Assembly: GCA_946548715.1 (NCBI GenBank) | Contig: CAMNPZ010000002.1 | Coordinates: 2,908-66,907 of the forward strand | DNA from: an uncultured Candidatus Saccharibacteria bacterium | GTDB lineage: Bacteria > Patescibacteriota > Saccharimonadia > Saccharimonadales > Saccharimonadaceae | Length of the DNA stretch: 64,000 nt | Reading direction: 5' to 3' | Part shown: piece by piece, positions 1 through 64,000 of the stretch | How positions within the stretch are numbered: position 1 is the stretch's first letter | Layout: the number at the start of each line of letters is the position of its first letter | Program-made: the position numbers and the translations under genes | Notes under the pieces: generated by a model | What the model saw: the letters and a program-made list of their open reading frames with translations, nothing else | What the model was told of the DNA's origin: nothing | The model's database searches: none

Positions 1-94
1 CCGGCTCTTAAAATCCAGGGCGGAAAGATTACCACAGATTAAAAAACAATTTGAAGAATCGCACGGGAAACAGGGCCAGAATGTAGCTAGTTCC

Positions 95-2191
95 GTGACT
101 GGAGTGGACCAGTTTGAAGCAGCACAAAGCCGGAATTTTAACTCAAATTTCGCGCCTGGAGGTAAGGATGCGAAATTAGTGGGTTCTAAGGGCGCTAACG
201 CTAAAAAGGCCGGAAAGGGGGCGAAAAACGCTTCTAATGGCAAAAAGTCGACCAAGCAGGTGAAGAATTCGGCTAAAACTACCAAAAAACAGGAGGCTGA
301 GCAGCGTAAAGTTAATCTGTCGGTGTCGGCGAAAAAGGGCGATATGGTGCATCATCAGAGAATGCTCTCGCAAGATGTAAATGCGCAGGCGACGCAGCAT
401 ATTATCGGTATACCGGTCAACAAGTCGCGCTATAACGGTTATAACGGCGAGCAGGTAACGAATGCGAAGTTGAAACAGATGCGAACTGATCCAGAAGCGG
501 TGCGAATTATCCCGATTGGGGGTGTGGGGGAATTCGGAATTGGTAAGAATATGACAATTATCGAGTATAAATCGGAGATGATTGTGGTAGATATGGGGGT
601 GTTGTTCGCGGGTGAGGACTATCCTGGGGTGAACTATTTGATTCCAGATATAAAGTACTTAGAGGATAATTTGCCGAAGGTGAAGGCGATTTGTTTTACG
701 CATGCGCATTTGGATCATATTGGGGCGTGTCGGCATTTGTTGCCGAAGTTTTCGCAGCTGACGCCGATTTATGCGACGGACTTTACGATTGGAATGATTA
801 AGAAACAGATGTCGGAGCTGGAAGATGCACCAGAGATGAACTATATTGCAGTGGATCCGTTTAAGCATGAACAGATAAAGGTGTCGGAGCATTTTTCGGT
901 GGAGTTTATTCATACTTTGCACTCGATTCCTGGCAACACGGCGATTGTGGTGCGGACACCGAACGGGGTGATTTACCTATCGGGCGACTGGAGGCACGAA
1001 GAGCGGCCGATGGGGACACAGACGGATTATGAGCGAATTGATGAGATTGTGGCGAAAGAGGGAATTGATTTGATGCTGAACGAGTCAACCAACATCGACT
1101 CACCAGGGCGACATCCGCATTCGGAATACGATGTGGGTGAAAATCTGGGCAAAGTGATGGATCATTATGTGAATGGTCGGGTGATTATTTCGTGTTTCTC
1201 ATCGCAGATTTCGAGGATTGAATTGATACTGAAGGAAGCGGCGGCACGAGGACGCAAGGTAGCTTTCTCTGGATTTTCGATGATTAATAACGTCGAAGTG
1301 GCACTACGTGCGAAGTCGATTAAGGTACCTAAAGATACGATTGTGAAGATGGAAGACATTATTAAGTTACCAGATGAGAAGGTGTGTATCGTGTGCACGG
1401 GGTCGCAAGGAGAATTAAACGCGGTACTGAACCGTATGGTGACTGGGGCGCACAAGTACATTAAGATTAAAGCGTCCGATACGATTGTGTTTTCGTCGAA
1501 TCCAATTCCTGGGAATGAGCCACATGTGGTGAATACGGTTGATGGGCTGTTACGCGAGGGGGCGCAGGTGATTCAAAATGGCAAGACGCATTTGACCAAT
1601 ATTGGGCCTTTGCATTTGTCTGGACATGCTTATTATGAGGATCATGTGGATTTTGTGACGAGACTACATCCGACGAACTATATGCCATACCACGGTGAAT
1701 TCTACATGTTGGAACATAATGCAGAGATGGCGGAAAATGTGATTGGGATTCCAAGGGAGCGGATTTTGATTTCGGATGATGGTGATATTGTGGAGCTAAT
1801 GCCGGATAAGACGATTCGCAAGGCAGGGCGGATTCATGCTGGGAATAAGCTATTTGACGATGCAGACCAGCCTGTACATGAGGCGGTGGTGAAAGACAGG
1901 ATTCATATTTCACGCGAAGGGATCTTTGTGATTGTGCTGACTTTATCGAAAAAGACTGGACACCTGATGAAGACGCCAGATATTGTGTCGCGTGCGTTTA
2001 TTTACTTGGATAATTCGGAAGAGTTAATTGGGAAGATTCGGCATTATTTGCGTCAGAAGACAGATAAGTCGATTGCGACTGACCCAGAAATGAAGGTGTT
2101 AAAGGAAGAAATCAAGGAAGATATTACACATATCTTGTTTGATGCGACTGGACATACGCCGATTGTGATTCCGGTGATTAATAAAGTGTAG
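95..2191 (+). CDS. rnj: Ribonuclease J with a Lys/Asn-rich N-terminal extension; the frame is open back to base 2, so the true start may lie upstream of the window
   Basis: IIPIGGVGEFGIGKNM, THAHLDHIG metallo-beta-lactamase motif, TGSQGE, HLSGHA, PYHGE. Confidence 0.95.
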   Translation: MTGVDQFEAAQSRNFNSNFAPGGKDAKLVGSKGANAKKAGKGAKNASNGKKSTKQVKNSAKTTKKQEAEQRKVNLSVSAKKGDMVHHQRMLSQDVNAQATQHIIGIPVNKSRYNGYNGEQVTNAKLKQMRTDPEAVRIIPIGGVGEFGIGKNMTIIEYKSEMIVVDMGVLFAGEDYPGVNYLIPDIKYLEDNLPKVKAICFTHAHLDHIGACRHLLPKFSQLTPIYATDFTIGMIKKQMSELEDAPEMNYIAVDPFKHEQIKVSEHFSVEFIHTLHSIPGNTAIVVRTPNGVIYLSGDWRHEERPMGTQTDYERIDEIVAKEGIDLMLNESTNIDSPGRHPHSEYDVGENLGKVMDHYVNGRVIISCFSSQISRIELILKEAAARGRKVAFSGFSMINNVEVALRAKSIKVPKDTIVKMEDIIKLPDEKVCIVCTGSQGELNAVLNRMVTGAHKYIKIKASDTIVFSSNPIPGNEPHVVNTVDGLLREGAQVIQNGKTHLTNIGPLHLSGHAYYEDHVDFVTRLHPTNYMPYHGEFYMLEHNAEMAENVIGIPRERILISDDGDIVELMPDKTIRKAGRIHAGNKLFDDADQPVHEAVVKDRIHISREGIFVIVLTLSKKTGHLMKTPDIVSRAFIYLDNSEELIGKIRHYLRQKTDKSIATDPEMKVLKEEIKEDITHILFDATGHTPIVIPVINKV

Positions 2192-2217
2192 TTGCTCCCG
2201 AGTAACTATGACGTGAA

Positions 2218-2243
2218 AAATCCCCACCTTGCGGTGGGGATTT
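2218..2243 (+). terminator. Intrinsic terminator-like hairpin
   Basis: aaatccccacc-ttgc-ggtggggattt downstream of the rnj stop. Confidence 0.75.
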
Positions 2244-2289
2244 GGGTAGGGGGATAGAAACTCGGCGACGAGGGTTGCCGAGCCGTGTC

Positions 2290-2916
2290 TTAGGCTTGAC
2301 AGTAGAAGTCGTCAAGGCGTTTAAAGAAACTGATCTGGCACTGCCTCAGGAAGTTTTCCTCTTCCCATCTGACAGTCTGCGCGATGAAAGTGAGCTGGCT
2401 GAGCCAGTCAAAGATTTTGTCGCGCGGGATTACCTGAAAAATATTGTCGTGGTATTCCTGGCCGTCGTATTTGGGTTTAAGGAAAGTATCCATTTTATAG
2501 TAGTTTGGATATTGTGGCATGTCAAAAATCAGGGCATGTGTGGCATATTTGGGCTCTGTCAGCTGGAAATATGGTCCATCTGCGACATAGTAACGTCCAA
2601 GTGCGATACGAATACTGCTGTTCTTGGGAATGCGCGGCAAGCGGTAGCTAACCGTCATCATGTCGAAATAGCGCAATTCGGAGCTTGGTGCTAAATGAAA
2701 AGCGCGATTTGCGGTATCGCTTGCTACCTCGGTGTAGTATGTGTTTTTATCGATGACAAGACACAGTCCGCTAGGTCGACTGCGGAAATAGATGCAATCA
2801 CCGTCTTCGGTGAAGCAATTGTTGGGTTTGTCGGTTTTCTTCAAATACTCCATGAGCGTCATTCTTCTCTTTTTCGTTTCCATAACCATCCTCCATATTA
2901 TTAATGTGCAACACAA
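2290..2916 (-). CDS. Hypothetical protein (start probably at a downstream Met, MVMETKK)
   Basis: 208-codon ORF with protein-like composition filling the gap between rnj and the next operon; no motif recognised. Confidence 0.55.
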   Translation of the reverse strand: MCCTLIIWRMVMETKKRRMTLMEYLKKTDKPNNCFTEDGDCIYFRSRPSGLCLVIDKNTYYTEVASDTANRAFHLAPSSELRYFDMMTVSYRLPRIPKNSSIRIALGRYYVADGPYFQLTEPKYATHALIFDMPQYPNYYKMDTFLKPKYDGQEYHDNIFQVIPRDKIFDWLSQLTFIAQTVRWEEENFLRQCQISFFKRLDDFYCQA

Positions 2917-3048
2917 AGGTACGTCCTATAATTGTAGCATAAAACGAAATAATTGTCAACTATGTAGTGGAGAGGCGTTGTGTAATAAATAATATGTTTA
3001 CAAAGAAAATGAAAACCATTATAATTAGAGCATAAGGAGTATGGATTT

Positions 3049-6000
3049 ATGTTAAAAATGCGGCAAGGGGGAAATAAAAATAGAAGCTTAAAATGGGGCG
3101 GGGTTTTGTTGGCTTTAATGATGATGCTGGGGTCGACGGTTGGACTCTGGGGGTCGAAATCGACAGGGGCTTTGCCTGGGGATCCGACGAACTGGATTGC
3201 GGAAGGTGCGGATGGTCTAACTTTGACAGTAGTGTCTGTACAACAAAATGAAGTTGAACTTGTGCCAGTGTGGGATGATTATTTGTTTAATGAAGACACG
3301 TATGATTTTGGGAATTATTATTTTAATGTAGCCAATACTGGTGATACGGTTAGGCTTGGCGTGATGGTCGACGGCATGCAAGATGGCAAATCTTATATAG
3401 TCTTTGACGAAACGGAGCTAACTTCGGCAGACAATGGACGTGTTCTTTATGAAGATGTGAAGCCGCATACGTATACCTGGAATATGAGTGATGGCATAGA
3501 ATGCTATCACAATCAAGATGAACCTTGGTGTAGTTATACATACTTAACGAATGAGTATGTGATTGATGCAACTCTTCGTGAAAGTAATTGGAATAATAGC
3601 GTTGGAAAAAACATAATAGTTCGACCAGATAAGGTCGGCAGTAGCGATATTGAGATAGTCTCCGTACAGCAAGATGGTGTGGATGTAGTGCTAGATAAGG
3701 TGGGGAGACATGTGAATACTATCGAGGGGCTACAAACTATTCCACAAACACTTAATGAATACACGATAAATGATTACAATATTCCGATTGAAGTAACTGT
3801 TAAGTTTAAAAACTTGGAAGTGGGGAAACATTATCCATACGGTATAGGTGAGGGGAATTACGGTGCATTTACGGCTAGTTCCACTGAGGAAACCATCACG
3901 AGTGAATTGCAACTGAACTATCTTGAAAAGCACGTTAATGCATCGATTTATTTGTATAGCTCTGACTACGTGGATAACAAAAGTGTGACAATGTATTTCA
4001 GGGTGGCGGATGCGAATTTTCATCCACTAGGCGATATTGTAATTGACGCTATTAGCCAGGGTGGAACGCAAATCGAGCCATCATATAGTTATAATTACGG
4101 GTCGCGAGAATATACTTTTGAAGCAAATGATGTCCAGCCGATTGACATAGCACTACATGCGACGTCGGCAGCTGCTGGAATGAATTATTATTTCTCATAC
4201 ACGATGAATGGGGACGCTTGGGTTAGTTCTGATGAACCTATTGCGATAAGCGGAGATGAACTTAATAGGGGCGCGGTTCTTACAATCCCGGCTGGGTATG
4301 GGCTAGGTGAGAGTTCGGCACTTTATTTGAATTTTTCCATAAACACGACTGGGGCGGGCTATGGCTATGGTTCGCAACTCTTTATATATCAGAACTACGG
4401 AGAGGAACGTAGGAGTGATAGTCTCTTTATAGATTATTATGAAGATGAAGAATTGCCACGCTATGATGCAAGCATTGGCTATACGATTAATGGCGAGGAA
4501 GTATCTGACGTAATTAACGCTAAATACCATGATGAGGACAATCCATTATGGATTAGGGCAACTGGAGCGAGATATGATGATGTGACGGTTTATGATGTAC
4601 GTGCAAAAGTAGCTACTGGCAATGATGATATATATAATGCTACTTTTACAGCAACCGGTGCAGAGTTAAACGAAGGTAAGACCTTCGTGTTGAACGGCCT
4701 GGTGCTGAGTTTGCCGGAATTTGATCCGAGTGGGAGCACTTCGGGTTATGAAAAGTCTTATGATTTTAGTTTAGAGATTAACGGGTTGGAGCGAAAAGGT
4801 ACTTTGTATTACATGCACAATGGGTATCTTTATACAGTGATGACTTATGCTGGTGGTAGCGTCAGTGCATCAGATGGCGGTAATGGTATGGGTGGCGCAA
4901 TGTATATGACGAGTTCTTATCGGGTTGTGAGAAAGTCGTCGCTCGACGGAAGTCGAAATGCGGTGCTGCATTATCGTGGCGGTGGCTTTGATGAAGACTT
5001 GAGTTATAATTTTGCATTGTACTACAACAGTAATGCGGGTGACTCGTGGTGGTCAGCTCCGGCAGGGACGAAAATCGAAGAAGGTGTGATGCCGGGAAGT
5101 TCGTTAAATAGAGATGGACTTTCGGTTAATGTGAGAGTTCCAGATGATGCGTCAGAAAGCTCGATGTATAGTTTGGTTATTACCAGAAACGGTGGTCTCG
5201 TAATAGTGTCAAAAGATTTCTTACAATTTACGGACGCGCCGCAGTTGGAAGCATTTAAATTCCATGCCGATAGCGATTCATTTATGCAGACTAGCAGCGC
5301 ATCATACCGTTTAGCAAGAGGTGTCAATGCAACAGCAACTTTGATTGGCGCTGGGTTTGAGGAAAACAAACAATATAAAGTATGGGTGAGCTACGAAGGT
5401 TATCATGAAGAAGACGATGGAGAAGACGGTGGTCGCTCAGAAGATATAGATTTGAGCGAGCTCGATGATATGGTAGTCGTGACTGGTGCAGAGCTTAATG
5501 CGGGGTATGACTATGCACTTAATTATGACGAAGCGATAGATGATGCGACTCAAGCGACTATAATGTTTGATATAACCGATATAGATAATGATAGACCAAA
5601 TCATTACGCTGGAAATGAAGAAGGCTTATACTCTGGTCATTCGATTTATATAGAATATGTAAGTGAGGATGATGTTTTCAATAGTGAAGGTGGTTTTCAG
5701 ATTGATGAAGAAACGAGCGAAATAATAGACGTGTCACAGCCGGACGATTCTAGCGAAATAAGAATAGATAACAGAACTGCCGGTGAAGCTGAGGTGCATG
5801 TAGAAGGTGAAGTTTTGACGTTGGTTGCGCAGAGGGCATGCGTAGTGATTGGTTTGAGGGGAGATGAATACTCTAAGGTGAATTATGCGACAACGCGAGA
5901 TGATGATGGCGTAAGGACTAATACGTATAATGTGGGTGATTACGATGAGGTTCTTGTAGCATTGAAAGGTGATTTGGATATGCGTGGAGCATTAAACGCA

Positions 6001-6189
6001 AGGGATTCAGCAAAGATAAAATACTATGTGCTGTCGAGTGATAATCCGAATCACTTAGATTTGTCTGCATTAGAATTATTGATTGCAGACGTGAATAATA
6101 GTGGGACGGTGACGGCAAGAGACGCTGCGTTAGTTGATTATTCAATATTATCTATCGATAATCCGAACCATAGAGCTTTAGAGTGGTGA
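3049..6189 (+). CDS. Large secreted acidic beta-rich protein with C-terminal X-module plus type-I-like dockerin
   Basis: N-terminal signal peptide; C-terminal duplicated Ca-loop/helix GDLDMRGALNARDSAKIKYYVL...ADVNNSGTVTARDAALVDYSIL (about 5968-6186). Confidence 0.85.
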   Translation: MLKMRQGGNKNRSLKWGGVLLALMMMLGSTVGLWGSKSTGALPGDPTNWIAEGADGLTLTVVSVQQNEVELVPVWDDYLFNEDTYDFGNYYFNVANTGDTVRLGVMVDGMQDGKSYIVFDETELTSADNGRVLYEDVKPHTYTWNMSDGIECYHNQDEPWCSYTYLTNEYVIDATLRESNWNNSVGKNIIVRPDKVGSSDIEIVSVQQDGVDVVLDKVGRHVNTIEGLQTIPQTLNEYTINDYNIPIEVTVKFKNLEVGKHYPYGIGEGNYGAFTASSTEETITSELQLNYLEKHVNASIYLYSSDYVDNKSVTMYFRVADANFHPLGDIVIDAISQGGTQIEPSYSYNYGSREYTFEANDVQPIDIALHATSAAAGMNYYFSYTMNGDAWVSSDEPIAISGDELNRGAVLTIPAGYGLGESSALYLNFSINTTGAGYGYGSQLFIYQNYGEERRSDSLFIDYYEDEELPRYDASIGYTINGEEVSDVINAKYHDEDNPLWIRATGARYDDVTVYDVRAKVATGNDDIYNATFTATGAELNEGKTFVLNGLVLSLPEFDPSGSTSGYEKSYDFSLEINGLERKGTLYYMHNGYLYTVMTYAGGSVSASDGGNGMGGAMYMTSSYRVVRKSSLDGSRNAVLHYRGGGFDEDLSYNFALYYNSNAGDSWWSAPAGTKIEEGVMPGSSLNRDGLSVNVRVPDDASESSMYSLVITRNGGLVIVSKDFLQFTDAPQLEAFKFHADSDSFMQTSSASYRLARGVNATATLIGAGFEENKQYKVWVSYEGYHEEDDGEDGGRSEDIDLSELDDMVVVTGAELNAGYDYALNYDEAIDDATQATIMFDITDIDNDRPNHYAGNEEGLYSGHSIYIEYVSEDDVFNSEGGFQIDEETSEIIDVSQPDDSSEIRIDNRTAGEAEVHVEGEVLTLVAQRACVVIGLRGDEYSKVNYATTRDDDGVRTNTYNVGDYDEVLVALKGDLDMRGALNARDSAKIKYYVLSSDNPNHLDLSALELLIADVNNSGTVTARDAALVDYSILSIDNPNHRALEW

Positions 6190-6204
6190 TGATGAAGTTG
6201 CGAT

Positions 6205-8328
6205 ATGAATAAGAGTGCTTTCGGAAAAACAATTGGATTGATAAGTTGTGGCATTTTAGTACTTTGTGCACTTAGTGGTGCGTGGTGGTTGATGTGTAGA
6301 GATGAGAAGGTGGCTGGTGATGATTTGATTAATGTCGCAGAGCTTTCGGATGAGTTTATGGAAGAGTATTATGATGCGTATACGGAGATGATGGCTAATG
6401 GCAAGCATGATAATGTGCTGATTGTGATTAGCCATGGTGAGCCAGATGGACATGGTGCGAAGGAAATAGTGGAAGGACCTAATCATACGTATTATTTAAT
6501 GTATGATACATCCGAGATGAAAGAGTTGGCTTACGAGGCATTGGCAAAAGATAATGTGGTGAGTGTAGAGAAGAATGAAAAGATGGAACTCGCTAGTTTT
6601 AATTCTTGGGGAATTGAGACGATGGGGATAGATAAAGGTTTGCAAATGATGGGTGGTAATGGCAATGATGTGCGAGTTGCTATTATAGATACGGGATTGG
6701 ATGTAGGCAGGTTTCAGGAGAGTTATCCATCTAAAGAACTTACGGTGTATGATGTAGAATCTGATTCATATAGCTTGGAGGCTATGAAGGATACAGTTGG
6801 GCATGGTACACATATTGCTGGTACGATTGCCGAGGGGACATCGGAGCAGACCAGTATAATGGCGATTCGGACAGTTAGAGATAAGGAAGATGTTTACGTG
6901 TCGGATGTCAATACGGCAATTTATAAAGCGATTGATTCAGATGCTGATGTGATTAATTTGAGTTTGGGTGGGTCAAGTTATTCTACGAGCCAGAAATTAG
7001 CGTTAGATGCGGCTAGTGCAGAAAACATTATAGTGGTAGCTGCGGCAGGAAATGCCAATAGTTCGGACATTATGTATCCGGCAGGCTATGACAATACGAT
7101 ATCGGTAGCAGCATTAGATCAACGTTTAGAAAGAGCAGTTTGGGATGAGTCGGAGAGTTTGGGGTCGAATTTCAATGCAATGATAGATTATGCAGCACCT
7201 GGGACTAACATAAGAAGCATTAATGGAATTGCGAGCGGTACGTCGGTGGCGACACCACATGTGGTGATGGCAGTGGCATTATTGAAGAATTACAACAAAG
7301 ATTTAAATTTAAGTGAGGTGAATGCTTTGCTTAGAAATCATGTGGTGGATTTAGGCGAGGAAGGTAAAGATGATTATTATGGCTATGGAATGATTGATTT
7401 AAATGATGCTGAATTCTGCAACAATTCGTATTGCGATGAATATGGCGTATTTGCTACGGATGCGATTTCAGCGGTACCTAGTTTCGAAATAGATAATCGG
7501 ACGAATGGTGTAGCCGAAGTGATGGCATTCGAGGATGGGATTAAAGTAACGGCTAAAGAGGCCTGTACGGTGATTGTTAGTAGCAACGATGGTGAGACAT
7601 TTTCAAAGGCAGTTGCGATGGCTGTAGAAGGAGAGGAAAACACATATAAGTTTACTTTTGATGTCGTAGATAGCACGAAAGCAACGGTGGTGTTAAAAGG
7701 CGATTTAGACATGAGGGGAACAGTGAATGCGAGAGATTCTGCTAAGGTTAAATATTATTTATTATCAAGTGAAAATATAAGCTTTAGTGATTTAAGTGCT
7801 TTAGAGTTATTAATTGCGGATATAAATAATAATGGGTCAGTCACGGCGCGAGATGCAGCATTGATTGATTATTCATTATTATCCGATAATAATCCGAACT
7901 ACAAGGCTTTAGATTGGGATACGTCTACTGGCTCTCAGGGGGCTGTTGGACGTCAAAATGTAAGGGTCATAGCTTATAATTTTTATAGTTCTACTCCAAT
8001 TGGAAATCCTGGCGTTAGAGGTCAATGTACTTGGTACGCCTGGTATTGGCGTGCTACGGATCCGTTATCGCTTGGTGTGCTTGGTGGGGAGGGGCGTAAT
8101 GCAAAAACTTGGCATTTTAATTATGCTTATCGTGGAGTGGGTAAGACGCCTGTTGTCGGAGCCGTATTTCAATCTGCTGAAGGTTTTTATGGGCATGTTG
8201 GGGTCGTCACTGGCATTAACGAGGATGGGTCAATAGTAATTAGAGAAATGAATTATTTTGGTCCTGGTATTATTAGTGAGGCAATAATTCCGGCAGAAAT
8301 GGTTGAAAGTTTTAATTATATTTATTAA
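6205..8328 (+). CDS. Secreted S8 subtilisin-like protease + X-module + dockerin + C-terminal CHAP amidase/peptidase
   Basis: Triad motifs IIDTG, GHGTHIAG, SGTSVATPHV; dockerin GDLDMRGTVNARDSAKVK...ADINNNGSVTARDAALID (about 7699-7917); CHAP GQCTWY...GHVGVV...REMNY. Confidence 0.9.
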   Translation: MNKSAFGKTIGLISCGILVLCALSGAWWLMCRDEKVAGDDLINVAELSDEFMEEYYDAYTEMMANGKHDNVLIVISHGEPDGHGAKEIVEGPNHTYYLMYDTSEMKELAYEALAKDNVVSVEKNEKMELASFNSWGIETMGIDKGLQMMGGNGNDVRVAIIDTGLDVGRFQESYPSKELTVYDVESDSYSLEAMKDTVGHGTHIAGTIAEGTSEQTSIMAIRTVRDKEDVYVSDVNTAIYKAIDSDADVINLSLGGSSYSTSQKLALDAASAENIIVVAAAGNANSSDIMYPAGYDNTISVAALDQRLERAVWDESESLGSNFNAMIDYAAPGTNIRSINGIASGTSVATPHVVMAVALLKNYNKDLNLSEVNALLRNHVVDLGEEGKDDYYGYGMIDLNDAEFCNNSYCDEYGVFATDAISAVPSFEIDNRTNGVAEVMAFEDGIKVTAKEACTVIVSSNDGETFSKAVAMAVEGEENTYKFTFDVVDSTKATVVLKGDLDMRGTVNARDSAKVKYYLLSSENISFSDLSALELLIADINNNGSVTARDAALIDYSLLSDNNPNYKALDWDTSTGSQGAVGRQNVRVIAYNFYSSTPIGNPGVRGQCTWYAWYWRATDPLSLGVLGGEGRNAKTWHFNYAYRGVGKTPVVGAVFQSAEGFYGHVGVVTGINEDGSIVIREMNYFGPGIISEAIIPAEMVESFNYIY

Positions 8329-8416
8329 TTATGCATAATTATTATGTTAAAAATGGTAATGGTGTGATATTATTATAATAGTAAAGGTAAAATATGTACT
8401 TATCAAAGGAGCACAA

Positions 8417-11400
8417 ATGATAACTAGACATAAAATTTATAGTAGAGTTGTGATTGCGGCCGTCGTTTTGATGGTTGGCTGTTTTTCAATAACTGGTATT
8501 ATGAGAGCATTTGCTACGACATCTACGATGTTGTCTTTTTCGACTTCTGGCGAAGTGGAGCTTGACGGGACTTCTGGTGCCCAAGTGACTGTGAATCTGA
8601 CTGCAGCTCAATCTGGAAAATTGTATGCGGCACAGGGCGCATTTTCGACGACTGAGATTGATGATTCGAATCATTATTTTGCCATAGATTCTCTTAACGT
8701 AGGCAATGCGATAAATGGTTATAGTCAGGATAATAGTTCAACTACCGGGCAGTTTTATTATGTATATTCAACTGCTGCGAATGGTGTAGAATTCAGTGTA
8801 GGTGATCACCTTTACGAAATGGTTTACAATGTAAGCGCTGATACTCCAGCTGGGACTTATCATTTGCCAATAAACATAGAATATGTACAGCAGACGAGCA
8901 TTGACGATTATGAAGAAGGGGTAGTAGTAGATGCAACGGTGACGGTGACTCGGAATGATGCTCCGGCTGAGAAGGGTACGCCAGTAGTGACTTTCCGTGA
9001 TGGTCAAGGTAATCCAATTACTGATACTATTGTGAAGTATTATGGTGATGATAGGTTTACTGTGACAAAAGAGGTGACGACTGGTGATGGTGCAATTGTG
9101 GATTATCATCCAGCAGATGATGGATCTGGTACGGTAGCACGTACGATACCTGATTCGGATTTAGTTGAGGTGGGTGAGCCTGGTTTTGTACAGATTTGTG
9201 CAAGGGTGGAAGAAACGGATAATTATGTGGAAGCGACATTTTGTTATCAAGTTCGAGTCGAAAAACGAACGATAGGGGTTGATAGTGCGGTGATTATGGA
9301 TAAGGCTTTTGACGGAACGACTGAAGCGACGGTGTCGTCGGTGACATTTTCTAATCCTGGGAATGGAGTTGCACCTACATATACGGCGATGGGTACATTT
9401 GGGACTGCGGACGCAGGAGTTGATAAGGCGATTCGCGTAAGTGCTACTTTGACCGGTGATGCGGTGAATCGCTATACACTCAGCCCAGATTATCTTGATA
9501 CGACTAAGACGATTTCGCCATTTATGTTGACGATGGAGAATGCAGAGTTATTGGGTGGTAATACATACGCTTATGAGCCAAGTGGCGTTGAGCCAGAAGT
9601 AAGAATTACGGCAAACATACATGGTGGGGTATCGACCTTGGTTAAAGGAGAAGATTTCAATGTATCCTATAGTGATAATCAAGCGGTCGGTACTGGACAC
9701 GTTGCGATTACTGGCGCAGGTAACTTTACTACTGGTGAAAACCCATTAATTCTCGACTTTACCATTACTAAAAAAGGAATTAATAATTCTAATCTAACAG
9801 TCCCTTCTTCGCTAGTTGAAGGTCGTATCTTAACTCCAAATGATGTAAGTGTAAATGTGGACGGTCAAAATCTAGTACGCTGCGAAAGTGCCGGCGATAC
9901 TAACTGTGATTATGTGCTTGAGATTTCCGGTGAAAATGATGGCATAGTTGGTCATACTGTCCATGTTGCTGTGAATGCTTGTAATAATTATGATGGTGTC
10001 GCGGTTGCTGATATAGATATTGTCGCAAAGCAAGAACAAACCGTAACCATCGCAGACGTAACCAATACGACCGTCAGTAAGACATATGGTGATGCTGATT
10101 TTACCTATACTGCTACTTCCGATGGTGACGGTGGGCTCTCTTACAGCTCGACCAATGAAGCCGTAGCGACTGTTGACGATAGTGGTAAAGTAACCGTAGT
10201 AGGTGTTGGTGATGCTGATATCGTCGCGACAGCGGCGGAAACAGATACTTATGCGGAAGGTTCGGCTAAGTATACGGTGAGTGTAGCAAAGAAGGTGATT
10301 ACTGTTACTGATGCAACTGTGTCGAATAAGGTCTACGATGGAACTCCAGTTGCGACAGTGATGAATGTTGCTTTGAGCGAAAGCTCACTTGTCTATAATA
10401 CGGACTATACTGCAACTGCTTTGTTTAATGACGTAGATGTTGCCATACGTAGTGTTGAGGTCATGGTGGCTTTGACTGATGATAATTTTGCGAATTATTG
10501 TTTCATGCATGAATCTAGTTGTGTTAAGAATGCTTCTTATTCTGCAACTGCGGCCATCACACCGTTTACGCTTGGTGGTGATAATGCAACGGCGGATTTG
10601 ACTTTGAACCCATACGTATATAATGGTTCAGAGATAACTCCTGAAGCAATTGTGAAGGTGGATCTTGATGGGGATGGAATTAAAGAAATTACTTTGACGG
10701 CCGGAACTGATTATGAGATGAGCTACGAAAATAATGTTAATAGAGGAACGGGAAGCGCAACAGTGTCGGGGAAAGGAAACTATGCTGGTAGTTTGACTGG
10801 GCTCACTTTCGAGATTATACCAGCTCCGGTAGATAATGTAGTGGTCACTGCACCGGCGCAGGATTACACTGGTGAAGCTTTGGAGCCGGTACCGGTAGTA
10901 ACTGGCGAGGTTGCTGGTTCAAGTATGACGTTTAATGCTGGTGAATATTATGTGATTTCTCATGATGATTTTAAGAATGCGGGTAATTATACATTTAGCG
11001 TAAAGTCAGTAGACGGTGGTAATTATTACTTTGATAGTACGGATGGTAGCTTTACGATTAACAAGGTTGCGTCTGGTAATCCTGCGGAAATGACGGCTGG
11101 GCTAAAAATTGCTGCTGGTTGTACCTTGACTGAGCTAGGTGAGAGAACGGTTGGGTTTGCCTGGACGAATCCTGATACGGTAGTGGGTGCTGGGGAGCAG
11201 ACTTTCCCTGCTGCGTATCTCCAAAATGATGAATCGACAAATTACACTCCGATTACAGTTGATGTACCTGTGTACGGGCTGAAGAGATTATCGGTTGTGA
11301 CGGTAATAATGGGAGAAGGTGGCGAAGTGACTAACCCTGGGGATTTGGCGGTCGAAGAAGACGAGCTAACTTGGACGATTAGTCCGGATGAGGGATATGA

Positions 11401-11941
11401 ACTAGAGAGCTTCGTGATAAATTCTGAGGACAAGACTAGCGAGGTTTCTGGTGGGCGCTTTACGATGATTGCTGGGACGGATAATGTTACGGTGATTGTG
11501 AGATTTAGGAAGGTGTATGAAGTAATTAATGGGGCCGGACAAACACATATTCGTGGCGTAGACGGTGCGGCAGAGTTTGAGATTGATGCAGAGTATGAAC
11601 TATTTGAAGACGATGGTAGGGTTTATGTTGATGGTGAATTGGTGGACCCTGAGAATTATGATTCTAGGAGCGGTAGCACTATAATTACTTTGTCGGAAGA
11701 TTATTTGAATTCATTGACATTGGGCGAGCATGCTCTGGCTGTTGTGTTTGCGGATGATGGGATTGCAAGAACGACATTTATCATTGCCGATCCGGAAGCT
11801 GAGGATGATAATCCGGCAACTGCAGACACTGGTGTGTTTACTGGTGCAACTGGTGGCGCAATTGCGACTGGTGCATCGGTAATGGTGATGGGGGCTTTGG
11901 TAAGTGCGATGTTCCTAACGAAAAAGAATCGAAAAGAGTAA
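8417..11941 (+). CDS. Surface anchor/scaffoldin-like protein: N-terminal cohesin-like domain, YDG/MBG/Ig-like stalk, X2-like module, NPATA sorting motif + TM + basic tail
   Basis: Signal peptide; GAQVTVNL...GDHLYEMVYNVSADTPAGTYHLPI...ATVTV fits the cohesin pattern; two KxYDG/KAFDG repeats; SSTNEAVATVDDSGKVTVVGVG (Big_2); VYVDGELVDPENYDSRSGSTIITL (X2-like); DNPATAD-hydrophobic-KKNRKE. Confidence 0.8.
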   Translation: MITRHKIYSRVVIAAVVLMVGCFSITGIMRAFATTSTMLSFSTSGEVELDGTSGAQVTVNLTAAQSGKLYAAQGAFSTTEIDDSNHYFAIDSLNVGNAINGYSQDNSSTTGQFYYVYSTAANGVEFSVGDHLYEMVYNVSADTPAGTYHLPINIEYVQQTSIDDYEEGVVVDATVTVTRNDAPAEKGTPVVTFRDGQGNPITDTIVKYYGDDRFTVTKEVTTGDGAIVDYHPADDGSGTVARTIPDSDLVEVGEPGFVQICARVEETDNYVEATFCYQVRVEKRTIGVDSAVIMDKAFDGTTEATVSSVTFSNPGNGVAPTYTAMGTFGTADAGVDKAIRVSATLTGDAVNRYTLSPDYLDTTKTISPFMLTMENAELLGGNTYAYEPSGVEPEVRITANIHGGVSTLVKGEDFNVSYSDNQAVGTGHVAITGAGNFTTGENPLILDFTITKKGINNSNLTVPSSLVEGRILTPNDVSVNVDGQNLVRCESAGDTNCDYVLEISGENDGIVGHTVHVAVNACNNYDGVAVADIDIVAKQEQTVTIADVTNTTVSKTYGDADFTYTATSDGDGGLSYSSTNEAVATVDDSGKVTVVGVGDADIVATAAETDTYAEGSAKYTVSVAKKVITVTDATVSNKVYDGTPVATVMNVALSESSLVYNTDYTATALFNDVDVAIRSVEVMVALTDDNFANYCFMHESSCVKNASYSATAAITPFTLGGDNATADLTLNPYVYNGSEITPEAIVKVDLDGDGIKEITLTAGTDYEMSYENNVNRGTGSATVSGKGNYAGSLTGLTFEIIPAPVDNVVVTAPAQDYTGEALEPVPVVTGEVAGSSMTFNAGEYYVISHDDFKNAGNYTFSVKSVDGGNYYFDSTDGSFTINKVASGNPAEMTAGLKIAAGCTLTELGERTVGFAWTNPDTVVGAGEQTFPAAYLQNDESTNYTPITVDVPVYGLKRLSVVTVIMGEGGEVTNPGDLAVEEDELTWTISPDEGYELESFVINSEDKTSEVSGGRFTMIAGTDNVTVIVRFRKVYEVINGAGQTHIRGVDGAAEFEIDAEYELFEDDGRVYVDGELVDPENYDSRSGSTIITLSEDYLNSLTLGEHALAVVFADDGIARTTFIIADPEAEDDNPATADTGVFTGATGGAIATGASVMVMGALVSAMFLTKKNRKE

Positions 11942-11952
11942 TCGGTAAATGC

Positions 11953-11980
11953 AAACAACGCTTGGGGGAGCGTTGTTTTT
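11953..11980 (+). terminator. Intrinsic terminator
   Basis: aaacaacgct-tggggg-agcgttgttt followed by T run. Confidence 0.75.
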
Positions 11981-12014
11981 GTATGTTATAATGGTAGGAA
12001 ATATAGGAGGAGAT

Positions 12015-12056
12015 ATGGCGAGTATATACGAAATAAAAATAAAGGAGTTAATATAA
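12015..12056 (+). other. 13-codon mini-ORF MASIYEIKIKELI with strong SD, overlapping the trxA start
   Basis: aggaggag 5' of ATG 12015; TAA 12054-12056 overlaps trxA ATG (TAATG). Confidence 0.35.
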
Positions 12057-12304
12057 TGGAATTATTGGATTTTTATGCGGATTGGTGTGGACCGTGTCAG
12101 ATGATGAAACCGACGATGGAAGAATTTGAGAAAGCGCATCCCGAGATTAAGGTGACGGCGGTAAATATTGACGAGCAAGAGGAATTGGCAGAGAAATACG
12201 GCGTGTCGTCGATACCATGTATCGTTGTGTTGAAAGATGGCGAAGAAGTGAACCGCGCAGTTGGAGTGCAGTCGCTGAAGAAACTCGAGAAGTTGGTGGC
12301 GTAG
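12056..12304 (+). CDS. trxA: Thioredoxin
   Basis: DFYADWCGPC active site. Confidence 0.97.
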   Translation: MELLDFYADWCGPCQMMKPTMEEFEKAHPEIKVTAVNIDEQEELAEKYGVSSIPCIVVLKDGEEVNRAVGVQSLKKLEKLVA

Positions 12305-12305
12305 T

Positions 12306-13229
12306 ATGAAATATGATGTGGTAATAGTTGGTGCTGGTATTGCAGGACTAACGGCGGCAATTTATGCTAGACGCGCTGAAAAATCAGTTCTAGTACTCGA
12401 AGGGAAGGTGCCGGGCGGTCAAATCATTAATACACTAACTATTGAGAATTGGCCTGGCGATATGGGGGTATCTGGCGTGGAATTGATGCAAAAGATTCAG
12501 AAGCAGGCGATGGAACTAGGTGCCGAAATAGAGATGGAAGAAGTTGAAGGAATCCAGAAGGTTGATGATGGATTTGTGGTGAAGACGGAAGATGGTGAAT
12601 ATGAGGCAAGAGCTATAATCTTGGCGGTGGGTGTAGAAGATAAGAAGTTGGATTTAGCTCGAGAGGATGAACTGACTGGTAAAGGTGTGTCGTATTGTGC
12701 AACGTGTGACGGAGCGTTTTATAAAGACAAACCAGTGGTGGTAATCGGGGGTGGCAATACGGCTTTGTATGATGCGTTGTATTTGTCCGATATTGTTTCG
12801 AAGGTGTATTTGGTGCATCGTCGAAACGAATTTCGAGGAGATAAGGCTTTGGTAAATAAACTGCGTCAGCGTGAGAACGTGGAGTTTGTGACTCCATTTG
12901 TGCCAGAAGAATTGTTGGGTGAAGATAAGATTACTGGAATTAAGGTAAAAATGGTAGATAGTGATAAGGTGCGCGCCGGTGATAAATATCGATTCCTGGA
13001 AGCGGATGGAGTATTCGTGGCGATTGGTAAGAAGCCGCAAACGGCTATGTTCGCCGAGTTGATGGAACTGGATGATAAGGGTTATATTGTGGCAGGGGAG
13101 GATTGTAAAACGAGTTGCCCTGGAGTGTTTGTGGCGGGGGATTGCCGGACTAAGTCGGTGAGACAACTGGTAACGGCGGCAGGGGATGGCGCGGTGGCGG
13201 CCGAAGCGGTGATTAACTATTTGGATTAA
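12306..13229 (+). CDS. trxB: Thioredoxin reductase
   Basis: GAGIAG FAD motif, GVSYCATCDG, GGGNTA, VFVAGDC. Confidence 0.97.
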   Translation: MKYDVVIVGAGIAGLTAAIYARRAEKSVLVLEGKVPGGQIINTLTIENWPGDMGVSGVELMQKIQKQAMELGAEIEMEEVEGIQKVDDGFVVKTEDGEYEARAIILAVGVEDKKLDLAREDELTGKGVSYCATCDGAFYKDKPVVVIGGGNTALYDALYLSDIVSKVYLVHRRNEFRGDKALVNKLRQRENVEFVTPFVPEELLGEDKITGIKVKMVDSDKVRAGDKYRFLEADGVFVAIGKKPQTAMFAELMELDDKGYIVAGEDCKTSCPGVFVAGDCRTKSVRQLVTAAGDGAVAAEAVINYLD

Positions 13230-13230
13230 G

Positions 13231-13713
13231 ATGGACGAAGAAACGTTAAAAGAGTGGGAAAAATCGAAGCGTATCGAAAAAGAGCGCATGAAAGCAGCGT
13301 GTGAATTGGCGTTTCATGAGGAGAGTAAAGCCAACCAAGCTTTTTTGACTCCTGAAAAGGCGCATGGATTTTCACGGGATTCGAACACGATTATGAGGAA
13401 TGCTGAGAGGATGGCGAATATAAGTATTGTATTTGCTCTACTGGGCATAGTGTTTGGATTCTTTATGAAAATTTTTGTGATTGTATCGGACGCGAATAAA
13501 CTTGGCATGGCTGGTTCTGGCATTTCGATGGTGCTTGGAGCCGTACATGGGGTGGGGATTGGCGTAGCGGCTTTGACTGGGTTGGTTGCGCTGATTTGTG
13601 CGGTTTTTCTGGTGCGTCGAATTGGTAGTAATTTGAAACCTACGATTATTACTGCTGGTGCTGCGCTACTAATAGTGGTGGCTGACTATGTTCTGGGGGT
13701 TTTGGTTAACTAG
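13231..13713 (+). CDS. Hypothetical membrane protein (about 3 TM segments)
   Basis: Hydrophobic C-terminal segments; 1-nt gap after trxB. Confidence 0.7.
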   Translation: MDEETLKEWEKSKRIEKERMKAACELAFHEESKANQAFLTPEKAHGFSRDSNTIMRNAERMANISIVFALLGIVFGFFMKIFVIVSDANKLGMAGSGISMVLGAVHGVGIGVAALTGLVALICAVFLVRRIGSNLKPTIITAGAALLIVVADYVLGVLVN

Positions 13714-13738
13714 GGAGTTTGTGGTATAATGTAGGTGT

Positions 13739-13823
13739 GGCCGAGTGGCGGAATTGGTATACGCGTTCGACTTAAAATCGAATGGGGAAACTCGTACGGG
13801 TTCAAGTCCCGTCTCGGCTACCA
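13739..13823 (+). tRNA. tRNA-Leu(TAA)
   Basis: Acceptor ggccgag/ctcggct, anticodon loop cttaaaa, long variable arm, gttcaag T-loop, encoded CCA. Confidence 0.97.
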
Positions 13824-13834
13824 CCATTCAAGTT

Positions 13835-13859
13835 AAAAGGCGCCATCTTGGCGTTTTTT
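13835..13859 (+). terminator. Terminator after tRNA-Leu
   Basis: aaaaggcgcca-tct-tggcgtttttt. Confidence 0.65.
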
Positions 13860-13874
13860 CGTGCTTGCTCGATC

Positions 13875-14215
13875 AATAATCGCGCTGCGCACGAAGAAAA
13901 CACCAATCTGACGCCTTTTAATCTTGAATGGAACGTTGGTAGAATTGGCGATTTTAGTTAACAAATTGATATGTGCGAGAAAATACCACCTCAGCGGCTT
14001 TTAATCTCAAATGGCAAATAATCGCGCTGCGCACGAAGAAAACACCAATCTGACGCCTTTTAATCTTGAATGGAACGTTGGTAGAATTGGCGATTTTAGT
14101 TAACAAATTGATATGTGCGAGAAAATACCACCTCAGCGGCTTTTAATCTCAAATGGCAAATAATCGCGCTGCGCACGAAGAAAACACCAATCTGGCGGCT
14201 TTTAATCTTAAATGG
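13875..14215. repeat. 142-bp tandem repeat (2 full copies + partial third) containing five copies of a degenerate 35-bp unit
   Basis: aataatcgcgctgcgcacgaag starts at 13875, 14017 and 14159; 35-bp unit ending cttttaatctYRaatgg at 13897, 13980, 14039, 14122, 14181. Confidence 0.95.
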
Positions 14216-14233
14216 ACATTATATAATGGTAGT

Positions 14234-15592
14234 ATGCAGAAACAATATATCGCGATTGATTTGAAGTCTTTTTATGCGTCAGTGGAATGTGTGGAACGTG
14301 GGCTTGACCCGCTGAAGGCTAAGCTGGTGGTGGCAGATGAATCGCGGACGGATAAGACGATATGTCTTGCGGTGTCGCCGGCACTTAAAGCGCTTGGAAT
14401 TCCGGGGCGGGCTAGGCTTTATGAAGTAAAACAGAAGGCGAAAGATTTTATCATTGCGGTGCCGAGAATGGCGTATTATATTAGTTATAGTACGCGTATA
14501 TATAATATATATTTGCGTTATATTGCCGAGGAAGATATGCACGTGTATTCGATAGATGAAGTTTTTATTGATGCGACGCCGTATCTTAAGACTTATAAGT
14601 GTACAGCACGAGAACTGGCGATGCGGATAATGCGGGATGTGTTGAAAGAGACGGGTGTGACTGCGACGGCAGGAATTGGGACTAATCTGTATCTCGCGAA
14701 AGTAGCGATGGATATTGTAGCGAAGCATGTGGAGCCGGACAAAAATGGGGCGAGGATTGCAGAATTAGACGAAATGAGTTATCGAAAGCAGTTGTGGGCG
14801 CACCGACCGCTGACGGATTTTTGGCGGGTGGGACGAGGATATGCGAAGCGATTGGAGTCGGCGGGAATATACACGATGGGTGATGTGGCATTTTGCTCGG
14901 AAAAAGATGAGGATTACTTGTATCGGATGTTTGGAGTAAATGCGGAACTTTTGATTGACCATGCATGGGGATGGGAATCGTGTGAAATTGCGGAGATTCG
15001 GAATTATCGTCCGAGAAGTAATTCTTTCTCGTCGGGACAGGTGTTGAAGGAGCCGTATGGATTTGATGAGGCTTTGGTGGTGGCAATGGAGATGGCGGAT
15101 GAGGTGGGATTGAATTTGCTGAAACGAAGACTGGTGACGGACCAGGTAACTTTGACGGTAGGATATGATGTGGTTAATGTAAGACAGGGGTATGTCGGCG
15201 AAGTGAAACAAGATTTTTATGGCCGGGCGGTGCCGAAACATGCGCATGGAACGTATCGTTTGGAAGAATTTAGCTGTGCTTCGTCGGTAATTCGTGAGGC
15301 GGTGCGGAAAATTTTTAATGAAAAGGTAGATAAGAGCTTAAAAGTGCGGCGGATTACGATTGATGTGGGGCATGTGAAACGGGAAGAGGATTTGAAAGAG
15401 GAGGCAACGCAACGAAGTTTGTTTGATAGTTTGAAGGATGAGGAGGAATTGAAAAAAGAACGGCAGACGAATGAAGCGATGTTGGCGATTAAAAAGCGGT
15501 ATGGCAAGAACGCGATTTTGAAGGGACTGAATTTTGAAAAAGGTGCAACTGGGCGAGAACGTAACATACAGATTGGAGGACATCGGCAGTGA
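14234..15592 (+). CDS. Y-family error-prone DNA polymerase (UmuC/DinB-like); start revised from 14153, which lies inside the repeat
   Basis: YIAIDLKSFYASVEC, YSIDEVFID, AGIGTNLYLAKVAMD; C-terminal GATGRERNIQIGGH. Confidence 0.93.
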   Translation: MQKQYIAIDLKSFYASVECVERGLDPLKAKLVVADESRTDKTICLAVSPALKALGIPGRARLYEVKQKAKDFIIAVPRMAYYISYSTRIYNIYLRYIAEEDMHVYSIDEVFIDATPYLKTYKCTARELAMRIMRDVLKETGVTATAGIGTNLYLAKVAMDIVAKHVEPDKNGARIAELDEMSYRKQLWAHRPLTDFWRVGRGYAKRLESAGIYTMGDVAFCSEKDEDYLYRMFGVNAELLIDHAWGWESCEIAEIRNYRPRSNSFSSGQVLKEPYGFDEALVVAMEMADEVGLNLLKRRLVTDQVTLTVGYDVVNVRQGYVGEVKQDFYGRAVPKHAHGTYRLEEFSCASSVIREAVRKIFNEKVDKSLKVRRITIDVGHVKREEDLKEEATQRSLFDSLKDEEELKKERQTNEAMLAIKKRYGKNAILKGLNFEKGATGRERNIQIGGHRQ

Positions 15593-15813
15593 ATAAGTAT
15601 GACGATATCATTAATCATCCACATTATGAGCCAAAGAGTCATCCGAGAATGTCGCGTGAGATGAGGGCGGCGCAGTTTGCACCATATGCGGCTTTGACAG
15701 GGCACGCCGGGGCTATAAAAAAGACGGCGAAATTTGCCGAGTTGAGAAGTCGTAGGGTGATTGAGCCGAATTTGGATGATGAAAAATACAATGAATATTC
15801 TATGATTGTATGA
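15589..15813 (+). CDS. YolD-like partner of the Y-family polymerase
   Basis: KYDDII..P.....HPRMSREMRAAQFAPYAALTGH; 4-nt overlap with the polymerase stop. Confidence 0.8.
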   Translation: MNKYDDIINHPHYEPKSHPRMSREMRAAQFAPYAALTGHAGAIKKTAKFAELRSRRVIEPNLDDEKYNEYSMIV

Positions 15814-15826
15814 TAAAATAAAGATA

Positions 15827-17098
15827 ATGTTTGGAGTTGATATTTGTTCCCTTAGGAATATAAAGCGGAGAGTAGTGATTGGTCTGTTCGGCGTAATCAT
15901 TGCAATTATGCCGTGTATTGTCTGTCTCCCGACATATGCCGTGAGATGCGGCGGTGTGGATACGTCGATTATTTCTTGTACTGAGGGTGGTGATGGCGGT
16001 ATTTGGCATATAATCCACTTAGTGGTCGATATATTATCGATAGGTATTGGTATTGCTGGAGTGGTGGGGGTATCTGTGGCTGGGATTCAGTACTTGACGG
16101 CTGGGCCAGATGTTGGGAAAACTCAGAAGGCAAAAGAAAGGATTTATCAGATTGTAATTGGGCTTGTGGCGTATGTAATGGCATTTGTAGGATTACAGTG
16201 GTTAATGCCCAATGGAGTTGTCAATCGTAATACTATTGCAGTATCTAGTGTTTCTGTGAAAAGTGCAAGTAAAACTCTGGAGGTTGGAAAAAACCAAAAA
16301 ATACAGGTGAGTTTTACGCCGGAGGATGCGACTGATAGAACGGTGACTTGGCGAAGTAGTGATTCAAGCATTGCGACGGTGAATTCGAATGGGGTTGTGG
16401 TGGGCAAGAAGGCTGGTAAAGTAACTATTACAGCAATCGCTTCGGATGGTAAAACCGCCAGTGTGGACTTAGAGGTTACGCCAGCGACAGAGACGAGCTC
16501 TGGTGAGACTTCTGGAACTTCAGGGTCTTCTGGCATGGCGGCGAGCGGCAAGACCAATGCGGAGATAAGGGCAGAACTAGCGAAGGTGGCGAAATACTTT
16601 GCAAATGCGAATAATCGTAGAGCTTATCAACAGGCGCTTGCGTCTACTGGTACAAGAGATGACAAGAGTGGGACTGGGGGATATTGTCGAAAAATTGGAC
16701 AATCATGCAGTGCCTATGTTGCTACGGTTGTGAGATCCGTAATTACGGATGGTACTGGTAATAAATGGCCAGCCAATACTAGTAAGATACCACAATATGT
16801 TGCGACAGTGAACAAAAAATATCCCGGGACTTGGAAAACTGTATCGTCTGGACAGATTGAACCGGGGGATATAGTGTATGAATATAAGGGGCGTTTGGGA
16901 AGTAGCGGGCATGTAGGTATTTTTGTAAAAAATAGCAATGGGCAAACTGTGCTAGCTGAAGCTTCTGTTGGCCAATACGGTTCAAATTGGTGTGGTGACG
17001 GTGCCAAGTGGCCATATGTAACTAATTTTACGAGTGCTCCGTTATACGAAGGTCGTGATCACGCAGTCTACTATAGATATATGGGTGGAGCAAAATAA
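15827..17098 (+). CDS. VirB2/TrbC-like pilin domain fused to a Big_2 Ig domain and a C-terminal NlpC/P60/CHAP-like domain
   Basis: GIQYLTAGPDVGKTQKAKERIYQIVIGL pilin signature; TWRSSDSSIATVNSNGVVVGKKAGKVTITA; SCSAYV...PGDIV...GHVGIF. Confidence 0.8.
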   Translation: MFGVDICSLRNIKRRVVIGLFGVIIAIMPCIVCLPTYAVRCGGVDTSIISCTEGGDGGIWHIIHLVVDILSIGIGIAGVVGVSVAGIQYLTAGPDVGKTQKAKERIYQIVIGLVAYVMAFVGLQWLMPNGVVNRNTIAVSSVSVKSASKTLEVGKNQKIQVSFTPEDATDRTVTWRSSDSSIATVNSNGVVVGKKAGKVTITAIASDGKTASVDLEVTPATETSSGETSGTSGSSGMAASGKTNAEIRAELAKVAKYFANANNRRAYQQALASTGTRDDKSGTGGYCRKIGQSCSAYVATVVRSVITDGTGNKWPANTSKIPQYVATVNKKYPGTWKTVSSGQIEPGDIVYEYKGRLGSSGHVGIFVKNSNGQTVLAEASVGQYGSNWCGDGAKWPYVTNFTSAPLYEGRDHAVYYRYMGGAK

Positions 17099-17107
17099 AA
17101 AGGAGGA

Positions 17108-17884
17108 ATGGTGGATAAAGATAATGGTTCATTTGAACAGCAGTTTAAACAAAGGATGGCTTTAGATTCTAAGGCTGCGGGATTTAAGAAGAAAAGAAAT
17201 AACGAGAAAAGATGGATTTTTGGTGGATTGTTGGGTCTTACTATTCTCTTGCTCGTTATTATGATTGTGTTTTTTGTGGCTTACTTGAATCGACCCGTTG
17301 AACGAACTGCAAGGGTAACTGAATTGATGGGGTTGTATGAACGGTTGGAAGATAGAGTGACTTATGGCGAGCTTATGAAGATGATTGGCGAATTGTCGCC
17401 AAAGGCTAGCATAATGTTTGATGATGGAATATATATTATTTCTATGAACGATGAAGATGCTCCTGATTATATAACTTGTAATATTGAATTGAGTATAGAT
17501 GATGATTCTTCTTCGGAAGGCTCTGTAGAAGTTAGTGAGTCTGAAGATAACGCCGAAGATGATGCGATTGATTTGGATGAATTGATTAATGCGATAATGT
17601 CGGAAGACGAATCGACGTGGTGCGAAAATGAAGTCTCCAAAGAACCCGCGGTGAATCTTTATGATAGCAATTGGGAGCCAGCGGCTGCGACGGTGATGAC
17701 GTATTTTACATATTACTATTTTGATGAATTAGAAGTGGCTGATGATGAAACAGAACTTACGGAGTTATATATTCGACAAAACCTTAATGGCGATGGATAT
17801 GAATTGTTTGACGGGTGGAACACGATTGCCGTATCTACGAAGACTTTGGCCGTAGATGAACTATCGCGAATAGTTTCGCAATAA
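17108..17884 (+). CDS. Hypothetical single-pass membrane protein with acidic extracellular domain
   Basis: SD aggagg, one hydrophobic segment after a basic stretch, Asp/Glu-rich remainder. Confidence 0.75.
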   Translation: MVDKDNGSFEQQFKQRMALDSKAAGFKKKRNNEKRWIFGGLLGLTILLLVIMIVFFVAYLNRPVERTARVTELMGLYERLEDRVTYGELMKMIGELSPKASIMFDDGIYIISMNDEDAPDYITCNIELSIDDDSSSEGSVEVSESEDNAEDDAIDLDELINAIMSEDESTWCENEVSKEPAVNLYDSNWEPAAATVMTYFTYYYFDELEVADDETELTELYIRQNLNGDGYELFDGWNTIAVSTKTLAVDELSRIVSQ

Positions 17885-17911
17885 CAACATGATGTAATAA
17901 TAACAAAAAAA

Positions 17912-17985
17912 TGGAGGTGCCTACCGGAATTGAACCGGTGTACGCGGTTTTGCAGACCGCTGCGTAACCACTCCGCCAAAGCACC
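17912..17985 (-). tRNA. tRNA-Cys(GCA)
   Basis: Reverse complement ggtgctttggcggagtggttacgcagcggtctgcaaaaccgc...gttcaattcc...cacctcca. Confidence 0.97.
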
Positions 17986-18004
17986 TTATGGATTAATTGT
18001 AGCA

Positions 18005-18928
18005 TTATATTTGTAATAAGACAACACCTGAAACAACGAGAATGATTGCGATGAGGTGGACGATGATTGGTTTCTTTTCGAGTTTTTCGCGTCCGAATTT
18101 TGGCCAAATGAGAGTCAATAAGATACCCATGAAGAAAATAACAATAGGGCCAGACGAGTCGGAGACAGCGGAGGCGAGGGCGACGGTCGGTGCAGTAACA
18201 AGTGCGGCGCGATAAACAAATTCTTTGGCAACGCCTACAATTGTATTGGTCAACATGGGGCGAAAAACTTTGCGTTTGCTTTGCTTAACAACTGTGCGAT
18301 AGCGGTGAAGCCATTTAGGATTAAGATAGACAAGAGCGGCATTTGTAATGCTTTTTGCTATGAGAAGTACGGCGGTTGTGGTGATGAAACTTGCTTCGGA
18401 TGTATTGGCTTTGACAAAGATGAGATTACTGATAACTGCGATGAGGACATAGAAAAAAGAGTAGATTGCGGCTTTGATCTGGACATTGCGTGATTTTTTG
18501 CGGGTGGTAAGAATAATTAAGGCAGGTGCGGAAACGATGATGAGAAAGGCTACGAGTTGGATTGGAGAGATTGTTTCACCTAAAAATAACCAGCCAAGGA
18601 TTAGATATAGGACTGGAGCGAGTTGGATGAATATACCTAGGTTAGTGGAGTCGTCTAATTCGAGCGCTTTATAATAGAATACGCCAGAAATGGCGCTAAT
18701 GAATCCGGCTAGTATGAGTGCCAAGAAAAGTCTGGGGGTAAATGCGCTGAAGTTGAAGCCGGTGACTGCTAAAATAATGAGGCATAGAATTGTGACTGAA
18801 TAACCATAGAAGAGCTTTTGTGAGGCGGCACCTCGGCCTTTAAAGTAGACATCGGAAACATAGTTATCGATAAATATGCGAAACGAATCAACAATTAATG
18901 TGATGGCGATATAGGTCAACCAGGTCAT
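18005..18928 (-). CDS. DMT/EamA-family transporter
   Basis: About 10 hydrophobic segments; YYKAL...APVL..ILGWLFLGETISPIQL. Confidence 0.85.
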   Translation of the reverse strand: MTWLTYIAITLIVDSFRIFIDNYVSDVYFKGRGAASQKLFYGYSVTILCLIILAVTGFNFSAFTPRLFLALILAGFISAISGVFYYKALELDDSTNLGIFIQLAPVLYLILGWLFLGETISPIQLVAFLIIVSAPALIILTTRKKSRNVQIKAAIYSFFYVLIAVISNLIFVKANTSEASFITTTAVLLIAKSITNAALVYLNPKWLHRYRTVVKQSKRKVFRPMLTNTIVGVAKEFVYRAALVTAPTVALASAVSDSSGPIVIFFMGILLTLIWPKFGREKLEKKPIIVHLIAIILVVSGVVLLQI

Positions 18929-19122
18929 GCGAAGGCTCCATAGGTGATGAAGCCGTAGTATAAACTAAAAATTACTAACATAAGCATACCTTCTATTTTG
19001 ATGATTCTGCGATTATTGCTGGCTAATATACATAGCAACAGCGATGAGAAAATGAGCATGACTACCTTGATGAGAAGGGCGAATCCGATTATTGATATTA
19101 ATATCTGTAGTGCTACTTCCAT
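18925..19122 (-). pseudogene. Internally deleted remnant of a Ca2+/Na+ antiporter (YrbG/CaCA-like), 65 aa
   Basis: MEVALQILISIIGFALLIK (CaCA-like N-terminus) joined directly to VMLIFSSLLLCILASNNRRIIKIEGMLMLVIF (CaCA-like last helices); ATGA overlap with the EamA gene. Confidence 0.55.
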
Positions 19123-19212
19123 TACGATTATGATTATAACACATTTAGAGTAAAATGACACTAAGGTCCGAGAGTTAGCCAACAAAATAAGGCTAACTAG
19201 AGCCTTAAAAAA

Positions 19213-19289
19213 TGGTGCGAGCGAAGAGACTCTAACTCTCGACCTCTTCCTTGGCAAGGAAGCGCTCTAAACAACTGAGCTACGCTCGC
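19213..19289 (-). tRNA. tRNA-Gly(GCC) with U19/A56 and A73
   Basis: gcgagcgtagctcagttgtttagagcgcttccttgccaaggaagaggtcgagagttagagtctcttcgctcgcacca. Confidence 0.93.
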
Positions 19290-19370
19290 ACATATTGCTA
19301 TTATAACATAGATTTTTGTTTTGTGGGAAAAATCGTGATATAATGGAAGCATAATTAAAAAAGGAGAAAA

Positions 19371-19949
19371 ATGTCTACAGGTGGAATAATAGCAATCGTA
19401 ATAGTCTTGGTGGTGTTGGCATTATTTGGGACTATTGTTGGTGCATATAATAGTTTGGTTAAACTGGACGAGCGAGTAAATGAGGCTTGGTCCGATATAA
19501 CTGTACAACTTAAGTATCGTGCGGATTTGATTCCGAACGTGGTGGAGACCGTGAAGGGTTATGCTAAGCACGAAAAGGAAACTTTCCAAATGGTCACCGA
19601 AGCTCGTACGGCTGCGATGGGCGCGAAAACTGTAAAGCAGGCGGCGGAGGCCGAGAAAGAAATGCAATCTGCACTTGGGCGGATTTTTGCGATTGCAGAG
19701 GCTTATCCAGAGCTTAAGGCGAACGAAAATTTTGTCAAGTTGCAAGAACAATTGCAAGACGTAGAGGATAAAATCCAAGCTGCACGTCGTTTTTACAATG
19801 CGGGTGCGAAAGAACTTAATACTAAGATTAAGACTTTCCCGACTAATTTGATTAATAATTTTGTTGGTCATTTCAAGATGCGTGAATATTTTGAGGTGGA
19901 AGAATCTGAAAAAGCACGCATCAAGGATGCTCCTGAAGTTAAGTTCTAA
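19371..19949 (+). CDS. lemA: LemA family protein
   Basis: N-terminal TM; YNSLV...AWSDITVQLKYRADLIPN; AYPELKANENF; AARRFYN. Confidence 0.95.
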   Translation: MSTGGIIAIVIVLVVLALFGTIVGAYNSLVKLDERVNEAWSDITVQLKYRADLIPNVVETVKGYAKHEKETFQMVTEARTAAMGAKTVKQAAEAEKEMQSALGRIFAIAEAYPELKANENFVKLQEQLQDVEDKIQAARRFYNAGAKELNTKIKTFPTNLINNFVGHFKMREYFEVEESEKARIKDAPEVKF

Positions 19950-20026
19950 CTATAATAATAAAGCGCTAGACTATGTTTTGAATTTATAGTTCGAACATAG
20001 TTTAAGCGTTTTAATAAAGGACTAAA

Positions 20027-20905
20027 ATGTATAAGCAAATTGCAGAAAATAAGCGAAGAACGATCTATATTATAATCGTGTTCGTGTTGATAATCGCGGC
20101 GATTGCGGCGCTTTTTGCATGGTATTATAAAGATCCTTGGATTGCGGTATGGACTATTGTGGCGGGGATAGTATATGCGGCGATACAATATTATGCGTCA
20201 GGAACTCTTGCGATGGTAATGTCGGGGGCAAAGGAGATTGAAAAAAAAGATAATCCTAGACTATATAATATAGTGGAGAATTTGTCGATTACAACTGGGT
20301 TGCCGATGCCAAAAGTCTATGTGGTGGAGGACTCGGCGCCAAATGCTTTTGCGACGGGGCGTGATCCGAAACATGCGGCGGTGGCTGCGACGACTGGTTT
20401 GATGGACATCATGAGCGACAAGGAATTGACTGCAGTGATGGCGCATGAGATGTCGCACGTAAAAAACTATGATATTCGGGTGTCGATGATTGTGTTTGGA
20501 CTCGTGTGTATAGTCGGTTTGATTTCTGATTTTGCGTTTAGAATGATGTTTTATGGCTCGAGGCGACGAGATAACGAGGGAAGTCCAGTAGGGTATGTTT
20601 TAATTATGATTGCGGCTGTATTATCTCCGCTCGTGGCGACTTTGGCGCAGATGGCGGTATCTAGACAGCGGGAATATTTGGCGGACGCGTCGGCGGTTAG
20701 TATTACGAGGTATCCGGAGGGCATGATTGATGCACTGAAGAAATTACAATCGCATAGTCAGCCGATGAAGAGCCAAAATATCGCAGCGGAGTCGATGTAC
20801 ATTAATAATCCGTTGCGCAAGGGATTCTTTAGCAATTTGTTGTCGTCGCATCCGCCGCTAGAAAAACGGATTGAAAGATTGGAACATGGCAAAGAAAAGT
20901 TCTAA
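20027..20905 (+). CDS. htpX: M48 zinc metalloprotease HtpX
   Basis: PNAFATG, AHEMSH (HExxH), SRQREYLAD, SHPPLEKRI. Confidence 0.95.
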   Translation: MYKQIAENKRRTIYIIIVFVLIIAAIAALFAWYYKDPWIAVWTIVAGIVYAAIQYYASGTLAMVMSGAKEIEKKDNPRLYNIVENLSITTGLPMPKVYVVEDSAPNAFATGRDPKHAAVAATTGLMDIMSDKELTAVMAHEMSHVKNYDIRVSMIVFGLVCIVGLISDFAFRMMFYGSRRRDNEGSPVGYVLIMIAAVLSPLVATLAQMAVSRQREYLADASAVSITRYPEGMIDALKKLQSHSQPMKSQNIAAESMYINNPLRKGFFSNLLSSHPPLEKRIERLEHGKEKF

Positions 20906-21686
20906 TGGTTCCTCGCCGCATAAGTCTTTCAAGCGGACTTATCGGGAGGATTACGTCAGGGAATTGAATGTGCCTGGTATGGGGCAGCATATTTATGAAG
21001 CATTTCGGATATTTTGTGTGAATTGGAAAGTATTTGTGCCGTTCTTGGTATTGACTTGTGTTTTGGAGGCTTTGGCTGCACGATTAACTCGTGAAACGAC
21101 GGCGGTGTTTACGGTGCTGATTTTTTTGATGATATGGCTGGTGACGATTTTCTTGGTGCGGCATATTAAAGCTGGACATAAAGTGACTTTGAGAGATGGA
21201 TTATATAATGCGATGACGCCACTGATATCATCGCTGATTGTGTTTGTAATAATTGTGGTTGAGTGCGTTCCACTATTCTTATTGATTATTGCCTATTCTG
21301 CCGCCGTGAAGACGGAATTTTTGACGATGCCGTTTTATGCGTTAATGTTTTTGGGTTTTGCTGGGTTAATGGTAACAATTTCGGGGTATTTGCTGTCTTC
21401 GTCTTTGATTGCTTTGTTGGCGGTAAGTGCGCCGGGGATGTATCCACTCAAGGCATTGACGACGGCGGCGGAATTGATGATGGGGCGTAGGATTCGGTTT
21501 GTTCTGCGGCTCATTGCTTTGCTATTAGTTGTGGGTGTGATTTACGCAGTATTTATTTTGCCGTTAGCAGCGCTTAAAGTGCCTATGGAAGTATTGTCGG
21601 TGATTGCGGCGTTTGTGGGGTGTTTTGGTGCGATTTATGTGACGATTTATCTTTATCTGTATTATCGTTATTTATTGGATGCGTGA
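20886..21686 (+). CDS. Hypothetical polytopic membrane protein
   Basis: Multiple hydrophobic segments; overlaps the htpX end. Confidence 0.75.
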   Translation: MAKKSSNGSSPHKSFKRTYREDYVRELNVPGMGQHIYEAFRIFCVNWKVFVPFLVLTCVLEALAARLTRETTAVFTVLIFLMIWLVTIFLVRHIKAGHKVTLRDGLYNAMTPLISSLIVFVIIVVECVPLFLLIIAYSAAVKTEFLTMPFYALMFLGFAGLMVTISGYLLSSSLIALLAVSAPGMYPLKALTTAAELMMGRRIRFVLRLIALLLVVGVIYAVFILPLAALKVPMEVLSVIAAFVGCFGAIYVTIYLYLYYRYLLDA

Positions 21687-23822
<2,136 letters not shown>

Positions 23823-23838
23823 TATAATGAAACTGTGC

Positions 23839-23914
23839 CTGGGTGTAGCACAGTTGGTAGCGCGCGACGTTTGGGACGTCGAGGTCGCAGGTTCAAGTCC
23901 TGTCACCCAGACCA
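23839..23914 (+). tRNA. tRNA-Pro(TGG)
   Basis: ctgggtg/cacccag acceptor, loop tttggga, CCA. Confidence 0.97.
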
Positions 23915-23927
23915 TTTTTGTAGCTAG

Positions 23928-24004
23928 CTGGGATTGGCGCAGCTTGGTAGCGCGCACGCATGGGGTGCGTGAGGTCAGGAGTTCAAATCTCCTATCCCAG
24001 ACCA
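23928..24004 (+). tRNA. tRNA-Pro(GGG)
   Basis: ctgggat/atcccag acceptor, loop atggggt, CCA. Confidence 0.97.
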
Positions 24005-24014
24005 TGATATGTAT

Positions 24015-24090
24015 CAGGGTGTGGCGCAGTTGGTAGCGCGCAGCGTTCGGGACGCTGAGGTCGTCGGTTCAAGTCCGATCACCCTGACCA
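24015..24090 (+). tRNA. tRNA-Pro(CGG)
   Basis: cagggtg/caccctg acceptor, loop ttcggga, CCA. Confidence 0.97.
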
Positions 24091-24107
24091 TTCGAGCCAT
24101 TCGAATT

Positions 24108-24133
24108 AAAGACCGCTGATGCGGCTTTTTTTT
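24108..24133. terminator. Terminator between the tRNA-Pro cluster and convergent pcrA
   Basis: aaagaccgc-tgat-gcggctttttt. Confidence 0.6.
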
Positions 24134-24158
24134 GATTGCTATTGATAAAGCATCATAA

Positions 24159-26315
24159 TCACTCAAAAACTGGTAGATCATCGGGGAAGGGGTCGAAATC
24201 GGAGTCGGGAAAATCGGAATCGTTAAAGAAATCGTCGGTAAAATTGGGGTCGGTGAAGCCATCGCCATCTTGGTCGCGATAGCCGGCGGAGCCGTAAGGG
24301 GAGGCACCATAGGGGTCGTAGCCAAGTTCGGTGAGAAAACGGGAAGGCATACTGTAACTGCGAGAACCATAGGAATAACGAGACTGAGCATATGTAAGGA
24401 AGAGACGCTCGCGGGCGCGAGTCATGGCGACGTAGGCGAGACGACGTTCTTCTTCGAGCTCGGCTTCATTATCGTAGGCGCGTGAGCCTGGGAAAAGTCC
24501 TTCTTCCATACCAACAATGAAGACAACGGGGAATTCGAGCCCCTTGGCGGCGTGCATGGTCATGAGTGTGACGGAATTATGGCCGGATGCTTCATCGGTG
24601 CTAGACATTAGGGTGGCGTCGGCGAGGAATTCTGGTAGAGTGTCATATTCGGAAGCGTTGCTCGCTAGGACCTCGAGGTTTTGCATGCGATCTTCGGCGG
24701 CGGGAGTGCCGTCGTCGGTGAGAGTGCGAAAATCAAAGTAATCTATAACGTGCTTGACAATATCGCCAGGGTTGTCTTCGAGGTTAGTTTTTTTAATAAA
24801 ATTGATGAGGCGGAGTAGGGCGTTACGGGCTTTGGCGGAATTGAGGATACTGGGAAGATCAGGATTAGTGAGAACATTTGGTTCGTCGATAGAATCGATG
24901 GCGTCGAGGAGTTTCTTGACTGAGACTTCGCCGATGCCAGAAAGGACGTTACTACAAACGCGGGCGAGACTGACTTTGTCGCGCTGATTGATAAGAAGAC
25001 GAAGAATAGCCATGGCGTCTTTGACTTCTTTGCGGTCGTAGAAACGGACGCCGCCGATGATTTTGTAGGGTATATGGTAGCTTAAGAAGGCTTTTTCGAA
25101 GGCGTAGGATTGAGCGTTGGTGCGATAAAGAATGGCGAAATCGGAAAAGTCGGGGTATTCTTTCTGGAGGTTGAGGATTTTCATGGCGACGAAGGTGGCT
25201 TCGGCGGTTTCGTCGCTCAAATTTTCAATATCGACTGGCTCGCCGGCTTCGGCGTCAGTGAAGAGGGTTTTGTCGGTGCGGGTTTTGTTCTCGCGGATGA
25301 TTTTCTGTGAAGCGGCGAGGATGTTCTTGGTGGAGCGGTAGTTTTGTTCGAGTTTGATAACTTTGGCGCCAGGGAAATCTTTTTCGAAATTGAGAATATT
25401 GGTAAAATCGGCACCACGCCAAGAGTAGATAGATTGCCAATCGTCGCCGACGACGCAAATGTTACGGTCTTCGTTGACAAGTAGGCGGACGATGTTGTAT
25501 TGAACGAGGTTGGTATCTTGATATTCGTCGATGAGGATGTGCTGGAATTTGGTTTGCCATTTGGCGCGGATGTCGGGATGGTTTTGGAGTAGTTCGAGCT
25601 CTTTTAGAAGGAGGTCGTCAAAATCGAGAGCGGAAGCTTTGGCTTTTTCGGATTCGTAGCGAGCGAAGATTTTGGCGATGTTTTTCTGGTTGGGATAGAG
25701 AGTAGTGGCGGCGTAATCTTCGGCGGAGTGGCCTTGGTTTTTCTCGCTACTGATGATGGATTGGATGGATTTGGGCTTTAATTGTTTATCGCTGGCGAGA
25801 CCGAGGTCTTTGATGATGCGGCGGATGAGGGAGACTTGGTCGTCGGTGTCGTAAATGACGAAATTGCGATCGAGATCCAGTGCGTCGGCTTCGATGCGCA
25901 GAATTTTGACTGCAATGCTATGAAAGGTGCCCATGTATGGCATGAAAGAGCGTGGCGGATTAGACGGTGCGGCATCTATATCTTGACTCGGGGCAATGCG
26001 GAGCGCGGCAGCGCGAGAGTTAGCGCCGTCCGCCCGTGGCGACGGGCCGGACGGACGCGGCCCCGAGTGAGATGTAGATGCCGTAACGTGTAATAGATGC
26101 CATAATCGTTCGCGCATTTCATTGGCGGCTTTGTTGGTGAAAGTGACGGCAAGGATGCGATGTGGGTCGATGCCGTGGGTGATGAGATTAGCGATACGAT
26201 GGGTGAGAGTTTTAGTCTTGCCAGAACCAGCACCGGCCAGAATAAGTAGTGGTCCGGATAATGTTTTGACCGCCTGACGTTGAGCCGGATTTAATTCCTC
26301 CAGTATTTTGTCCAT
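24159..26315 (-). CDS. pcrA: UvrD/PcrA SF1 helicase carrying an in-frame palindromic insertion
   Basis: AGAGSGKT, DEYQDTN, VGDDWQSIY, LEQNYRS, TMHAAKGLEF, EERRLAYVAMTRA. Confidence 0.96.
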   Translation of the reverse strand: MDKILEELNPAQRQAVKTLSGPLLILAGAGSGKTKTLTHRIANLITHGIDPHRILAVTFTNKAANEMRERLWHLLHVTASTSHSGPRPSGPSPRADGANSRAAALRIAPSQDIDAAPSNPPRSFMPYMGTFHSIAVKILRIEADALDLDRNFVIYDTDDQVSLIRRIIKDLGLASDKQLKPKSIQSIISSEKNQGHSAEDYAATTLYPNQKNIAKIFARYESEKAKASALDFDDLLLKELELLQNHPDIRAKWQTKFQHILIDEYQDTNLVQYNIVRLLVNEDRNICVVGDDWQSIYSWRGADFTNILNFEKDFPGAKVIKLEQNYRSTKNILAASQKIIRENKTRTDKTLFTDAEAGEPVDIENLSDETAEATFVAMKILNLQKEYPDFSDFAILYRTNAQSYAFEKAFLSYHIPYKIIGGVRFYDRKEVKDAMAILRLLINQRDKVSLARVCSNVLSGIGEVSVKKLLDAIDSIDEPNVLTNPDLPSILNSAKARNALLRLINFIKKTNLEDNPGDIVKHVIDYFDFRTLTDDGTPAAEDRMQNLEVLASNASEYDTLPEFLADATLMSSTDEASGHNSVTLMTMHAAKGLEFPVVFIVGMEEGLFPGSRAYDNEAELEEERRLAYVAMTRARERLFLTYAQSRYSYGSRSYSMPSRFLTELGYDPYGASPYGSAGYRDQDGDGFTDPNFTDDFFNDSDFPDSDFDPFPDDLPVFE
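25970..26083 (-). mobile_element. In-frame palindromic element, copy in pcrA (sense to the gene)
   Basis: cccgtggcgacggg at 26033-26046 on +; arms cggcatctatatct / agatgtagatgccg. Confidence 0.85.
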
Positions 26316-26333
26316 GTATATAATTGTAGCATA

Positions 26334-27884
26334 TTAAATGCCAGTGAGTGGAGTAATGTCGGCGCCGAGGTGGCGAAGGCGGGCGGCGAAATCTTGGTAG
26401 CCGCGATTGATGGGATAGACATTGCGAAGGATGGATTGGCCGGGGGCGGCAAGCATGGCGATAAGGATGACAACGGCGGGGCGAAGGGCCTGCGGCGCAA
26501 CGAGTTCGGCGGGGCGCCAGTTGGTGGGGCCTTCGATATAGACGCGATGGGCATCGAGGAGTTCGACTTTGGCGTTGAGGTTGGTGAGTTCGGTGGTATA
26601 GACGGCGCGGTTCTCAAAGACCCAGTCATGGATAAGAGTGCGACCCTTGGCGACGGCGGCGATGACGGAGAAGAACGGAAGATTGTCGATATTGAGGCCA
26701 GGGAAAGGCATGGGGTGGATTTTGTCGACAGGGGCGATGAGGCTGGACTTGTGGATGGTGAGGTCGACGAGGCGGGTGCGGTCGTTGGTGGAAAGGTATT
26801 CTGGGGATTTGCTGATGTGGGCGCCCATGGATTTGAGGACTTCAAGTTCGATTTCGAGAAATTCGATGGGGGCGCGACGGATGGTGATTTCGGAATGGGT
26901 GACGAGGCCGGCGGCGATGAAACTCATGGCTTCGATGGGGTCTTCGGAAATATGGTAGTCGACGTCTTGATTGATGAACGGGCGGCCTTGGACGACAAGA
27001 CGGGTAGTGCCGATACCAGAGATTTTGACGCCGAGCTGTTCGAGGAAGAAACAAACATCTTGAACCATGTAGTTGGGCGAGGCGCCGACGATAGTGGTCT
27101 TGCCTGGGGCAAGAGCAGCGGCCATGAGGACGTTCTCGGTGACAGTGTCGCCGCGTTCGGTGAGGACGATGTAGCGGTCGTGGTATTTATGAAGAGTATC
27201 TTGCTTAACCTCGACTTCGTAGAAACCACTATTACTCTCGGCGTCGACGGTGAGACCGAAGGATTTGAGGGCTTGCAGATGAGGCTCGACGGTGCGAGTG
27301 CCGAGGGAACAGCCACCAGCGTAGGGGATGCGGAATTTGGGATAACGATGGAGGAGTGGTCCTAAGAACATGATAATGGAACGGGTGCGACGGGCAGCTT
27401 CGACGTCCATTTGGTCGAGTTTCAATTCGCGGGGTGAGATAATCTCTAGGTCGCGATGGCGGTTGGTCCAGTGACATTTGACACCGATAGACTCCAGAAC
27501 TTCGATAATGCGGAAGACTTCTTCGATGCGGGCGAGGTGGTGTAAGGTGGTCTTGCCAGTATTCAGAAGAGAAGCGCAAAGTAGGCCGACGGCGGCGTTC
27601 TTGGAGGTATTGATGGTAATCTCACCGTGCAACTCGTTGCCACCGCGGATGCGGAAACTCTGTCCTGCAGAGTCGTTAATAGAGAGGATTTGACTGCCTA
27701 AAGCTTCGGAGAGGCGCTTGATCATGTCGAGGGAGATGTTCTGGCCGCCCTTTTCGATGCGGTGGATGGCGGACTGGGATGAGCCAACGGCGTCGGCTAG
27801 TTCTTCCTGAGTCCAGCCTTTGTCGGTGCGCATTTGTTCGATGGTTTCGCCAATCACTTCTTGATATGTCTTCATTTTCTTCAT
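26334..27884 (-). CDS. murA: XRE-type HTH fused to UDP-N-acetylglucosamine 1-carboxyvinyltransferase
   Basis: N-terminal WTQEELADAVGSSQSAIHRIEKG; SKNAA, AGGCSLGTR, TENVLMAA, LRHLGADI. Confidence 0.9.
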   Translation of the reverse strand: MKKMKTYQEVIGETIEQMRTDKGWTQEELADAVGSSQSAIHRIEKGGQNISLDMIKRLSEALGSQILSINDSAGQSFRIRGGNELHGEITINTSKNAAVGLLCASLLNTGKTTLHHLARIEEVFRIIEVLESIGVKCHWTNRHRDLEIISPRELKLDQMDVEAARRTRSIIMFLGPLLHRYPKFRIPYAGGCSLGTRTVEPHLQALKSFGLTVDAESNSGFYEVEVKQDTLHKYHDRYIVLTERGDTVTENVLMAAALAPGKTTIVGASPNYMVQDVCFFLEQLGVKISGIGTTRLVVQGRPFINQDVDYHISEDPIEAMSFIAAGLVTHSEITIRRAPIEFLEIELEVLKSMGAHISKSPEYLSTNDRTRLVDLTIHKSSLIAPVDKIHPMPFPGLNIDNLPFFSVIAAVAKGRTLIHDWVFENRAVYTTELTNLNAKVELLDAHRVYIEGPTNWRPAELVAPQALRPAVVILIAMLAAPGQSILRNVYPINRGYQDFAARLRHLGADITPLTGI

Positions 27885-28048
27885 AATAATGAATATATCA
27901 CGGGATGAATAAAATGTAAAGAGTTGAAGAATAAAGGGATGGATGGCTTGTGGGACGAAAAAAGTTTTTCTGTTGCCAAAAATGATTAAGCTTGTGGTAT
28001 AATGGTAGAAAGCTTAATAATATTGCAATATTGATTAAAAACAAGGAA

Positions 28049-29998
28049 ATGGAGCCAATGGGTAGAAACTATACAAAGACAAATCTCATCATGCGTAGTA
28101 GCGTTAGTCTACTAATGCTGACTATGATTAGTGGGCTAGTATTAATTAGTAATAAGGCCTCCGCAGACTCATCGGCGGTATCTACGGCATCCATTACGGT
28201 ACCAGTGGCTTGTACGATGCGAGGAACGGGAGTGGACTCACATACGGCTACGCTCGCACCTAATACCTACTCTGGTGCTTCCGGCTCTGGATACGAAAAC
28301 GGCATCGGTAAAACTACTCTCACTGCTATATGTAATGATGATAATGGTTTCTCCATCTATGCTATAGGATACACTGGTAATTCATATGATTCAGAAAACC
28401 ATACTAAGCTAGTTGGTTCTACTACGGGTGGTACTATAGCTACTAAAGCTTATGCAAGTGGAGACACTACATCCAACTGGTCCATGAAACTAACCAAGGT
28501 CACTAACACATCTGAATCCTATAATCCACAGAACCTAACCATTCAAAGTGATACAGAAGGCTCATTCGATACATGGCACAGTATCCCATCTGCATATGCT
28601 AAAGTAGCAGAATACCACGCTAATACTGGTTCATCTACTACCGATACTACACTCGGCGTTAAACTAGAAACCACCTATGCAGCCTACATCTCATCCTCTC
28701 AGCCAGCCGATACTTATGTAGGACAAGTTAAATACACCATGGTGCATCCATATACAGAAGCACCATTACAACCACAAACTGCAACATCAGGATGTATTAA
28801 CTACTTCCCAAATGGCAGTAACGTAGATGGTACTATGGGCTGTCAACCAATCTCAAGTACTGATACATCCGCTACGCTTCTAGCTTCTAACTTCAGTAGA
28901 ACTGGCTATGGCTTTGCAGGTTGGTCTAACAAGTTTGATTATGCTACTAATCCAAATCAAGAAGGCATTAAGTTCTACGGCCCACAAGAAGATATAACCT
29001 TCACTGCAGGTGAATACACTGGCAGTAACAATGGTCTAGCTCTCTATGCTGTCTGGGTAAAAAGTGTAGGCAATCTTCAAGATACTGCCAAAGTTGCTAC
29101 ACTTTGTGGAACGGGAGCGGGTAGCTTAATCAAGGCCAATGAGGCTACCAATATCCTAAGCCAAAGTATTACTGCCCTTTCTGATTCTCGCGACAATAAT
29201 ACCTATGCCATCGCCAAACTAGCTGATGGTAAATGCTGGATGATTGAAAACTTGCGTCTAGACAACTCTGCCTCACTCACTCTCGCAAATACTAATAATC
29301 CGCTAAACGATGGCACTAATGTCACTCTCAAACATAGCTATTCAGATACCGAAACATATAACACTCTTTCTGCTTCACAAGATCCCACTACGACTGCATG
29401 GTGCCAATCCAATAGTGCTTCCTGCTATGATCAATCTATGCTATTTACTGGTAATACTACTAACCGTGCTTCCTATGAAACTGGAGCTACGATGATAAAT
29501 AATGACAATATCTATTCCTACGGCAACTACTACAACTGGTACTCCGCCACAGCAGGTAGAGGCGCATATAGCTTTAGCACTTACAATAATAGTGTCGCAG
29601 GCGACCTATGTCCTGCTGGTTGGCACCTACCAAAAGGTGGTGATAAATCAAATGAAGCTAACAACGAATTCTGGTCATTAGTAGTTACTGGTATTAATAA
29701 TGGCACAAATCCAGCTAATTATGAAAGTAGTACTACACCGTATTACACGGGTACTCCAGAAGGTACGGATGCTTCTAATAAAATGAGAGCTTATCCTAAC
29801 AATTTTGTCTATTCCGGCAACGTCTACAGTGGCTCGGTGTACAGTCGCGGCTCGAACGGCGGCTTCTGGTCGTCTACGGCGTACTCGTCCCGCAACGTCT
29901 ACTACCTGAGCCTGGGATCGTCCTACGCCGACACAGGCACATTCAACGCCAACAAGTATAACGGGAGGACAGTGCGCTGCGTCGCCTCCGGCGTTTAG
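28049..29998 (+). CDS. Secreted protein with C-terminal Fibrobacter succinogenes major paralogous (CLec-like) domain, paralogue 1; start revised to ATG 28049 or 28058
   Basis: Signal peptide; DSRDNNTYAIAKLADGKCWMIENLRL, YGNYYNWYSATAG, LCPAGWHLP, FWSST...VRCV. Confidence 0.85.
   Translation: MEPMGRNYTKTNLIMRSSVSLLMLTMISGLVLISNKASADSSAVSTASITVPVACTMRGTGVDSHTATLAPNTYSGASGSGYENGIGKTTLTAICNDDNGFSIYAIGYTGNSYDSENHTKLVGSTTGGTIATKAYASGDTTSNWSMKLTKVTNTSESYNPQNLTIQSDTEGSFDTWHSIPSAYAKVAEYHANTGSSTTDTTLGVKLETTYAAYISSSQPADTYVGQVKYTMVHPYTEAPLQPQTATSGCINYFPNGSNVDGTMGCQPISSTDTSATLLASNFSRTGYGFAGWSNKFDYATNPNQEGIKFYGPQEDITFTAGEYTGSNNGLALYAVWVKSVGNLQDTAKVATLCGTGAGSLIKANEATNILSQSITALSDSRDNNTYAIAKLADGKCWMIENLRLDNSASLTLANTNNPLNDGTNVTLKHSYSDTETYNTLSASQDPTTTAWCQSNSASCYDQSMLFTGNTTNRASYETGATMINNDNIYSYGNYYNWYSATAGRGAYSFSTYNNSVAGDLCPAGWHLPKGGDKSNEANNEFWSLVVTGINNGTNPANYESSTTPYYTGTPEGTDASNKMRAYPNNFVYSGNVYSGSVYSRGSNGGFWSSTAYSSRNVYYLSLGSSYADTGTFNANKYNGRTVRCVASGV
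29813..29998 (+). other. Putative DGR variable region (VR)
   Basis: Abrupt switch from T-ending to C/G-ending codons in the last ~60 codons of a CLec-type domain; followed by hairpins. Confidence 0.6.
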
Positions 29999-30033
29999 CG
30001 TTTCTCTGTCGTGCCGTTCCAGAGTCCAGGAAA

Positions 30034-30119
30034 GTTCAAAGGTTTGTCGTAAGACAAACACTTTGAACGGGGCCGCTGCTCTGCGGCGGCCCCACCCTTG
30101 CTTGCTTTGCAAGCAAGGG
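30034..30119. other. Three tandem hairpins downstream of the putative VR
   Basis: gttcaaaggtttgtc-gtaa-gacaaacactttgaac (30034-30068); ggggccgctgc-tct-gcggcggcccc (30069-30093); cccttgcttgc-ttt-gcaagcaaggg (30095-30119). Confidence 0.85.
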
Positions 30120-30184
30120 AAACGGACTTAAAATGCGAAAATGGAGTTTCGCGATTTCGGATTGTTTGATGCTATAATTGGTAC

Positions 30185-31237
30185 ATGAAAACGATTAGAG
30201 ATATAGATGTCAAAAATAAAATAATACTAATGCGGGTGGATTATAATGTGCCATTGAAAGACGGAAAAGTGACGGATGATTTGCGGATTCGCGCGAGTGT
30301 GCCGACGATTCAGATGCTGCTTGAAAAAGGCGCGAAGCGAGTGGTACTAATATCTCATCTGGGGCGGCCAGAGGGGAAGAGAGATAGGAAGTTTTCTTTG
30401 TCGCCGGTAGCGAAGGTGCTGGAGAAACTATTAAAAGTAGGGTTGGTGGGATTTTACGACTTACCGAAGCAAGGTGAGCAGATTGCGATTCCGGATTCAT
30501 TTAAAGTAGCATTGCTACAGAACTTGCGGTTTGATTCGGGCGAAGAGGGGAACTCGGCGGAGTTTATTAAGAATATCATCGATGCAGTAGGGGCGGAAGT
30601 ATATGTGCAAGATGGATTTGCGGTAGTGCACCGGGCGCATGCTTCGACGGACGCGGTGGCGAAATTCTTGCCAGTATATGCAGGGTTATTGGTGGAGAAG
30701 GAAGTAAAAAATTTGTCGAAGGTGATTGACCAACCTGAGAAACCGGTGCTTTTGATTATCGGTGGGGCAAAAGTAGATGATAAACAACCATTGATTGAGA
30801 AATTTGAGAAATTAGCTGACAATATCGTGGTAGGTGGCAAGATTGCGGCGGATGGGTATAAGTCGAAGTCGAAGAAGATATATGTGGCGGAAGATTTTGA
30901 CGAAGATGGTAAGGGGGCAAAGCTTGACATTGGTCCATTGTCGACGGCTAAACTAGCAGGAATGATTACAGACGCGAAGATGATTATTTGGAACGGGTTG
31001 CTCGGGTATGCAGAAGACCCAGCTTACGCAACAGCGTCGACGATTACGGCGGAGATGATGGGGGAACATTTGTCGGCGGAGACAGTGGTGTGTGGGGGTG
31101 ATACTACCGGGTTCGTAGAGAACTTAATGAAGGAGCATCCGAATTTGTCGTATTCGCTGGTGTCGACAGGGGGAGGAGCGGCACTCGAATTCTTGCTTGG
31201 CAATAAGCTGCCGGGAATCGAGGCTATTAAAGCTTAG
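30185..31237 (+). CDS. pgk: Phosphoglycerate kinase (compact, 350 aa)
   Basis: RVDYNVP, SHLGRP, NLRF, HRAHAS, GGAKV, STGGGAALEFL. Confidence 0.95.
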   Translation: MKTIRDIDVKNKIILMRVDYNVPLKDGKVTDDLRIRASVPTIQMLLEKGAKRVVLISHLGRPEGKRDRKFSLSPVAKVLEKLLKVGLVGFYDLPKQGEQIAIPDSFKVALLQNLRFDSGEEGNSAEFIKNIIDAVGAEVYVQDGFAVVHRAHASTDAVAKFLPVYAGLLVEKEVKNLSKVIDQPEKPVLLIIGGAKVDDKQPLIEKFEKLADNIVVGGKIAADGYKSKSKKIYVAEDFDEDGKGAKLDIGPLSTAKLAGMITDAKMIIWNGLLGYAEDPAYATASTITAEMMGEHLSAETVVCGGDTTGFVENLMKEHPNLSYSLVSTGGGAALEFLLGNKLPGIEAIKA

Positions 31238-31243
31238 CGTAGC

Positions 31244-32677
31244 CTAGACTGTACGGACTTTGATAGTGTCGGTGCCGAATTTGTCGCGGTCGCCAGAAAC
31301 GATGACAGTGGTAAGATCTTTTTCGCCGTCTTCGAGTTGGAGGTAGCCGCCTTTTAATTCCTTCGCGAGATCGAGACCGAATTCGGGTGAGTAGGGGCGG
31401 ACGAAGGCGGAGTTGGCGTAGCATAGTGCTAGTTGATTAGCAACGCGAGGATTGGTGGTGACAGAGACGATGGGGAGATTGGGGCGCTGGGCGGCCATGG
31501 TGGTGGCAGTAACACCGGAAGCGGTTTGACAGACGATGGCATCGGCGCGGATTGTCTCGGCAAGACGGGCGGCAGCGCTAGAAATAGCATCGTAGACTTC
31601 GGATTTCTCACCGACCGGATCGTGAGCGATAGGGGCGATGCGGGAATGATTTTGAGTATAGAGGATGACTTTCTTCATAGCCTTGACAGTCTCTAGAGGG
31701 TATTTGCCGTTCGCAGTTTCGTCGGAAAGCATAACGGTGTCGGCGCCTTGAATGACGGCGGTGGCAACATCGGAAACTTCGGCGCGGGTGGGTTCTGGTG
31801 AGTCGACCATGCTGGAAAGCATTTGGGTGGCAACGATGCAGAGCTTGGCGTGGGCGCGGCAGAGAGCAATGAGTTTGCGTTGAATGATCGGGACGACCTC
31901 GGCGCCAGCCTCGACGGCCATGTCGCCGCGCGCGACCATGATGCCGTCAGCAGCTTCGACGATTTCTTCGAGATGTTTCTCGGATTCGATGGCTTTTTTG
32001 GTTTCGATTTTCGCGACTACTTTGGCGGTGGAACCGAGGGATAGTAACATTTGCTTGAGTTTGATAATGTCGCTGGCGGACTGAACGAAGGAAAGGGAAA
32101 CGTAGTCGTAATCTTCGTTGGCGCCAACTTCGATGTCGTGGAGGTCTTTTTCGGTTAAGATGTCGCCGCCAAAATCGGTGTCAGGGAGGTTGAGGCCTTT
32201 GCGGCTCATGATGAAGCCGTCGTTTTCGATTGTAATCTTGATGGCTGTGTCTGATACGATTTCGGTGATGGTGGCTTTGACTTTACCATCAAAGAGAGAA
32301 AGAGGCTCGCCGGGCTTGACTTTGCTGGCGAGATTATACTGAACTGGTACGGTCATGCCGCCATCGTGTTCGAATCTTTCGTCGGATTCGAGAATGAGCT
32401 CGTCGCCTTTTTTGAGGTCGAGATGATTATCTTTTAACATGCCGAGGCGGATTTTGGGGCCTTGGAGATCTTGAAGGATGGCGACGGAGCGACCTTTTTT
32501 CTTGGCGGCGGCGCGAATCCACTCGATTTGCTGGTGACGTTCCTCGTCGGAGCCGTGCGAGCAGTTAAGACGACAGCCGTTGACGCCGGCCATGATGACT
32601 TGTTCGATTAATTCGGGGCTGTTCGTGGCAGGCCCGATGGTTGCTAAGATTTTAGTACGTTTAAATATTTTACTCAT
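31244..32677 (-). CDS. pyk: Pyruvate kinase
   Basis: TKILATIGP, RLNCSHG, DLQGPKIR, MVARGDM, ATQML, MLSDET. Confidence 0.97.
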   Translation of the reverse strand: MSKIFKRTKILATIGPATNSPELIEQVIMAGVNGCRLNCSHGSDEERHQQIEWIRAAAKKKGRSVAILQDLQGPKIRLGMLKDNHLDLKKGDELILESDERFEHDGGMTVPVQYNLASKVKPGEPLSLFDGKVKATITEIVSDTAIKITIENDGFIMSRKGLNLPDTDFGGDILTEKDLHDIEVGANEDYDYVSLSFVQSASDIIKLKQMLLSLGSTAKVVAKIETKKAIESEKHLEEIVEAADGIMVARGDMAVEAGAEVVPIIQRKLIALCRAHAKLCIVATQMLSSMVDSPEPTRAEVSDVATAVIQGADTVMLSDETANGKYPLETVKAMKKVILYTQNHSRIAPIAHDPVGEKSEVYDAISSAAARLAETIRADAIVCQTASGVTATTMAAQRPNLPIVSVTTNPRVANQLALCYANSAFVRPYSPEFGLDLAKELKGGYLQLEDGEKDLTTVIVSGDRDKFGTDTIKVRTV

Positions 32678-32719
32678 ATTAATATCTTATCATATGTCGG
32701 TTTTTATGGTAAGATAAAT

Positions 32720-33175
32720 ATGGATATGGTTAAAAAAAGGAAAAGACCTAATTATTTAAGAAAAGGTGATGCCGTGTTGGCGCGACGGGTAGTGCTTGGT
32801 GTAATCGTTGCAGCAATTGTGGTAGTGATAGTGGGATTGGTGGTGAGTTTTTTCTGCAATAACGAGCGGATAACACAGAAAAAAATTGACGAGATGGCGC
32901 GAGAATACTACGAAGGTTTTGTTTATCCGAATTTGATAAGTGGGTCAATGTCGCAGTCCGAGATTGACGATGTGATGAAGAGATACGAAAAATGGGGGTT
33001 TGCACCAGTGGCGCTGCGTCAACTATTATTGTATGATGGGCAAAAAAATATGAAGGATGGTGGGTTTGTGAAAAATTATTGTGATGAGAATGAGACAAAG
33101 ATGAAGGTTTATCCGGAAGCTCCGTATGATAAAAAATCATATCGGATAGAGTATGAATATAAGTGTGAGTATTAA
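32720..33175 (+). CDS. Hypothetical single-pass membrane protein
   Basis: Basic N-terminus, one TM, C-terminal Cys pair. Confidence 0.7.
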   Translation: MDMVKKRKRPNYLRKGDAVLARRVVLGVIVAAIVVVIVGLVVSFFCNNERITQKKIDEMAREYYEGFVYPNLISGSMSQSEIDDVMKRYEKWGFAPVALRQLLLYDGQKNMKDGGFVKNYCDENETKMKVYPEAPYDKKSYRIEYEYKCEY

Positions 33176-33212
33176 AAGTATATCCCTTTAGGATTTTCTG
33201 CGTTAGTAATAG

Positions 33213-34001
33213 CTATTTCACTATTCTTCCGCCAGTTAGTTCTTCAAGATACTTTTCTTGGATTGGCGCAACGCCATGACCATGCTGGAACATGTCCATA
33301 ATGTGAGAGAATGAGATTTTATCTTCCATGAATGCTATCACGGCCACGTGAGTTAATAGAGTATTTTTGCGACCAATTTTACCATCCCATTTCTTGTTAT
33401 TTTCAACCTCATCACGGTAATAGTATTTACAGTCTTCATTTTGAGCAAGATAATCATTATAAGCAAGATATGGCAATAGCGAAACCCCTCGTAAGGCTTC
33501 TGTCGAAATGTACACTCCTTCAATAACATCTGGTTGCGGGTCATATTCGTACCAAGATAAAGCTATTTCACCAGTATTAACAATATTGCCATTTTGGTCT
33601 AAATCTTCGTATTGTAGCGTACGCTTGGTGAGTTTAGTATCGAGCATATAGGCAATTCTGCAATACAAAGTTGCAATATACGAAAGGTCAACATTGATGT
33701 CTCTAAGCGAATACAGGTCGTCCCAAACATCTTTGAAACTCAAATCTTTTAGCCACTCTCCATTAGATAGTTGCATCTTGGGTCTAAAATCCCACGGTCT
33801 TGGTGATTGAACTCTTGCTGATTCTTTACCTGGATATTGAATATAAAGCTTCTCTCCGGTAGGAAACTCTTTCATCAAGAGTCGTCGTTCTATATTGCCG
33901 AATTCTAACCCAGTTTTACTCAATGATGAAAATGCTTTTATATTGTAAAGCTTTTTCTCCACGGCCTCAGCGGTGAGGGCTCGGTCAATTATTATGCTCA
34001 T
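33213..34001 (-). CDS. Putative type II restriction endonuclease (by context)
   Basis: Directly downstream of and overlapping a C-protein gene, divergent from a C5 methyltransferase; low GC; family not recognised. Confidence 0.55.
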   Translation of the reverse strand: MSIIIDRALTAEAVEKKLYNIKAFSSLSKTGLEFGNIERRLLMKEFPTGEKLYIQYPGKESARVQSPRPWDFRPKMQLSNGEWLKDLSFKDVWDDLYSLRDINVDLSYIATLYCRIAYMLDTKLTKRTLQYEDLDQNGNIVNTGEIALSWYEYDPQPDVIEGVYISTEALRGVSLLPYLAYNDYLAQNEDCKYYYRDEVENNKKWDGKIGRKNTLLTHVAVIAFMEDKISFSHIMDMFQHGHGVAPIQEKYLEELTGGRIVK

Positions 34002-34222
34002 TGTCGCTCCTTATTATTGTCGATTAAAAGCTTGTACGATTCAATTCCTAACGCATCAGCAATACGTTGAATGTTCTCGAGCGAGACATTGCGTTGAAAA
34101 CATTCCACGCTGCCAATATAAGTACGATGCAGCCCGCATTTCTCGGCAAATTTCTCTTGAGAGAGACCGAGTTCGGTCCTATATTTTCTTAAATTAGTCC
34201 CAAATACTTTGATGATATCCAT
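33998..34222 (-). CDS. XRE HTH controller (C) protein
   Basis: FGTNLRKYRTELGLSQEKFAEKCGLHRTYIGSVE...NVSLENIQRIADAL. Confidence 0.9.
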   Translation of the reverse strand: MDIIKVFGTNLRKYRTELGLSQEKFAEKCGLHRTYIGSVECFQRNVSLENIQRIADALGIESYKLLIDNNKERQ

Positions 34223-34268
34223 AGACTCTGTTTCTCCTAGGTTATATTCTCATGATAACTCGAGTGCC

Positions 34269-34294
34269 GATTTTAAGTCTACAGATTATAAGTA
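34269..34294 (-). promoter_or_regulatory. C-box operator of the C.PvuII/C.BamHI type
   Basis: Minus strand TACTTATAATCTGTAGACTTAAAATC resembles GACT-N3-AGTC-TGTA-GACT-N3-AGTC, upstream of the C gene. Confidence 0.75.
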
Positions 34295-34372
34295 GCATTG
34301 TATAAGTAGTATTGTATCTTTAACAAAAAAGGAAAATCTGTTATAATAGACGCAATAAAAAGCTGAGGTATT

Positions 34373-35593
34373 ATGAAAAAACAATTATGTGAGTTATTTG
34401 CTGGTGTTGGCGGGTTTAGATTGGGGTTAGATAGGCTAGATAGTGGATGGAAGACTGTTTGGTTTAGCCAGTGGGAACCTGGCGCTAGTAAGCAGTGGGC
34501 TCACGATTGCTATGTGTCACACTTTGGTGATATAAAAGACTTGTCTGGCGAATATACGACTGGTATTGACATTGCGGAAGTAAATAAGAAGAATATTCCT
34601 GATCATACGTTAATCGTCGGCGGTTTTCCGTGCCAAGATTACTCTGTCGCTCATACGCTTGCGTCTTCTAAGGGTATTCAGGGTAAAAAGGGCGTGCTCT
34701 GGTGGCAAATATATGAAATACTGAAGGTAAAGAAAACTCCATTTTGCTTATTTGAAAATGTGGATAGGCTTTTAAAGTCACCTGCAAAACAAAGGGGTAG
34801 AGATTTCGGGATAATGCTTTCTTGTTTCGCTTCGCTTGGATATAGCGTAGAGTGGAGAGTGGTAAACGCTGCAGAATATGGGGCCGCACAAAGGAGACGA
34901 CGTACTTTTATATTTGCTTATAATAAGAAAACGAATCATTATACAAATGTAAAAGGTATCTCGATGGAAGATATGCTTTTAAAAGAAGGTTTTTTTGCTA
35001 CAGTGTTTCCTATTAAAAGCCACGAAGCGCTTAGGGAAGGTGAGGTAAGTAAAGATATTGGCAATGTATCCGATAGCTTTAAGTTTGATTTTGGAAATGC
35101 AGGGATAATGCGTGATGGCAAAATTATGACTGCAAAGGTACGACCAGCAGAAGAAGCCCCAACTAAAATTGGGCAAATACTAGAAAATAAGAAGCTCGAT
35201 GAAAAGTACTTTATTACTGATGAAAAGATGCCAAAATGGACTTATCTTAAAGGGGCCAAGAAAATTGAGAGGACCACTTCTGCGGGTTTTAAATACACTT
35301 TTTCTGAAGGACCAATTGCATTTCCAGACCCATGGGATAGGCCTAGTAGAACTATGCTGACCAGTGAATCAACTTTGAACCGTAGCACACATGTTGTTGA
35401 AGATAAAAAAACGCATAAGTTGCGTTTAATAACGCCGATAGAAGCAGAACGATTACAGGGTTTTGATGATGACTGGACCAATACTGGTATGCCAGACCGA
35501 ATGCGTTATTTCTGCATGGGTAATGCTCTTGTTGTTCCTATGATTACTAGAATGGGCAAACAGCTAGATATTATTTTCAGGAATGAACCTTAG
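34373..35593 (+). CDS. DNA cytosine-5 methyltransferase (resembles the M.Sau3AI group)
   Basis: ELFAGVGGF motif I, GGFPCQDY motif IV, ENVDRLL motif VI, QRRRRTF motif VIII, MGNALVV motif X. Confidence 0.95.
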   Translation: MKKQLCELFAGVGGFRLGLDRLDSGWKTVWFSQWEPGASKQWAHDCYVSHFGDIKDLSGEYTTGIDIAEVNKKNIPDHTLIVGGFPCQDYSVAHTLASSKGIQGKKGVLWWQIYEILKVKKTPFCLFENVDRLLKSPAKQRGRDFGIMLSCFASLGYSVEWRVVNAAEYGAAQRRRRTFIFAYNKKTNHYTNVKGISMEDMLLKEGFFATVFPIKSHEALREGEVSKDIGNVSDSFKFDFGNAGIMRDGKIMTAKVRPAEEAPTKIGQILENKKLDEKYFITDEKMPKWTYLKGAKKIERTTSAGFKYTFSEGPIAFPDPWDRPSRTMLTSESTLNRSTHVVEDKKTHKLRLITPIEAERLQGFDDDWTNTGMPDRMRYFCMGNALVVPMITRMGKQLDIIFRNEP

Positions 35594-35618
35594 TTTATTT
35601 TTGGTTCTAACTCTGATG

Positions 35619-35878
35619 CGGTGAACTCGGCGGAGCTTGTTTCGCGCTTCTCGTCACCAATAAAAACAAGACGCAAGCGTCTTCTTTTTATTGGTGATCT
35701 CGGCGGGAGCTTGTTTCGCGCTTTGCGCGAAACAATTCGCAGGGCGTCGTCTCGAAATATCCAAAACTAGTTTTGGATATTTGTTCGGCTCCTATTGCGA
35801 GCGAACCATACGGGTTCGCCCCCTGCCAAAATTGTCAGAATAAAAAAATAAAACCCAAAGGGTTTATTTTTTTTATTC
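35619..35878. repeat. Hairpin-rich region with two extra copies of the tRNA-Glu 3' end and a module shared with the intragenic palindromic elements
   Basis: tggtgatctcggcgggag (35692-35709) vs tRNA tggcgatctcggcgggag (35879-35896); degenerate copy 35619-35635; module 35737-35800. Confidence 0.85.
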
Positions 35879-35953
35879 TGGCGATCTCGGCGGGAGTCGA
35901 ACCCGCGTTGTCGGGATGAAAACCCGATGTACTAACCGTTATACTACGAGACC
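35879..35953 (-). tRNA. tRNA-Glu(TTC)
   Basis: ggtctcgtagtataacggttagtacatcgggttttcatcccgacaacgcgggttcgactcccgccgagatcgcca. Confidence 0.97.
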
Positions 35954-36006
35954 GTGAGATAATTATAGCAAATATTGGTGAAAAAAGCAACGTGTGATAA
36001 AATGAG

Positions 36007-37956
36007 ATGAGTAAGGAGATAAGAGTGGTAGAACAAAATAAGATGTCTAACAAGACTAAGGGGCGACCCAATAATCAAAATAACTATTCTAATGCGGTGA
36101 GAAGTATTATCTTTACGATTGTATTGATATGTTTTGCGGCGTTTTTGATTACAAATGTGAATTATGGTGCAGTGCAGAAAACAGAAGTGCCGATTTCGGA
36201 AGTTATCCAAAGAGCAAACGATCCGGAAGGTAATATTGAGAAGATTACAGTTATTGGTAACAATCTCGATATAACTTTGAAAGGAGAAAAACAACCGACG
36301 CAGACATCACGTAAAGACGGAGCGGGGACGCTTTATGATCAGGGTTTGGTGAATTATTGCGAAGATTTGGAAGGAGATGCGCTGTCGGAATGTCAAAAGA
36401 AGTATCCTGTGATTGAATACCAAGAGGATATTGATGTGATGGGAATTATACTAAACGTAGCACTAACGGTATTACCGATTCTTGCATTGATATTGTTTTT
36501 CTCTTGGATGATGAAACAGGCGAACGCAGCAAATGCAAGCTCGATGTCGTTTGGTAAGTCAAAAGCAAAACTATACGGACCAGATAAGAAAAAGGTAACC
36601 TTTAAGGACGTGGCTGGGAACGAGTCGGCGAAGCAAGATTTGACTGAGATTGTTGATTTTCTAAAAAGCCCCAAGAAATATGAGAAATTAGGCGCGAAGA
36701 TTCCACGGGGCGTGCTGCTAGCTGGTGACCCGGGTACCGGTAAGACTTTGATGGCGCGTGCGGTGGCAGGAGAGGCGAATGTGCCGTTTTTCTCGATTTC
36801 GGGTTCGGAATTTGCAGAGATGTTTGTGGGCGTGGGTGCTTCGAGAGTGCGAGATTTGTTTTCGCGGGCGAAGAAAAATGCGCCGTCAATTATCTTTATT
36901 GATGAGATTGATGCGGTGGCGCATAAGCGTGATGCGCGGGGCGGTGCGGGTCGTGAAGACGAACAGACTTTGAATCAAATATTGGTCGAGATGGATGGGT
37001 TTGATAATGATTCGGGTGTGATTGTGATGGCGGCGACGAACCGGGTGGATATGCTTGATAAGGCGTTGTTACGTCCGGGACGGTTTGATAGACATGTGAA
37101 TGTGGCTTTGCCGGAACGAAAAGACAGGCTTGAGATACTGAAAGTACATTTCAAAGGTAAGCCGGTGGAGGCTGACGTGGATCTTGAGTCGCTAGCGAAG
37201 AAGACAGCTGGGTCGTCGGGGGCGGATTTGGCTAATATTGCGAACGAAGCTGCGATTACGGCGGCGCGTGAGGGACATAAGGCGATTTCGAATAAAGATG
37301 TGGTGGAAGCATTTGAGCGTGTGGCGATTGGTCCAGAACGAAAATCAAAGGTGATGAATGATAAGGAACGTAAGATTACGGCTTACCATGAGGCTGGACA
37401 TGCGATAGTGGGCCATGTGCTACCCGATTCTGATCCGGTACACAAAGTGACGATTATTCCGCGTGGTGCGACTGGTGGTGTGACTTGGTTCTTGCCGCCA
37501 GAGGATAGGAGCTACAAGAATATATACGAGCTAAAAGACATTCTGGCGCGTGCGATGGGTGGTCGCGTGGCGGAGAAAATCATATTCGGCGCTGATGCGG
37601 TGACGACTGGTGCTTCTTCGGATCTTAAGAATGTAGCGTCACTAGCTAAATCAATGATTGTCGAAGAAGGTATGGGTGAGGGGCTAAGGAATCTGGTATT
37701 TCCAGAAGGCGATATGGGTTACTACACGATTACGACTGGTAAGCCATATTCAGAGAAAACTTCGGAGTTGATTGATGCGGAAATTAAGAAGTTGTCGGAT
37801 GAAGCAGCAAAGCGGGCAGAAGAAGTTTTGAAGGCTAACAAAGCGGTCTTAGACAAACTGGCCGAGGAATTGTTGGCGCATGAGACTCTCGAAGAGGCTG
37901 AGCTAGAGCCGATTTTGAAGCCGGCGAAGTTGCCAACTGTGGCTAAGTTACATTAA
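36007..37956 (+). CDS. ftsH: ATP-dependent zinc metalloprotease FtsH
   Basis: Two TMs, [32 protein letters not shown]. Confidence 0.97.
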
Positions 37957-37984
37957 TATTCCTAATAGAAAGGATTAGTATAAA

Positions 37985-40471
37985 ATGGAGAGATTTTTGG
38001 AGTATTTTGCACCGGAACGGTATATGCTTGATCTGGTGATTGATAAGTACAAAAAAATAATAGGCGGCGTGGTGACTGTGAAGGGTGAAGTATTGCAAGA
38101 GACGGTGAAATTTCATGCAGTGAGATTGAAAATTATTGATGTGCTAGTGAACGGTGTAAAGACGAAGTTTAAGGCTGATGGGGAGACGCTTGTTATTGAT
38201 GGACTGGAACTGGGCGAAGTGGAAATTACGATGCGATATAGCGGGACTTTAAATGAAAACATGGAGGGGGCGTATATCTCTACCTATGAATACAATGGGA
38301 AGACAGAAACGATTGTGGCTACACAATTTGAATCGCATTATGCGCGTGAAGCTTTTCCGTGTATTGATGAACCAGCTGCGAAAGCCGTATTCGAACTTTC
38401 TATCGCAGTGCCGGAAGGTTCAAAAGATATTGTGTTGTCCAATATGCCAGAAGTCAAAGCTCGGTCTGGCGCAATGCGGAGCGCGGCAGCGCGAGAGTTA
38501 GCGCGCTCGCCCCGTGGCGACGGGCGCGAGCGACGCGGCGCCAGGACGAGCTTTGATTCTGGCTATGCGATAATATCTTTTGAACCGACGCCACGAATGT
38601 CGACGTATTTGTTGGCTTTTGTAATTGGTAAGTTTCACGGGAAGACTATTACGAATGAACATGGGGTGGAGATTACAACTTATGCAGCGTTAAATCAGGA
38701 CATAGATTCGGTGGATTTCGCAAATGAGATTGCGGCGCGGTCGCTCGAGTTTTATGACGATAATTTCAAAGAGCCGTATCCACTGAAACGGTGTGTACAG
38801 GTGGCGTTGCCGGATTTTGAAGCTGGGGCGATGGAAAACTGGGGGCTGGTGACATATCGGGAGTCGATGTTACTTGCTGGTAAGAATGCGACACTTGGTA
38901 CGAGAAAATCGGTTGCATTAACAGTGGCACATGAATTGTCGCATCAGTGGTTTGGAGACCTAGTGACGATGAAGTGGTGGGACGATTTGTGGCTGAATGA
39001 GTCGTTTGCGAGCGTGATGGAGTATTATGCAGTGGATGCGATTCATCCGGAATATAAGATATTTGAAGGGTTCTTCACGGGGGATGCGTATTTGGCTTTG
39101 ACGCGCGATGCGTATTCGGATGTGCAATCAGTGCATCAGGAAGTACATAACCCGGAAGAGATTGCGACGCTATTTGACTCGGCGATTGTTTATTCGAAGG
39201 GTGCAAGATTAATGCTGATGCTGATTCGCCTGATGGGTTGGGAACAGTTCTGCAAGGGGGTGGCGGACTATTTTGATAAGTTCAAGTATCGAAATACGGT
39301 GGGGGATGATTTGTGGAAGTGTTTGAAGCCTTATGCGGAGTTTGACCCCGGAAAACTAATGCATGCATTTATCGATAAGCCAGGGTACCCAGTAATTGAA
39401 GGTGACGATGAATTTAAAAAGTATACCCAAAAAAGGTTTTTGCTTGACAGTAATAAAATGCCACAATCGGATTGGCCTTTGCCGGAGATAACGGAAGATA
39501 TGTCGGGGCATTATGTGATTAACTTGTCGGATGAGCAATTTGAAGAAAGACTGGTGCAGTTTGAAAAACTAGGATTGGAAGAGAAGCTAAGATTATTAAT
39601 TGATCGAAACTTACTAGCAAAGACAGATTTAGCGTCTTCGGTCTCATTGTTGCCATTAATTCAGAAGTTCAAAAAGGAAAATTCGGCAGCAGTATGGGGG
39701 GTGGTGCTCTCGATTGTCTCAGGGTTGAAGATATTTTTCGAGCCAGATTCTGAGGAAGAAAGGTTATATAAAAAGCTAGTTGGAGAGTTGGTAAAGCCGA
39801 AGTTAGCGGAGGTTGGGTTAACAACAAGGAAAGATGACGATGAAAATACAATTCGTCTGCGGGCGATTCTACTTGGGTTAGATTATTATGCAGAAACGCA
39901 AGAGAACATTGAAACGCTTGCAGGCTATTATAAGGACGATTTGTCCACATTGGAACCAGAAACTCGTGAAGCGATTATAGATGCAAAATTATATGTCGAA
40001 CCATCGATGATTGACGAATATTTGCGTAAATATCAGACTGAGGCTGACCCGGAGGTGAAATTTGAATTGTTATTTGCTGGGACAGTTTCGAAGGATAAGA
40101 AAGTGCTCGATAAGATGCTGGAGTTACTTGAAAAACCCGAGATAGTGAAACCGCAAGACCAATTGTATTTGTATGTGTATTTGTATCGAAATCCACGGTC
40201 GAGAAAAAAGGCATTTGATTGGTTGAGGGAACATTGGGATTATGTGAGAGAGATGACGGGCGATAAAACTTTGGAAGGGTACCCACGTTATATGGCCGGC
40301 TCCGTGAGAACAGAGGAAGAGTATGAGGAGTGGAAAGAATTTTTCTGGCCGATGCGGGATGATGCGGCGGTATCGAGGGCGATTGCGATAGGTGAGAAAG
40401 AAATAAAAGCGAGGATTGAATTAATTCGACGCGATAAGGGTGCGGTAGTGGAAGAACTGAATAAAAAATAA
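37985..40471 (+). CDS. pepN: M1 aminopeptidase N carrying an in-frame palindromic insertion
   Basis: ATQFE...AREAFPCIDEP, GAMENWG, HELSHQW(18x)E, VYSKGA. Confidence 0.95.
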   Translation: MERFLEYFAPERYMLDLVIDKYKKIIGGVVTVKGEVLQETVKFHAVRLKIIDVLVNGVKTKFKADGETLVIDGLELGEVEITMRYSGTLNENMEGAYISTYEYNGKTETIVATQFESHYAREAFPCIDEPAAKAVFELSIAVPEGSKDIVLSNMPEVKARSGAMRSAAARELARSPRGDGRERRGARTSFDSGYAIISFEPTPRMSTYLLAFVIGKFHGKTITNEHGVEITTYAALNQDIDSVDFANEIAARSLEFYDDNFKEPYPLKRCVQVALPDFEAGAMENWGLVTYRESMLLAGKNATLGTRKSVALTVAHELSHQWFGDLVTMKWWDDLWLNESFASVMEYYAVDAIHPEYKIFEGFFTGDAYLALTRDAYSDVQSVHQEVHNPEEIATLFDSAIVYSKGARLMLMLIRLMGWEQFCKGVADYFDKFKYRNTVGDDLWKCLKPYAEFDPGKLMHAFIDKPGYPVIEGDDEFKKYTQKRFLLDSNKMPQSDWPLPEITEDMSGHYVINLSDEQFEERLVQFEKLGLEEKLRLLIDRNLLAKTDLASSVSLLPLIQKFKKENSAAVWGVVLSIVSGLKIFFEPDSEEERLYKKLVGELVKPKLAEVGLTTRKDDDENTIRLRAILLGLDYYAETQENIETLAGYYKDDLSTLEPETREAIIDAKLYVEPSMIDEYLRKYQTEADPEVKFELLFAGTVSKDKKVLDKMLELLEKPEIVKPQDQLYLYVYLYRNPRSRKKAFDWLREHWDYVREMTGDKTLEGYPRYMAGSVRTEEEYEEWKEFFWPMRDDAAVSRAIAIGEKEIKARIELIRRDKGAVVEELNKK
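38446..38563 (-). mobile_element. In-frame palindromic element, copy in pepN (antisense to the gene)
   Basis: cccgtggcgacggg at 38511-38524 on the coding strand; 34 nt identical to the pcrA copy; arms gccagaagtcaaagctcg / cgagctttgattctggc. Confidence 0.85.
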
Positions 40472-40479
40472 AAATGAAA

Positions 40480-40506
40480 AACCCTCAGGTGAATTCCTGA
40501 GGGGTT
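40480..40506. terminator. Terminator between pepN and a convergent small gene
   Basis: aaccctcagg-tgaatt-cctgaggggtt. Confidence 0.65.
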
Positions 40507-40540
40507 GAGGGTTGAGGGTTGATTGACGATAGACGATGGA

Positions 40541-40834
40541 CTACTCTTTGGCGGTACGAATATTGGATTCCATAAAACTTTTGGCTTTCTGAATTCGCGC
40601 CACTAACTTGTAAAGGGATTCAATCTCAAATTCCGATAAATCATATCCGTTGTAGATGAAAACCAACTCTGAGTTTTCGTCTAAGGTCACGGAGTTGACT
40701 TCATCCCCTTCTATGGGTTTGTACTCGTTCTCAATGCGGTTTCGTAAAAAAAACTGAAAACCATGGCCTACGAGTTTCCTTTTTAAATCGGGAGATATTT
40801 TTCCCTTCAACCTCAGTGAGACGGTGATTTTCAT
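40541..40834 (-). CDS. Small hypothetical protein
   Basis: SD aggagggg upstream; 97 aa. Confidence 0.6.
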   Translation of the reverse strand: MKITVSLRLKGKISPDLKRKLVGHGFQFFLRNRIENEYKPIEGDEVNSVTLDENSELVFIYNGYDLSEFEIESLYKLVARIQKAKSFMESNIRTAKE

Positions 40835-40959
40835 TTATACCCCTCCTTTTAAGGTGCGTGTTGTCGGTTGTATATATTGTACCATATTTTCTTAAAAAAA
40901 GCAAGGGTTTGAATTAGTTTTGGCTTGGTATAATAGATTATAGATAGTTTGGAGGAAAT

Positions 40960-42084
40960 ATGATAAAGATTAATTTTGACTCAAAAGTGGATACAACAAA
41001 AGCGACAGCTATTTTAAAAGAAATTGCAAAGGATAGGATGGGGGGATGGTTTAATTTACCTAGGAAATATGACATGGGGGAATTGATGCGGATCAAAGAG
41101 GCGGCACAGAAGATTCGGGATGAGTCTGAGGTATTGGTATGCATTGGGATAGGTGGGTCATATCTGGGGCATAGAGCAGTTATTGAAGCTTTGCGACCGA
41201 AATCTGGTACTAGGATTATCTATGCGGGGAATTCTTTATCGCGAAGAGAACTTGATCATGCTTTGAAATTGGTAGGCGATCATGATTTTTCGATAAATGT
41301 AATATCGAAGTCTGGTACTACTTTGGAGCCAGCGCTCGCGTTTGGTGAATTCAGGAAGAAATTAATTGAGAAATACGGCGAGGAAGAAGCTTATCAGCGT
41401 ATTTATGCGACGACAGATAAGAAGCAAGGAGCTTTACATGACGAGGCGGTGGCGTGTGGATATACGAGATTTGTGGTGCCGGATAATATCGGTGGGCGAT
41501 ATTCGGTGTTGACTGCGGTAGGAATGTTGCCGATGGCAGTGGCGGGGGTTGATATTGATAAGCTACTCGAAGGGGCAGCAGATGCGGCTTCGGAGTCGGT
41601 TGAGGCGGCAGTAAATTATGCGTTTATGCGATATGAATTAGGTGCTAAGGGGTATGATACTGAAGTATTTGCAAGCTTTGAGCCTTGTACGGCATATTTC
41701 AATGAATGGTTGAAACAACTGTTTGGCGAGTCGGAGGGGAAGGATAAGCAAGGTGTGTGGCCAGCTTCGGTGGTTTATTCGACGGATTTGCATTCGTTGG
41801 GGCAGTTTATGCAGGATGGAAGACGAAACTTGTGGGAAACTATTATTGATTATCCGACCGACGAGACTAATGCTAAAGTCGTGCAGGCCGTGAAAATAGC
41901 GCATTTGCAGGGTGGAATACCAGTATTGGACATTGCGGTGTCGTCATTTGACGAAAAGGGATTTGGGGAATTGATTTATTTCTTTGAATTGGCTTGTGCG
42001 GTGTCGGCAAAGCTATTTGGTGTGAATCCGTTCGATCAACCTGGGGTGGAGGCATATAAAAATGAGCTAAGAAAGCTCATTTAG
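40960..42084 (+). CDS. pgi: Glucose-6-phosphate isomerase (compact, 374 aa)
   Basis: IGIGGSYLG, SKSGTTLEP, GGRYSVL, QLFGESEGK, FDQPGVEAYK. Confidence 0.95.
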   Translation: MIKINFDSKVDTTKATAILKEIAKDRMGGWFNLPRKYDMGELMRIKEAAQKIRDESEVLVCIGIGGSYLGHRAVIEALRPKSGTRIIYAGNSLSRRELDHALKLVGDHDFSINVISKSGTTLEPALAFGEFRKKLIEKYGEEEAYQRIYATTDKKQGALHDEAVACGYTRFVVPDNIGGRYSVLTAVGMLPMAVAGVDIDKLLEGAADAASESVEAAVNYAFMRYELGAKGYDTEVFASFEPCTAYFNEWLKQLFGESEGKDKQGVWPASVVYSTDLHSLGQFMQDGRRNLWETIIDYPTDETNAKVVQAVKIAHLQGGIPVLDIAVSSFDEKGFGELIYFFELACAVSAKLFGVNPFDQPGVEAYKNELRKLI

Positions 42085-42097
42085 GATATGAAATCTA

Positions 42098-42184
42098 TGG
42101 TGCCCGAGGCAGGACTTGAACCTGTACAGTATTGCTACCACTAGCACCTGAAGCTAGCGCGTCTACCAATTCCGCCACTCGGGC
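42098..42184 (-). tRNA. tRNA-Leu(CAG)
   Basis: gcccgag/ctcgggc acceptor, loop ttcaggt, long variable arm, CCA. Confidence 0.97.
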
Positions 42185-42205
42185 ACGCTATGATTATAAC
42201 ATATT

Positions 42206-43147
42206 TTACTTCGTAATGATAGTGCCGGCTTTGCCGGTGAGGGCGAGAGCGAGGTGGTCGATGTCTGTGATAATACCGAGGCGACCAGGCTTACTGGCAA
42301 AGGTGGCAGCGGCTTGGATTTTGGGGAGCATGGAGCCAGCTTTGAAATATCCTGCCTTGATGTGTTTGGTGAGGTCTTTGACGGTAATTCTATGAATAGC
42401 TTCTGCTTCGGGAGTGCCGAAGTTGATGTAAGCATTAGGTACGGCAGTGACGGAGACGAAGATGTCGGCTTTGACCTCTTCGGCGAGGCGTTCTGCGGCG
42501 AAATCTTTGTCGATGACAGCATCGATGCCCTTCAAACGTTTTAGGACTTTGGTACGATAGACTGGAATGCCACCGCCGCCAGCAGCGATAACGATGACGC
42601 CATCTTTGATGAGCTCACGGATGGTGCGTTTTTCGACGATGTCAATGGGTTTCGGGCTAGCAACCACACGACGCCAACCGCGTCCAGCATCTTCTTTGAC
42701 GGTCCAGTGGTTGACTTTGGCAAGGGCTTTGGCTTGTTTTTCGTTATAAAATTGGCCAATAGGTTTGGTAGGGTTCTTGAAAGCGGGGTCATTGACGTCG
42801 ACGACAACCTGAGAGATGATGGTGGCGACTTTGCGATTAATGCCTTTTTTGACGAAGGCATTGTGGATGGCTTGAGTGAGCCAATAACCGATTTGGCCTT
42901 GGCTCATAGCTACGGCGGTCTCGAGTGGCATGGCTGGAGCTTTGCTTGATGCGGCTTGCTCTTCGTGAATTAGGATATTGCCGACCTGTGGACCGTTGCC
43001 GTGGGCGATGACGATTTCATACTTATGGGCCAGGGCAGCTACAATAATGCCGACGGTGCTGGCGACCTTTTTCTGGGCTTCGGCGGTAACCTCGCCGTTT
43101 TGCTGGAGGGCGTTGCCACCAAGTGCTAAGACAATGCGTTTTTTCAT
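42206..43147 (-). CDS. arcC: Carbamate kinase
   Basis: LALGGNAL, HGNGPQVG, PTKPIG, GWRRVVASP, IDKD, GSMLPKI. Confidence 0.96.
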   Translation of the reverse strand: MKKRIVLALGGNALQQNGEVTAEAQKKVASTVGIIVAALAHKYEIVIAHGNGPQVGNILIHEEQAASSKAPAMPLETAVAMSQGQIGYWLTQAIHNAFVKKGINRKVATIISQVVVDVNDPAFKNPTKPIGQFYNEKQAKALAKVNHWTVKEDAGRGWRRVVASPKPIDIVEKRTIRELIKDGVIVIAAGGGGIPVYRTKVLKRLKGIDAVIDKDFAAERLAEEVKADIFVSVTAVPNAYINFGTPEAEAIHRITVKDLTKHIKAGYFKAGSMLPKIQAAATFASKPGRLGIITDIDHLALALTGKAGTIITK

Positions 43148-43225
43148 AGTTTTATTTTAGCACAAAGTGCTTGTACTTAAAATAGACTTGGTATATAATC
43201 ATATGTATAAGAAAGGGCATCATTA

Positions 43226-44227
43226 ATGAATTTTTATGGTAAAGACTTTTTAAGAATACTCGATTTTAGCGAGGAGGAGTTGCGGTACATGCTTGCGATG
43301 TCAACGCAATTCAAAAAAATGAAAAAGGCAAAACAAAACCACAAATATTTTCCAGATAAAAATATTGCGATACTGTTTGAAAAGACTTCAACACGAACGC
43401 GTTGCTCGTTTGAAGTGGCTGGATATGATTTAGGGATGGGCGTGACGTTTTTGGACCCATCTGGTTCGCAAATGGGACATAAGGAATCAATTGCGGATAC
43501 AGCGCGAGTACTGTCACGGCTCTATGATGGTATTGAATATAGAGGATTCGATCAGCAAATCGTGGATGATTTGGCTAAGTATTCAGATGTACCAGTGTGG
43601 AACGGTTTGACTGATGAATGTCATCCGACGCAGGCACTTGGTGATTTTTTGACGATTCAGGAGCATTTTGGACATTTGTCTGGTTTGACGCTGGCTTTCG
43701 TGGGGGATACGAGAAATAACGTGGCGAATTCCTTGATGGCGATGAGTGCGAAAATGGGTGTGAATTTTATTGCTTGTGGACCAAACCATTTGAGGCCGTC
43801 GGACGATATTATTAATAAATGTCAACCGATTGCAGAGAAGAATGGCTCGACGATTACGATTACTTCTGATGTGGCTGCATTGAACGGCAAAGCTGATGTA
43901 ATATATACCGATGTGTGGCTGTCACTTGGTGAGCCGCAGGAAAAATGGGGTGAAAGAATTGAATTATTGAAGCCTTATCAAGTAAATAGTGAGATGATGT
44001 CGAAAGCGAAGGACTCTACGATTTTCTTGCACTGTTTGCCTTCGTTCCATGATTTGAATACTTCGATTGCAAGAGATGTACACGAAAAATTTGGGATTTC
44101 CGAGATGGAAGTGACGGATGAGGTGTTTAATTCGGAGCGTTCGTTGGTATTTGAGCAGGCAGAAAACAGGATGCACACAATTAAAGCAGTGATGTTCTTA
44201 ACACTATGGAAAAAGGAGGAAAAATAA
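43226..44227 (+). CDS. arcB: Ornithine carbamoyltransferase (catabolic)
   Basis: FEKTSTRTR, WNGLTDECHPTQ, TDVWLSLG, HCLPSFH. Confidence 0.96.
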   Translation: MNFYGKDFLRILDFSEEELRYMLAMSTQFKKMKKAKQNHKYFPDKNIAILFEKTSTRTRCSFEVAGYDLGMGVTFLDPSGSQMGHKESIADTARVLSRLYDGIEYRGFDQQIVDDLAKYSDVPVWNGLTDECHPTQALGDFLTIQEHFGHLSGLTLAFVGDTRNNVANSLMAMSAKMGVNFIACGPNHLRPSDDIINKCQPIAEKNGSTITITSDVAALNGKADVIYTDVWLSLGEPQEKWGERIELLKPYQVNSEMMSKAKDSTIFLHCLPSFHDLNTSIARDVHEKFGISEMEVTDEVFNSERSLVFEQAENRMHTIKAVMFLTLWKKEEK

Positions 44228-45456
44228 TGAAAAACGTCATAAGTAATTTTAGCGAAATAGCACCCCTCAAGAAAGTGCTAATGCATCGACCGGGCGAGGA
44301 GTTTTTAAATTTGACGCCAAATACACTCGAAAGATTATTATTCGACGATATTCCGTATCTGAAGCAAGCACAACAGGAGCATGATGCGTTTGCGAATGCA
44401 CTACGCAGTGAAGGTGTGGAAGTGGTATATTTGGTTGATTTAGTTGCAGAGGCAATTGAGGCTGGTGGCAGGATGGTACGTAAGAAGTTTCTGGAGCAAT
44501 TTATTGCAGAAGCTGGAGTGACGTCTCCAAAGGTAGTAAAGCATTGCTATGATTATCTGAATAGTTTTAAAGACACGAAGGAAATGGTGCAGAAATGCAT
44601 TGCTGGGATTGATATAACTGAGTTGAAAAAACTAGGCGCAGTGTCTGGGTTTTATGCGACACGGGATACTGGTAGAATGATTATTGATCCAATTCCAAAT
44701 ATTTATTTTCAGCGTGACCCAATGGCGACTGTGGGGCATGGGGCGACACTTCATCGAATGTGGTCGGTGACAAGAACACGGGAGTCGATTTTTATGGAAT
44801 ATGTCTATCAATATCATCCGTTCTATGATGATGTGAAACTATATTATGACAGGACTGAGCCTTATTGTATTGAGGGTGGCGATATTGAAGTACTCTCATC
44901 AGAAGTGGTAGCGATTGGTATCTCTCAGCGTACGGAACCGGATGCGATTGCAAATTTTGCTAAGAGGTTATTTAAGGATAAATCGAACAGCTTTAAGTAT
45001 GTGTTAGCTATTGATATTCCAGACGAGCGGAGTTTTATGCATCTTGATACGGTGATGACGCAAGTAGATGTGGATAAGTTTGCGGTACAAGATGCAATTA
45101 TGGATATATCGACTATTTACGAGATTACGCCGGGGCGTGGTGGCGAAATTGAAATTGTGGAGATTCATCAAAGTTTGCAAAAAGTATTGGAGAAGTATTT
45201 GCATCTTAATAAAGTTGAGCTGATTAAGTGCGGCAATGGTCGAAGAATTGACGCGGAGCGTGAGCAGTGGAGCGATGGGGTGAATTTGATTTGCTTGCGC
45301 CCTGGTGTAGTGATTGCATATGATCGTAATTTTGTTACAAATCAGACTTTGAAAAAGCATGGCGTAAAAGTAATTGAAATTCCGAGTTCAGAATTATCGC
45401 GCGGGCGTGGTGGCTCGCACTGTATGACGATGGCGCTCGTCAGAGAGGAGGCATAG
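44227..45456 (+). CDS. arcA: Arginine deiminase
   Basis: SEIAPLKKVLMHRPG, LLFDDIP, FQRDP, IEGGD, MHLDTV, SRGRGGSHCMT. Confidence 0.97.
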   Translation: MKNVISNFSEIAPLKKVLMHRPGEEFLNLTPNTLERLLFDDIPYLKQAQQEHDAFANALRSEGVEVVYLVDLVAEAIEAGGRMVRKKFLEQFIAEAGVTSPKVVKHCYDYLNSFKDTKEMVQKCIAGIDITELKKLGAVSGFYATRDTGRMIIDPIPNIYFQRDPMATVGHGATLHRMWSVTRTRESIFMEYVYQYHPFYDDVKLYYDRTEPYCIEGGDIEVLSSEVVAIGISQRTEPDAIANFAKRLFKDKSNSFKYVLAIDIPDERSFMHLDTVMTQVDVDKFAVQDAIMDISTIYEITPGRGGEIEIVEIHQSLQKVLEKYLHLNKVELIKCGNGRRIDAEREQWSDGVNLICLRPGVVIAYDRNFVTNQTLKKHGVKVIEIPSSELSRGRGGSHCMTMALVREEA

Positions 45457-45508
45457 GTCGAGAAAGTAGAGTTGGTGGGGGATAATATTAACGTAAAAAG
45501 GATTTGAA

Positions 45509-47341
45509 ATGTTTAAGAAGAAAAATCGAAGCAAGAAACGAACACGTGCGATGCTGTCGGCGTATTCGATTATTATGATTTTGATTATTTTGCTTGGCAT
45601 TTTGTCACATGTATTGCCAAGAGCAAAGTATATGCCAATTGAATCAAATGAGAACCATCCGGCAGTCGAAGTCGGTCCAGGTGAGTGGGAGGGTGAGATG
45701 CCCACTGGTGGGCCTGCTGCTTTGCAATCGGGAGAGACGCCTGAAAATTTGGCATTGCCGGAAGGCGAGTCTTTTGCTCCTATGGTGGGTGATGAGACGA
45801 CCAATGAGGGTCAGCCTGGTCCAGAATCCCGTATGCTAACTGATGCGCCGGTGTCGGATGATGAAATGTCGAATCGGAGTATTGAAGAGACTGTGGTAAC
45901 CGGTGAGGAGGTGACAACTGATGGCGTAGCTGAAGATGTCATGCTGATTGCAGCGGAGCCCGAAACATATGACACGTTGGAAGCTTGCGAAGAAGAGTAT
46001 GGTGAAGATGGCTGTACGATTGTTGAAGGCTCTGGCGTTGAGGGTGCTGAATTATATCAAGTATTAATGGCGCCGATTTTAGGGTTTGAAGATGCGATTG
46101 ATGTTTGTATCTTTGTAATGATTCTCGGTGGATTCCTTGCTGTGATGGCAAAAACCAAGGCATTGGAAACCGGTATTAAACTTCTCGTAAAGAAAATGCA
46201 TGGCAAAGAATACTTACTGATACTCCTCTTGATGTTTATTTTCTCAGTAATGGGTACGACATATGGATTTCTTGAAGAAAGCGTTGGTTTCTACGTATTG
46301 GTCGCGGCGACAATGTTTGCGGCTGGACTCGACCCGCTAGTCGGTGTGGCGACGATTTTGCTAGGTGCTGGCTCCGGCGTGCTTGGGTCTACGATTAATC
46401 CATTTGCGACTGGGGTGGCTATTTCGGCAATGAAAGATGCTGGCGTGGAATTTAACCAGGGAACGGTAATCCTGATTGCGGTAGTATTATGGCTAACTAC
46501 GCTTGCAGTTGCTGCATTCTTCGTAGTACGATACGCGAAAAAAGTGCAGCGAGACAAGGGTTCGACATTCTTGTCGCTGAGAGAACAGGCTGCAGCGGAA
46601 AAACGTTATTCGAAATACTTGAGTGCGAAGGATGACAGCCTAAGGTTAACTGGTCGACAAATTGCATCTTTGATTGTGTTCGGTTTGACATTTGTAGTAA
46701 TGATTGTTGGGTTCATCCCGTGGGGTGAATTTGGAATAACGTTCTTCGATAATTGGACTGGTTGGTTGACTGGTGCATCGCTCGGTAATTGGTGGTTCTA
46801 TGAAGCGGCACTTTGGTTCTTGATTGCAGCGATTATCATTGCAATCATCAATCGTGATGGCGAGCACGGATTCATTGATACATTTGTCGATGGGGCGGAT
46901 GACATGGTTGGGGTAGTGTTGGTTATTGCGGTAGCGCGTGGCGCTTCGGTGTTGATGGCTGAGACTTCAATGGATTCGTTTATCATTGTGAATGCTGCAA
47001 ATTGGTTGGAAACTTTACCAGAAATGCTATTTGTGCCTTTGAACTATGTACTCCATATTGTACTGTCCGTACTGGTGCCATCTTCGTCTGGACTTGCTAC
47101 GCTTTCGACGCCAATTATCGCGCCGGTTGCGGCACAGCTTGGTTACAGTACAAATGTGGCAGCTATGACAATTGTATCTGCAAATGGTCTCGTAAACCTT
47201 ATTACGCCAACTTGTGGTGCGATTATGGCTGGGTTGGCGCTAGCGAAAGTTGATTACTCGACTTGGTTTAAGTGGGGGATTCGAGTGGTAGCATGCATCG
47301 CGGTTGTCAATATTGTAGTGCTTTGCTTATTCTCATTGTAG
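45509..47341 (+). CDS. arcD: YfcC/ArcD-type arginine-ornithine antiporter with a ~130-aa acidic insertion
   Basis: GTTYGFLEE, GSTINPFATG, GFIPW, LVPSSSGLA, NLITPTCG. Confidence 0.9.
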   Translation: MFKKKNRSKKRTRAMLSAYSIIMILIILLGILSHVLPRAKYMPIESNENHPAVEVGPGEWEGEMPTGGPAALQSGETPENLALPEGESFAPMVGDETTNEGQPGPESRMLTDAPVSDDEMSNRSIEETVVTGEEVTTDGVAEDVMLIAAEPETYDTLEACEEEYGEDGCTIVEGSGVEGAELYQVLMAPILGFEDAIDVCIFVMILGGFLAVMAKTKALETGIKLLVKKMHGKEYLLILLLMFIFSVMGTTYGFLEESVGFYVLVAATMFAAGLDPLVGVATILLGAGSGVLGSTINPFATGVAISAMKDAGVEFNQGTVILIAVVLWLTTLAVAAFFVVRYAKKVQRDKGSTFLSLREQAAAEKRYSKYLSAKDDSLRLTGRQIASLIVFGLTFVVMIVGFIPWGEFGITFFDNWTGWLTGASLGNWWFYEAALWFLIAAIIIAIINRDGEHGFIDTFVDGADDMVGVVLVIAVARGASVLMAETSMDSFIIVNAANWLETLPEMLFVPLNYVLHIVLSVLVPSSSGLATLSTPIIAPVAAQLGYSTNVAAMTIVSANGLVNLITPTCGAIMAGLALAKVDYSTWFKWGIRVVACIAVVNIVVLCLFSL

Positions 47342-47509
47342 AATATTTAAATCTATAAGATTTCTCAGCGATAAAATTTCACCAAGATAAAAATTACAAC
47401 GGTAGGCGGATTTTGTCGGAAATTGCAGTTTCCTCCAAAATCCGTACTAGTTGTAATTTTTATATGGGAAATTTTATATGCTTCGAAATCTTATAGATTT
47501 GATATTCTA
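47339..47509. repeat. ~170-bp AT-rich foldback (imperfect palindrome), copy 1
   Basis: gaatatttaaatctataagattt / aaatcttatagatttgatattc; ataaaaattacaac / gttgtaatttttat; cggattttg / caaaatccg. Confidence 0.9.
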
Positions 47510-47583
47510 AGATAATAAGTATGGCCTAAATGTGGTTATGCTTTGAAATGCTATTTTTATTGTTAATATGCTATAATAAGGTT

Positions 47584-49194
47584 ATGGATAAACTACAGTT
47601 TGATGGGCCTGTGGTGCTCGCGATATTAGATGGGGTAGGATTGGCGCCGGATGCGCCTGGTAATGCAGTGAGTCGGGCGAGGACGCCGTTTCTAGGACGA
47701 GCTGCGCAGAGTTGTTTGCATGTGGCACTTGATGCTTCGGGAGAAGCTGTGGGGCTATTGCCTGGACAGATGGGGAATTCGGAAGTTGGTCATAATACGA
47801 TGGGGTCGGGTCGAGTGATTAAGCAAGGAATTGCACATATTGAGGAGGCGTTTGCGACTGGAGAAGTGTTTGAATCTGATGCATGGAAAGGGGCGATAGC
47901 GCGGGTTAAAACTGAGAATGATGCGCACAAGGAGCAAGGTGCAACTCTACATTTTGCAGGGATTTTTTCGGATGGGGGAGTGCATAGCCATATTTCACAT
48001 CTTGAACAGATGGTTATTAAAGCATACGAGCAAGGTATTAGACGAATGAGAGTACATGCAGTGTTTGACGGACGTGACGTACCGCCGCAATCTGAACCGA
48101 AATTTATCAAGAGATTTGAGCAATTTGTGAATAGATTTGCGGATGCAGATATTCGGATTGCTTCGGGTGGGGGACGGATGGTGTGCGTGGCTGATAGATA
48201 TGAAAATGATTGGACTGTGGTAGCGCGTGGATGGGATATGATGGTAAATGGCGAGGCTGATTATTATTTCCATTCAGCAGAGGAAGCTGTGACGATTTTG
48301 CGTCGAATCAATCCGAGTGTACAAGATCAGGATTTGCCGCCTTTTGTGGTGGTAGATGAGAATGAGCAACCGGTAGGACGGATCCAGAAGGGTGATGCTT
48401 TGATTTATTTTGATTTTAGAGCGGATAGGGCGATTGAAATTGCGCAGGCATTTACGTATTGGGATTTTCCGTATTTTAATCGAGGTGAGTATACACCAGA
48501 TGATGTGTACTTCGTGGGAATGACGGAATATAATTCAGATACACATGTGCCGGAGCATCGTTTGGTGGAGCCGGTGAAGATTACAGAGACGTTGAGTAAG
48601 TTTTTGGGCGAACATGGCGTGAGTCAACTTGCGATTTCGGAGACAGTGAAATATGGGCATGTGACGTATTATTTTGATGGCAATAGCTATGATAAGGCGC
48701 CGCTCGAAGAGTTCGTAGAAGTAGAATCTTACGTAGAACCGTTTGAGACAAGACCATGGATGCGATGTGCGGAAATTACCGACACGGTAATTCGGGAAAT
48801 GCCGAATTATCGATTTGTGCGGGTAAACTATCCGGGGGGCGATATGGTGGGACACACGGCAAATATGGAAGCGACGATTGTGGCAATGGAGTCGATTGAT
48901 TTGTCGCTCGCAAGATTGGCGGCTAAGGTTGATGAACTTGGGGGGTGTCTAGTGATAGTGGCGGACCATGGGAATGCGGAGGAGCTGTTGGACGCTGAAG
49001 GGCGGCCGAAGACGGCGCATACAACCAATAAAGTGCCATGTATTATATATGATGAAACGAAAAATCGTGAGTTATATCAGTTAGCCGATGTGGTAAATCC
49101 TGGGCTTGCTAATCTTGCGGCGACGGTGGCGACGCTACTCGGGCTTGATGACTATCCGGAACAATGGAGCCCTTCGTTAATAAGAACTAAATAG
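47584..49194 (+). CDS. gpmI: 2,3-bisphosphoglycerate-independent phosphoglycerate mutase; start revised from 47530
   Basis: LAILDGVG, GQMGNSEVGH, DGGVHSH, DGRDV, DFRADRA, DMVGHT, ADHGNAE, HTTNKVP. Confidence 0.96.
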   Translation: MDKLQFDGPVVLAILDGVGLAPDAPGNAVSRARTPFLGRAAQSCLHVALDASGEAVGLLPGQMGNSEVGHNTMGSGRVIKQGIAHIEEAFATGEVFESDAWKGAIARVKTENDAHKEQGATLHFAGIFSDGGVHSHISHLEQMVIKAYEQGIRRMRVHAVFDGRDVPPQSEPKFIKRFEQFVNRFADADIRIASGGGRMVCVADRYENDWTVVARGWDMMVNGEADYYFHSAEEAVTILRRINPSVQDQDLPPFVVVDENEQPVGRIQKGDALIYFDFRADRAIEIAQAFTYWDFPYFNRGEYTPDDVYFVGMTEYNSDTHVPEHRLVEPVKITETLSKFLGEHGVSQLAISETVKYGHVTYYFDGNSYDKAPLEEFVEVESYVEPFETRPWMRCAEITDTVIREMPNYRFVRVNYPGGDMVGHTANMEATIVAMESIDLSLARLAAKVDELGGCLVIVADHGNAEELLDAEGRPKTAHTTNKVPCIIYDETKNRELYQLADVVNPGLANLAATVATLLGLDDYPEQWSPSLIRTK

Positions 49195-49206
49195 ATACTC
49201 TTGTAA

Positions 49207-49378
49207 TATTTGAAGCTAAGCAACTAGATTTCTCAACTTGAAATCTCGCCGTATAAAAATCACAACAGTTAGTCGGACTCGTCCTGGTATTTCAGTACCA
49301 GCTACTCGTCCGTAACTGTTGTGATTTTTATCGGGCGATTTCAAAATGTTTCGAAATCTAGTTACTTAGTTTCAAATA
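49207..49378. repeat. ~172-bp AT-rich foldback, copy 2 (homologous to copy 1)
   Basis: tatttgaagctaagcaactagatttc / gaaatctagttacttagtttcaaata; ataaaaatcacaacagtta / taactgttgtgatttttat. Confidence 0.9.
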
Positions 49379-49401
49379 CCATGAAAGATATTATCTGTTT
49401 T

Positions 49402-50232
49402 CTAATTGCCGCAGACGACGTTGTTGGCGTGGAGCCAACCTTCGACGGAACCGCCGTCGAGGTATTCGCCTTTGGTGGTCGCAATGCGCATGGTGCCGCC
49501 GTTTTTGATGTAATCATCGATGGGGTCGGTGACCATGTATTCTTGGTCTTTGGGGCCGAAGTCGTGTTCGTTGACGTATTTAACAATGCGTTGTAAGAGT
49601 TCGGGCGACATGATATATTTGGAGACATTGATGAGATTAGAGGGGGCTTCTTCGGGGGTGGGTTTCTCGACGACATCTATCAATTTGCCGTCTTTGGCGG
49701 AAAGAACGCCGTATTTTTCGACGTCTTGCTGGTCGATTTCGACGCCGAGAATGGCGGAGTCGGTATCGGATTGCAGTGATTTGATGAGGGCTTCGCTGGC
49801 GGATTCGCCACCTGGATTCCAGATAAAGTCGTCGCCCATGAACACTAAGACTGGTTCATTGAGGTGGTATTCTTCTACTACCATGGCGATAGGTACGGCA
49901 GTGCCATATTTACCGGCTGGATCTTGGACGGTATAGTGAATGGTGACATCGTCAGGTAGGGTTTTGGCGAGTTTGAGACGATCTTCTTTGCCGCGGTCGA
50001 TGAGATATTGATTGAGGGCGAGGTTGTCTTTGTAGAATTCTTGGACTTGGCAGGGTTCGACGTTTGATATAACCATGTAGATATCTTTGACGCCAGCCTT
50101 GATAAGCTCTTGAACTGAGTAATCGACGAGGGGACGATTGCCGACTGGGAGCATGGATTTCTCGATGATTTTAGTGATTGGTAAACGACGAGTACCCCAG
50201 CCTGCGACCGGGATGATAGCTTTTGTAATCAT
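49402..50232 (-). CDS. Sugar-phosphate nucleotidyltransferase (GalU-like)
   Basis: KAIIPVAGWGTRRLPITK, GKYGTA, VEKP, YLDGG. Confidence 0.88.
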   Translation of the reverse strand: MITKAIIPVAGWGTRRLPITKIIEKSMLPVGNRPLVDYSVQELIKAGVKDIYMVISNVEPCQVQEFYKDNLALNQYLIDRGKEDRLKLAKTLPDDVTIHYTVQDPAGKYGTAVPIAMVVEEYHLNEPVLVFMGDDFIWNPGGESASEALIKSLQSDTDSAILGVEIDQQDVEKYGVLSAKDGKLIDVVEKPTPEEAPSNLINVSKYIMSPELLQRIVKYVNEHDFGPKDQEYMVTDPIDDYIKNGGTMRIATTKGEYLDGGSVEGWLHANNVVCGN

Positions 50233-50307
50233 TTTAAAAATTCCTGTTAAGTTATGGGTTTATTGTAGCATATTTGTGGTACAATAGTAAGCGTAAGGAG
50301 AATTAAA

Positions 50308-51072
50308 ATGGAACCGAATCAAATTATGAATAATATACCAAGTGCGACTGGAGCTCCGGTGGCGCCAAATGTGTCAAGAGTGCCAAATATGTCGGGTACA
50401 ACTAATGCGTCAGTGATGACGCCGAAGCCGAATAACGATGTGGTTTTCAAAGACAAACCTAAGAAGAATATAGCGGTGATTCTGGGGATGGTTTTGTTGG
50501 GAATTTTGGCAGTTGGAGGAATTGCGTTTGGTGTGTGGGCGATGATGGACGGAAATAGTCAAGTCGCGAAGAAGGATGAGCAGATTGCGGCGTTAAAGGC
50601 CCAGATTGATTCTTTAGAAGAACAAATTGAAGTATCATCGGAGAAAAGTAACACTGATAATAGTAGCAATGATGATATTGGTACAGCAGGGCAAGATAGG
50701 TTTATTGATGTCGATGAATGGGGGTACAAGATTAGTCTTCCTGAGGATTTGGTAATATTAAGTCAAAAATATGAAGAGAATGATAATGGTTCGTCTTCGT
50801 TGTGTGTTTGGGGTTATAGCATGAGGGAGGGTAAAGGTACGCCAAGTTTTGCAGAAAAAGAAGATCCATTTGTTTGTGTTTCAAGGTATCCGGAGAATAC
50901 GAACTTTTATGGACACTTAGTGTTCACGGAGGACGGATATGATTATCTGTTCAATAGCGCTCAAACCTATCTTTCTGATGAGGGCGATATAGAAGGAATG
51001 AAATGGGAGGATGAGACTAGGATATTAATGTCGCAATTTTTAGGTCAAAAGGAAAGTTATTTGAAAAAGTAG
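50308..51072 (+). CDS. Membrane-anchored coiled-coil protein, tandem paralogue A
   Basis: MEPNQ start; TM GGIAFGVWAMMDGNSQVAKKDEQIAAL. Confidence 0.75.
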   Translation: MEPNQIMNNIPSATGAPVAPNVSRVPNMSGTTNASVMTPKPNNDVVFKDKPKKNIAVILGMVLLGILAVGGIAFGVWAMMDGNSQVAKKDEQIAALKAQIDSLEEQIEVSSEKSNTDNSSNDDIGTAGQDRFIDVDEWGYKISLPEDLVILSQKYEENDNGSSSLCVWGYSMREGKGTPSFAEKEDPFVCVSRYPENTNFYGHLVFTEDGYDYLFNSAQTYLSDEGDIEGMKWEDETRILMSQFLGQKESYLKK

Positions 51073-51103
51073 GTCCAAAATATAATAATAAGGAGAACGA
51101 ATA

Positions 51104-51952
51104 ATGGAACCAAATCAGAATACTAATATACAAAATGCGACGAGCGTACCGACATCGACTGGCGTATCAAATATGTCTAGTACATCATTGAATATGCCTG
51201 ATAAATCGGTAGAGTTTTCGAAACCGGGTAGCGATGTGGCGTTTCATGGTAAATCTAAGAAGAGTCATGGAATGCTATACGGCATGATTTTGCTCGCTAT
51301 CTTGGCAGCTGGTGGAATTGGATTTGGAGTGTGGGCGATGATGGATGGGAATAGCCAAGTTGCGAAGAAGGATGAGCAGATTGCGGATTTACGAGGCCAG
51401 TTGGCGGAGAAAGGTAGTGTGGTGGTAGACGATACGACGATAACGAATGATGGTGACGTTAATTCATCAATGAATCCTATTATAAGAGCAACATCGCCCG
51501 CGCAGTATTCAATACATCATTCGATATCGTTATATGATGTGGAGAACATGAACGGATCTACGATGACTTTTATTACTACGGATGGAGGGAATTTGGAATG
51601 CAGGTATCCTAGTCTAGCTGAAACTGGAGGCTGTAGTATTAATGGTGTACCGGATGGAATATATAAAATAATAACTATTTTTGAAGGTAATGGTATAGGT
51701 TCTGAAAAGGTTGGTTTCTTAATGAGCGATGGGACTGTGTGGTTTGCCCCAATATACAATAATAGTGATGCTAATGCTGGAGTTAATAGAGAGTTGCAAG
51801 CTAAGAAGGCAAATATAGATGGTTTTGTAAAAGATATTGTCGAAGTAGATTATATATCTGATATTAATCGAGGTTATGGTGCTATCTCAACCGTTTTTGT
51901 TATGGATGATAACTCTCTTATAAAATATGACGACTCTTTGTTTGGAGAGTAG
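51104..51952 (+). CDS. Membrane-anchored coiled-coil protein, tandem paralogue B
   Basis: MEPNQ start; TM GGIGFGVWAMMDGNSQVAKKDEQIADL. Confidence 0.75.
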   Translation: MEPNQNTNIQNATSVPTSTGVSNMSSTSLNMPDKSVEFSKPGSDVAFHGKSKKSHGMLYGMILLAILAAGGIGFGVWAMMDGNSQVAKKDEQIADLRGQLAEKGSVVVDDTTITNDGDVNSSMNPIIRATSPAQYSIHHSISLYDVENMNGSTMTFITTDGGNLECRYPSLAETGGCSINGVPDGIYKIITIFEGNGIGSEKVGFLMSDGTVWFAPIYNNSDANAGVNRELQAKKANIDGFVKDIVEVDYISDINRGYGAISTVFVMDDNSLIKYDDSLFGE

Positions 51953-51981
51953 GCAGGGATTGCTAGGTTAAAAATAGTGAA

Positions 51982-52008
51982 TTAGCACTCTTGACTTGGG
52001 AGTGCTAA
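51982..52008 (+). promoter_or_regulatory. CIRCE element (HrcA operator) overlapping the -35 of the clpC promoter
   Basis: Perfect TTAGCACTC-N9-GAGTGCTAA; TTGACT 51991-51996, 17-bp spacer, TACAAT 52014-52019. Confidence 0.92.
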
Positions 52009-52088
52009 TTTGCTACAATGGGGGTATAAGGACGTGGTGGTAGAAGAATTTGCCCGAAACAGCGTCTGAAGAGAGGAATGATTTTTAT

Positions 52089-54557
52089 ATGCAAGAAGAA
52101 TTTAGTGAAATAATGAATAAACTGTCCGAGAATGCGCGGTTTGCGCTCCAGAAGTCGGATTATTATGCAAAGCGATATAATAACGGTTATATGGGGACGG
52201 AGCATTTGCTGCTGGGTATAATGTCGATGGACAATTCGACGGGTGCGAAGATACTACGTGAAGAGGGGGTGACCATGGAGGAAGTCGAGAAAGCCCTAAA
52301 TAAGGTCGCAGTGGAAGTGCCGGGATCGGACATGGCGATGATGTCGCTTTCGGAAGCGGTGGTGCTGACGCTCCGGATGGCGCAGAATTATACGCGTGAA
52401 CAGGGGCTGACGGTGATTGGGACGGAGCATGTTCTGTATGCACTTTTAAGCCAGCCGAATTCGCGGGCGGCATTGATTCTGACGGGATTAAATGTAGACA
52501 TTGAAAAAGTGCTCGATGGGATTGAAGCATTAGTAGAAGAGCAGACGAAGGACGAGAAGTTGAAGGCGGAGAAAGCGAAATATTTGAATAAGAAACAGTT
52601 TAAGTTCTTGTCGCGGTATGGAAAAGATTTGACAGAAGAGGCACGGCAGGGGCATCTTGATACGGTGATTGGGCGCGAGAACGAGATTGAACGGGTAGTG
52701 ACGGTGCTGTCGCGGCGAACTAAGTCGAACCCGGTGTTAATCGGTGAAGCAGGAGTGGGTAAAACGGCGATTGTGGAGGGGCTCGCGACGCGAATTGCGA
52801 AGAACGAAGTACCTGGTGGACTGGTAGGAAAGCATATTTATCAGGTGGATTTGTCGGGACTGGTGGCGGGGACGAAGTTCCGGGGTGAGTTTGAGGAACG
52901 CATTAAGGGAATCATTGACGAAGCGGTGGGGGATGATTCGGTGCTGTTATTTATTGATGAGATTCACTTGCTTTGTGGCGCGGGGTCGGGTGAAGGCTCG
53001 ATGGATGCGGCGAATATTTTGAAGCCAGCGTTGGCACGGAATTCGTTGAATCTGATTGGCGCGACGACTTTGGATGAGTATCGGAAGACGATTGAGAAGG
53101 ATAAGGCGCTTTCGCGGCGGTTCCAGACGGTGATGGTAGAGGAGCCGAGTGCGGCGGTGTGCTTAAGGATTTTGAAGGGGATTAAGCCGCATTACGAGAA
53201 GCATCATGGAGTGGTGATTCCGGACGAGTGTCTCGAGACGGCAATTACGATGGGACAGAGGTATATTAATGACCGGTTTATGCCGGATAAGGTGATTGAT
53301 ATCATTGATGAGGCGTCGGCGATTGCGCGCGTGGCGGCAGACAAAAAGGGTGGTGGTAAGTATAAGAAAATGAAAATTGAGCTGAATGCGCTTGAGAAGA
53401 AGGTTGAGGCAGCGGCGGAGGCGGAGGATTATGAGAAGGCTGCGGAATATAAGACCGAAAGCGAGCGGTTGAAGAAAGAAATCAAGAAGTTGGAGAAAGC
53501 CGGTGTGAAGGCTAATGTAAACCCGAAGCTGACGGAGGAGAATTTGGCGACGGCGGTGTCTTTAAAGACTGGGATTCCGGTGGCGAAGGTGCACGGGTCG
53601 GAGATGAAGATGCTGCTTTCGCTAGAGGACGAGCTGAAGAAATCTGTGATTGGTCAAGACGAAGCGGTATCAGCAGTGGCAAAGGCGATTCGGCGGGGGC
53701 GTTCTGGCATTACGGATTCGCGCAGGCCGATTGGTTCGTTTTTATTTATGGGGCCGACTGGTGTAGGCAAGACGGAGTTGGCGCGGGTGATTGCGCGGGA
53801 GGTGTTCGGCGGCGAGAATGCACTAGTGAAAATCGATATGTCGGAGTTTGGTGAGAAGCACAATGTGTCGCGACTGGTGGGGGCACCGGCAGGGTATATT
53901 GGCTATGATGATGGGGGAAAGCTGACCGAGGCGGTGCGACGGAAACCTTATTCGGTGGTGTTATTTGACGAGATTGAGAAGGCGCATCCGGATGTGTTTA
54001 ATCTACTGTTGCAGATATTGGAAGATGGCGTGTTGACGGATGGTCAGGGTAATAAGATTAAGTTTAATAATACGATTGTGATACTGACGTCGAACCTGGG
54101 TTCGGCGGATATGTACCGCGAGAGCGAACTTGGGTTTACGGCGAAGACCGCAAAGGATAAGAAGGCTTTGGCGGAAGAGTACGAGGAGAATAAATCTTAT
54201 GCGATGAAGGCCCTGAAGAAGGTGATGCGGCCGGAGCTGATTAACCGGCTAGATTCGATTCAGGTATTTCATGCTTTGACCAAGAAGGATGTGGAGAAGA
54301 TATTTGATAATTTGATTGATGATTTGAAGAAGAGGCTGGCGACGAAGGGGATGTCGATTAAGATTGACGAGAAGGCGAAGGAACAATTGATTAAAGACGG
54401 GTACGATCCGAAGAATGGAGCGCGGCCGCTGAGACGGAAGATTGAAGACGAGGTGGAGTCGCTGCTGTCGGAAGATATTATTGCTGGAAAGCTCGTGAAG
54501 GGTGATATCCCGACACTGAAGTATGTTAATAAAAAGTATAAGTTAGTAAAGGAGTAA
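52089..54557 (+). CDS. clpC: ClpC-type AAA+ chaperone; start revised from 52050
   Basis: Clp N repeats, [19 protein letters not shown]-like middle domain, [27 protein letters not shown]. Confidence 0.93.
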
Positions 54558-54558
54558 T

Positions 54559-55143
54559 ATGACAAAGAATTATTTAGTACCAACTGTGGTAGAGGAGACA
54601 AATAAGGGGGAGAGGGCGTATGATATTTATTCGCGGCTTCTGAATGACCGGATTGTGTTCTTGGGAGAGGATGTGAACTCACACACGGCGAATTTGGTGG
54701 TGGCGCAGCTACTGTATCTTGCGCATGAAGATTCGAAGAAGCCGATTAAGCTTTACATTAATTCGCCTGGAGGTTCGGTGTATGATGGGCTGGCGATTAT
54801 CGATACGATGAATTATATTGAGCCGGATGTGGAGACGATTGGAATTGGCTTGCAGGCTTCGATGGGGGCGATGCTGCTGTCGTCGGGCGCGAAGGGTAAG
54901 AGGTATTGTCTGCCCAATGCACGAATTATGATTCACCAGCCGTCGTCTGGCACGGAGGGGAAGATTACGGATCAGGAGATAATGCTGCGTGAAGGAGTGT
55001 TCCTGAAGAAGCGTCTTGCGGAGATATTCGCAAAGAATACGGGCAAGTCGCTTTCGCAAGTGGAAAAGGATATGGACCGGGATAATTGGATGAGTGCAGA
55101 AGAAGCGAAGGCGTATGGGATTATTGATGAGATAATCAAATAG
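54559..55143 (+). CDS. clpP: ClpP protease
   Basis: [35 protein letters not shown]. Confidence 0.97.
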
Positions 55144-55204
55144 ATTAATTAAGGAAAATGAGCTTGAAATTATACCATGCTGGACGGTGTGGTATAATTT
55201 TGAT

Positions 55205-55642
55205 ATGAAGATATTGTGGACTGATGGAAGCGCGAATCCGAATCCGGGGCCGGGGGGATTTGCGGTGATTGAGGAGGTGATGGGCGGCTCGGGGAAGCCT
55301 GTGGCATTGGGGAGTGAAGCGCGGTCGACGAATATTCGGATGGAAGGTAAAGCGATGATTGCGGCGATTTCCTATGCCGGCGAGGAAGGCTGTGAGATTC
55401 ATTCGGATTCGGAGTTTTGGATTAATGTGCTGACGAAGTGGGCGGATGGTTGGAAGGCGCGCGGTTGGAGGAAGTCGAAGGGTGAGATTCAGAATCTAGA
55501 GATTGTACAAGAGTTGTATGAATTGTATCACAAGTATCCAGTGAAACTGGTGTGGGTACGTGGGCACGTGGGTACAGCGCTAAATGAAATGGCGGATGAA
55601 TGGGCGAATAAGGCACGGAAAGGCGTGACGTTGGAGGGGTGA
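55205..55642 (+). CDS. rnhA: Ribonuclease HI; start revised from 55187
   Basis: WTDGSANPNPGPGG, TNIRME, SDSEF, WVRGH, NEMADEWA. Confidence 0.95.
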   Translation: MKILWTDGSANPNPGPGGFAVIEEVMGGSGKPVALGSEARSTNIRMEGKAMIAAISYAGEEGCEIHSDSEFWINVLTKWADGWKARGWRKSKGEIQNLEIVQELYELYHKYPVKLVWVRGHVGTALNEMADEWANKARKGVTLEG

Positions 55643-55880
55643 TTATGGTTGGCGGTTGGGGGGCTGTAAACAGTTGTTTACTTTCTCGCTTCAGTGTGTT
55701 ATGATTAAGACATAAGGAATATAATGCTAGGTTTTATATTCCAGTTGAGTTGGTTTGGGCCGTTATTTACGGCTCAAATTTTTTCTTCGGCTTCCTCGCC
55801 GTAATGAGAGTTTTACAGTAATCCGAATCCGCCAGAACGAAAACCTTGACTTCGTAGCACGGTACTATATAATTATAACC

Positions 55881-57374
55881 ATGAGTATCATGCATGAAAC
55901 TAAACTAATTACACTATTATTAACCATAACTCTACTTAGTGGCATAACTCTTATCTCTTCTAAAGTTTCCGCCGATACCGAAGTCATAGACCAAGTCCGC
56001 TTAACTGTTCCTATCGCCTGTACCATGACTGGCGAGAATACTTCCCATACTGCTACACTAGATCCTGGTATTTATTCTGGAGAAACTGGTAGTGAATACG
56101 AAAACGGCATCGGTAAAACCACCCTCACGGCTATATGTAATGATGATAATGGCTTCTCCATCTATGCTATAGGATACACTAATAATCAATATGAAGGAGA
56201 AAACCATACTAAACTCATCGGACAATCAACTAGTAGCACCATAGCTACTAAAGCCTATGCCTCAGGAGACACTACATCTAACTGGTCTATGAAACTAACC
56301 AAAGTCACAGACTCTACAATATCCTATAATCCACAGAACTTAACTATCCAAAGTGATACAGAAGGCACCTTCAGCAATTGGCACAGTATACCAGATGCTT
56401 ATACTAAAGTAGCCGAATATCACGCCAATACAGGTTCCTCTACTACCGACACCACTCTAGGCGTCAAACTAGAAACCACCTATGCTGCCTACATCTCATC
56501 CTCTCAACCTGCTGATACTTATGTAGGACAAGTTAAATACACTATGGTACACCCATATGATGCAGACGAGCCGGTTATTCCAAGATCATTAGATACTGCT
56601 ACCACTATGCAGGAAGTTACATTCTGTTCTCAAGAGTTGCCAGAAGGTCAAGTATATACTTTAACAGACGCTCGTGATAGTAATGTCTACCATGTTGCAA
56701 GATTAAGAGATGGCAATTGTTGGATGCTGGACAATCTTGCTCTTGACCCCACAGACTCATCCACCGCAGCTAACATGAATGAATCCAATACTAATGCATC
56801 GGCCGCAGCAATCGATAATCTTCTTCATGGCGGCAGTGCTATTACCGGCTGGAGTAGTGTAGCGGTTTCGGATATAGATGGGGGAAGTTTTATTACCGAT
56901 GGCTATATTGCCCCTCGTATTAATAATGCTAGCAAAGATACTCTCGTGACATCGTATGGCTTAGCTTCGACTAGCAATAAAGCCAAGGTGGGCATTTATT
57001 ATAATCTTTGTGCTGCTAGTGCTAGCACTCGCTGTTCCACTGATTCAATAGACGTTACGCAAGATATTTGTCCTGCCAACTGGAGAATACCAACTGGAGA
57101 TAAAACTACTGGTGAGTACGCTGTTTTGGCGGAAAAATATAGTAGCAAAGATGCTACTAGCTCAGACAGCCTTCAGTACAATTTGTCTACACCATTATCT
57201 GGCTATTATACATCCGCAGCATATGGACAGGGTAATTATGGTGCTTGGTGGTCTTCTACGCATTATGCTAGTTTTGACTCACAGTATGGCTTATATGTGA
57301 TGCCAGCGTATATAGAGGCGGACAGGGGAACTAAATACGAAGGAAGAACTTTGAGGTGTCTAGTAGCCAATTAA
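55881..57374 (+). CDS. Secreted Fibrobacter-domain paralogue 2; start revised from 55755
   Basis: Signal peptide; N-terminal module near-identical to paralogues 1 and 3; DARDSNVYHVARLRDGNCWMLDNL, ICPANWRIP, WWSST, LRCL. Confidence 0.85.
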   Translation: MSIMHETKLITLLLTITLLSGITLISSKVSADTEVIDQVRLTVPIACTMTGENTSHTATLDPGIYSGETGSEYENGIGKTTLTAICNDDNGFSIYAIGYTNNQYEGENHTKLIGQSTSSTIATKAYASGDTTSNWSMKLTKVTDSTISYNPQNLTIQSDTEGTFSNWHSIPDAYTKVAEYHANTGSSTTDTTLGVKLETTYAAYISSSQPADTYVGQVKYTMVHPYDADEPVIPRSLDTATTMQEVTFCSQELPEGQVYTLTDARDSNVYHVARLRDGNCWMLDNLALDPTDSSTAANMNESNTNASAAAIDNLLHGGSAITGWSSVAVSDIDGGSFITDGYIAPRINNASKDTLVTSYGLASTSNKAKVGIYYNLCAASASTRCSTDSIDVTQDICPANWRIPTGDKTTGEYAVLAEKYSSKDATSSDSLQYNLSTPLSGYYTSAAYGQGNYGAWWSSTHYASFDSQYGLYVMPAYIEADRGTKYEGRTLRCLVAN

Positions 57375-57446
57375 TACACAATTAGCGTTTGGATTATTCT
57401 TTCGATGGAGGTATGTTATAATGAAAGTAAGGAGATGCTAGATAGA

Positions 57447-58799
57447 ATGAAATTATCGGAAGAATTGATTTATCGGGGGTTTGTGGCGGAGACCACGATT
57501 GAGAAGCCGGAGGAGCTAGATAATCGGGAGTCGAAGAAGTTTTATTGGGGGGCGGATCCGTCGGCGGATTCGTTGACGATTGGGAACCTCGCGGCGCTAA
57601 TGATGTGTGCGTGTTTTGTGCGGCACGGGTATGAGCCGGTGCTACTGGTCGGTGGGGCGACGGGGCAGATTGGGGACCCGAAGGAAAATGGCGAGCGCGA
57701 ACTGAAGTCGCTTGAAGAAGTGGAACATAATAAGCAATGTATCAAACAGCAAATTGAACGAGTAATATTCGGCGGGACGAGCGGAACTACTGATTCTCGA
57801 CTCGCGCCTGCGCGCCCGTCGTCACGGGGCTCCGGCGCTCATTCCGCTCCCGTTGTCGCGGACGGTCTCGAATCAGCAGTTTCCGCTCGTCCTGAGGTAC
57901 TTCTCGTTGATAATTATGACTGGTTCAAGGATATGAAGTATCTCGATTTCTTGCGGGAAGTGGGGAAGGCGTTTTCGATGACGCAGTTGCTTGACCGGCA
58001 ATTTGTGCAGAATCGGATTGGTGAAGGGGGTGCGGGGATTTCGTATGCAGAGTTCTCGTATACTCTGATTCAGGGTTATGATTTCTTGCATTTGTATCGT
58101 AAATATGGAGTGTCGTTGCAGCTGTGTGGGGCGGACCAGTATGGTAACTGTACGAGTGGGATTCATTTGATTAAGCGACTTGAAGATGCGCGGGCTGATG
58201 TGTGGTCGACGCCGCTGGTGATTGACCCGGTGACAGGGCGGAAGTTTGGGAAGTCTGAAGGAAATGCCGTGTGGCTAGCTAGCTCGGATAATGGGTCGGG
58301 GAATTATACGAGTGTGTTTGATTTCTATCAGTTTTGGTTGAACCAGCCGGATGAGGCGGTGGAATACTTGATTAAGATTTATACGTTGCTGGAGCCGGAG
58401 GAAATTGACGAGATTCTAGCGAAGCACCGGGAGGCGCCGGAGAAGCGTTTGGCGCAGCGGGCGCTGGCGCGTGGTGTGACGGAAGTGGTACACGGGGCGG
58501 AAGCTGCAGAGGCGATTGAGAATTTAACGGCGATGTTGTTTGACAAAGCGACGAATTTTGCGGAGTTTAGTGAAGATGAGATACTGGAGTTTGCGAAGTA
58601 TCTGCCGGTGGAGAAGAAGGGGGTGCAGCTCATTGACGCGCTGATTAGTCATGGGCTGGCGGAGTCGAAGAAAAAGGCGCGGGAGTTCCTGGTGGCGGGG
58701 GCGATTACGGTGAATGGCGAGAAAGTGCGCGAAGACGTGGCAGTGAAACAGACGGCGATTGTGAAGAGGGGGAAGAATAAGTTCTTGGTAATCAAATGA
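57447..58799 (+). CDS. tyrS: Tyrosyl-tRNA synthetase carrying an in-frame palindromic insertion; start 57435 or 57447
   Basis: GADPSADSLTIGN, GGATGQIGDP, NYDW, FSYTLIQGYDF, GADQYGN, KFGKS, S4 domain. Confidence 0.96.
   Translation: MKLSEELIYRGFVAETTIEKPEELDNRESKKFYWGADPSADSLTIGNLAALMMCACFVRHGYEPVLLVGGATGQIGDPKENGERELKSLEEVEHNKQCIKQQIERVIFGGTSGTTDSRLAPARPSSRGSGAHSAPVVADGLESAVSARPEVLLVDNYDWFKDMKYLDFLREVGKAFSMTQLLDRQFVQNRIGEGGAGISYAEFSYTLIQGYDFLHLYRKYGVSLQLCGADQYGNCTSGIHLIKRLEDARADVWSTPLVIDPVTGRKFGKSEGNAVWLASSDNGSGNYTSVFDFYQFWLNQPDEAVEYLIKIYTLLEPEEIDEILAKHREAPEKRLAQRALARGVTEVVHGAEAAEAIENLTAMLFDKATNFAEFSEDEILEFAKYLPVEKKGVQLIDALISHGLAESKKKAREFLVAGAITVNGEKVREDVAVKQTAIVKRGKNKFLVIK
57775..57892 (+). 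mobile_element. In-frame palindromic element, divergent copy in tyrS (sense)
   Basis: cccgtcgtcacggg at 57815-57828; arms ggacgagcggaactactgatt / aatcagcagtttccgctcgtcc. Confidence 0.8.
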
Positions 58800-60208
58800 A
58801 ATACTTGGCGGTACTTGGTAGACAACCGGAAATTTCAATTGCTGAGCTTGAGGCTCTTTATGGCTTGAGGCAGCATCAAACATCTTTCTCGGGCTGCGTC
58901 GCCGCCGCCCGTCGACCTTTCAGATCGTCCGCCGGGCGTCGCCTCGACACGGAAAGCAAGCTTTCCGTCTGCTCGGCTCCTACTGCGGTCTGCCACGGGG
59001 GCGGCGCGCTCATCCTCGCCTTGCCAGGCTCCGGAGGCCCTTCGAAAGACGTTTCGATGCTGCCGTCTATAAATCGTCTCGGCGGGACTCTTAAGTTGGC
59101 GATTGAACTTGCATGTTCACCGCTAGACTACTTAAGGGGATTGCCGGAGGGTAAGATTACGCTTGGGGTGAGTGATTATTCGGCGAAAGCATCGCGGAAG
59201 ACGGCGGTGATGGAGGCGCTGAAGCTGAAAAAAATATTGGTGCGGCATGGACGAAGTGTGCGAGTGGTGGAGAATAGGGAGGCAACGCTGTCCACGGCGA
59301 CGTCGCTACATAATGGACTATCAGGAAAGAATCCACGGAAAGTGGAACTGATTAAGGTGGAGAATGACTGGTACCGCGTGATAGGGGTGCAGGATATTGA
59401 TGCTTACGCGAAACGTGACCAGGCGAGGCCGGCGCGAGATGCGCGAGTAGGGATGTTGCCGCCGAAGTTGGCGCAGATATTGATCAATCTATGCGGGCCG
59501 CTTGAGCTTGGTTCGGTGGTTTTGGATCCGTTTTGCGGAACAGGAGTGGTACTGCAAGAGGCTATGCTGATGGGGTATCGAGCATACGGAACGGATTTGA
59601 GTGAGAGGATGGTGGAATATAGTGAAAAGAATTTAACATGGCTTATGAAATCCAAAAATATTCATTCTCGGGGCGCGTCCGGCCGGCCCGTCGACCTTGA
59701 TGGTCGCCCGCTGGGCGTCGCCTCGACACAAAACGCAAGCGTTTTGTCTACTCGGCTCCTACAGCGGTCTGCCACGGGCGGCCGGCGCTACCCCTCGCCT
59801 TGCCAGGCTCCGGACCCCCTCGAATCGAATATTTTCTGGATTTCACAAGGCGATGCAACTTCTTTTCAATGGGAGCAACCAATCGATGCGGTGGCATGTG
59901 AGGGCTATCTCGGAAAACCGTTTAGTCGGGTGCCTTCGGAAATGGAGTTGAAAGAGCAGAAGCAGGAGTGTGCGGCGATAGTGCTAGGGTTTTTGAAGAA
60001 TTTGGCGGGGCAGGTGAAGGCGGGAGCACCGGTGGTGATTGCGGGGCCGGCGTGGCTACGGCCAGATGGGGAGTATGAGCGGATGGAGATACTTGACGAG
60101 ATTTCTGATATGGGGTATAATGTTAATAATAAAACGCGCGAGGGGCTGCTTTATCATCGGGATAATCAGGTTGTCGCGAGAGATATAATAATATTAAGGA
60201 AGAATTAA
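58796..60208 (+). CDS. TRM11/UPF0020-like SAM-dependent RNA methyltransferase with two in-frame palindromic insertions
   Basis: GMLPPKLAQILIN, VLDPFCGTG, ACEGYLG. Confidence 0.8.
   Translation: MKYLAVLGRQPEISIAELEALYGLRQHQTSFSGCVAAARRPFRSSAGRRLDTESKLSVCSAPTAVCHGGGALILALPGSGGPSKDVSMLPSINRLGGTLKLAIELACSPLDYLRGLPEGKITLGVSDYSAKASRKTAVMEALKLKKILVRHGRSVRVVENREATLSTATSLHNGLSGKNPRKVELIKVENDWYRVIGVQDIDAYAKRDQARPARDARVGMLPPKLAQILINLCGPLELGSVVLDPFCGTGVVLQEAMLMGYRAYGTDLSERMVEYSEKNLTWLMKSKNIHSRGASGRPVDLDGRPLGVASTQNASVLSTRLLQRSATGGRRYPSPCQAPDPLESNIFWISQGDATSFQWEQPIDAVACEGYLGKPFSRVPSEMELKEQKQECAAIVLGFLKNLAGQVKAGAPVVIAGPAWLRPDGEYERMEILDEISDMGYNVNNKTREGLLYHRDNQVVARDIIILRKN
58869..59064 (+). mobile_element. 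In-frame palindromic element, long form, copy 1 in the methyltransferase
   Basis: cccgtc|78-nt module 58914-58991|gccacggg; arms ggcagcatcaaacatcttt / aaagacgtttcgatgctgcc. Confidence 0.85.
59646..59845 (+). mobile_element. In-frame palindromic element, long form, copy 2 in the methyltransferase
   Basis: Core equals the ligA core plus a 78-nt module 59693-59770; arms tgaaatccaaaaatattc / gaatattttctggatttca. Confidence 0.88.
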
Positions 60209-60481
60209 ATGTCACATGTGAAAGCTGGCGGTACCGCCAAAAACGTCCATAACAATGCTGGCCAGCGCCTAGGCGTCAAGCGCTTTGGTGGCCAGAAAGT
60301 AAAAAACGGTGAAGTATTAGTGCGTCAAACTGGTGCGACTAAGATTGCTGGTCCTGGCACTTATATGTCGAGGAACTTCACGATTCACGCTGCGAAGGAT
60401 GGTGTGGTAACCTTCGTGAAGACGAAGAAGACGCATTTTTCGGGGAAGTCGTTGCCACGCGTCCGCGTCGAAGTACGCTAA
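60209..60481 (+). CDS. rpmA: 50S ribosomal protein L27
   Basis: MSHVKAGG...GQRLGVKRFGGQKV...LVRQTG...TIHAAKDG. Confidence 0.95.
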   Translation: MSHVKAGGTAKNVHNNAGQRLGVKRFGGQKVKNGEVLVRQTGATKIAGPGTYMSRNFTIHAAKDGVVTFVKTKKTHFSGKSLPRVRVEVR

Positions 60482-60493
60482 GTATTTCTTGCT

Positions 60494-60519
60494 AAAATCC
60501 GCCATTTGGGCGGATTTTT
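60494..60519. terminator. Bidirectional terminator-like hairpin
   Basis: aaaatccgcc-atttg-ggcggattttt. Confidence 0.7.
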
Positions 60520-60529
60520 GGTGTGGTGG

Positions 60530-61840
60530 CTATGGCTGGAGGTATTGATCGATATAGGGCTCCGCCATGCCGGCAAGGTAGATGGGTAGATTGAGTAGAC
60601 CTTGATTGTATTCAAGCGGCTTAAGGGAGAAGCGGATGCTGAGTTGGGGGTTGTAATTATCGCGGAAAGTTTTAAGGCTTTTAGCTTTGACGTTGGTGCC
60701 ACTTTTGACTTCGATGGGGACGATGATATTGTGCATCTCTGTGACGAAGTCAACTTCCGCATTGGCTTCGGAGCTCCAGTAGTACATATCGTATTGACTG
60801 TCCATTTGTTGTAAAACGTATTGTTCAACGAAAAAGCCGTTAAATTCTTTGAATAGGGCTTCGTCGTTTAGGATCATTGAGGTATTGGCTCCGGCGAGGT
60901 GCCGGAATAGGCCGATGTCGAGGAAATAGAGTTTGAAGGCGGATGGTTCAGAATAGGCCTTGAGTGGTAGTTTGTCGCCGGTTTTTAAGCGTTCGACCTT
61001 GCGGACTATGTTGCAGTCGACGAGCCATTGAACGGCAACTTCGTATTCGCGGGCGCGGGCGCCTGGTTTGATGACATTGAACATGAATTTTTCATTGCGT
61101 TTGGCGAATTGGGCAGGGAGGCTGTTCCAGATTTGGTGGATGCGGGTGGCGGTGGTGGTATCGGTGTGTTTGGAAATGTCGGCGAGATAGGCTAGGAGGA
61201 TGAGGTTTTGAAGTTTGTCGACTTCGGTGTAGTCGTGTTTATTGACCCAGCTACTGACGACTTCAGGCATGCCGCCTACGATGAGGTATTCGCGGAAGAG
61301 GAGTGTCAATTTGTCGTTGAAAAGTTTGAGGGTTGTTTTGTCGTCGATGACTCTAAGGAATCGTTCGTTGCCAGTGGCTAGGAGAAATTCTTGGAAGCTG
61401 AGTGGGGAAAGTTCGAGACTTTCGACTTTGCCGACAGGGAATGAAGTGCCTGGGTGGAGTGCGATACCGAGTAGGCTGCCAGAGGCGGCGATGTAGTATT
61501 CGGGGGCTTCCTCGCAAAAGTATTTTAGCGAAGAGAGGGCGCGGGGGATTTCTTGAATTTCGTCGAAGATGATGATAGTGTCGGTCGGGGTGATTTTGGT
61601 GCCAGTGAGAGCTTCAAGTTTTGGTAGGATATCGGTGGGACTAATGGATTCGTTGAAGATGGGCTCGAAGCGCTCTCTGTCTTTGTCCAAGTTGAGGTAT
61701 ATGACGTGTTGGAATTCGCGAGCGGCGAATTCTTTTAGTAAATATGTCTTGCCGACTTGGCGTGCGCCTGTCAAAAGAAGTGGCTTATGGGCCTTGGCGG
61801 TTTTCCAAGCTAATAGTTGAGCGTATAGTATTCGTTGCAT
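60530..61840 (-). CDS. AAA_14-type ATPase with DUF4143 domain
   Basis: TGARQVGKT, IIFDEIQE, ASGSLLG, YLIVGGMPE, KLYFLDIGL, AEVDF, PIEVKSG. Confidence 0.9.
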   Translation of the reverse strand: MQRILYAQLLAWKTAKAHKPLLLTGARQVGKTYLLKEFAAREFQHVIYLNLDKDRERFEPIFNESISPTDILPKLEALTGTKITPTDTIIIFDEIQEIPRALSSLKYFCEEAPEYYIAASGSLLGIALHPGTSFPVGKVESLELSPLSFQEFLLATGNERFLRVIDDKTTLKLFNDKLTLLFREYLIVGGMPEVVSSWVNKHDYTEVDKLQNLILLAYLADISKHTDTTTATRIHQIWNSLPAQFAKRNEKFMFNVIKPGARAREYEVAVQWLVDCNIVRKVERLKTGDKLPLKAYSEPSAFKLYFLDIGLFRHLAGANTSMILNDEALFKEFNGFFVEQYVLQQMDSQYDMYYWSSEANAEVDFVTEMHNIIVPIEVKSGTNVKAKSLKTFRDNYNPQLSIRFSLKPLEYNQGLLNLPIYLAGMAEPYIDQYLQP

Positions 61841-61894
61841 TTTAAACTCCTTATTGTTATTGTATCATATTGTTAGTAGGATTTCAAGAGGTGG

Positions 61895-61977
61895 TACACA
61901 TTTTCCGACCGAAAAAGGTGAGAATTTACACATTTTCCGACCGAAAAAGGTGAGAATTTACACATTTTCCGACCGAA
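61895..61977. repeat. 32-bp tandem repeat, 2.6 copies
   Basis: tacacattttccgaccgaaaaaggtgagaatt at 61895, 61927 and partial at 61959. Confidence 0.95.
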
Positions 61978-62091
61978 TACGGGGTGGTATGGGCTGATAA
62001 TTCTTTGATGGCATTTTTGGTTAAAATGATTAAGCTTGTGGTATAATGGTAAAAAGCTTAATAGTATTGCGATATTTATTAAAAAAAGGAA

Positions 62092-64000
62092 ATGGATCCA
62101 ATGAGTAGAAACTATACAAAGGCAAATCTCATAATGCGTAGTGGTGTTGGTTTGCTAGCGCTGACTATGATTAGTGGGCTAGTATTAATTAGCAATAAAG
62201 CCTCCGCGGAATCATCAGCGGTATCTACGGCATCTATCACGGTGCCAGTGGCTTGTACGATGCGGGGAACGGGAGTGGATTCGCACACGGCTACGCTCGC
62301 GCCCAACACCTACTCCGGCGCTTCCGGTTCCGAATATGAAAATGGCATCGGTAAAACCACCCTCATTGCTATATGCAATGATGACAATGGCTTCTCCATC
62401 TATGCTATAGGATATACTGGTAATTCATATGACTCAGAAAACCATACTAAACTAGTTGGCTCTACTACTGGCGGCACTATAGCTACTAAAGCCTATGCAT
62501 CGGAAGATACTACTTCCAATTGGTCCATGAAACTAACTAAAGTCACTGACGTAGCAGAATCCTATAATCCACAGAACTTAACTATCCAAAGTGATACAGA
62601 AGGAACCTTTTCTTCATGGCATAGTGTGCCTGCTTCATATACTAAAGTAGCAGAATATCATGCTAATACTGGTTCATCTACCACCGACACTACTCTCGGC
62701 GTTAAACTAGAAACTACCTATGCAGCATACATAGCATCCAATCAACCAGCTGATACTTACATAGGACAAGTAAAATATACTATGGTACATCCATACACAG
62801 AAGAGCCTTTACAACCACAACCATCTACTGCAGGTTGTATTAACTACCATGCTAATGCTAGCGATGCTGTAGGTACTATGGGATGCCAGTCAGCTACAGA
62901 CGGTAATTCAATAGACCTTCTGGCTTCCAACTTCAGTAGAACTGGCTACGGTTTCGCTGGTTGGAGTGATAAGTTTGATTATGCTACTAACGCAGAAGCT
63001 GAATTTTACGGTCCAATGGAAACCATCACCGTTCCTACCGGCACTACTGCTAATGGCCTCTCTCTTTACGCCGTATGGGTGAAATCAGAAGGCAGTATCC
63101 AAGATACCAGCAAAGTTGCATCGGTTTGCAATCGCCTAATCACTGCTCCGACTGACGGCACTGCTAACCTCACTTCTGTCTCCGCATTAACTGACCAACG
63201 TGACAACAACACTTACGCTATTGCGAAACTCGCAGATGGTAATTGTTGGATGATTGAGAACTTGCGCCTAGAAAGTACTAATAGCGATAATAGTACTGGT
63301 GCTCTCGCTCAAGGCTACGGTACTTCCGCTACTTATGGTAACTTCGGAGGGCTTGCTACTGCAGAATCCACTAATTTTTCAAATACCACTACGGCAAACA
63401 GTCTCTACTATAGCGGAACTCAATCCGGTGATGCTACGATAGACATTGGCACTACAAACTATCCAGGTTACCGTATGCCACGCTATAATAACTGGAACAA
63501 CCAATCTGCTTCCGCGAATCGTCCACAAAACCCAACATCTAATTCAGTCACTAATAGCACTACAAATGCTGGTATGTATAGCTACGGTAACTACTACACT
63601 TGGCATGCCGCTATAGCGGATACTACCTACAATGGCACTAATAACTCTAGTTCCGATACCACCTCTCTCTGTCCAACTGGTTGGAGATTGCCACGCGGTG
63701 GTCAAAACACTGTAACTGCTGGGCAGAATGGTGATTTCTATGTACTTACCACCACTCTTACTGGAATGGCTCCAAATAACGCTAATAGTGGATATGCATA
63801 TTATTCTGGAACAGTTGATGGAACTGATGTAGGCAAGTTAGCATCCGATTCATTAAGGAATTATCCAAATAACTTCCTCTACTCCGGCGGCTTCAGTACC
63901 TCGTCGGCGAGCAATAGAGGTAGTAGCGGCTACTATTGGTCGTCTACTGCGTATAGTTACAGCACTAGCTACAGCCTGAGCCTGTATAGTTCCAGCGTGT
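62092..64000 (+). CDS. Secreted Fibrobacter-domain paralogue 3, truncated by the window end (absent from the ORF track because it has no stop)
   Basis: Promoter and N-terminus homologous to paralogue 1; DQRDNNTYAIAKLADGNCWMIENLRL, YGNYYTW, LCPTGWRLP, YYWSST. Confidence 0.88.
   Translation, partial: MDPMSRNYTKANLIMRSGVGLLALTMISGLVLISNKASAESSAVSTASITVPVACTMRGTGVDSHTATLAPNTYSGASGSEYENGIGKTTLIAICNDDNGFSIYAIGYTGNSYDSENHTKLVGSTTGGTIATKAYASEDTTSNWSMKLTKVTDVAESYNPQNLTIQSDTEGTFSSWHSVPASYTKVAEYHANTGSSTTDTTLGVKLETTYAAYIASNQPADTYIGQVKYTMVHPYTEEPLQPQPSTAGCINYHANASDAVGTMGCQSATDGNSIDLLASNFSRTGYGFAGWSDKFDYATNAEAEFYGPMETITVPTGTTANGLSLYAVWVKSEGSIQDTSKVASVCNRLITAPTDGTANLTSVSALTDQRDNNTYAIAKLADGNCWMIENLRLESTNSDNSTGALAQGYGTSATYGNFGGLATAESTNFSNTTTANSLYYSGTQSGDATIDIGTTNYPGYRMPRYNNWNNQSASANRPQNPTSNSVTNSTTNAGMYSYGNYYTWHAAIADTTYNGTNNSSSDTTSLCPTGWRLPRGGQNTVTAGQNGDFYVLTTTLTGMAPNNANSGYAYYSGTVDGTDVGKLASDSLRNYPNNFLYSGGFSTSSASNRGSSGYYWSSTAYSYSTSYSLSLYSSSV

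What the first reader, a model, noticed from the sequence alone, without database searches (positions are those of the whole stretch)
19213..19289. tRNA-Gly(GCC) with compensated elbow pair U19-A56 and discriminator A73
Seen: the D-loop is AGTTGTTTA (G19 to T) and the T-loop is TTAGAGT (C56 to A), so the near-universal G19-C56 pair is replaced by U-A. Position 73 is A, whereas bacterial tRNA-Gly normally has U73 and archaeal/eukaryotic tRNA-Gly has A73. The other seven tRNAs here keep GG and TTC. Staphylococcal non-proteinogenic tRNA-Gly used in wall synthesis also alter these loops, but G51-C63 here favours normal EF-Tu binding. Inference: lineage-specific GlyRS identity rules and an altered elbow recognised by RNase P, the ribosome or T-boxes.
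Basis: partly seen in the sequence, partly recalled or inferred. Interest (0 to 1): 0.55.

Follow-up and report, generated by a model that had tools for sequence, protein, structure and literature searches.

The report
Saccharibacterial glycine tRNA, two rule breaks
This glycine adapter RNA (tRNA), almost certainly a working one, breaks two textbook rules (an A instead of a U next to its charging end, and a U-A instead of a G-C pair at its elbow); nearly its whole bacterial class does the same, and the first change goes together with a matching change in the enzyme that loads glycine and the lack of a proofreading enzyme that would otherwise strip it.

Summary
Observation confirmed; not an error. 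It is the genome's only tRNA-Gly(GCC) gene (Saccharimonadia, probably Ca. Nanosyncoccus), with the strong EF-Tu T-stem, so most likely the housekeeping decoder of GGC/GGU. The two oddities are separate traits. (1) A73 is in all three Gly isoacceptors across the order and in a second Patescibacteria order. It tracks one GlyRS motif-2-loop residue (Arg, human Arg283 position, versus Gly in U73 lineages), one GlyRS clade that seems to have crossed classes, and no DTD in 212 genomes searched. (2) The elbow is U19-A56 in 76, A19-U56 in 50, G19-C56 in 2 and mismatched in 0 of 128 genomes. A19-U56 recurs in Gly(GCC) with U73 in Bdellovibrio, Clostridia, Bacteroidota and SAR86. RNase P and uL1 are conventional and no T-box was found, so altered elbow readers are unsupported; a cell-wall-only tRNA is rejected. 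Why the elbow is weakened is unproven (tuning of a strong anticodon favoured over drift). The scan noted both traits before on other DNA; the GlyRS-loop, transfer and DTD link was not in the notes retrieved. I found no paper describing either trait here. New variant; interest 0.45.

The parts
19213..19289 (-). tRNA-Gly(GCC) gene, 77 nt with encoded CCA; the only GCC gene in the assembly
19271..19271 (-). U19 in the D-loop (normally G19); G18 at 19272 is kept
19233..19233 (-). A56 in the T-loop (normally C56); U54, U55, G57, A58 and G53-C61 are kept
19216..19216 (-). A73 discriminator (normally U73 in bacterial tRNA-Gly); G1-C72, C2-G71 and G3-C70 are kept
19253..19255 (-). Anticodon GCC; reads GGC/GGU, about 67% of the genome's Gly codons
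19224..19240 (-). T-arm with G49-U65 and G51-C63, the strong EF-Tu (proteinogenic) signature
   Evidence: PMC12256121
19300..19329 (-). Sigma-70-like promoter match (10/12, extended -10) just upstream; a consensus match only
19188..19207 (-). Terminator-like hairpin with U tail directly after CCA; suggests a stand-alone transcription unit

Best explanation
A functional housekeeping tRNA-Gly(GCC) carrying two independent, inherited lineage traits. (a) A73: an alpha2 GlyRS whose motif-2 loop has Arg instead of Gly arose in a second Patescibacteria class and probably passed to the Saccharimonadia ancestor. The Arg grips the top of the acceptor stem, so the enzyme no longer needs U73. With DTD absent, nothing punishes A73, and all three Gly tRNAs moved to the A73 that most tRNAs use. 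Shown: the covariation, the tree and the missing DTD. Inferred: the relaxed specificity, the transfer and the order of events. (b) Elbow: 19 and 56 still form a Watson-Crick pair, so the flat surface on which RNase P and the ribosome stack is kept, but it is a weaker A-U type pair. Shown: strict complementarity and recurrence in Gly(GCC) across phyla. Inferred (about 45%): selection keeps the elbow weak to offset an all-G/C codon-anticodon helix ('tRNA tuning').
For: Sole GCC gene, needed for 67% of Gly codons, with G49-U65/G51-C63. A73 is in nearly all Gly isoacceptors of the order and of a second order in another class (49/51 genomes); most other Patescibacteria have U73. GlyRS loop: Arg in 13/13 Saccharimonadia and 49 Arg + 1 Lys in the second order, versus Gly in 89 of 93 other enzymes; five further U73 class-mates all have Gly. 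The residue maps to human position 283, which binds G1 and G71 (PMC9908026). T. thermophilus GlyRS has this Arg and charges both A73 and U73 tRNAs (PMC3990555). Family f22 pairs an Arg enzyme with a chromosomal U73 GCC tRNA and A73 UCC/CCC tRNAs. The A73 lineages' enzymes group together (SH-aLRT 94-100), with a U73/Gly-loop class-mate as sister; keeping Saccharimonadia out is rejected at p-AU 0.027. DTD: 0/161 and 0/51 in the A73 orders, 17/181 in the phylum draw, and all 15 DTD carriers with a visible GCC tRNA have U73; bacterial DTD is about 100-fold more active on A73 (PMC8754408). Elbow: Gly(GCC) is the only class I tRNA without C56 found in B. bacteriovorus s4, a second Bdellovibrio, Clostridium CAG:567 and a SAR86 genome. 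In the order, non-C56 occurs only in Gly, Ala and Pro tRNAs. In metagenomes 58/98 W19-W56 tRNAs read GGN/GCN/CCN/CGN boxes, against 6/34 of G19-C56 neighbours.
Against: No charging or translation data. The Arg/A73 link rests on one enzyme clade, so it is about one evolutionary event plus T. thermophilus; the outlying G080 enzyme is not shown to be an independent origin (p-AU 0.165). The AU test group was named after the tree was seen, and the trees are quick searches. DTD is also missing in most U73 Patescibacteria (164/181 without), so its loss is permissive only. G319 and G391 both have Lys but differ at 73; G270 has Arg and no tRNA-Gly was found. W19-W56 also occurs in Thr, Arg(UCU/CCU) and Met tRNAs, and the enrichment is not seen in viral contigs (21/103 versus 19/146); the search pattern favours some D-stems.
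Confidence: 0.6

Rival explanations
1. The elbow change is nearly neutral: any Watson-Crick 19-56 pair works because RNA readers stack on it, neither synthetase here reads the elbow, and AT-biased mutation plus inheritance and tRNA gene exchange did the rest.
For: RNase P, the L1 stalk and T-boxes read the elbow mainly by stacking (PMC4810234). This genome's AlaRS ends right after the SAD domain and so lacks the elbow-binding C-Ala domain, and its 455-aa GlyRS is too short for the human-type Ins3 (PMC9908026); the only non-canonical tRNAs are the three Gly and one Ala. W19-W56 is found in many isotypes.
Against: A-U and U-A both occur within 8 families, yet no return to G-C on the same gene body was seen in 126 genomes, although that path (two transitions through G-U) looks easier than A-U to U-A (inference). 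The same isoacceptor is singled out in unrelated phyla.
Confidence: 0.35
2. The non-G-C elbow is an anti-determinant that hides tRNA-Gly from a protein that reads G19-C56, such as a host or phage tRNA-targeting toxin or a modifying enzyme like TruB.
For: Proteins read the elbow by hydrogen bonds rather than stacking (PMC4810234). All three Gly tRNAs of this genome fall outside the TruB consensus given in PMC7912444 (A56, C55, U53-A61), and TruB is present. Several carrier lineages are parasites or predators.
Against: The A19-U56 form (50 genomes) fits the TruB consensus. Most UCC/CCC tRNAs of the order are canonical. No candidate factor was identified, and free-living carriers exist (Labilibaculum, Putridiphycobacter, SAR86).
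Confidence: 0.13
3. A non-proteinogenic or dual-use tRNA that feeds FemABX-type transferases for cell-wall bridges, as in staphylococci.
For: The genome has four FemAB-family genes, and the affected tRNAs carry Gly and Ala, typical bridge residues.
Against: It is the only GCC gene; it has G49-U65 and G51-C63, whereas the staphylococcal NP tRNAs lack these and all have UCC. No FemAB match was found in B. bacteriovorus s4, Putridiphycobacter or the SAR86 genome, which carry A19-U56.
Confidence: 0.06
4. Sequencing or assembly error, or a decaying gene.
For: The genome is a MAG in 26 contigs.
Against: Identical in three other species, class-wide, strictly compensated, all stems intact, highest Rfam score in the window.
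Confidence: 0.01

Closest known systems
Canonical bacterial tRNA-Gly(GCC) with U73 protected from DTD (PMC6097841)
   Same: G1-C72, C2-G71, G3-C70, C35/C36, cloverleaf, G18, U54, U55, A58, G53-C61; reads GGC/GGU.
   Different: A73 (239 of 232,109 bacterial tRNA-Gly in that paper's table) and U19-A56; no DTD found in the lineage.
Archaeal and eukaryotic alpha2 GlyRS / A73 tRNA-Gly system (human GlyRS Arg283; archaea lack canonical DTD)
   Same: A73, dimeric GlyRS, Arg at the 283 position, no bacterial DTD (as in archaea).
   Different: The enzyme is the short bacterial alpha2 type (closest solved structures are mycobacterial and Thermus) and nests among Patescibacteria enzymes, so the likeness is most likely convergent.
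Thermus thermophilus alpha2 GlyRS (PDB 1ATI; PMC3990555)
   Same: Bacterial alpha2 enzyme with Arg in the motif-2 loop; charges A73 and U73 tRNAs.
   Different: Thermus keeps U73 and has DTD (control); Saccharimonadia have no DTD found and use A73.
Staphylococcus aureus non-proteinogenic tRNA-Gly (NP1, NP2, NEW; PMC12256121)
   Same: Unusual tRNA-Gly in a genome with Fem transferases and an alpha2 GlyRS.
   Different: GCC anticodon, sole copy, strong EF-Tu T-stem, compensated elbow, A73.
tRNA tuning elements such as A32-U38 of E. coli tRNA-Ala(GGC) (Ledoux 2009, Olejniczak 2005, as cited in PMC11231383; the element itself from my own knowledge)
   Same: A body feature that covaries with a strong anticodon.
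   Different: Those lie in the anticodon arm and are tested; an elbow pair in this role is only my inference.

Membership tests
Proteinogenic bacterial tRNA-Gly | Cloverleaf with G1-C72, C2-G71, C35, C36 | tested here: met
Proteinogenic bacterial tRNA-Gly | G49-U65 and G51-C63 (strong EF-Tu binding) | tested here: met
   against PMC12256121
Proteinogenic bacterial tRNA-Gly | U73 discriminator | tested here: not met
   A73 at 19216; class-wide
Proteinogenic bacterial tRNA-Gly | G19-C56 elbow pair | tested here: not met
   U19-A56; Watson-Crick pairing kept by covariation
Proteinogenic bacterial tRNA-Gly | Expressed, glycylated and used on ribosomes | not testable with these tools
   only contigs are available
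Staphylococcal non-proteinogenic tRNA-Gly | UCC anticodon, an extra gene beside the translational set | tested here: not met
   sole GCC gene
Staphylococcal non-proteinogenic tRNA-Gly | Lack of G49-U65 and G51-C63 | tested here: not met
   both present
Staphylococcal non-proteinogenic tRNA-Gly | FemABX-family transferases in the genome | tested here: met
   four genes
Staphylococcal non-proteinogenic tRNA-Gly | Use as Fem substrate | not testable with these tools
   needs biochemistry
alpha2 GlyRS / A73 system (archaeal-eukaryotic type) | Dimeric GlyRS | tested here: met
   TIGR00389 457.6 bits, cut-off 243.3
alpha2 GlyRS / A73 system (archaeal-eukaryotic type) | Arg at the human 283 position | tested here: met
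alpha2 GlyRS / A73 system (archaeal-eukaryotic type) | No bacterial-type DTD | tested here: met
   not found in 161 + 51 genomes
alpha2 GlyRS / A73 system (archaeal-eukaryotic type) | Archaeal or eukaryotic descent of the enzyme | tested here: not met
   scores far higher with bacterial enzymes and nests among Patescibacteria enzymes; no archaeal or eukaryotic rows were in the trees
alpha2 GlyRS / A73 system (archaeal-eukaryotic type) | DTD2 or other substitute deacylase | not tested
T-box-regulated glycine system | T-box riboswitch in the genome | tested here: not met
   no RF00230 match in a 95.6% complete genome

The most novel reading that the evidence does not exclude
Two Patescibacteria lineages independently moved all their glycine tRNAs to the archaeal/eukaryotic A73 after a horizontally shared GlyRS gained one Arg in its motif-2 loop and DTD was gone; and, separately, bacteria of at least five phyla are selected to keep an A-U type elbow specifically on tRNA-Gly(GCC), making position 19-56 an unrecognised tuning element for strong anticodons.
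Probability: 0.3. Interest if true: 0.65.

Novelty: new variant of a known kind. Interest (0 to 1): 0.45.

Why it matters
U73 is called invariant or absolutely conserved in bacterial tRNA-Gly (PMC6097841, PMC9908026), and G19-C56 is listed among the most conserved tRNA positions (PMC10424219). Whole bacterial orders break both rules. This is a natural test of the DTD discriminator-code model, and the model passes: A73 was found only where DTD was not. It names a single GlyRS residue that can be mutated to test how a synthetase and its tRNAs change identity together, and it predicts that bacterial DTD would be toxic to the translation of these epibionts. The recurrence of an A-U elbow in tRNA-Gly(GCC), including in cultivable Bdellovibrio, makes the question of why G19-C56 is conserved directly testable.

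Tried and rejected
Literature searches for A19-U56/U19-A56, for Patescibacteria tRNA-Gly discriminator and for Patescibacteria GlyRS transfer gave nothing relevant; the library lacks most subscription papers, and the human GlyRS-tRNA structure paper was not held. 'alpha2 GlyRS explains A73' rejected: U73 Patescibacteria have alpha2 enzymes too. 'DTD loss explains A73' is insufficient: 164/181 phylum genomes lack it. 'A73 and the elbow are one trait' rejected. TruB avoidance as a general cause rejected, because U56 fits the consensus. G080's GlyRS as a second origin of Arg is not shown. The G300 motif hit looks like ProRS and was dropped. 23S rRNA is not assembled, so the L1 stalk and A-site finger could not be examined. 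The MFE fold recovers the acceptor and anticodon stems only, which is uninformative for the elbow. Read laying gave contigs only, with no RNA evidence; small-share runs were not used for habitat. The second A73 order could not be named. Extra U73/G19-C56 GCC genes in G063, G095, G177 and G375 were treated as probable bin contamination, and the U-A/A73 hit labelled Dokdonella (L194) likewise; neither was checked.

Full report
Observation. ARAGORN and Rfam both call tRNA-Gly(GCC) at 19213-19289 on the minus strand. U19 is at 19271, A56 at 19233 and A73 at 19216. G18, U54, U55, A58, G53-C61, all four stems and an encoded CCA are intact. The other seven window tRNAs are canonical. A promoter-like site lies upstream and a terminator-like hairpin directly downstream. 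Neighbours are an EamA transporter and lemA-htpX, with no functional link evident.

Organism and role. The genome is 782 kb and 95.6% complete. An identical tRNA occurs in a Ca. Nanosyncoccus record and several Saccharibacteria records, so this is gut-type Saccharimonadia. The gene is the only GCC gene among 45 tRNAs, and GGU+GGC make up about 67% of Gly codons in long ORFs. The T-stem has G49-U65 and G51-C63, the proteinogenic signature in PMC12256121. Only four tRNAs deviate in the D-loop GG or T-arm: Gly(GCC), Gly(CCC) with C55, Gly(UCC) with U53-A61, and Ala(UGC) with A19-U56.

Not an error. The gene is identical in three other species and has the same three bases in 20 congeners. An unbiased pattern over the order found it in 128 of 161 genomes: 76 U19-A56, 50 A19-U56, 2 G19-C56 and no mismatch (counted by hand). 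Eight families hold both A-U and U-A. The two G-C cases (family f22) have a different gene body and U73, and sit on ordinary chromosomal DNA among degenerate tRNA-like genes. In the rest of the phylum G19-C56 and U73 dominate.

Trait 1, A73. All three Gly isoacceptors have A73 across the order, with rare exceptions. So do 49 of 51 genomes of a second order in another class, which keep G19-C56; that class is mixed, about 31 A73 to 40 U73. The GlyRS is of the alpha2 type, but so are those of U73 relatives. What differs is the motif-2 loop. After FRNEI-x-P, U73 lineages have Gly in 89 of 93 enzymes (2 Asn, 1 Lys, 1 Arg with no tRNA found). All 13 Saccharimonadia have Arg, and the second order has Arg in 49 and Lys in 1. 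This residue maps to human 283, which H-bonds G1 and G71 (PMC9908026). T. thermophilus has the Arg and charges both A73 and U73 tRNAs (PMC3990555). f22 uses an Arg enzyme beside both kinds of tRNA. I infer relaxed rather than switched recognition.

Enzyme history. In GlyRS trees the two A73 lineages group together (SH-aLRT 100, or 94 after adding class-mates), with a U73/Gly-loop member of the second class as sister. Forcing Saccharimonadia out is rejected at p-AU 0.027 (post hoc, quick tree). This suggests a transfer between classes. It also means the Arg/A73 correlation is close to a single event.

DTD. Bacterial DTD deacylates Gly-tRNA-Gly with A73 about 100-fold faster than with U73 (PMC8754408; PMC6097841). 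DTD was not found in 161 Saccharimonadales or 51 genomes of the second order. It is present in 17 of 181 genomes of the phylum draw, and all 15 of those with a visible GCC tRNA have U73. Its absence is permissive, not sufficient.

Trait 2, the elbow. A GTDB scan allowing any A/T at 19 and 56 returned 119 tRNA-Gly(GCC) genes, all complementary. U19-A56 (63) always came with A73 and, where labelled, almost always from Saccharibacteria. In four of five such genomes Gly(GCC) is the only class I tRNA found without C56; the fifth adds two Arg tRNAs. Within the order, non-C56 appears only in Gly, Ala and Pro tRNAs. An any-anticodon metagenome sample gives 34/98 Gly and 58/98 strong-box tRNAs against 1/34 and 6/34 among canonical neighbours, but also Thr, Arg(UCU/CCU) and Met, and viral contigs show no clear enrichment. 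So W19-W56 is a recurring natural variant, enriched in but not confined to strong anticodons.

Elbow readers. RNase P is a full type A RNA, uL1, TruB and Dus are present, no T-box was found and rRNA is unassembled. RNA readers stack on the 19-56 pair (PMC4810234), so a U-A pair needs no partner change. AlaRS lacks C-Ala and GlyRS is too short for Ins3, which removes synthetase contacts and feeds the neutral rival. Four FemAB genes exist, but three of five other carriers of the A-U elbow have none.

Mechanism and odds. Working housekeeping tRNA: about 0.95. A73 allowed by the Arg-loop GlyRS plus no DTD: about 0.7. Reason for the elbow: tuning 0.45, near-neutral 0.35, anti-determinant 0.13, wall partition 0.06. 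All mechanistic steps are inferred from comparison; none is assayed.

Novelty. I found no paper describing either trait in Patescibacteria, in an incomplete library. This scan had noted the elbow covariation and A73 on other genomes; those notes are not independent support. The GlyRS residue, the likely transfer, the DTD test and the cross-phylum recurrence in Gly(GCC) were not in the notes I retrieved. Verdict: a new variant of a known kind, class-wide rather than special to this window; interest 0.45.

Noticed in passing
G000 C26:4990-5066 (L620): tRNA-Ala(UGC) has A19-U56 and closely resembles the A19-U56 tRNA-Ala(GGC) genes of other families, suggesting an anticodon switch.
   Followed up: partly
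G000 C6:50272-50346 and C14:14302-14376: tRNA-Gly(CCC) has C55 and tRNA-Gly(UCC) has U53-A61, so all three Gly tRNAs fall outside the TruB consensus; U53-A61 recurs in many UCC genes of the order.
   Followed up: partly
G192, G197, G209, G259, G289, G299, G319, G335: A group of Patescibacteria has A18 with G55 in tRNA-Gly(GCC), a covariation at the other elbow contact; several Saccharibacterial tRNA-Cys show the same.
   Followed up: no
window 19169-19178 and 19232-19241; L016:1332-1531; L011:1368-1559: A 10-nt inverted copy of the T-arm lies downstream of the gene; in congeners the tRNA's 3' end is tandemly repeated in 64- or 83-nt units with this module.
   Followed up: partly
L214:5392-5576, L215:5284-5565: Family f22's canonical U73 tRNA-Gly(GCC) sits among degenerate tRNA-like genes with odd anticodon loops in a conserved chromosomal spot; possibly a foreign replacement.
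   Followed up: partly
L092:638-1078, L093:500-976: In two Patescibacteria that keep DTD, a gene that looks like dtd lies directly upstream of glyS; coordinates suggest the same in G216 and G254.
   Followed up: no
G000 C8:75-2209, C8:17318-18526, C6:6784-7725: Four FemAB-family peptidyl transferase genes in a 782-kb genome.
   Followed up: partly
G000 C11:2585-4639 (L619): AlaRS is 684 aa and ends after the SAD domain, without C-Ala.
   Followed up: partly
G000 tRNA set: tRNA-Ile(UAU) and tRNA-Arg(GCG) are present, consistent with decoding without lysidine or inosine.
   Followed up: no
window 21699-23822 and 24159-26315: DNA ligase and the UvrD/PcrA-like helicase both carry a similar low-complexity in-frame insert, perhaps a small intragenic element.
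   Followed up: no
L081 (G080): A Saccharimonadales GlyRS that falls far from its relatives yet has the Arg loop; separate origin not shown.
   Followed up: yes
L238-L268: 31 viral contigs carry a W19-W56 tRNA-Gly(GCC) pattern (phage-encoded or at prophage ends).
   Followed up: no

Follow-up and report, generated by a model that had tools for sequence, protein, structure and literature searches.

A predicted diversity-generating retroelement target without an adjacent cassette in a surface protein gene of Candidatus Saccharibacteria

The 3′ end of a FISUMP-domain gene from an uncultured Candidatus Saccharibacteria bacterium is, judged by comparison with related loci, a genuine variable region (VR) of a diversity-generating retroelement (DGR), spanning positions 29803–30022 of the 64,000-nt stretch of DNA analyzed here (the window). 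The cassette that follows the syntenic gene in a relative is absent at this locus, both in the window and in a ~95% identical strain. We consider it somewhat probable that the VR is a real DGR target that has become an orphan and is no longer overwritten. No other prokaryotic system for the targeted hypermutation of proteins is known, and DGRs abound particularly in CPR bacteria attached to host cells.

The target gene and its protein

The gene and its VR have the following coordinates:

28058–29998, + strand: target gene, 646 aa (protein P0001), from the ORF list and its translation
29803–30022, + strand: VR, homologous to the template repeat (TR) of a related DGR and extending beyond the stop codon at 29996–29998
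29819–29962, + strand: mutable core, with ~23 codons that are AAC/AAT in the TRs of three related loci (L121, L122 and L125)

The P0001 sequence is identical to the product of the window gene, a secreted FISUMP-domain surface protein of rumen or gut Candidatus Saccharibacteria. From its N terminus, the protein comprises a hydrophobic helix (signal or anchor) and beta-rich domains, and it ends in a FISUMP domain; it also contains a weak Listeria-Bacteroides-type repeat. TIGR02145 (FISUMP) scores 62.3 bits over aa 481–643 against a cutoff of 41.65; Pfam PF09603 scores 24.2, under its cutoff of 33.9. The full-length AF2 model includes a helix at residues 7–30 and has pLDDT >90 across aa 490–646; a model of the FISUMP domain alone is of low confidence (pLDDT 38). 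A Foldseek search of the PDB with the full model returned no match at E ≤ 0.001, and the top match in a BFVD fold search was a phage FISUMP protein (E = 1 × 10−7). We take the FISUMP domain to be a CLec-type fold (C-lectin Pfam clan). Its paralogues form a multi-copy secreted family, with three members in the window and six on one related contig. A second possible ATG for the target gene lies at 28049.

Signature of the variable region

The switch from T-ending to C/G-ending codons that the original prediction described for the last ~60 codons is borne out by third-position counts, which are T 239, A 152, C 139 and G 57 in the gene body (587 codons) and C 37, G 15, T 6 and A 4 in the last 62 codons (chi-square p = 4.5 × 10−13). 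GC3 is correspondingly 0.85 in 29813–29995 versus 0.33 in the body. When the VR end is compared codon by codon with 63883–63999 in paralogue 3, 13 codons are identical, 16 differ in other ways, and 10 form NNC pairs, exactly the ten pairs previously listed as differing at positions 1–2 while keeping C at position 3. The region proposed as a DGR target is likewise real, with an extent (29803–30022) slightly wider than first drawn: the L121 TR (12392–12612) aligns to it with 85% identity (blastn), and three related loci share its scaffold, with each VR there departing from its paired TR at adenines alone.

In those loci (L121, the closest NCBI relative, L122 and L125), the VR has the same scaffold as the window VR and is paired with its TR. 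The L121 TR and its own VR show 22 differences, 22/22 at TR adenines, and TR/VR differences inside the repeat are likewise at TR adenines alone in L122 and L125. The L121 RT contains RVT_1 and the DGR motif IGNLTSQ. Each TR in the relatives comes with a promoter of its own and a conserved 5′ leader of ~100 nt, and it is convergent to the RT; the accessory protein (259–318 aa) has no Pfam or NCBIfam match. In the window, the ~23 mutable codons of the core read NNC (a few NNT), six of them remaining AAC, and variation falls at codon positions 1–2 of AAC-type codons with the third base fixed. Among related contigs from four metagenomes, 23 of the 35 varying sites lie at TR adenines (odds ratio 7, p = 6 × 10−7), and ~120 homologues show a constant scaffold with hypervariable slots.

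In the proposed mechanism, the RT would copy TR RNA and misincorporate opposite adenines, and the cDNA would replace the VR (mutagenic retrohoming). Comparison with the relatives shows the trace of this process, NNC codons at template AAC together with the template's GC-rich scaffold. The cassette responsible lies directly behind the syntenic gene in the related genome, where it is made up of a promoter and leader, the TR, a convergent RT, and an accessory gene.

Two further members of the family lie downstream in the window:

55881–57374, + strand: paralogue 2, with a FISUMP-like end, ordinary AT-rich codons and a degenerate scaffold
62092–64000, + strand: paralogue 3 (P0058), 656 aa, leaving the window, with a type-B VR-like end from 63883

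The family has two VR scaffolds, type A in the target gene and type B in paralogue 3, which fits the earlier idea of two templates. Paralogue 3 has a GC3 of 0.67 in its VR-like end and 0.35 in its body. Paralogue 2, with a GC3 of 0.33 in its FISUMP-like end, looks like an old, fully ameliorated copy, and paralogues 3 and then 2 look like progressively older copies.

Absence of the cassette

A complete DGR follows the syntenic gene in L121 and comprises a VR, the same hairpins, a promoter, a TR, an RT, and an accessory gene. Synteny blocks and a three-way alignment match the window to L121 (L121 10118–12021 corresponding to 28196–30122, and L121 15008–18057 to 30143–33176) except for a clean absence of 2986 bp:

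30123–30142, no strand: junction, ~20 window-specific bases in place of the relative's ~3.0 kb
30185–31237, + strand: pgk (phosphoglycerate kinase), from the ORF list; the syntenic L121 gene has PF00162 (PGK)

At the junction, the ~3.0 kb of L121 hold a hairpin 4, the promoter, leader, TR, RT, and the gene for a 259-aa accessory protein. Hairpin 3 of the window runs almost straight into the region upstream of pgk, the gene 3′ of the cassette in L121. A 1311-nt contig of the ~95% identical strain (runs X20/21/24) covers 30009–30700 without a large indel. Because this strain, found in other metagenomes, has the same junction, the junction is not a misassembly. Collapse of VR and TR during assembly is rejected as an explanation, as the window retains the hairpins located between the two and independent contigs share the junction.

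The original prediction held that neither an RT nor a template repeat lies within the window, and four approaches agree. A tblastn search with the L121 RT and accessory protein found no DGR-type RT and no accessory gene in the 64 kb; blastn with the VR returned only the VR itself and a weak match to paralogue 3; an A-aware degenerate pattern matched the VR alone; and the density of TR-like AAC/AAT codons per 150 nt reached a maximum of 11 codons, versus 19 in true TRs. Among the best 120 homologues of the RT, none comes from a contig of 79,161 nt, the length of the contig to which the window belongs. In a public collection of genome contigs, the A-aware pattern (C→M, G→R, T→W), which as a degenerate pattern of this type needs fixed non-A bases, gave at least 120 loci, all of them poly-A runs among the matches listed. 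A TR-type pattern for the 3′ half had no match in JGI metagenomes or IMG/VR. Over public collections, the central TR pattern found one locus, the fossil cassette L127, and no cognate TR. A database search with the VR as protein found no near-identical copy (best 70% identity), and no public run contains this strain, the best recovery being 2/12 words (0.17) for the VR and 0.28 of words for the flanks.

Predicted homing elements at the 3′ end of the target gene

The VR ends in a tail that is followed by a boundary motif and three hairpins:

29963–30022, + strand: IMH-like invariant tail, where VR equals TR in L121 and L122
30023–30033, + strand: degenerate copy of the boundary motif (AGTCC-AGGAAAG), its last base common with hairpin 1
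30034–30068, + strand: hairpin 1, 15-bp stem with one bulge and a GTAA loop
30069–30093, + strand: hairpin 2, GC-rich 11-bp stem
30095–30119, + strand: hairpin 3, 11-bp stem

Both the IMH-like tail and the hairpins had been predicted, and both hold: VR and TR are identical through the tail in the relatives, and folding as DNA yields three strong hairpins after the stop codon (−43.4 kcal/mol, z = −8.9 versus shuffles). The window thus has an IMH-like 3′ element followed by an inverted repeat, with a tail and boundary motif that are degenerate relative to five canonical copies. Canonical tails are near-identical across the five loci. The window tail carries a private 1-nt deletion, a T missing after 30008, where L121, L127 and L129 read TCTCTGTTCGTGCC and the window reads TCTCTGTCGTGCC; the relevant contig in runs X20/21/24 has this T. 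The boundary motif past VR and TR is AGCCCTAGGAAYG in L121, L122, L127 and L129 and AACCCTAGGAATG in L125. Relative to the window, the ~95% identical strain carries the T after 30027 and an A>T change at 30033, so that its motif reads GGAAT. Tail and boundary motif of the window together carry four private changes, comprising two 1-nt deletions and two substitutions, and the two deletions change the distance to hairpin 1.

The three hairpins are kept in three related loci, with compensatory changes in 17/36 pairs. L121 and L129 share hairpin 1 with the window at 100% identity, and compensatory changes maintain it in L122 and L125; hairpins 2 and 3 preserve their pairing with compensatory changes in L121, L122 and L125. 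An Rfam search of L121 gave no family for its hairpins or TR leader. Given this conservation and the Bordetella phage model, the tail and three hairpins probably act in cis to designate the VR as the recipient, and hairpin 1 is a candidate for a DGR target-recognition hairpin or cruciform.

Private changes and the state of the variable region

The window VR differs from the L121 TR by 19 mismatches at TR adenines, 13 other substitutions, and one 1-nt deletion elsewhere. Several of these departures are also present in the L122 TR, and the L121 and L122 TRs combined leave 10 VR positions unexplained, the indel region included. Private non-adenine changes occur at 29898 (gTc, Ala to Val), 29928 (gCc, Val to Ala) and 29933 (Aca, Pro to Thr), with further ones at 29917 (ggA) and 29941 (acA). 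At 29898, 29928 and 29933, the canonical base is found in all three TRs and in every related contig from the four metagenomes. The private changes in the VR and its 3′ homing elements point to loss of homing and not to continued action in trans. An orphan VR of this kind would be gathering ordinary mutations in its scaffold codons and homing tail and would be too young to have shed its GC-rich codon signature.

Decay of the cassette does occur in this clade. L127 lacks an RT and its TR is degenerate, but its VR, hairpins, promoter, and leader persist. In L128, a GC-rich VR of type A occupies the paralogue-3 locus and lacks tail, hairpins, and cassette. An orphaned VR is favored by the scaffold match to L121, L122 and L125, the clean absence of the cassette, the private changes, the cassette decay elsewhere in the clade, and the older paralogues. 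Some observations count against it. The active L121 VR has the same GC3 (0.85) as the window VR, and any orphaning must therefore be recent. GC3 was dropped as a decay clock, as the active L125 VR has a GC3 of just 0.56. The private changes could also sit in this genome's own TR, given that the TRs of L121 and L122 are mutually only 85% identical, and CPR DGRs are reported to have multiple non-A substitutions often (PMC5758913).

It is possible, if doubtful, that the VR is a remote (trans) target, still being rewritten by a cassette at another locus whose TR holds the same 'private' bases. DGRs are able to act on non-adjacent and distant targets: in one survey, 45 of 372 had non-adjacent targets and 10 had targets >100 kb away (PMC5758913). 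The cassette also occupies different sites in different genomes of the clade (the PGK locus in L121, the L27 locus in L129, the HisRS locus in L125, and beside recombinases in L122), which likewise weighs against an orphan. The undiminished GC3 of the VR, the complete identity of hairpin 1 to that of L121, and the continued pairing of hairpins 2 and 3 would all be expected of a live target, as would a VR that is unique among the runs and proteins searched. In samples of the ~95% identical strain, with the same cassette-less junction and flanks ~95% identical, every VR-like contig is at least ~15% from the window VR, which could mean that diversification continued after a shared cassette loss. 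Remoteness was, however, an assumption of the original prediction; the cassette is adjacent in L121, and exactly that ~3 kb is missing in the window. A distant cassette also has to be reconciled with the searches above, which found no TR or RT in the 64 kb and no 79,161-nt contig among the best 120 RT homologues, and with three scaffold residues that are conserved across three TRs and altered solely here. The four private changes in the homing tail, two of them deletions that shift the spacing to hairpin 1, argue in the same direction, and each related cassette has one perfectly matching VR within the visible DNA. CPR DGRs, moreover, tend to have one target, with remote targets only in another lineage (PMC5758913).

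We regard it as improbable that the diversified 3′ end is an import, written at a cassette-linked copy in a paralogue or strain and brought here by homologous recombination or gene conversion. Exchange of this kind would suit the mosaic structure of the target gene, in which blocks of 50–60% and 90–100% identity to L121 alternate, with 100% identity over 29746–29805, immediately 5′ of the VR. It would also suit P0002, the closest relative by protein, which occupies a different paralogue locus with a cassette behind it; the type-A VR of L128, found at the paralogue-3 locus without tail or hairpins; and P0030 and P0114, which have an identical VR despite bodies of 81% and 72% identity to P0058. 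The analysis found no donor copy, however, and the VR, tail, and three hairpins run collinear with L121 as far as the deletion, for which vertical descent with cassette loss is simpler. A broader scheme, which we think unlikely, is that one cassette diversifies a 'master' FISUMP module, and that paralogue recombination or cassette hopping spreads and freezes the diversified modules. A fresh VR without a cassette would then be a step in a two-tier system that varies surface adhesins by retrohoming and gene conversion; in a lesser version, a cassette at another paralogue locus may act on the VR in trans. An origin unrelated to DGRs, with the NNC pattern and codon shift arising from ordinary paralogue divergence or local composition, has in its favor only the lack of a TR or RT in the window and is so improbable as to be refuted for practical purposes. 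Against a bona fide TR, the VR shows 85% identity and 19 mismatches on TR adenines; its scaffold, tail, and hairpins are common to four cassette-linked VRs, and the composition test gives p = 4.5 × 10−13.

Relation to known systems

The known working of DGRs is unchanged by these findings. DGRs of CPR/Patescibacteria have been surveyed (PMC5758913) and include 'DGR clade 2' (PMC8144416). As in those systems, this is a chromosomal DGR of a small-genome episymbiont lineage, with a VR at the 3′ end of the target and past its stop codon, an inverted repeat 3′ of the VR and, in the relatives, an AAC-rich TR, TR/VR differences at adenines only, and an identical IMH-like tail. Unlike them, the window has the recipient half alone, comprising the VR, tail, and hairpins. 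The relatives, in turn, stand apart by the promoter and leader of their TR, its convergence with the RT, and their unmatched accessory protein.

[quoted passage not shown] The window differs in having three consecutive hairpins instead of one, and in a target that is a FISUMP domain and not Mtd. Since VR equals TR through the tail in the relatives, unlike in BPP-1, discrimination must lie downstream, in the AGCCCTAGGAAYG motif and the hairpins. DGRs of the Treponema denticola and Legionella type provide the precedent for a VR that has no cassette beside it and can yet be diversified in trans (PMC5758913). There, a TR in the same genome matches the remote VR at all non-adenine positions, whereas in the window the VR alone is seen.

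Most FISUMP proteins are not DGR-linked. The target gene product resembles the Fibrobacter succinogenes major paralogous proteins for which the family is named (TIGR02145/PF09603) in belonging to a set of multi-copy secreted paralogues, and it differs from them in the DGR scaffold within its last ~60 residues.

The same target gene has its cassette in L121 and L129, a decaying one in L127, and none in the window, a clean natural 'before and after' that offers a way to date the loss of the VR signature once homing stops. For annotation, the series cautions that a perfect-looking VR is no proof of an active DGR. It also reveals constrained cis elements, namely the boundary motif and the three covarying hairpins.

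A DGR variable region at the 3′ end of a FISUMP gene

By its sequence, window 29803–30022 is a variable region (VR) of a diversity-generating retroelement (DGR). It closes the gene for a FISUMP protein (paralogue 1), and the features of this locus are:

27992–29998, + strand: ORF whose 3′ end carries the VR; the ATG start at 28058 gives 646 aa
30034–30068, 30069–30093 and 30095–30119: hairpins 1, 2 and 3 (−43.4 kcal/mol, z = −8.9)
30185–31237: phosphoglycerate kinase gene (pgk)

The 646-aa product matches database entry P0001 exactly. A hydrophobic N-terminal helix (aa 7–30) is followed by beta-rich domains and a C-terminal FISUMP domain (aa 481–643; TIGR02145, 62.3 bits, cutoff 41.65); Pfam PF09603 scored under its family cutoff. 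Among viral folds, a phage FISUMP protein matches best (E = 1e-7). Named homologues belong to Candidatus Saccharibacteria MAGs, and related DNA in public runs comes chiefly from gut, rumen, manure and other animal-associated metagenomes. The public run search found no run with this strain, and the protein database search no protein carrying the window VR.

The original prediction described a switch from T-ending to C- or G-ending codons near the gene end, and this is borne out: third positions are 41% T, 24% C and 10% G in the gene body and 60% C, 24% G and 10% T in the last 62 codons (p = 4.5e-13 versus the body). Its list of ten codon pairs that differ from paralogue 3 at positions 1 and 2 while keeping C3 proved exact on re-comparison. 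About 120 homologues share a constant scaffold interrupted by hypervariable slots; it has two versions, type A in the target gene (FVYSG.V..GSV..RGS.G.FWSSTA.SS..AY.L.L.SS.V.PGT....KY.G..VRCVA) and type B in, e.g., paralogue 3 (FLYSG.F..SSA...). The VR is 85% identical to the template repeat (TR) of locus L121 in a related genome, and in a pairwise alignment 19 of the mismatches fall on TR adenines. Of the 35 sites that vary among related contigs from four metagenomes, 23 lie on TR adenines (p = 6e-7). The scaffold and the adenine-only pattern of related cassettes uphold the predicted status of the gene end as a DGR target; that the region is no DGR feature at all seems to us extremely improbable. 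DGR targets of this kind have already been described in CPR bacteria (PMC5758913, PMC8144416).

DGR cassettes in related genomes

The closest NCBI relative of the target protein, P0004 (76% aa identity), is encoded at L121 in MAG GCA_017433245.1, which is syntenic with window 19750–36700. Here, the gene is followed 3′ by:

four hairpins, the first three as in the window
an extended −10 promoter
leader, ~290 nt
TR, 221 nt, same strand as the gene
reverse transcriptase (RT), 409 aa, opposite strand, RVT_1, motif IGNLTSQ
accessory protein, 259 aa, opposite strand, without family match

At this locus 22 positions distinguish TR from VR, and each of them is an adenine in the TR. Loci L122 (RT 78% identical) and L124/L125 (RT 74% identical) share this scaffold and again show TR/VR differences at adenines only. 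Related DGRs place the TR under its own extended −10 promoter (TGnTATAAT) with a conserved leader of ~100 nt (GCTAATAAGTAGATTCGGAAAAGGAATGATAGATTAAGTTACTATCATCGTCCGA...GGGCTCAGAGTC.CAC). Because the TR has its own promoter and faces the RT and accessory genes in convergent orientation, the template RNA would be a separate transcript. An Rfam search returned no family for the leader, which may be a DGR RNA element not yet described. This arrangement in the relatives, with promoter, leader and convergent RT gene, is mildly new. The stretches with these features are L121 12080–12700, L125 ~11230–11620 (reverse strand), L127 4760–5170 and L129 7480–7561.

The VRs and TRs of the relatives match each other through the stop codon as far as ...CCGTTCCAG. 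Beyond this boundary all VRs continue with AGCCCTAGGAAYG (AACCCTAGGAATG in L125) and then the hairpins, and every TR runs into different sequence. The IMH-like tail and three hairpins predicted after the stop are real and conserved; two-sided changes maintain 17 of the 36 hairpin pairs (window, L121, L122, L125). Tail and hairpins probably mark the recipient, by analogy with the inverted repeat that Bordetella and Legionella DGRs require for efficient homing (PMC5758913). That the boundary motif and the triple hairpin are conserved is also mildly new.

Two cassettes have further neighbors. Directly upstream of the accessory-RT-TR cassette, L122 5349–8557 encodes two large serine recombinases (Resolvase, Recombinase and Zn_ribbon_recom domains), and an AAA_14/DUF4143 gene is inserted between VR and TR; a mobile element may carry this cassette. 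A short ORF fragment beside the L121 cassette (14780–14940, …IKEGEVWWCSVGMNVGIEMCGKG…) may resemble a PemK/MazF-type toxin N-terminus.

A missing cassette at the pgk junction

As the original prediction stated, a search of the 64-kb window turned up no RT and no template repeat. L121 10118–12021 aligns with window 28196–30122 and L121 15008–18057 with window 30143–33176; 2986 bp of L121 (hairpin 4, promoter, leader, TR, RT and accessory gene) correspond to about 20 unrelated bases, and pgk comes after this junction. A contig about 95% identical spans 30009–30700 through the same junction in metagenome runs X20, X21 and X24. Contigs in these samples break at 29813 and near 29997–30009, the VR borders, where VR-like sequences would be expected to cause branching in the assembly graph. 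Assembly collapse of the VR onto a TR was rejected, as the hairpins between VR and TR are still present.

We lean, with slightly better than even confidence, towards the window VR being the orphan of a lost cassette. Compared jointly with the L121 and L122 TRs, the window VR has seven substitutions and a 1-nt deletion near 30006–30008 that cannot be traced to a shared base or a TR adenine. Five of the seven occur in none of three TRs:

29898: gTc (Ala to Val)
29928: gCc (Val to Ala)
29933: Aca (Pro to Thr)
29917: ggA
29941: acA

Every related contig of runs X20–X24 has the canonical base at 29898, 29928 and 29933. All three TRs conserve the residues hit (A of AY; V and P of V.PGT), as do most homologues on inspection by eye. 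A T is missing after 30008, and the boundary motif reads AGTCC-AGGAAAG versus the canonical AGCCCTAGGAAYG; tail and motif together hold four private changes, and hairpin 1 lies two bases nearer. Canonical versions are retained at five other loci and in the ~95% strain. Repeated homing would wipe private VR changes unless the template has them as well. That proviso matters for a possible but less probable reading, in which a remote cassette rewrites the window VR in trans: the L121 and L122 TRs are just 85% identical, so the private bases could stem from an unseen TR, and several deviations from the L121 TR do occur in that of L122. Non-A substitutions are reported as frequent in CPR DGRs, and trans action is established among DGRs generally (PMC5758913). 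Related genomes carry the cassette at four different places, including one beside two serine recombinases and one at the paralogue-3 locus, where it follows the gene of the closest relative. GC3 in the window VR (0.85) equals that of the active L121 VR. Every VR-like contig from samples of the ~95% strain is at least about 15% away from the window VR; if these contigs are orthologous, rewriting would have gone on after the shared cassette loss.

Cassette decay, consistent with an orphaned VR, is seen within the clade. L127 2678–6146 (JGI contig JAEEGL010109968.1) is a fossil cassette that keeps VR, hairpins, promoter and leader; its TR is half-degenerate and no longer matches the canonical VR, RT and accessory gene are gone, and a typA/bipA-like GTPase gene comes next. 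The resulting series of cassette-plus, cassette-decaying and cassette-minus forms of one orthologous gene is mildly new. L128 7820–8080 (P0008) has a GC-rich type A VR at the paralogue-3 locus (L27), with no canonical tail, boundary motif, hairpins or cassette, which suggests that VR modules shift between paralogue loci by recombination. For the window VR itself, such an import strikes us as improbable.

Paralogues and neighboring loci

Paralogue 3 (62092–64000, P0058) has a type B scaffold ending ...SIRCTVSAGT, is hypervariable among its own homologues and has an intermediate GC3 (0.67); this scaffold implies that the clade has a second type of template. In the FISUMP paralogue 2 (55881–57374; GC3 0.33), the C-terminal VR-like region uses ordinary AT-rich codons, its scaffold is degenerate (...WWSSTHYASFDSQYGLYVMPAYIEADRGTKYEGRTLRCLVAN), and it probably represents a former VR that is old and has fully ameliorated. 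Both paralogues look like older stages. At L126, no cassette follows the orthologue of paralogue 3. Synteny downstream of paralogue 3 extends to HisRS, about 12 kb off (L126 11909–12184 versus L125 11715–14975), and L125 carries a DGR cassette and target immediately past HisRS; speculatively, the window's contig (79,161 nt) might, beyond the 64 kb, end close to such a site.

Window 23919–24172 lacks a gene that L121 (4182–6284) has between the DNA ligase/tRNA and UvrD genes; its product is membrane-anchored, 700 aa long and a faint FISUMP match. A perfect tandem repeat (61895–61977; 32-nt unit TACACATTTTCCGACCGAAAAAGGTGAGAATT, 2.6 copies) lies just upstream of the paralogue 3 promoter region and is absent upstream of paralogue 1. 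The upstream region common to both (27979–28060 and 62023–62100; GCTTGTGGTATAATGGTA.AAAGCTTAATA.TATTGC.ATAT...) comprises an extended −10 promoter and a conserved 5′ leader preceding the start codon.

Follow-up and report, generated by a model that had tools for sequence, protein, structure and literature searches.

Introduction

Rickettsia palindromic elements (RPEs) are palindromic repeats of about 100–150 bp that form several families in a small, host-dependent genome; some copies lie between genes and others in frame within housekeeping genes, and they have no known transposase (PMC10969869). In enterobacteria and pneumococcus, the ERIC/IRU and SPRITE/BOX/RUP repeats, imperfect palindromes of about 100–200 bp, lie between genes in transcribed DNA at gene 3′ ends (PMC10969869). 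Their copy number varies between lineages, they can insert into each other, and effects on termination or mRNA stability have been proposed or shown (PMC10969869). Template-switch mutations, which create and repair hairpins, have been described for local stem repair (PMC8794818). The elements analysed here come nearest in kind to the RPE, ERIC and SPRITE-like repeats, in the sense of a likeness and not of membership. Two further systems involve folded DNA: IS1397 and ISKpn1 are autonomous IS3-family elements with a transposase that target the palindrome loops of REP/BIME units, while integron attC sites, used as a folded single strand with polarity set by unpaired bases, have conserved outer R boxes and a variable centre.

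An initial annotation of Saccharibacteria DNA had read two long AT-rich foldbacks around gpmI as possible cassette-like recombination sites. We conclude that they are very probably two copies of a dispersed mobile palindromic repeat and not cassette sites, and that each is likely to have inserted independently, as a modular palindromic repeat that is non-autonomous and confined to one Saccharibacteria genus. The paper library that was searched contained no account of mobile repeat families in Saccharibacteria or in any other CPR bacteria.

Structure of the two foldbacks

The window, the whole 64,000-nucleotide stretch that was analysed, comes from a genome of 781 kb (G000), and its coordinates are those of contig C2 minus 2907. 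A DcuC-family C4-dicarboxylate carrier of 610 aa is encoded at 45509–47341 (+ strand; ORF list, Pfam PF03606, E 8.6e-80), and its TAG stop (47339–47341) forms the opening bases of the first palindrome, as judged from the palindrome limits. Next comes gpmI, for a cofactor-independent phosphoglycerate mutase of 536 aa (47584–49194, + strand; Pfam PF01676 and PF06415), and, beyond the second palindrome, a convergent nucleotidyl transferase gene (49402–50232, − strand, 276 aa; ORF list, Pfam PF00483), which is inverted in G000 and G011 relative to most relatives.

Arm-against-arm alignment bore out the two homologous foldbacks of the initial annotation. Copy 1 (47339–47509) and copy 2 (49207–49378, between the convergent gpmI and transferase genes) are imperfect palindromes of 171 and 172 bp. 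Folded as single strands with RNA parameters, they reached −79.4 and −86.0 kcal/mol, compared with −27.6 and −31.3 kcal/mol for shuffled sequence (z about −14.6 for each copy; 0 of 200 shuffles equally good). The copies align with each other along ATAAAAATYACAAC...CGGA / TCCG...GTTGTRATTTTTAT and AGATTTCTC...TTCGAAATCT, and a covariance model of the family core (R1) matched copy 1 at 47360–47491 (104.8 bits on the + strand, 53.2 on the − strand) and copy 2 at 49228–49359 (141.8 and 55.5 bits respectively).

The TTCTC...TCGAA junction mismatch reported earlier is present in both copies as a 2 × 2 TC/TC mismatch, with its left half on the + strand at 47365–47366 in copy 1 (partner 47483–47484) and at 49233–49234 in copy 2 (partner 49351–49352); it also occurs in GC-rich intragenic elements. 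The CTCGTC-hairpin-CTACTCG module was likewise recovered in copy 2, at 49278–49308 (+ strand), in the form CTCGTCC-TGGTATTTCAGTACCAG-CTACTCG, common to the nested module of the GC-rich elements. Copy 1, the most divergent family member in G000, has a variant inner module, CGGATTTTG|TC|GGAAATTGCAGTTTCC|TC|CAAAATCCG (47407–47444, + strand), with a second TC/TC mismatch within, and its subfamily is also found in G044, G055, G058 and G071. Across the family, elements span 171–219 bp, the inverted repeat runs over the whole length, and all copies have conserved asymmetries (unpaired bases, bulges) in the arm alignments. Insertion leaves a hairpin within a hairpin, in which copy-specific arms enclose a conserved core. 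As in classical MITEs, this is a short non-coding element with terminal inverted repeats, though its outermost arms differ from copy to copy.

The gpmI locus in relatives

If the foldbacks were attC-like single-strand recombination sites that made gpmI a mobile cassette, their long imperfect hairpins with polarity given by conserved unpaired bases, the presence of one hairpin on each side of a gene with its own promoter, and the finding of gpmI in this genus only, among 17 genera sampled in the order, would all be accommodated. Variable presence of the cassette gene would then be expected, whereas gpmI was present in 23 of 24 same-genus genomes, where the order of DcuC-type carrier, gpmI and NTP-transferase is kept across the genus, and the 26 gpmI loci retrieved from relatives contained no family copy. 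An exact-match scan for the element found two further relatives with one copy near gpmI each, downstream of gpmI only in UBA2866 and past the next gene in RGIG5646, so that neither of the two has gpmI bracketed. Upstream of gpmI the relatives have a short ordinary terminator, TATAAT and the ATG, and downstream, in those where the NTP-transferase gene converges on gpmI, the stops of the two genes are only 3–4 nt apart. With synteny maintained in the genus without the elements, and these short intervals in their place, the cassette idea fails.

The arrangement elsewhere in G000 argues in the same direction. About 15 other sites carry the family, for example behind the unrelated genes recR and ldh, and its copies, some 11 full and 5 partial ones, occur one by one over 10 contigs, with no array of cassettes. 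The junction TCTCAAC/GTTTCGA does not fit the attC consensus RYYYAAC/GTTRRRY: reading it as integron core sites, T-CTC-AAC ... GTT-TCG-A, puts the TC/TC mismatch within the would-be R boxes, and this reading was rejected. Conservation is also opposite to that of attC, with which the likeness lies in a folded single-strand site given polarity by unpaired bases. A cassette role is thus very improbable, and these hairpins should not be annotated as integron-like sites. The leaderless promoter that had been ascribed to gpmI does hold: TGNTATAAT, 6–7 nt and then the ATG are conserved in five genomes, and in the window the extended −10 box TGCTATAAT (47569–47577, + strand) lies 6 nt before the gpmI ATG.

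Distribution and genomic context

In one genus, the Ca. Nanosyncoccus-type Saccharibacteria of the ruminant gut, 29 of 61 genomes matched the family, with 0 to about 18 matches per genome when both strands are counted, and 97 other genera of the order gave no match. When 185,579 species genomes were scanned with an exact pattern, the only matches were Saccharibacteria/Nanosyncoccus MAGs, and viral and phage collections gave none. The family is dispersed, its copy number differs among species, and filled and empty sites exist. A sliding-window fold gave at least 43 long foldbacks in G000, about 1% of the DNA of a genome below 0.8 Mb. It is scarcely credible that misassembly of a metagenome-derived genome produced the palindromes: two copies are cut by contig ends, but most lie within contigs, and dozens of independent assemblies, made in different studies, contain the same elements.

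Copies usually lie at gene 3′ ends, directly after stop codons, and 7 of 11 are between convergent genes, compared with the 15% of gene junctions expected (p = 3.8e-4). In tandem gene contexts, element orientation was independent of the direction of transcription. The foldbacks are, as had been remarked, far longer than terminators need to be. Neither copy is followed by the T-run that would give an intrinsic terminator its U-tract, and the terminator scan called neither copy and no other terminator-like site at these gene ends. SPRITE repeats differ in having a terminator-like stem with a U-run. An inserted hairpin would probably act as a two-way 3′-end structure, either stopping transcription or stabilising mRNA; we infer a terminator-like role tentatively. 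Copy 1 apparently replaced the short intrinsic terminator that relatives keep before the gpmI promoter, and GCTATTTTTAT (47550–47560, + strand) appears, in comparison with L011, L013 and L019, to be what survives of that ancestral terminator, its 3′ half.

Empty and filled insertion sites

At the recR site the relatives read TTTATAATTG, where G000 has TTTATAA[about 160 nt]TTACAATTG, and at the ldh site G000 has CTATAG[insert]CTATAG; the empty recR and ldh alleles have 0–10 nt between the stop codons. A G000 hairpin on C23, GAATAAAGAATTGC|GCAATTCTTTATTC, is empty, and another species is filled exactly at the hairpin centre. The insert in the other species' C23-type hairpin is a core of 115 nt with 99% identity to a copy in G000, against 78–82% identity in the flanks. 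The insertion targets are dyad centres, either overlapping stops of convergent genes (TTATAA, CTATAG) or the pre-existing hairpin TTGCGCAA, and a model resting on these three sites, in which the element targets centres of dyad symmetry, is moderately probable. IS1397 and ISKpn1 likewise insert at the apex of extragenic palindromes that already exist, although the DNA inserted here is a non-coding hairpin for which a search for Y1/RAYT transposases found none.

These sites also bear on whether ancestral terminators were enlarged into the hairpins, each at its own locus, by repeated template switching, with their similarity arising via gene conversion between loci. Arms do lengthen and homogenise at their site, relatives keep a terminator where G000 has copy 1, and another foldback family has a terminator-like centre (L014, L091). 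However, empty alleles with so few nucleotides between the stops offer nothing to grow from, a 99% identical core is found at a non-homologous site in another species with flanks about 80% identical, and copy number ranges from 0 to about 18. Growth in place is accordingly quite improbable, and dispersal by insertion is preferred.

In the AT-rich family the repeated flanks of inserts are TTATAA/TTACAA, CTATAG and TTGCGCAA. Since these are all palindromes, direct and inverted target duplications (0–8 bp) look the same. One GC-rich relative has a flank repeat of at least 9 nt that is inverted, and in G021 recR codons are copied in inverted orientation. The empty recR and ldh alleles lack the copy-specific outer arms, which were thus either carried in with the element or added in a step of their own; multi-step histories are possible because the flanks of the compared species are only about 75–85% identical. 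A search for empty shells (TTCTC...TCGAA with palindromic arms and no core) returned none. Every TTCTC...TCGAA junction with palindromic arms encloses a core, of about 70 nt in GC-rich and about 117 nt in AT-rich elements, and since coreless junctions were not found, the reading of TC/TC as a simple 2-bp target duplication is unproven.

Concerted evolution of the arms

In the arms 96.7% of cells were paired, with 43 double-sided and 2 single-sided changes, a result reached by 0 of 500 shuffles. The orthologous pair C16/L159 has outer arms that differ, even by indels, yet each is self-complementary. After insertion, then, the arms change in concert while the bulges and the TC/TC mismatch stay fixed.

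Strong covariation and conserved internal loops are also what functional structured RNAs would have, and the elements might be cis-acting 3′-UTR elements or small RNAs, maintained through selection for their RNA fold, whose spread is secondary. Their place directly after stop codons is compatible with this. Tandem GA/AG is a common RNA motif, and the TC/TC mismatch is tandem GA/AG on the opposite strand. The pair changes, however, were almost all from Watson–Crick to Watson–Crick, with 2 wobble intermediates against the 43 double changes, and non-conserved transitions lacked strand bias (about 14 versus 10). This last count was taken from the DNA arm alignments, an RNAfold-based count being biased by the folding itself. 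Orientation unrelated to transcription in tandem contexts and the translation of related forms in frame within housekeeping genes also count against an RNA function, as does Rfam 15, where only tRNAs in the window matched at the gathering score and neither foldback belonged to a known RNA family. We regard a structured RNA as an improbable explanation compared with a mobile DNA repeat.

Machinery and a possible route of spread

The search for a mobilising enzyme covered Y1/RAYT transposases and serine recombinases and brought up no candidate. No Y1/RAYT transposase (PF01797) was present in G000, which led us to reject REP-RAYT or IS200-type mobilisation, and the 6 genus genomes with PF01797 were all without the element. 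Serine-recombinase integration was considered, as TC/TC would be accounted for if a non-palindromic dinucleotide separated inverted half-sites. Resolvase genes are widespread in the genus, yet serine recombinases, although present, did not track with the element across it, and integration of this kind was rejected since element-rich genomes, among them G061, G071 and G006, lack resolvases. SbcD was not found in G000, and long palindromes may be tolerated because SbcCD is absent.

The element may move, or be recognised, as a folded single strand, or it may be copied by template switching in replication. Transposase-free spread by template switching to a donor hairpin is possible, if on the doubtful side. 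The replicating strand would switch to the donor hairpin and copy it, then snap back, copy a few flank bases in reverse and return to its template, which would leave a hairpin inserted at the dyad centre with an inverted flank duplication. With repeated switching, palindromes would come to lie one inside another like the layers of an onion, convergent genes would acquire altered C-termini, and near-identical cores could cross from one co-resident Nanosyncoccus species to another. Template switching accounts for compensatory changes made in one step, for arm extension and for reverse-complement flank copies, and with these agree the predominance of double over single changes (43:2), the arms matched in their indels and the inverted recR codons of G021. 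The known process, in contrast, repairs stems locally, whereas here a 115-nt unit has spread to new loci. The TC/TC mismatch could be the mark of a putative structure-specific protein or a scar of the template-switch process.

Empty and filled sites, concerted arms and the lack of a visible transposase make the present family a workable case for studying how RPE-type palindromic repeats move, and also whether template switching spreads hairpins beyond repairing them.

Intragenic relatives and comparison with known repeats

The initial annotation had assigned the foldbacks, as AT-rich members, to the same structural family as the GC-rich intragenic elements. The motifs agree with this, and the covariance model gives the link no significant score. 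Of the 10 full AT-rich copies, 7 have the TTCTC|core|TCGAA junction, as do 4 of the window's 6 GC-rich intragenic elements. The module, CTCGNC-hairpin-CTNCTCG in its general form, has 13 occurrences in the genome as CTCGTC-hairpin-CTACTCG with 6 bp or more of stem, of which 9 belong to the family and 4 to GC-rich elements; the bare pattern was present 33 times, compared with about 6 in shuffled sequence. The AT-rich core model scored at best 13.7 bits (E 0.34, not significant) against the GC-rich elements of the window. Sequence comparison thus supports a real link at the level of motifs.

Relatives carry intermediate, in-frame intragenic forms that the AT-rich core model matched with E about 1e-22 to 1e-27. 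The combination of a palindromic repeat with intergenic and in-frame forms, here in an aminoacyl-tRNA synthetase and other proteins, is the likeness to RPEs, one of form and placement in an unrelated host phylum (CPR). Unlike RPEs, the element is most conserved at its centre and not at its ends, is nested in layers and lands at dyad centres. We know of no RPE with a conserved TC/TC mismatch or with an inverted copy of the host flank, as in a related GC-rich element. Families of the ERIC/SPRITE type have defined termini and, where known, direct TA-type duplications, in contrast to the ambiguous boundaries and copy-specific arms seen here.

The elements appear to replace terminators, they give convergent genes stop codons and new C-terminal tails, and related forms insert peptides within essential enzymes; through these effects they genuinely contribute to changes in genes and proteins where genomes are very reduced. 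Members of a subfamily lie in frame in an aminoacyl-tRNA synthetase of about 821 aa and in proteins of 409, 509 and 544 aa, and the G000 orthologues of the synthetase and of the 409-aa protein are empty.

The foldbacks beside gpmI belong to a dispersed family

The foldbacks at 47339-47509 (copy 1) and 49207-49378 (copy 2) were delimited from DNA alignments in which the left arm was set against the complemented right arm; the limits were exactly those of the initial annotation. A repeat search found long inverted arms in each copy and a 51-nt direct match between them; when the two copies were aligned together in forward and reverse-complement orientation, as four sequences, the mean column identity was 74%. 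Each copy folds as a single long hairpin, of −79.4 (copy 1) and −86.0 kcal/mol (copy 2) with z ~ −14.6. The Rfam search of the window returned tRNAs only and no RNA family match for either foldback.

BLAST and nhmmer located copies of this AT-rich family on 10 contigs of the source assembly, G000 (781 kb in 26 contigs, 45% G+C, 95.6% complete): about 11 are full and 5 partial, and two are cut by contig ends. The whole palindromes measure 171-219 bp; a core of about 115-135 nt is conserved, and the surrounding arms are copy-specific yet pair within each copy. The strand of a copy can be distinguished (~150 bits on one strand versus ~45 on the other) because all copies have the same asymmetries: bulges in the left arm, a TC/TC mismatch and two loops, CGTT/ATTTT and the inner TCGTC/GCTACTC. 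A conservative sliding-window fold gave at least 43 long unbranched hairpins in G000, 12 of them inside ORFs. Only 10 are of the AT-rich family, and there are therefore further foldback families in this genome, for example at C11:23853-24103. That 251-nt foldback (−135 kcal/mol) is of yet another family, and RGIG5646 (locus L156) has an AT-rich member there. Elsewhere in the window, a 25-nt arm at 13833-13857 has its inverted partner twice (13897-13921 and 14039-14063), and a palindrome with 46-nt arms at 35811-35905 overlaps the tRNA at 35882-35953.

gpmI is not a mobile cassette

Copies 1 and 2 had been proposed as recombination sites that make gpmI movable. The locus speaks against this: the order DcuC-type carrier, gpmI, nucleotidyl transferase recurs among relatives, gpmI was detected in 23 of the 24 genus genomes searched, and nhmmer found no copy of the AT-rich family in any of 26 gpmI loci of relatives. 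Among the loci compared, gpmI is bracketed on both sides only in G000.

In relatives the gap between carrier and gpmI holds a terminator of the ordinary, short type, AAAAATAGCCC...GGGCTATTTTT; next come TGNTATAAT, a spacer of 6-7 nt and ATG. Only GCTATTTTTAT (47550-47560) remains of this terminator in the window, and a scan of the gene ends flanking copies 1 and 2 detected no other terminator-like site. The arrangement of TGNTATAAT 6-7 nt ahead of ATG is conserved at 47569-47586 and in L011, L013, L015 and L019, which suggests that gpmI is transcribed without a leader; the same layout occurs at other genes of the genus, e.g. L049 and C3:32660. The gap in G013 (L014) contains a different foldback, one of a separate family of about 190-230 nt with a terminator-like centre (A-run, GC stem, T-run) that is also found at the recR site of G017 (L091).

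Behind gpmI, the transferase is convergent with 3-4 nt between the stop codons in G011 and RGIG5646, and UBA2866 has an element of another subfamily directly behind gpmI, its arms beginning at the CTAG of the stop codon. The transferase gene (49402-50232; compared with L010-L028) is convergent with gpmI in G000, G011 and RGIG5646 and codirectional in most other relatives; the gene was therefore inverted in the convergent genomes, independently of the foldback, since G011 has none. In G010, G014, G016 and G023 (L029-L036) the match to gpmI falls into two parts, with the break near residue 259/301, inside a single open frame of 578-628 aa. The break reflects an insertion of about 40-90 aa in frame, which could be an intragenic foldback element. 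At E <= 1e-20 the 16 other genera searched in the order (G025-G040) gave no gpmI homologue, and the genus may have acquired this phosphoglycerate mutase type at its base.

Insertion sites

At the recR site of relatives, two convergent stop codons overlap in TTATAA, and G000 has TTTATAA, an element of about 160 nt with outer arms of its own, then TTACAATTG. At the ldh site the stop codons abut in relatives, and the G000 insert has CTATAG on both sides. Conversely, G000 is empty at C23:8294-8301, a perfect hairpin with 14-bp arms (GAATAAAGAATTGC|GCAATTCTTTATTC), and a Nanosyncoccus MAG has at its exact centre a 115-nt core, with TTGCGCAA on both sides, that is 99% identical to the C16 copy of G000. 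From these three pairs of filled and empty sites we conclude that insertion is probably at centres of dyad symmetry. In the AT-rich insertions every repeated flank is palindromic, which leaves its length (0-8 bp) and sense ambiguous.

The recR site is also filled in other genomes, by a GC-rich element in G021 and by the third family in G017, and we conclude that insertion has occurred repeatedly at the same gene ends. In G021, ENRQAL* has been added to the end of the right-hand gene; this tail repeats the last recR codons as their reverse complement, and at least 9 nt of the copy (GAGAACCGA) are ancestral recR sequence. Here, with a related element, the copied flank is plainly inverted. In empty genomes (L084 and others) recR and its convergent neighbour have similar ends, ..ALENRTNL* and ..ALEQL*, with the palindromic TTATAA stop overlap, and this likeness may go back to an earlier inverted duplication.

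By simple ORF calls, intergenic AT-rich copies adjoin at least one gene 3' end, with one exception between divergent genes, and their orientation is independent of gene direction. Gaps between convergent genes hold 7 of 11 copies, compared with 15% of all junctions being convergent (p = 3.8e-4). Several convergent pairs have both of their stop codons within the two arms of the element.

Evolution of the arms

Standard pairs make up 96.7% of pair cells in the comparison of ten paralogues; 43 cells are changed on both sides versus 2 on one side, values reached by 0 of 500 shuffles. No strand bias was seen among the non-conserved transitions. The orthologous copies C16 and L159, from two species, have flanks and core in common and unlike outer arms (TAATTGC versus GAATAGTTT) that match within each species, length included. 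Three species have in-frame copies in an aminoacyl-tRNA synthetase, with arms that extend into conserved host codons on both sides and with lineage-specific compensatory differences; the G000 orthologue is empty. This concerted pattern fits template switching in which one arm serves as the template for the other (PMC8794818). Even divergent subfamilies keep the fixed bulges and the TC/TC mismatch, an argument that something also recognises the folded form.

An SbcD homologue was not found in G000 (95.6% complete) by a search that was positive in 13 of 14 control genomes; its absence would let long palindromes persist. No Y1/RAYT transposase was found in G000, and the element is missing from the six genus genomes in which one occurs. 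Large serine recombinases occur in 40 of 61 genus genomes, one of them in G000, and are missing from element-rich genomes.

Relation to the GC-rich elements and to known repeats

The AT-rich copies had been placed in one family with the GC-rich intragenic elements of the window. The junction (arms, TTC|TC|core|TC|GAA, arms) is present in 7 of 10 AT-rich copies and 4 of 6 GC-rich elements. A strict scan of G000 gave 14 junctions, none empty, enclosing either a GC-rich core of ~70 nt or an AT-rich core of ~117 nt. Both kinds have the inner module CTCGNC-hairpin-CTNCTCG, with covarying stems, and in relatives R1, the covariance model of the AT-rich core, found in-frame forms of intermediate type that have this junction and module. 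Against the link, R1 scored the GC-rich elements of the window at 9-14 bits (E 0.3-6), without a significant profile match. The family link is therefore supported in part: we accept a common superfamily as regards architecture and motifs only.

By description, the AT-rich family is closest to the Rickettsia palindromic elements and the ERIC, SPRITE, BOX and RUP repeats (PMC10969869). It differs from these palindromic repeats in that its conservation peaks at the centre, its layers are nested as separately exchangeable modules, its probable targets are dyad centres, its TC/TC mismatch is conserved and its host belongs to the CPR; the inverted copy of host flank is a further difference, so far only with the related GC-rich element. 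No account of such repeats in Saccharibacteria was found in the literature searched. We rate the family as a bacterial interspersed palindromic repeat, a known kind, in a new variant form.

R1 had no match in 97 other genera of the order, and viral and phage collections yielded no copy of the family. Within the genus, 29 of 61 genomes matched, with up to ~18 matches per genome, both strands counted. An exact-pattern scan of bacteria and archaea, one genome per species, found only MAGs of Candidatus Saccharibacteria and Candidatus Nanosyncoccus, most of them from the gut of sheep and goats; their cores are 88-99% identical to G000 copies, and the coding flanks are 74-83% identical.

Follow-up and report, generated by a model that had tools for sequence, protein, structure and literature searches.

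A Hairpin-Forming DNA Repeat Family Inside Genes of Candidatus Nanosyncoccus with Probable Exchange of a Nested Module

INTRODUCTION

The Rickettsia palindromic elements (RPEs) were reportedly described by Ogata et al. in 2000. They are about 100 to 150 bp long, lie in frame at tolerated positions of unrelated housekeeping genes and yield extra peptides when read through; they have no known transposase (PMC10969869). Here we analyzed a 64-kb stretch of DNA (the window), the source genome of which is that of a gut bacterium, Ca. Nanosyncoccus (Saccharibacteria G3), and describe a GC-rich hairpin repeat that it contains. Like RPEs, this repeat is palindromic and in frame in many unrelated genes of a host-dependent bacterium with a reduced genome, and it has no known transposase. 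Unlike RPEs, it belongs to another host phylum, with all listed matches in Saccharibacteria, and it is set apart from RPE-1 to RPE-10, which occur solely in Rickettsia, on this ground rather than by sequence comparison. The Nanosyncoccus repeat is also GC-rich in an AT-richer genome and occurs in both orientations and in several frames, while its covarying outer stems, nested modules and replication-strand bias are features that PMC10969869 does not mention for RPEs. By analogy, RPEs appear to be the closest known parallel, the likeness being one of how the elements work and not one of membership.

Classical MITEs (Correia, ERIC, BOX and RUP) are likewise small, non-autonomous and structured, and at times produce in-frame fusions. 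The Nanosyncoccus repeat differs from them in that no direct target-site duplication was seen, that it has no parent IS, and that its flanks are inverted repeats which derive in part from inverted duplication of host sequence. The GC clusters of yeast mitochondria are GC-rich, palindromic and mobile, and they can sit in coding or rRNA genes of an AT-richer genome; compared with the Nanosyncoccus repeat, they are organellar, much shorter and of another sequence family. A published description of the present repeat family was not found in the searchable literature. We consider it probable that the repeat is a hairpin DNA repeat family of Ca. Nanosyncoccus that resides inside genes, with modular exchange between its copies.

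RESULTS

A hairpin repeat with six copies in the window

The core of the repeat is a GC-rich three-stem hairpin of about 80 nt. A covariance model found exactly six copies in the 64-kb window with E values from 3e-20 to 2e-7, one each in ligA, uvrD, pepN and tyrS and two in a methyltransferase gene. The folding of the hairpins is 5-8 sd better than that of shuffled sequences, and the recurrence is not a matter of chance. The short-form copy in ligA is in the sense orientation at 22196..22313 on the plus strand (core 22214-22293; 90.7 bits), and the short-form copy in the UvrD-type helicase gene (24159-26315, minus strand) is also sense to its gene, at 25967..26083 on the minus strand (93 bits). 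The short-form copy in pepN, the M1 aminopeptidase gene (37985-40471, plus strand), runs antisense to the gene at 38417..38586 on the minus strand (82.9 bits). The copy in tyrS (57775..57892, plus strand; 38.9 bits) is a divergent core of a subfamily whose apex is CGTC and whose side arm is CCCGTTGTCGCG, and it is missing from the closest ortholog, L001.

The ends of the core are conserved (TCTCGGGG and CCCC(T)TCGA) and are imperfect inverted repeats. The core stem is bulged (3+7+5 bp) and is closed by a CCCGT-CGCC-ACGGG cap, with a 4-bp side hairpin that carries a TGCC loop, and each copy has an outer stem of 20-30 bp that is AT-richer and locus-specific. All copies have the same apical and side loops, but both are fixed by the search pattern and the short-form filter. 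The stems covary strongly. Among 102 distinct short copies, 97.4% of the stem cells are paired, compared with 80.9% in shuffled controls, and both-sided changes were found in 323 cells, compared with 97.5 in the shuffles, with only 4 one-sided changes; none of 500 shuffles reached either observed value. The covariation score was 0.398 against 0.111 for shuffles, and slid controls collapsed.

Beyond the window, the covariance model found 117 cores in 738 kb of loci. A pattern scan that used the 3' half of the core as the query and covered one genome per species returned at least 114 stretches, and among the matches listed all were in Saccharibacteria/Ca. Nanosyncoccus MAGs. The core was absent from the viral contigs scanned with the pattern. 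At the gathering score of Rfam 15, nothing in the window matched except tRNAs, and the region 58840-59860 had no match at E<=1; a known ribozyme or RNA was rejected as an identity of the element because no Rfam family matches. No transposase or HUH/RAYT gene was found among the 35 window ORFs that were scanned (out of 42 of at least 110 aa).

Two long-form copies in one methyltransferase gene

The two remaining window copies lie in a gene for a UPF0020/N6_N4-type methyltransferase of 470 aa (58796..60208, plus strand), a single ORF that reads through both elements. The homologs of this protein are all from Candidatus Saccharibacteria of ruminant and other guts and range from 346 to 492 aa. Their alignment revealed that the length variation is confined to two places, site 1 after ELEA and site 2 between NLxWL and FxISxGDA, which in relatives are empty or hold short forms, long forms or other inserts and which are also used by unrelated hairpin families. 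Both sites are insertion hot spots that were already occupied in many relatives. In an AlphaFold model, the inserts (about residues 23-95 and 287-344) have pLDDT values of 22-35, compared with 60-89 for the remaining fold. The model is of low quality (mean pLDDT 55), the place of the inserts on the fold is not resolvable in it, and it shows only that the inserts are low-confidence segments of the predicted methyltransferase. One insert-encoded peptide, given as an example, reads VDLDGRPLGVASTQNASVLSTR.

The long-form element at site 1 (element 1; 58869..59064, plus strand) consists of a 5' outer arm (58869-58886), the 5' half of the core (58887-58913), an apical module variant, M1 (58914..58991, plus strand), the 3' half of the core (58992-59045) and a 3' outer arm (59046-59064). 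The long-form element at site 2 (element 2; 59647..59844, plus strand) has the same order of parts, with a 5' outer arm (59647-59665), the 5' half of the core (59666-59692), the module variant M2 (59693..59770, plus strand), the 3' half of the core (59771-59823) and a 3' outer arm (59824-59844). An earlier note on this DNA had placed exactly 78 nt between CCCGTC and GCCACGGG in both copies, and our reading of the sequence bore this out: CCCGTC ends at 58913 in copy 1 and at 59692 in copy 2, and GCCACGGG starts at 58992 and 59771, respectively.

The module was also found to be built as that note had described it, with GACC at its start, GGTCT at its end and a hairpin inside in both copies. The interior leads from GGGCGTCGCCTCGAC through an 8-bp hairpin with a CAAG loop to CT(G/A)CTCGGCTCCTAC. 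The module hairpins of the two copies are ACGGAAAG-CAAG-CTTTCCGT and ACAAAACG-CAAG-CGTTTTGT, with stems that differ by 3 fully compensated pairs. In all, M1 and M2 are unlike at 14 of 78 positions, and the ambiguity of the module junction is a single G in both copies. When the module is taken out, copy 2 differs from the ligA core (22214-22293) by two bases only (CTCGGCTTGCCAGCC vs CTCGCCTTGCCAGGC). As had been claimed, the two changes are compensatory: together they turn one G-C pair of the stem below the TGCC loop into C-G.

Short forms, long forms and types of module

A census of 126 copies gave 108 of the short type, 17 with an apical insert and 1 that is truncated. Among the short copies, 103 carry CCCGTCGCCACGGG, 3 are point variants and 2 have a GTACGAAAGC loop. 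All 17 apical inserts occupy one loop position. Those inside ORFs are 33, 36, 48, 72, 75 or 78 nt long, all multiples of 3, and the sole 34-nt insert lies outside a long ORF. The inserts fall into type A (78 nt), type B (33-36 nt, ending in GTCCCAAGGGGCGGTCT, with a 48-nt relative), type C (75 nt) and type D (about 72 nt), and a GACnnnnGTC mini-hairpin and a CYGC/GCRG stem are common to types A, B and C. A type-A profile found seven copies in about 1 Mb. All seven are 78 nt long and have the same junction, with CCCGTC on the left and (GCC/TT)ACGGG on the right of the module, and one of them is in the tyrS-type core subfamily, in which a type-A module was seen in L011.

In DNA metagenomes, the depth of the modules was about 1-3 x single-copy and that of the core 20-40 x, which suggests that a genome holds tens of cores and one to a few modules. 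A six-frame search of a protein database with module peptides, which is insensitive as a census, gave 4 significant matches (TrmD, QueA and one unknown) and showed that further host genes and a second core subfamily also carry the module. The only non-nested relative of the module that was found lies in the window, where a free intergenic structured element (35702..35827, plus strand) has a long arm (35733-35803) similar to the 78-nt module (nhmmer E value 1.3e-3). The fold of this element is four-way (z -6.3), and in another strain a homologue lies next to tRNA-Glu. A scan of JGI metagenomes with the module pattern yielded only chance matches, and the metagenome and viral scans for module and core together, with only chance matches in high-GC DNA or none, gave no support for free modules or phage carriage.

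Residence inside genes at the DNA level

We found that 113 of the 126 copies lie inside long ORFs that continue through them, in at least 64 host-site clusters. Relative to the long ORFs, 62 copies are sense and 51 antisense, and 13 are outside; these counts include orthologous copies, and not all events are independent. The presence of 62 sense and 51 antisense copies argues for a DNA-level repeat and against an intron or mRNA element.

The opposite reading is that the element or its module acts at the RNA level in the host transcript, either like an intron, as an intervening sequence, or as an mRNA structure that regulates in cis. Strong stem covariation and conserved loops are what such a structure would have, and metatranscriptome contigs do contain exact 78-nt skips. 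However, identical skips occur in DNA metagenome contigs and in the L001 assembly, so that they represent DNA alleles or copies and not splicing; excision of the 78-nt module from RNA was rejected on the same ground. Two metatranscriptome records run from host sequence into the long form, which is thus retained in RNA contigs. Every in-ORF copy preserves the reading frame, a constraint that would not apply to excised RNA, and the covarying pairs are almost free of G-U intermediates (4 one-sided vs 323 two-sided changes). With sense and antisense copies nearly equal in number and no match in Rfam, we regard an RNA-level feature as very improbable. Introns and intervening sequences have a fixed orientation and are removed from RNA, and we observed neither here. 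That the inserts are translated would follow from the intact ORFs and from RNA contigs that could include DNA.

Different histories of module and core

In L001, the closest ortholog of the methyltransferase gene, with 88% identity in the alignment, site 1 is occupied by the same core, outer stem and arms without the module, and the difference from the window there is exactly 78 nt, or 26 aa. Site 1 is short also in P0003, P0010 and others and long only in the window lineage. We therefore conclude that the module at site 1 was gained in the window lineage. The exact difference from L001, the single junction of all seven type-A modules and the in-ORF lengths in multiples of 3 uphold the earlier description of the module as precise and frame-neutral.

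Comparison of modules and cores across genomes gave discordant distances. M1 differs from the module of a QueA-like gene in another genome (L056) at 1 of 78 positions, with cores that differ at 15 of 80, and from the module at methyltransferase site 2 of L126 at 2 of 78; for L056 and L126, the cores differ at 15-16 of 80. The opposite is seen between L126 and L127 at the orthologous site 2, where the modules differ at 15 of 78 positions and the cores at 3 of 80. M2 differs from the L127 module at 6 of 78 positions, all in the first mini-hairpin. M1 and M2 are each nearer to modules of other genes or genomes than to each other. On these sequence distances, the module and core phylogenies are incongruent, and this, together with the short allele of L001 at site 1, argues that the module is exchanged between copies and is not a deletion remnant. 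The idea of modular assembly put forward in the earlier note is strengthened by the incongruence and by the other inserts, of 33-75 nt, in the same loop position. Its proposal that the gene was hit twice independently also stands, since the two methyltransferase cores differ at 20 of 80 positions, occupy separate reading frames and have distinct module variants, each nearer to foreign ones than to the other. The events called hits need not be transpositions and may have been copy-choice or gene conversion from one copy to another.

The note had likened the assembly to REPIN/BIME elements, and this is an analogy, not membership. REP, REPIN and BIME sequences are also hairpin repeats with conserved unpaired bases, compensatory stems, mosaic modules and long vertical persistence, for which a single-stranded DNA hairpin is presumed to be the recognised form. 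REPs measure 20-40 nt, lie outside genes and are linked to a RAYT gene and a GTAG motif, in contrast to the Nanosyncoccus repeat, which is about 90% intragenic and has a core of ~80 nt, a three-way fold and no RAYT gene among the scanned window ORFs.

At site 2, the relatives show several allelic states: long in L126, L127 and L128; short in L003, L039, L060 and L098; inverted-short in L001, L101 and L095; and a palindromic scar in L002, the "empty" allele of which has a scar-like 13-bp palindrome. Such a coreless scar, and imprecise internal deletions in which site 1 of L129 lost its apex and L066 was truncated, would fit a history in which short forms are ordinary deletions from one ancestral long element, inherited vertically with loss of the module locus by locus. 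However, about 108 copies have the identical CGCC or a near-identical loop, which independent deletions would not regenerate. Ordinary deletion would also leave variable junctions, and the junction was found to be constant, with a length that varies by module type. Several different modules occupy this one junction, their histories are incongruent with those of the cores, and the long state of site 1 is limited to the window lineage. Origin of the short forms by deletion is thus largely refuted, and we give it hardly any weight.

In the long form, a second hairpin, which evolves separately, sits exactly in the apical loop of the core, between the C and the G of CGCC. Under the preferred reading of exchange, modules would move or be copied between cores independently of the core itself, either by site-specific insertion or by copy-choice via the CCCGTC and GCCACGGG motifs, and the methyltransferase gene would have gained its two cores first and two different module variants later.

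A related proposal would make the module itself a tiny transposable unit that does not spread by copy-choice or gene conversion and is moved by a dedicated HUH/Y1-type single-strand transposase that targets the loop between CCCGTC and GCC. The constant junction, with no target duplication beyond one G, is in keeping with this, as are the occurrence of the same module in two core subfamilies with unrelated flanking stems, the free module relative at 35733-35803, and a strand asymmetry and replication-strand bias (described below) like those of IS200/IS605 elements. Such a gene was not seen among the scanned window ORFs, however, modules are few (about 1-3 x single-copy depth vs 20-40 x for the core), and an identical junction could come from template switching via microhomology of the conserved motifs. 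We judge a dedicated transposase for the module rather unlikely, though it keeps an appreciable share of the probability. The miniature elements derived from IS200/IS605 (PATEs) resemble the Nanosyncoccus repeat only in part, in the absence of target-site duplication (here at the module junction), in strand-specific hairpins and in a replication orientation bias. The Nanosyncoccus repeat differs from PATEs in that its ends are not subterminal hairpins and no conserved tetranucleotide target or TnpA was identified, and from IS200/IS605 in that its better-folding strand is on the leading-strand template and the weaker one on the lagging-strand template.

Strand asymmetry and changes in place

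In 99 of 102 copies, the reverse-complement strand of the element folds better than the forward strand, and the mean difference is 9.5 kcal/mol. This asymmetry resides in the core and also in the outer stems (73 vs 27 for the latter), is alike in sense and antisense copies and is also obtained with DNA parameters. The forward strand of the element is on the G-rich strand in 82 copies vs 23 (50 vs 12 when collapsed to site and orientation), and orientation agrees with the replication strand in about 80% of cases. As a result of this bias, antisense copies are enriched in genes opposed to their neighbours. A mutation bias behind the wobble asymmetry was considered and rejected, because sense and antisense copies show the same asymmetry, which runs counter to the GC-skew pressure of the genome.

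Both orientations were found in 12 of 18 site clusters with at least three members. At methyltransferase site 2, the core-adjacent arms are homologous between forward and inverted alleles, a sequence relationship that suggests flipping in place. The outer stem of 19 bp at this site shows 5 fully compensated pair changes among six orthologs, with both arms protein-coding, and its residual mismatches are mostly A·C on the forward strand, which is G·T on the other strand. Outer stems also arise in part by inverted duplication of the host flank, as seen in pepN (window vs the empty allele in L052) and in an MnmA-like gene (L057 vs L065); in both cases, an arm of conserved host coding sequence faces an inverted duplicate of itself. 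A rule that the host-derived arm is always at the 3' end of the core was not borne out (22 vs 17, with 54 unclear) and was dropped.

Compensatory change in situ could reflect host-level selection rather than selfish persistence. In that case, the host would keep the hairpins for a function at the DNA level, such as BIME-like protein-binding or topological sites or replication signals, and scarce intergenic space in a gene-dense genome would have forced them into ORFs. Compensatory evolution at orthologous sites, coding arms included, speaks for such a function, as do an orientation tied to the replication strand and not to the gene, the conserved loops, and the wide and regular spread of the copies. 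On the other hand, presence, absence and orientation vary freely among close relatives at one site, unrelated hairpin families use the same hot spots, there is no known binding protein, and self-correction of the palindrome by template switching could mimic selection. Weighing these points, we find a host function distinctly unlikely.

Spread and maintenance of the repeat would proceed via a single-stranded DNA hairpin during replication. Such a hairpin would account for the asymmetry between strands as well as for the replication-strand bias, the inverted duplicates of host flanks and the in-situ compensation. Taken alone, this replication-coupled single-strand mechanism is a tentative proposal, to which we assign a little less than an even chance.

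DISCUSSION

The results point to a family of DNA repeats in Ca. Nanosyncoccus (Saccharibacteria G3) that are rich in GC, form hairpins and are non-autonomous. Surviving copies keep the frame and have no stop codon, so that they would be transcribed and translated as extra loop peptides, and it is on this account that the family could persist in coding genes.

A bolder possibility is that the family spreads and grows without any transposase, by replication-coupled template switching at hairpins. New hairpins would be copied into existing tips, first a core into a palindrome and then a module into the core loop, while the base of the stem would grow outward by fold-back copying of host coding sequence; cores would flip in place, and arms would correct each other. 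We consider this account in full unlikely. If it were true, essential genes would contain onion-like nested palindromes, and DNA pairing would constrain the amino acid sequence on either side of an insert.

If the reading of the family as a whole is correct, it would add an independent second example, and a much richer one, of selfish palindromic DNA inside protein-coding genes; the host belongs to the Candidate Phyla Radiation and has a tiny genome densely packed with genes. Hundreds of public MAGs hold natural alleles of the same site (empty, scar, short, long and inverted), and the insertion, growth, flipping and loss of the elements could be worked out by comparison alone. For annotation, length variation, spurious "novel domains" and apparent frameshifts in Saccharibacteria proteins can stem from these elements, which also break metagenome assemblies, with a repeat depth 20-40 x that of the gene body. 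In the proteins themselves, there would be segments that co-vary in sequence because the DNA, or its single strand, must pair.

Repeats and strand composition in the window

The window also contained repeats other than the core, the GC-rich hairpin of about 80 nt found mostly inside open reading frames. A perfect 142-nt tandem repeat, with two full units and a 58-nt partial third unit, occupied positions 13875-14216, immediately following the tRNA at 13739-13820. Three paralogous genes (27979-29262, 56043-56746 and 62023-63272) were 79-88% identical, and two of the three had a 70-nt upstream leader in common. The last of these paralogues was preceded by three copies of a 32-nt unit (61895-61990).

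The GC skew was unusually strong (about +0.3) and uniform across the whole window. The skew was still positive over the minus-strand genes at 24-28 kb and thus reflects the strand of replication, not transcription.

In the region 35620-35953, a free structured element with a cloverleaf-like fold (35702-35827, plus strand, fold z -6.3) lay next to a tRNA-Glu gene (35879-35953, minus strand). The long arm of this element resembled the 78-nt module, the extra hairpin in the apical loop of the core in both methyltransferase copies. The last 14-26 nt of the tRNA-Glu were present three times (35883-35896, 35697-35710 and 35623-35640), a recurrence that we liken to att-site repeats. A homologue of the element, with a different first hairpin, was found in a metatranscriptome contig.

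Unusual cores and insertion sites in other genomes

About 17 of the 102 aligned distinct short cores had the inner-stem arms GCTCGCT / GCTCGCG (alignment columns 21-22 / 42-43), in which an inverted 6-mer on the 3' arm produces two central mismatches; this subfamily has spread despite the mismatches. At locus L066, a truncated core (616-682), flanked by AAAAAATCACCCT and AGGGTGATTTTTT, lay directly 3' of a stop codon and is probably a terminator-like hairpin between genes.

The tyrS protein of the window (57405-58799) was near-identical to that of the closest ortholog (L001, 8769-10004) except for the element, which took the place of 24 nt present in the L001 allele rather than merely splitting that sequence. 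At the second methyltransferase insertion site, the L002 allele (3355-3434) had no core, yet carried the palindrome AAAGATGGAAATAG-TC-TATTTCATCTTT at the insertion point, which looks like a scar remaining after core loss.

A second hairpin family, unrelated to the core (GACGGGTCCTGCCG ... CCCCC ... GGGGG ... CGGCGTCACCCGTC), was found at the first methyltransferase site in three other Saccharibacteria loci (L101, L095 and L130), in the tyrS loop of L129, and also in L057. Because the same host loops hold this unrelated family in other genomes, these sites are hot spots common to several hairpin families.
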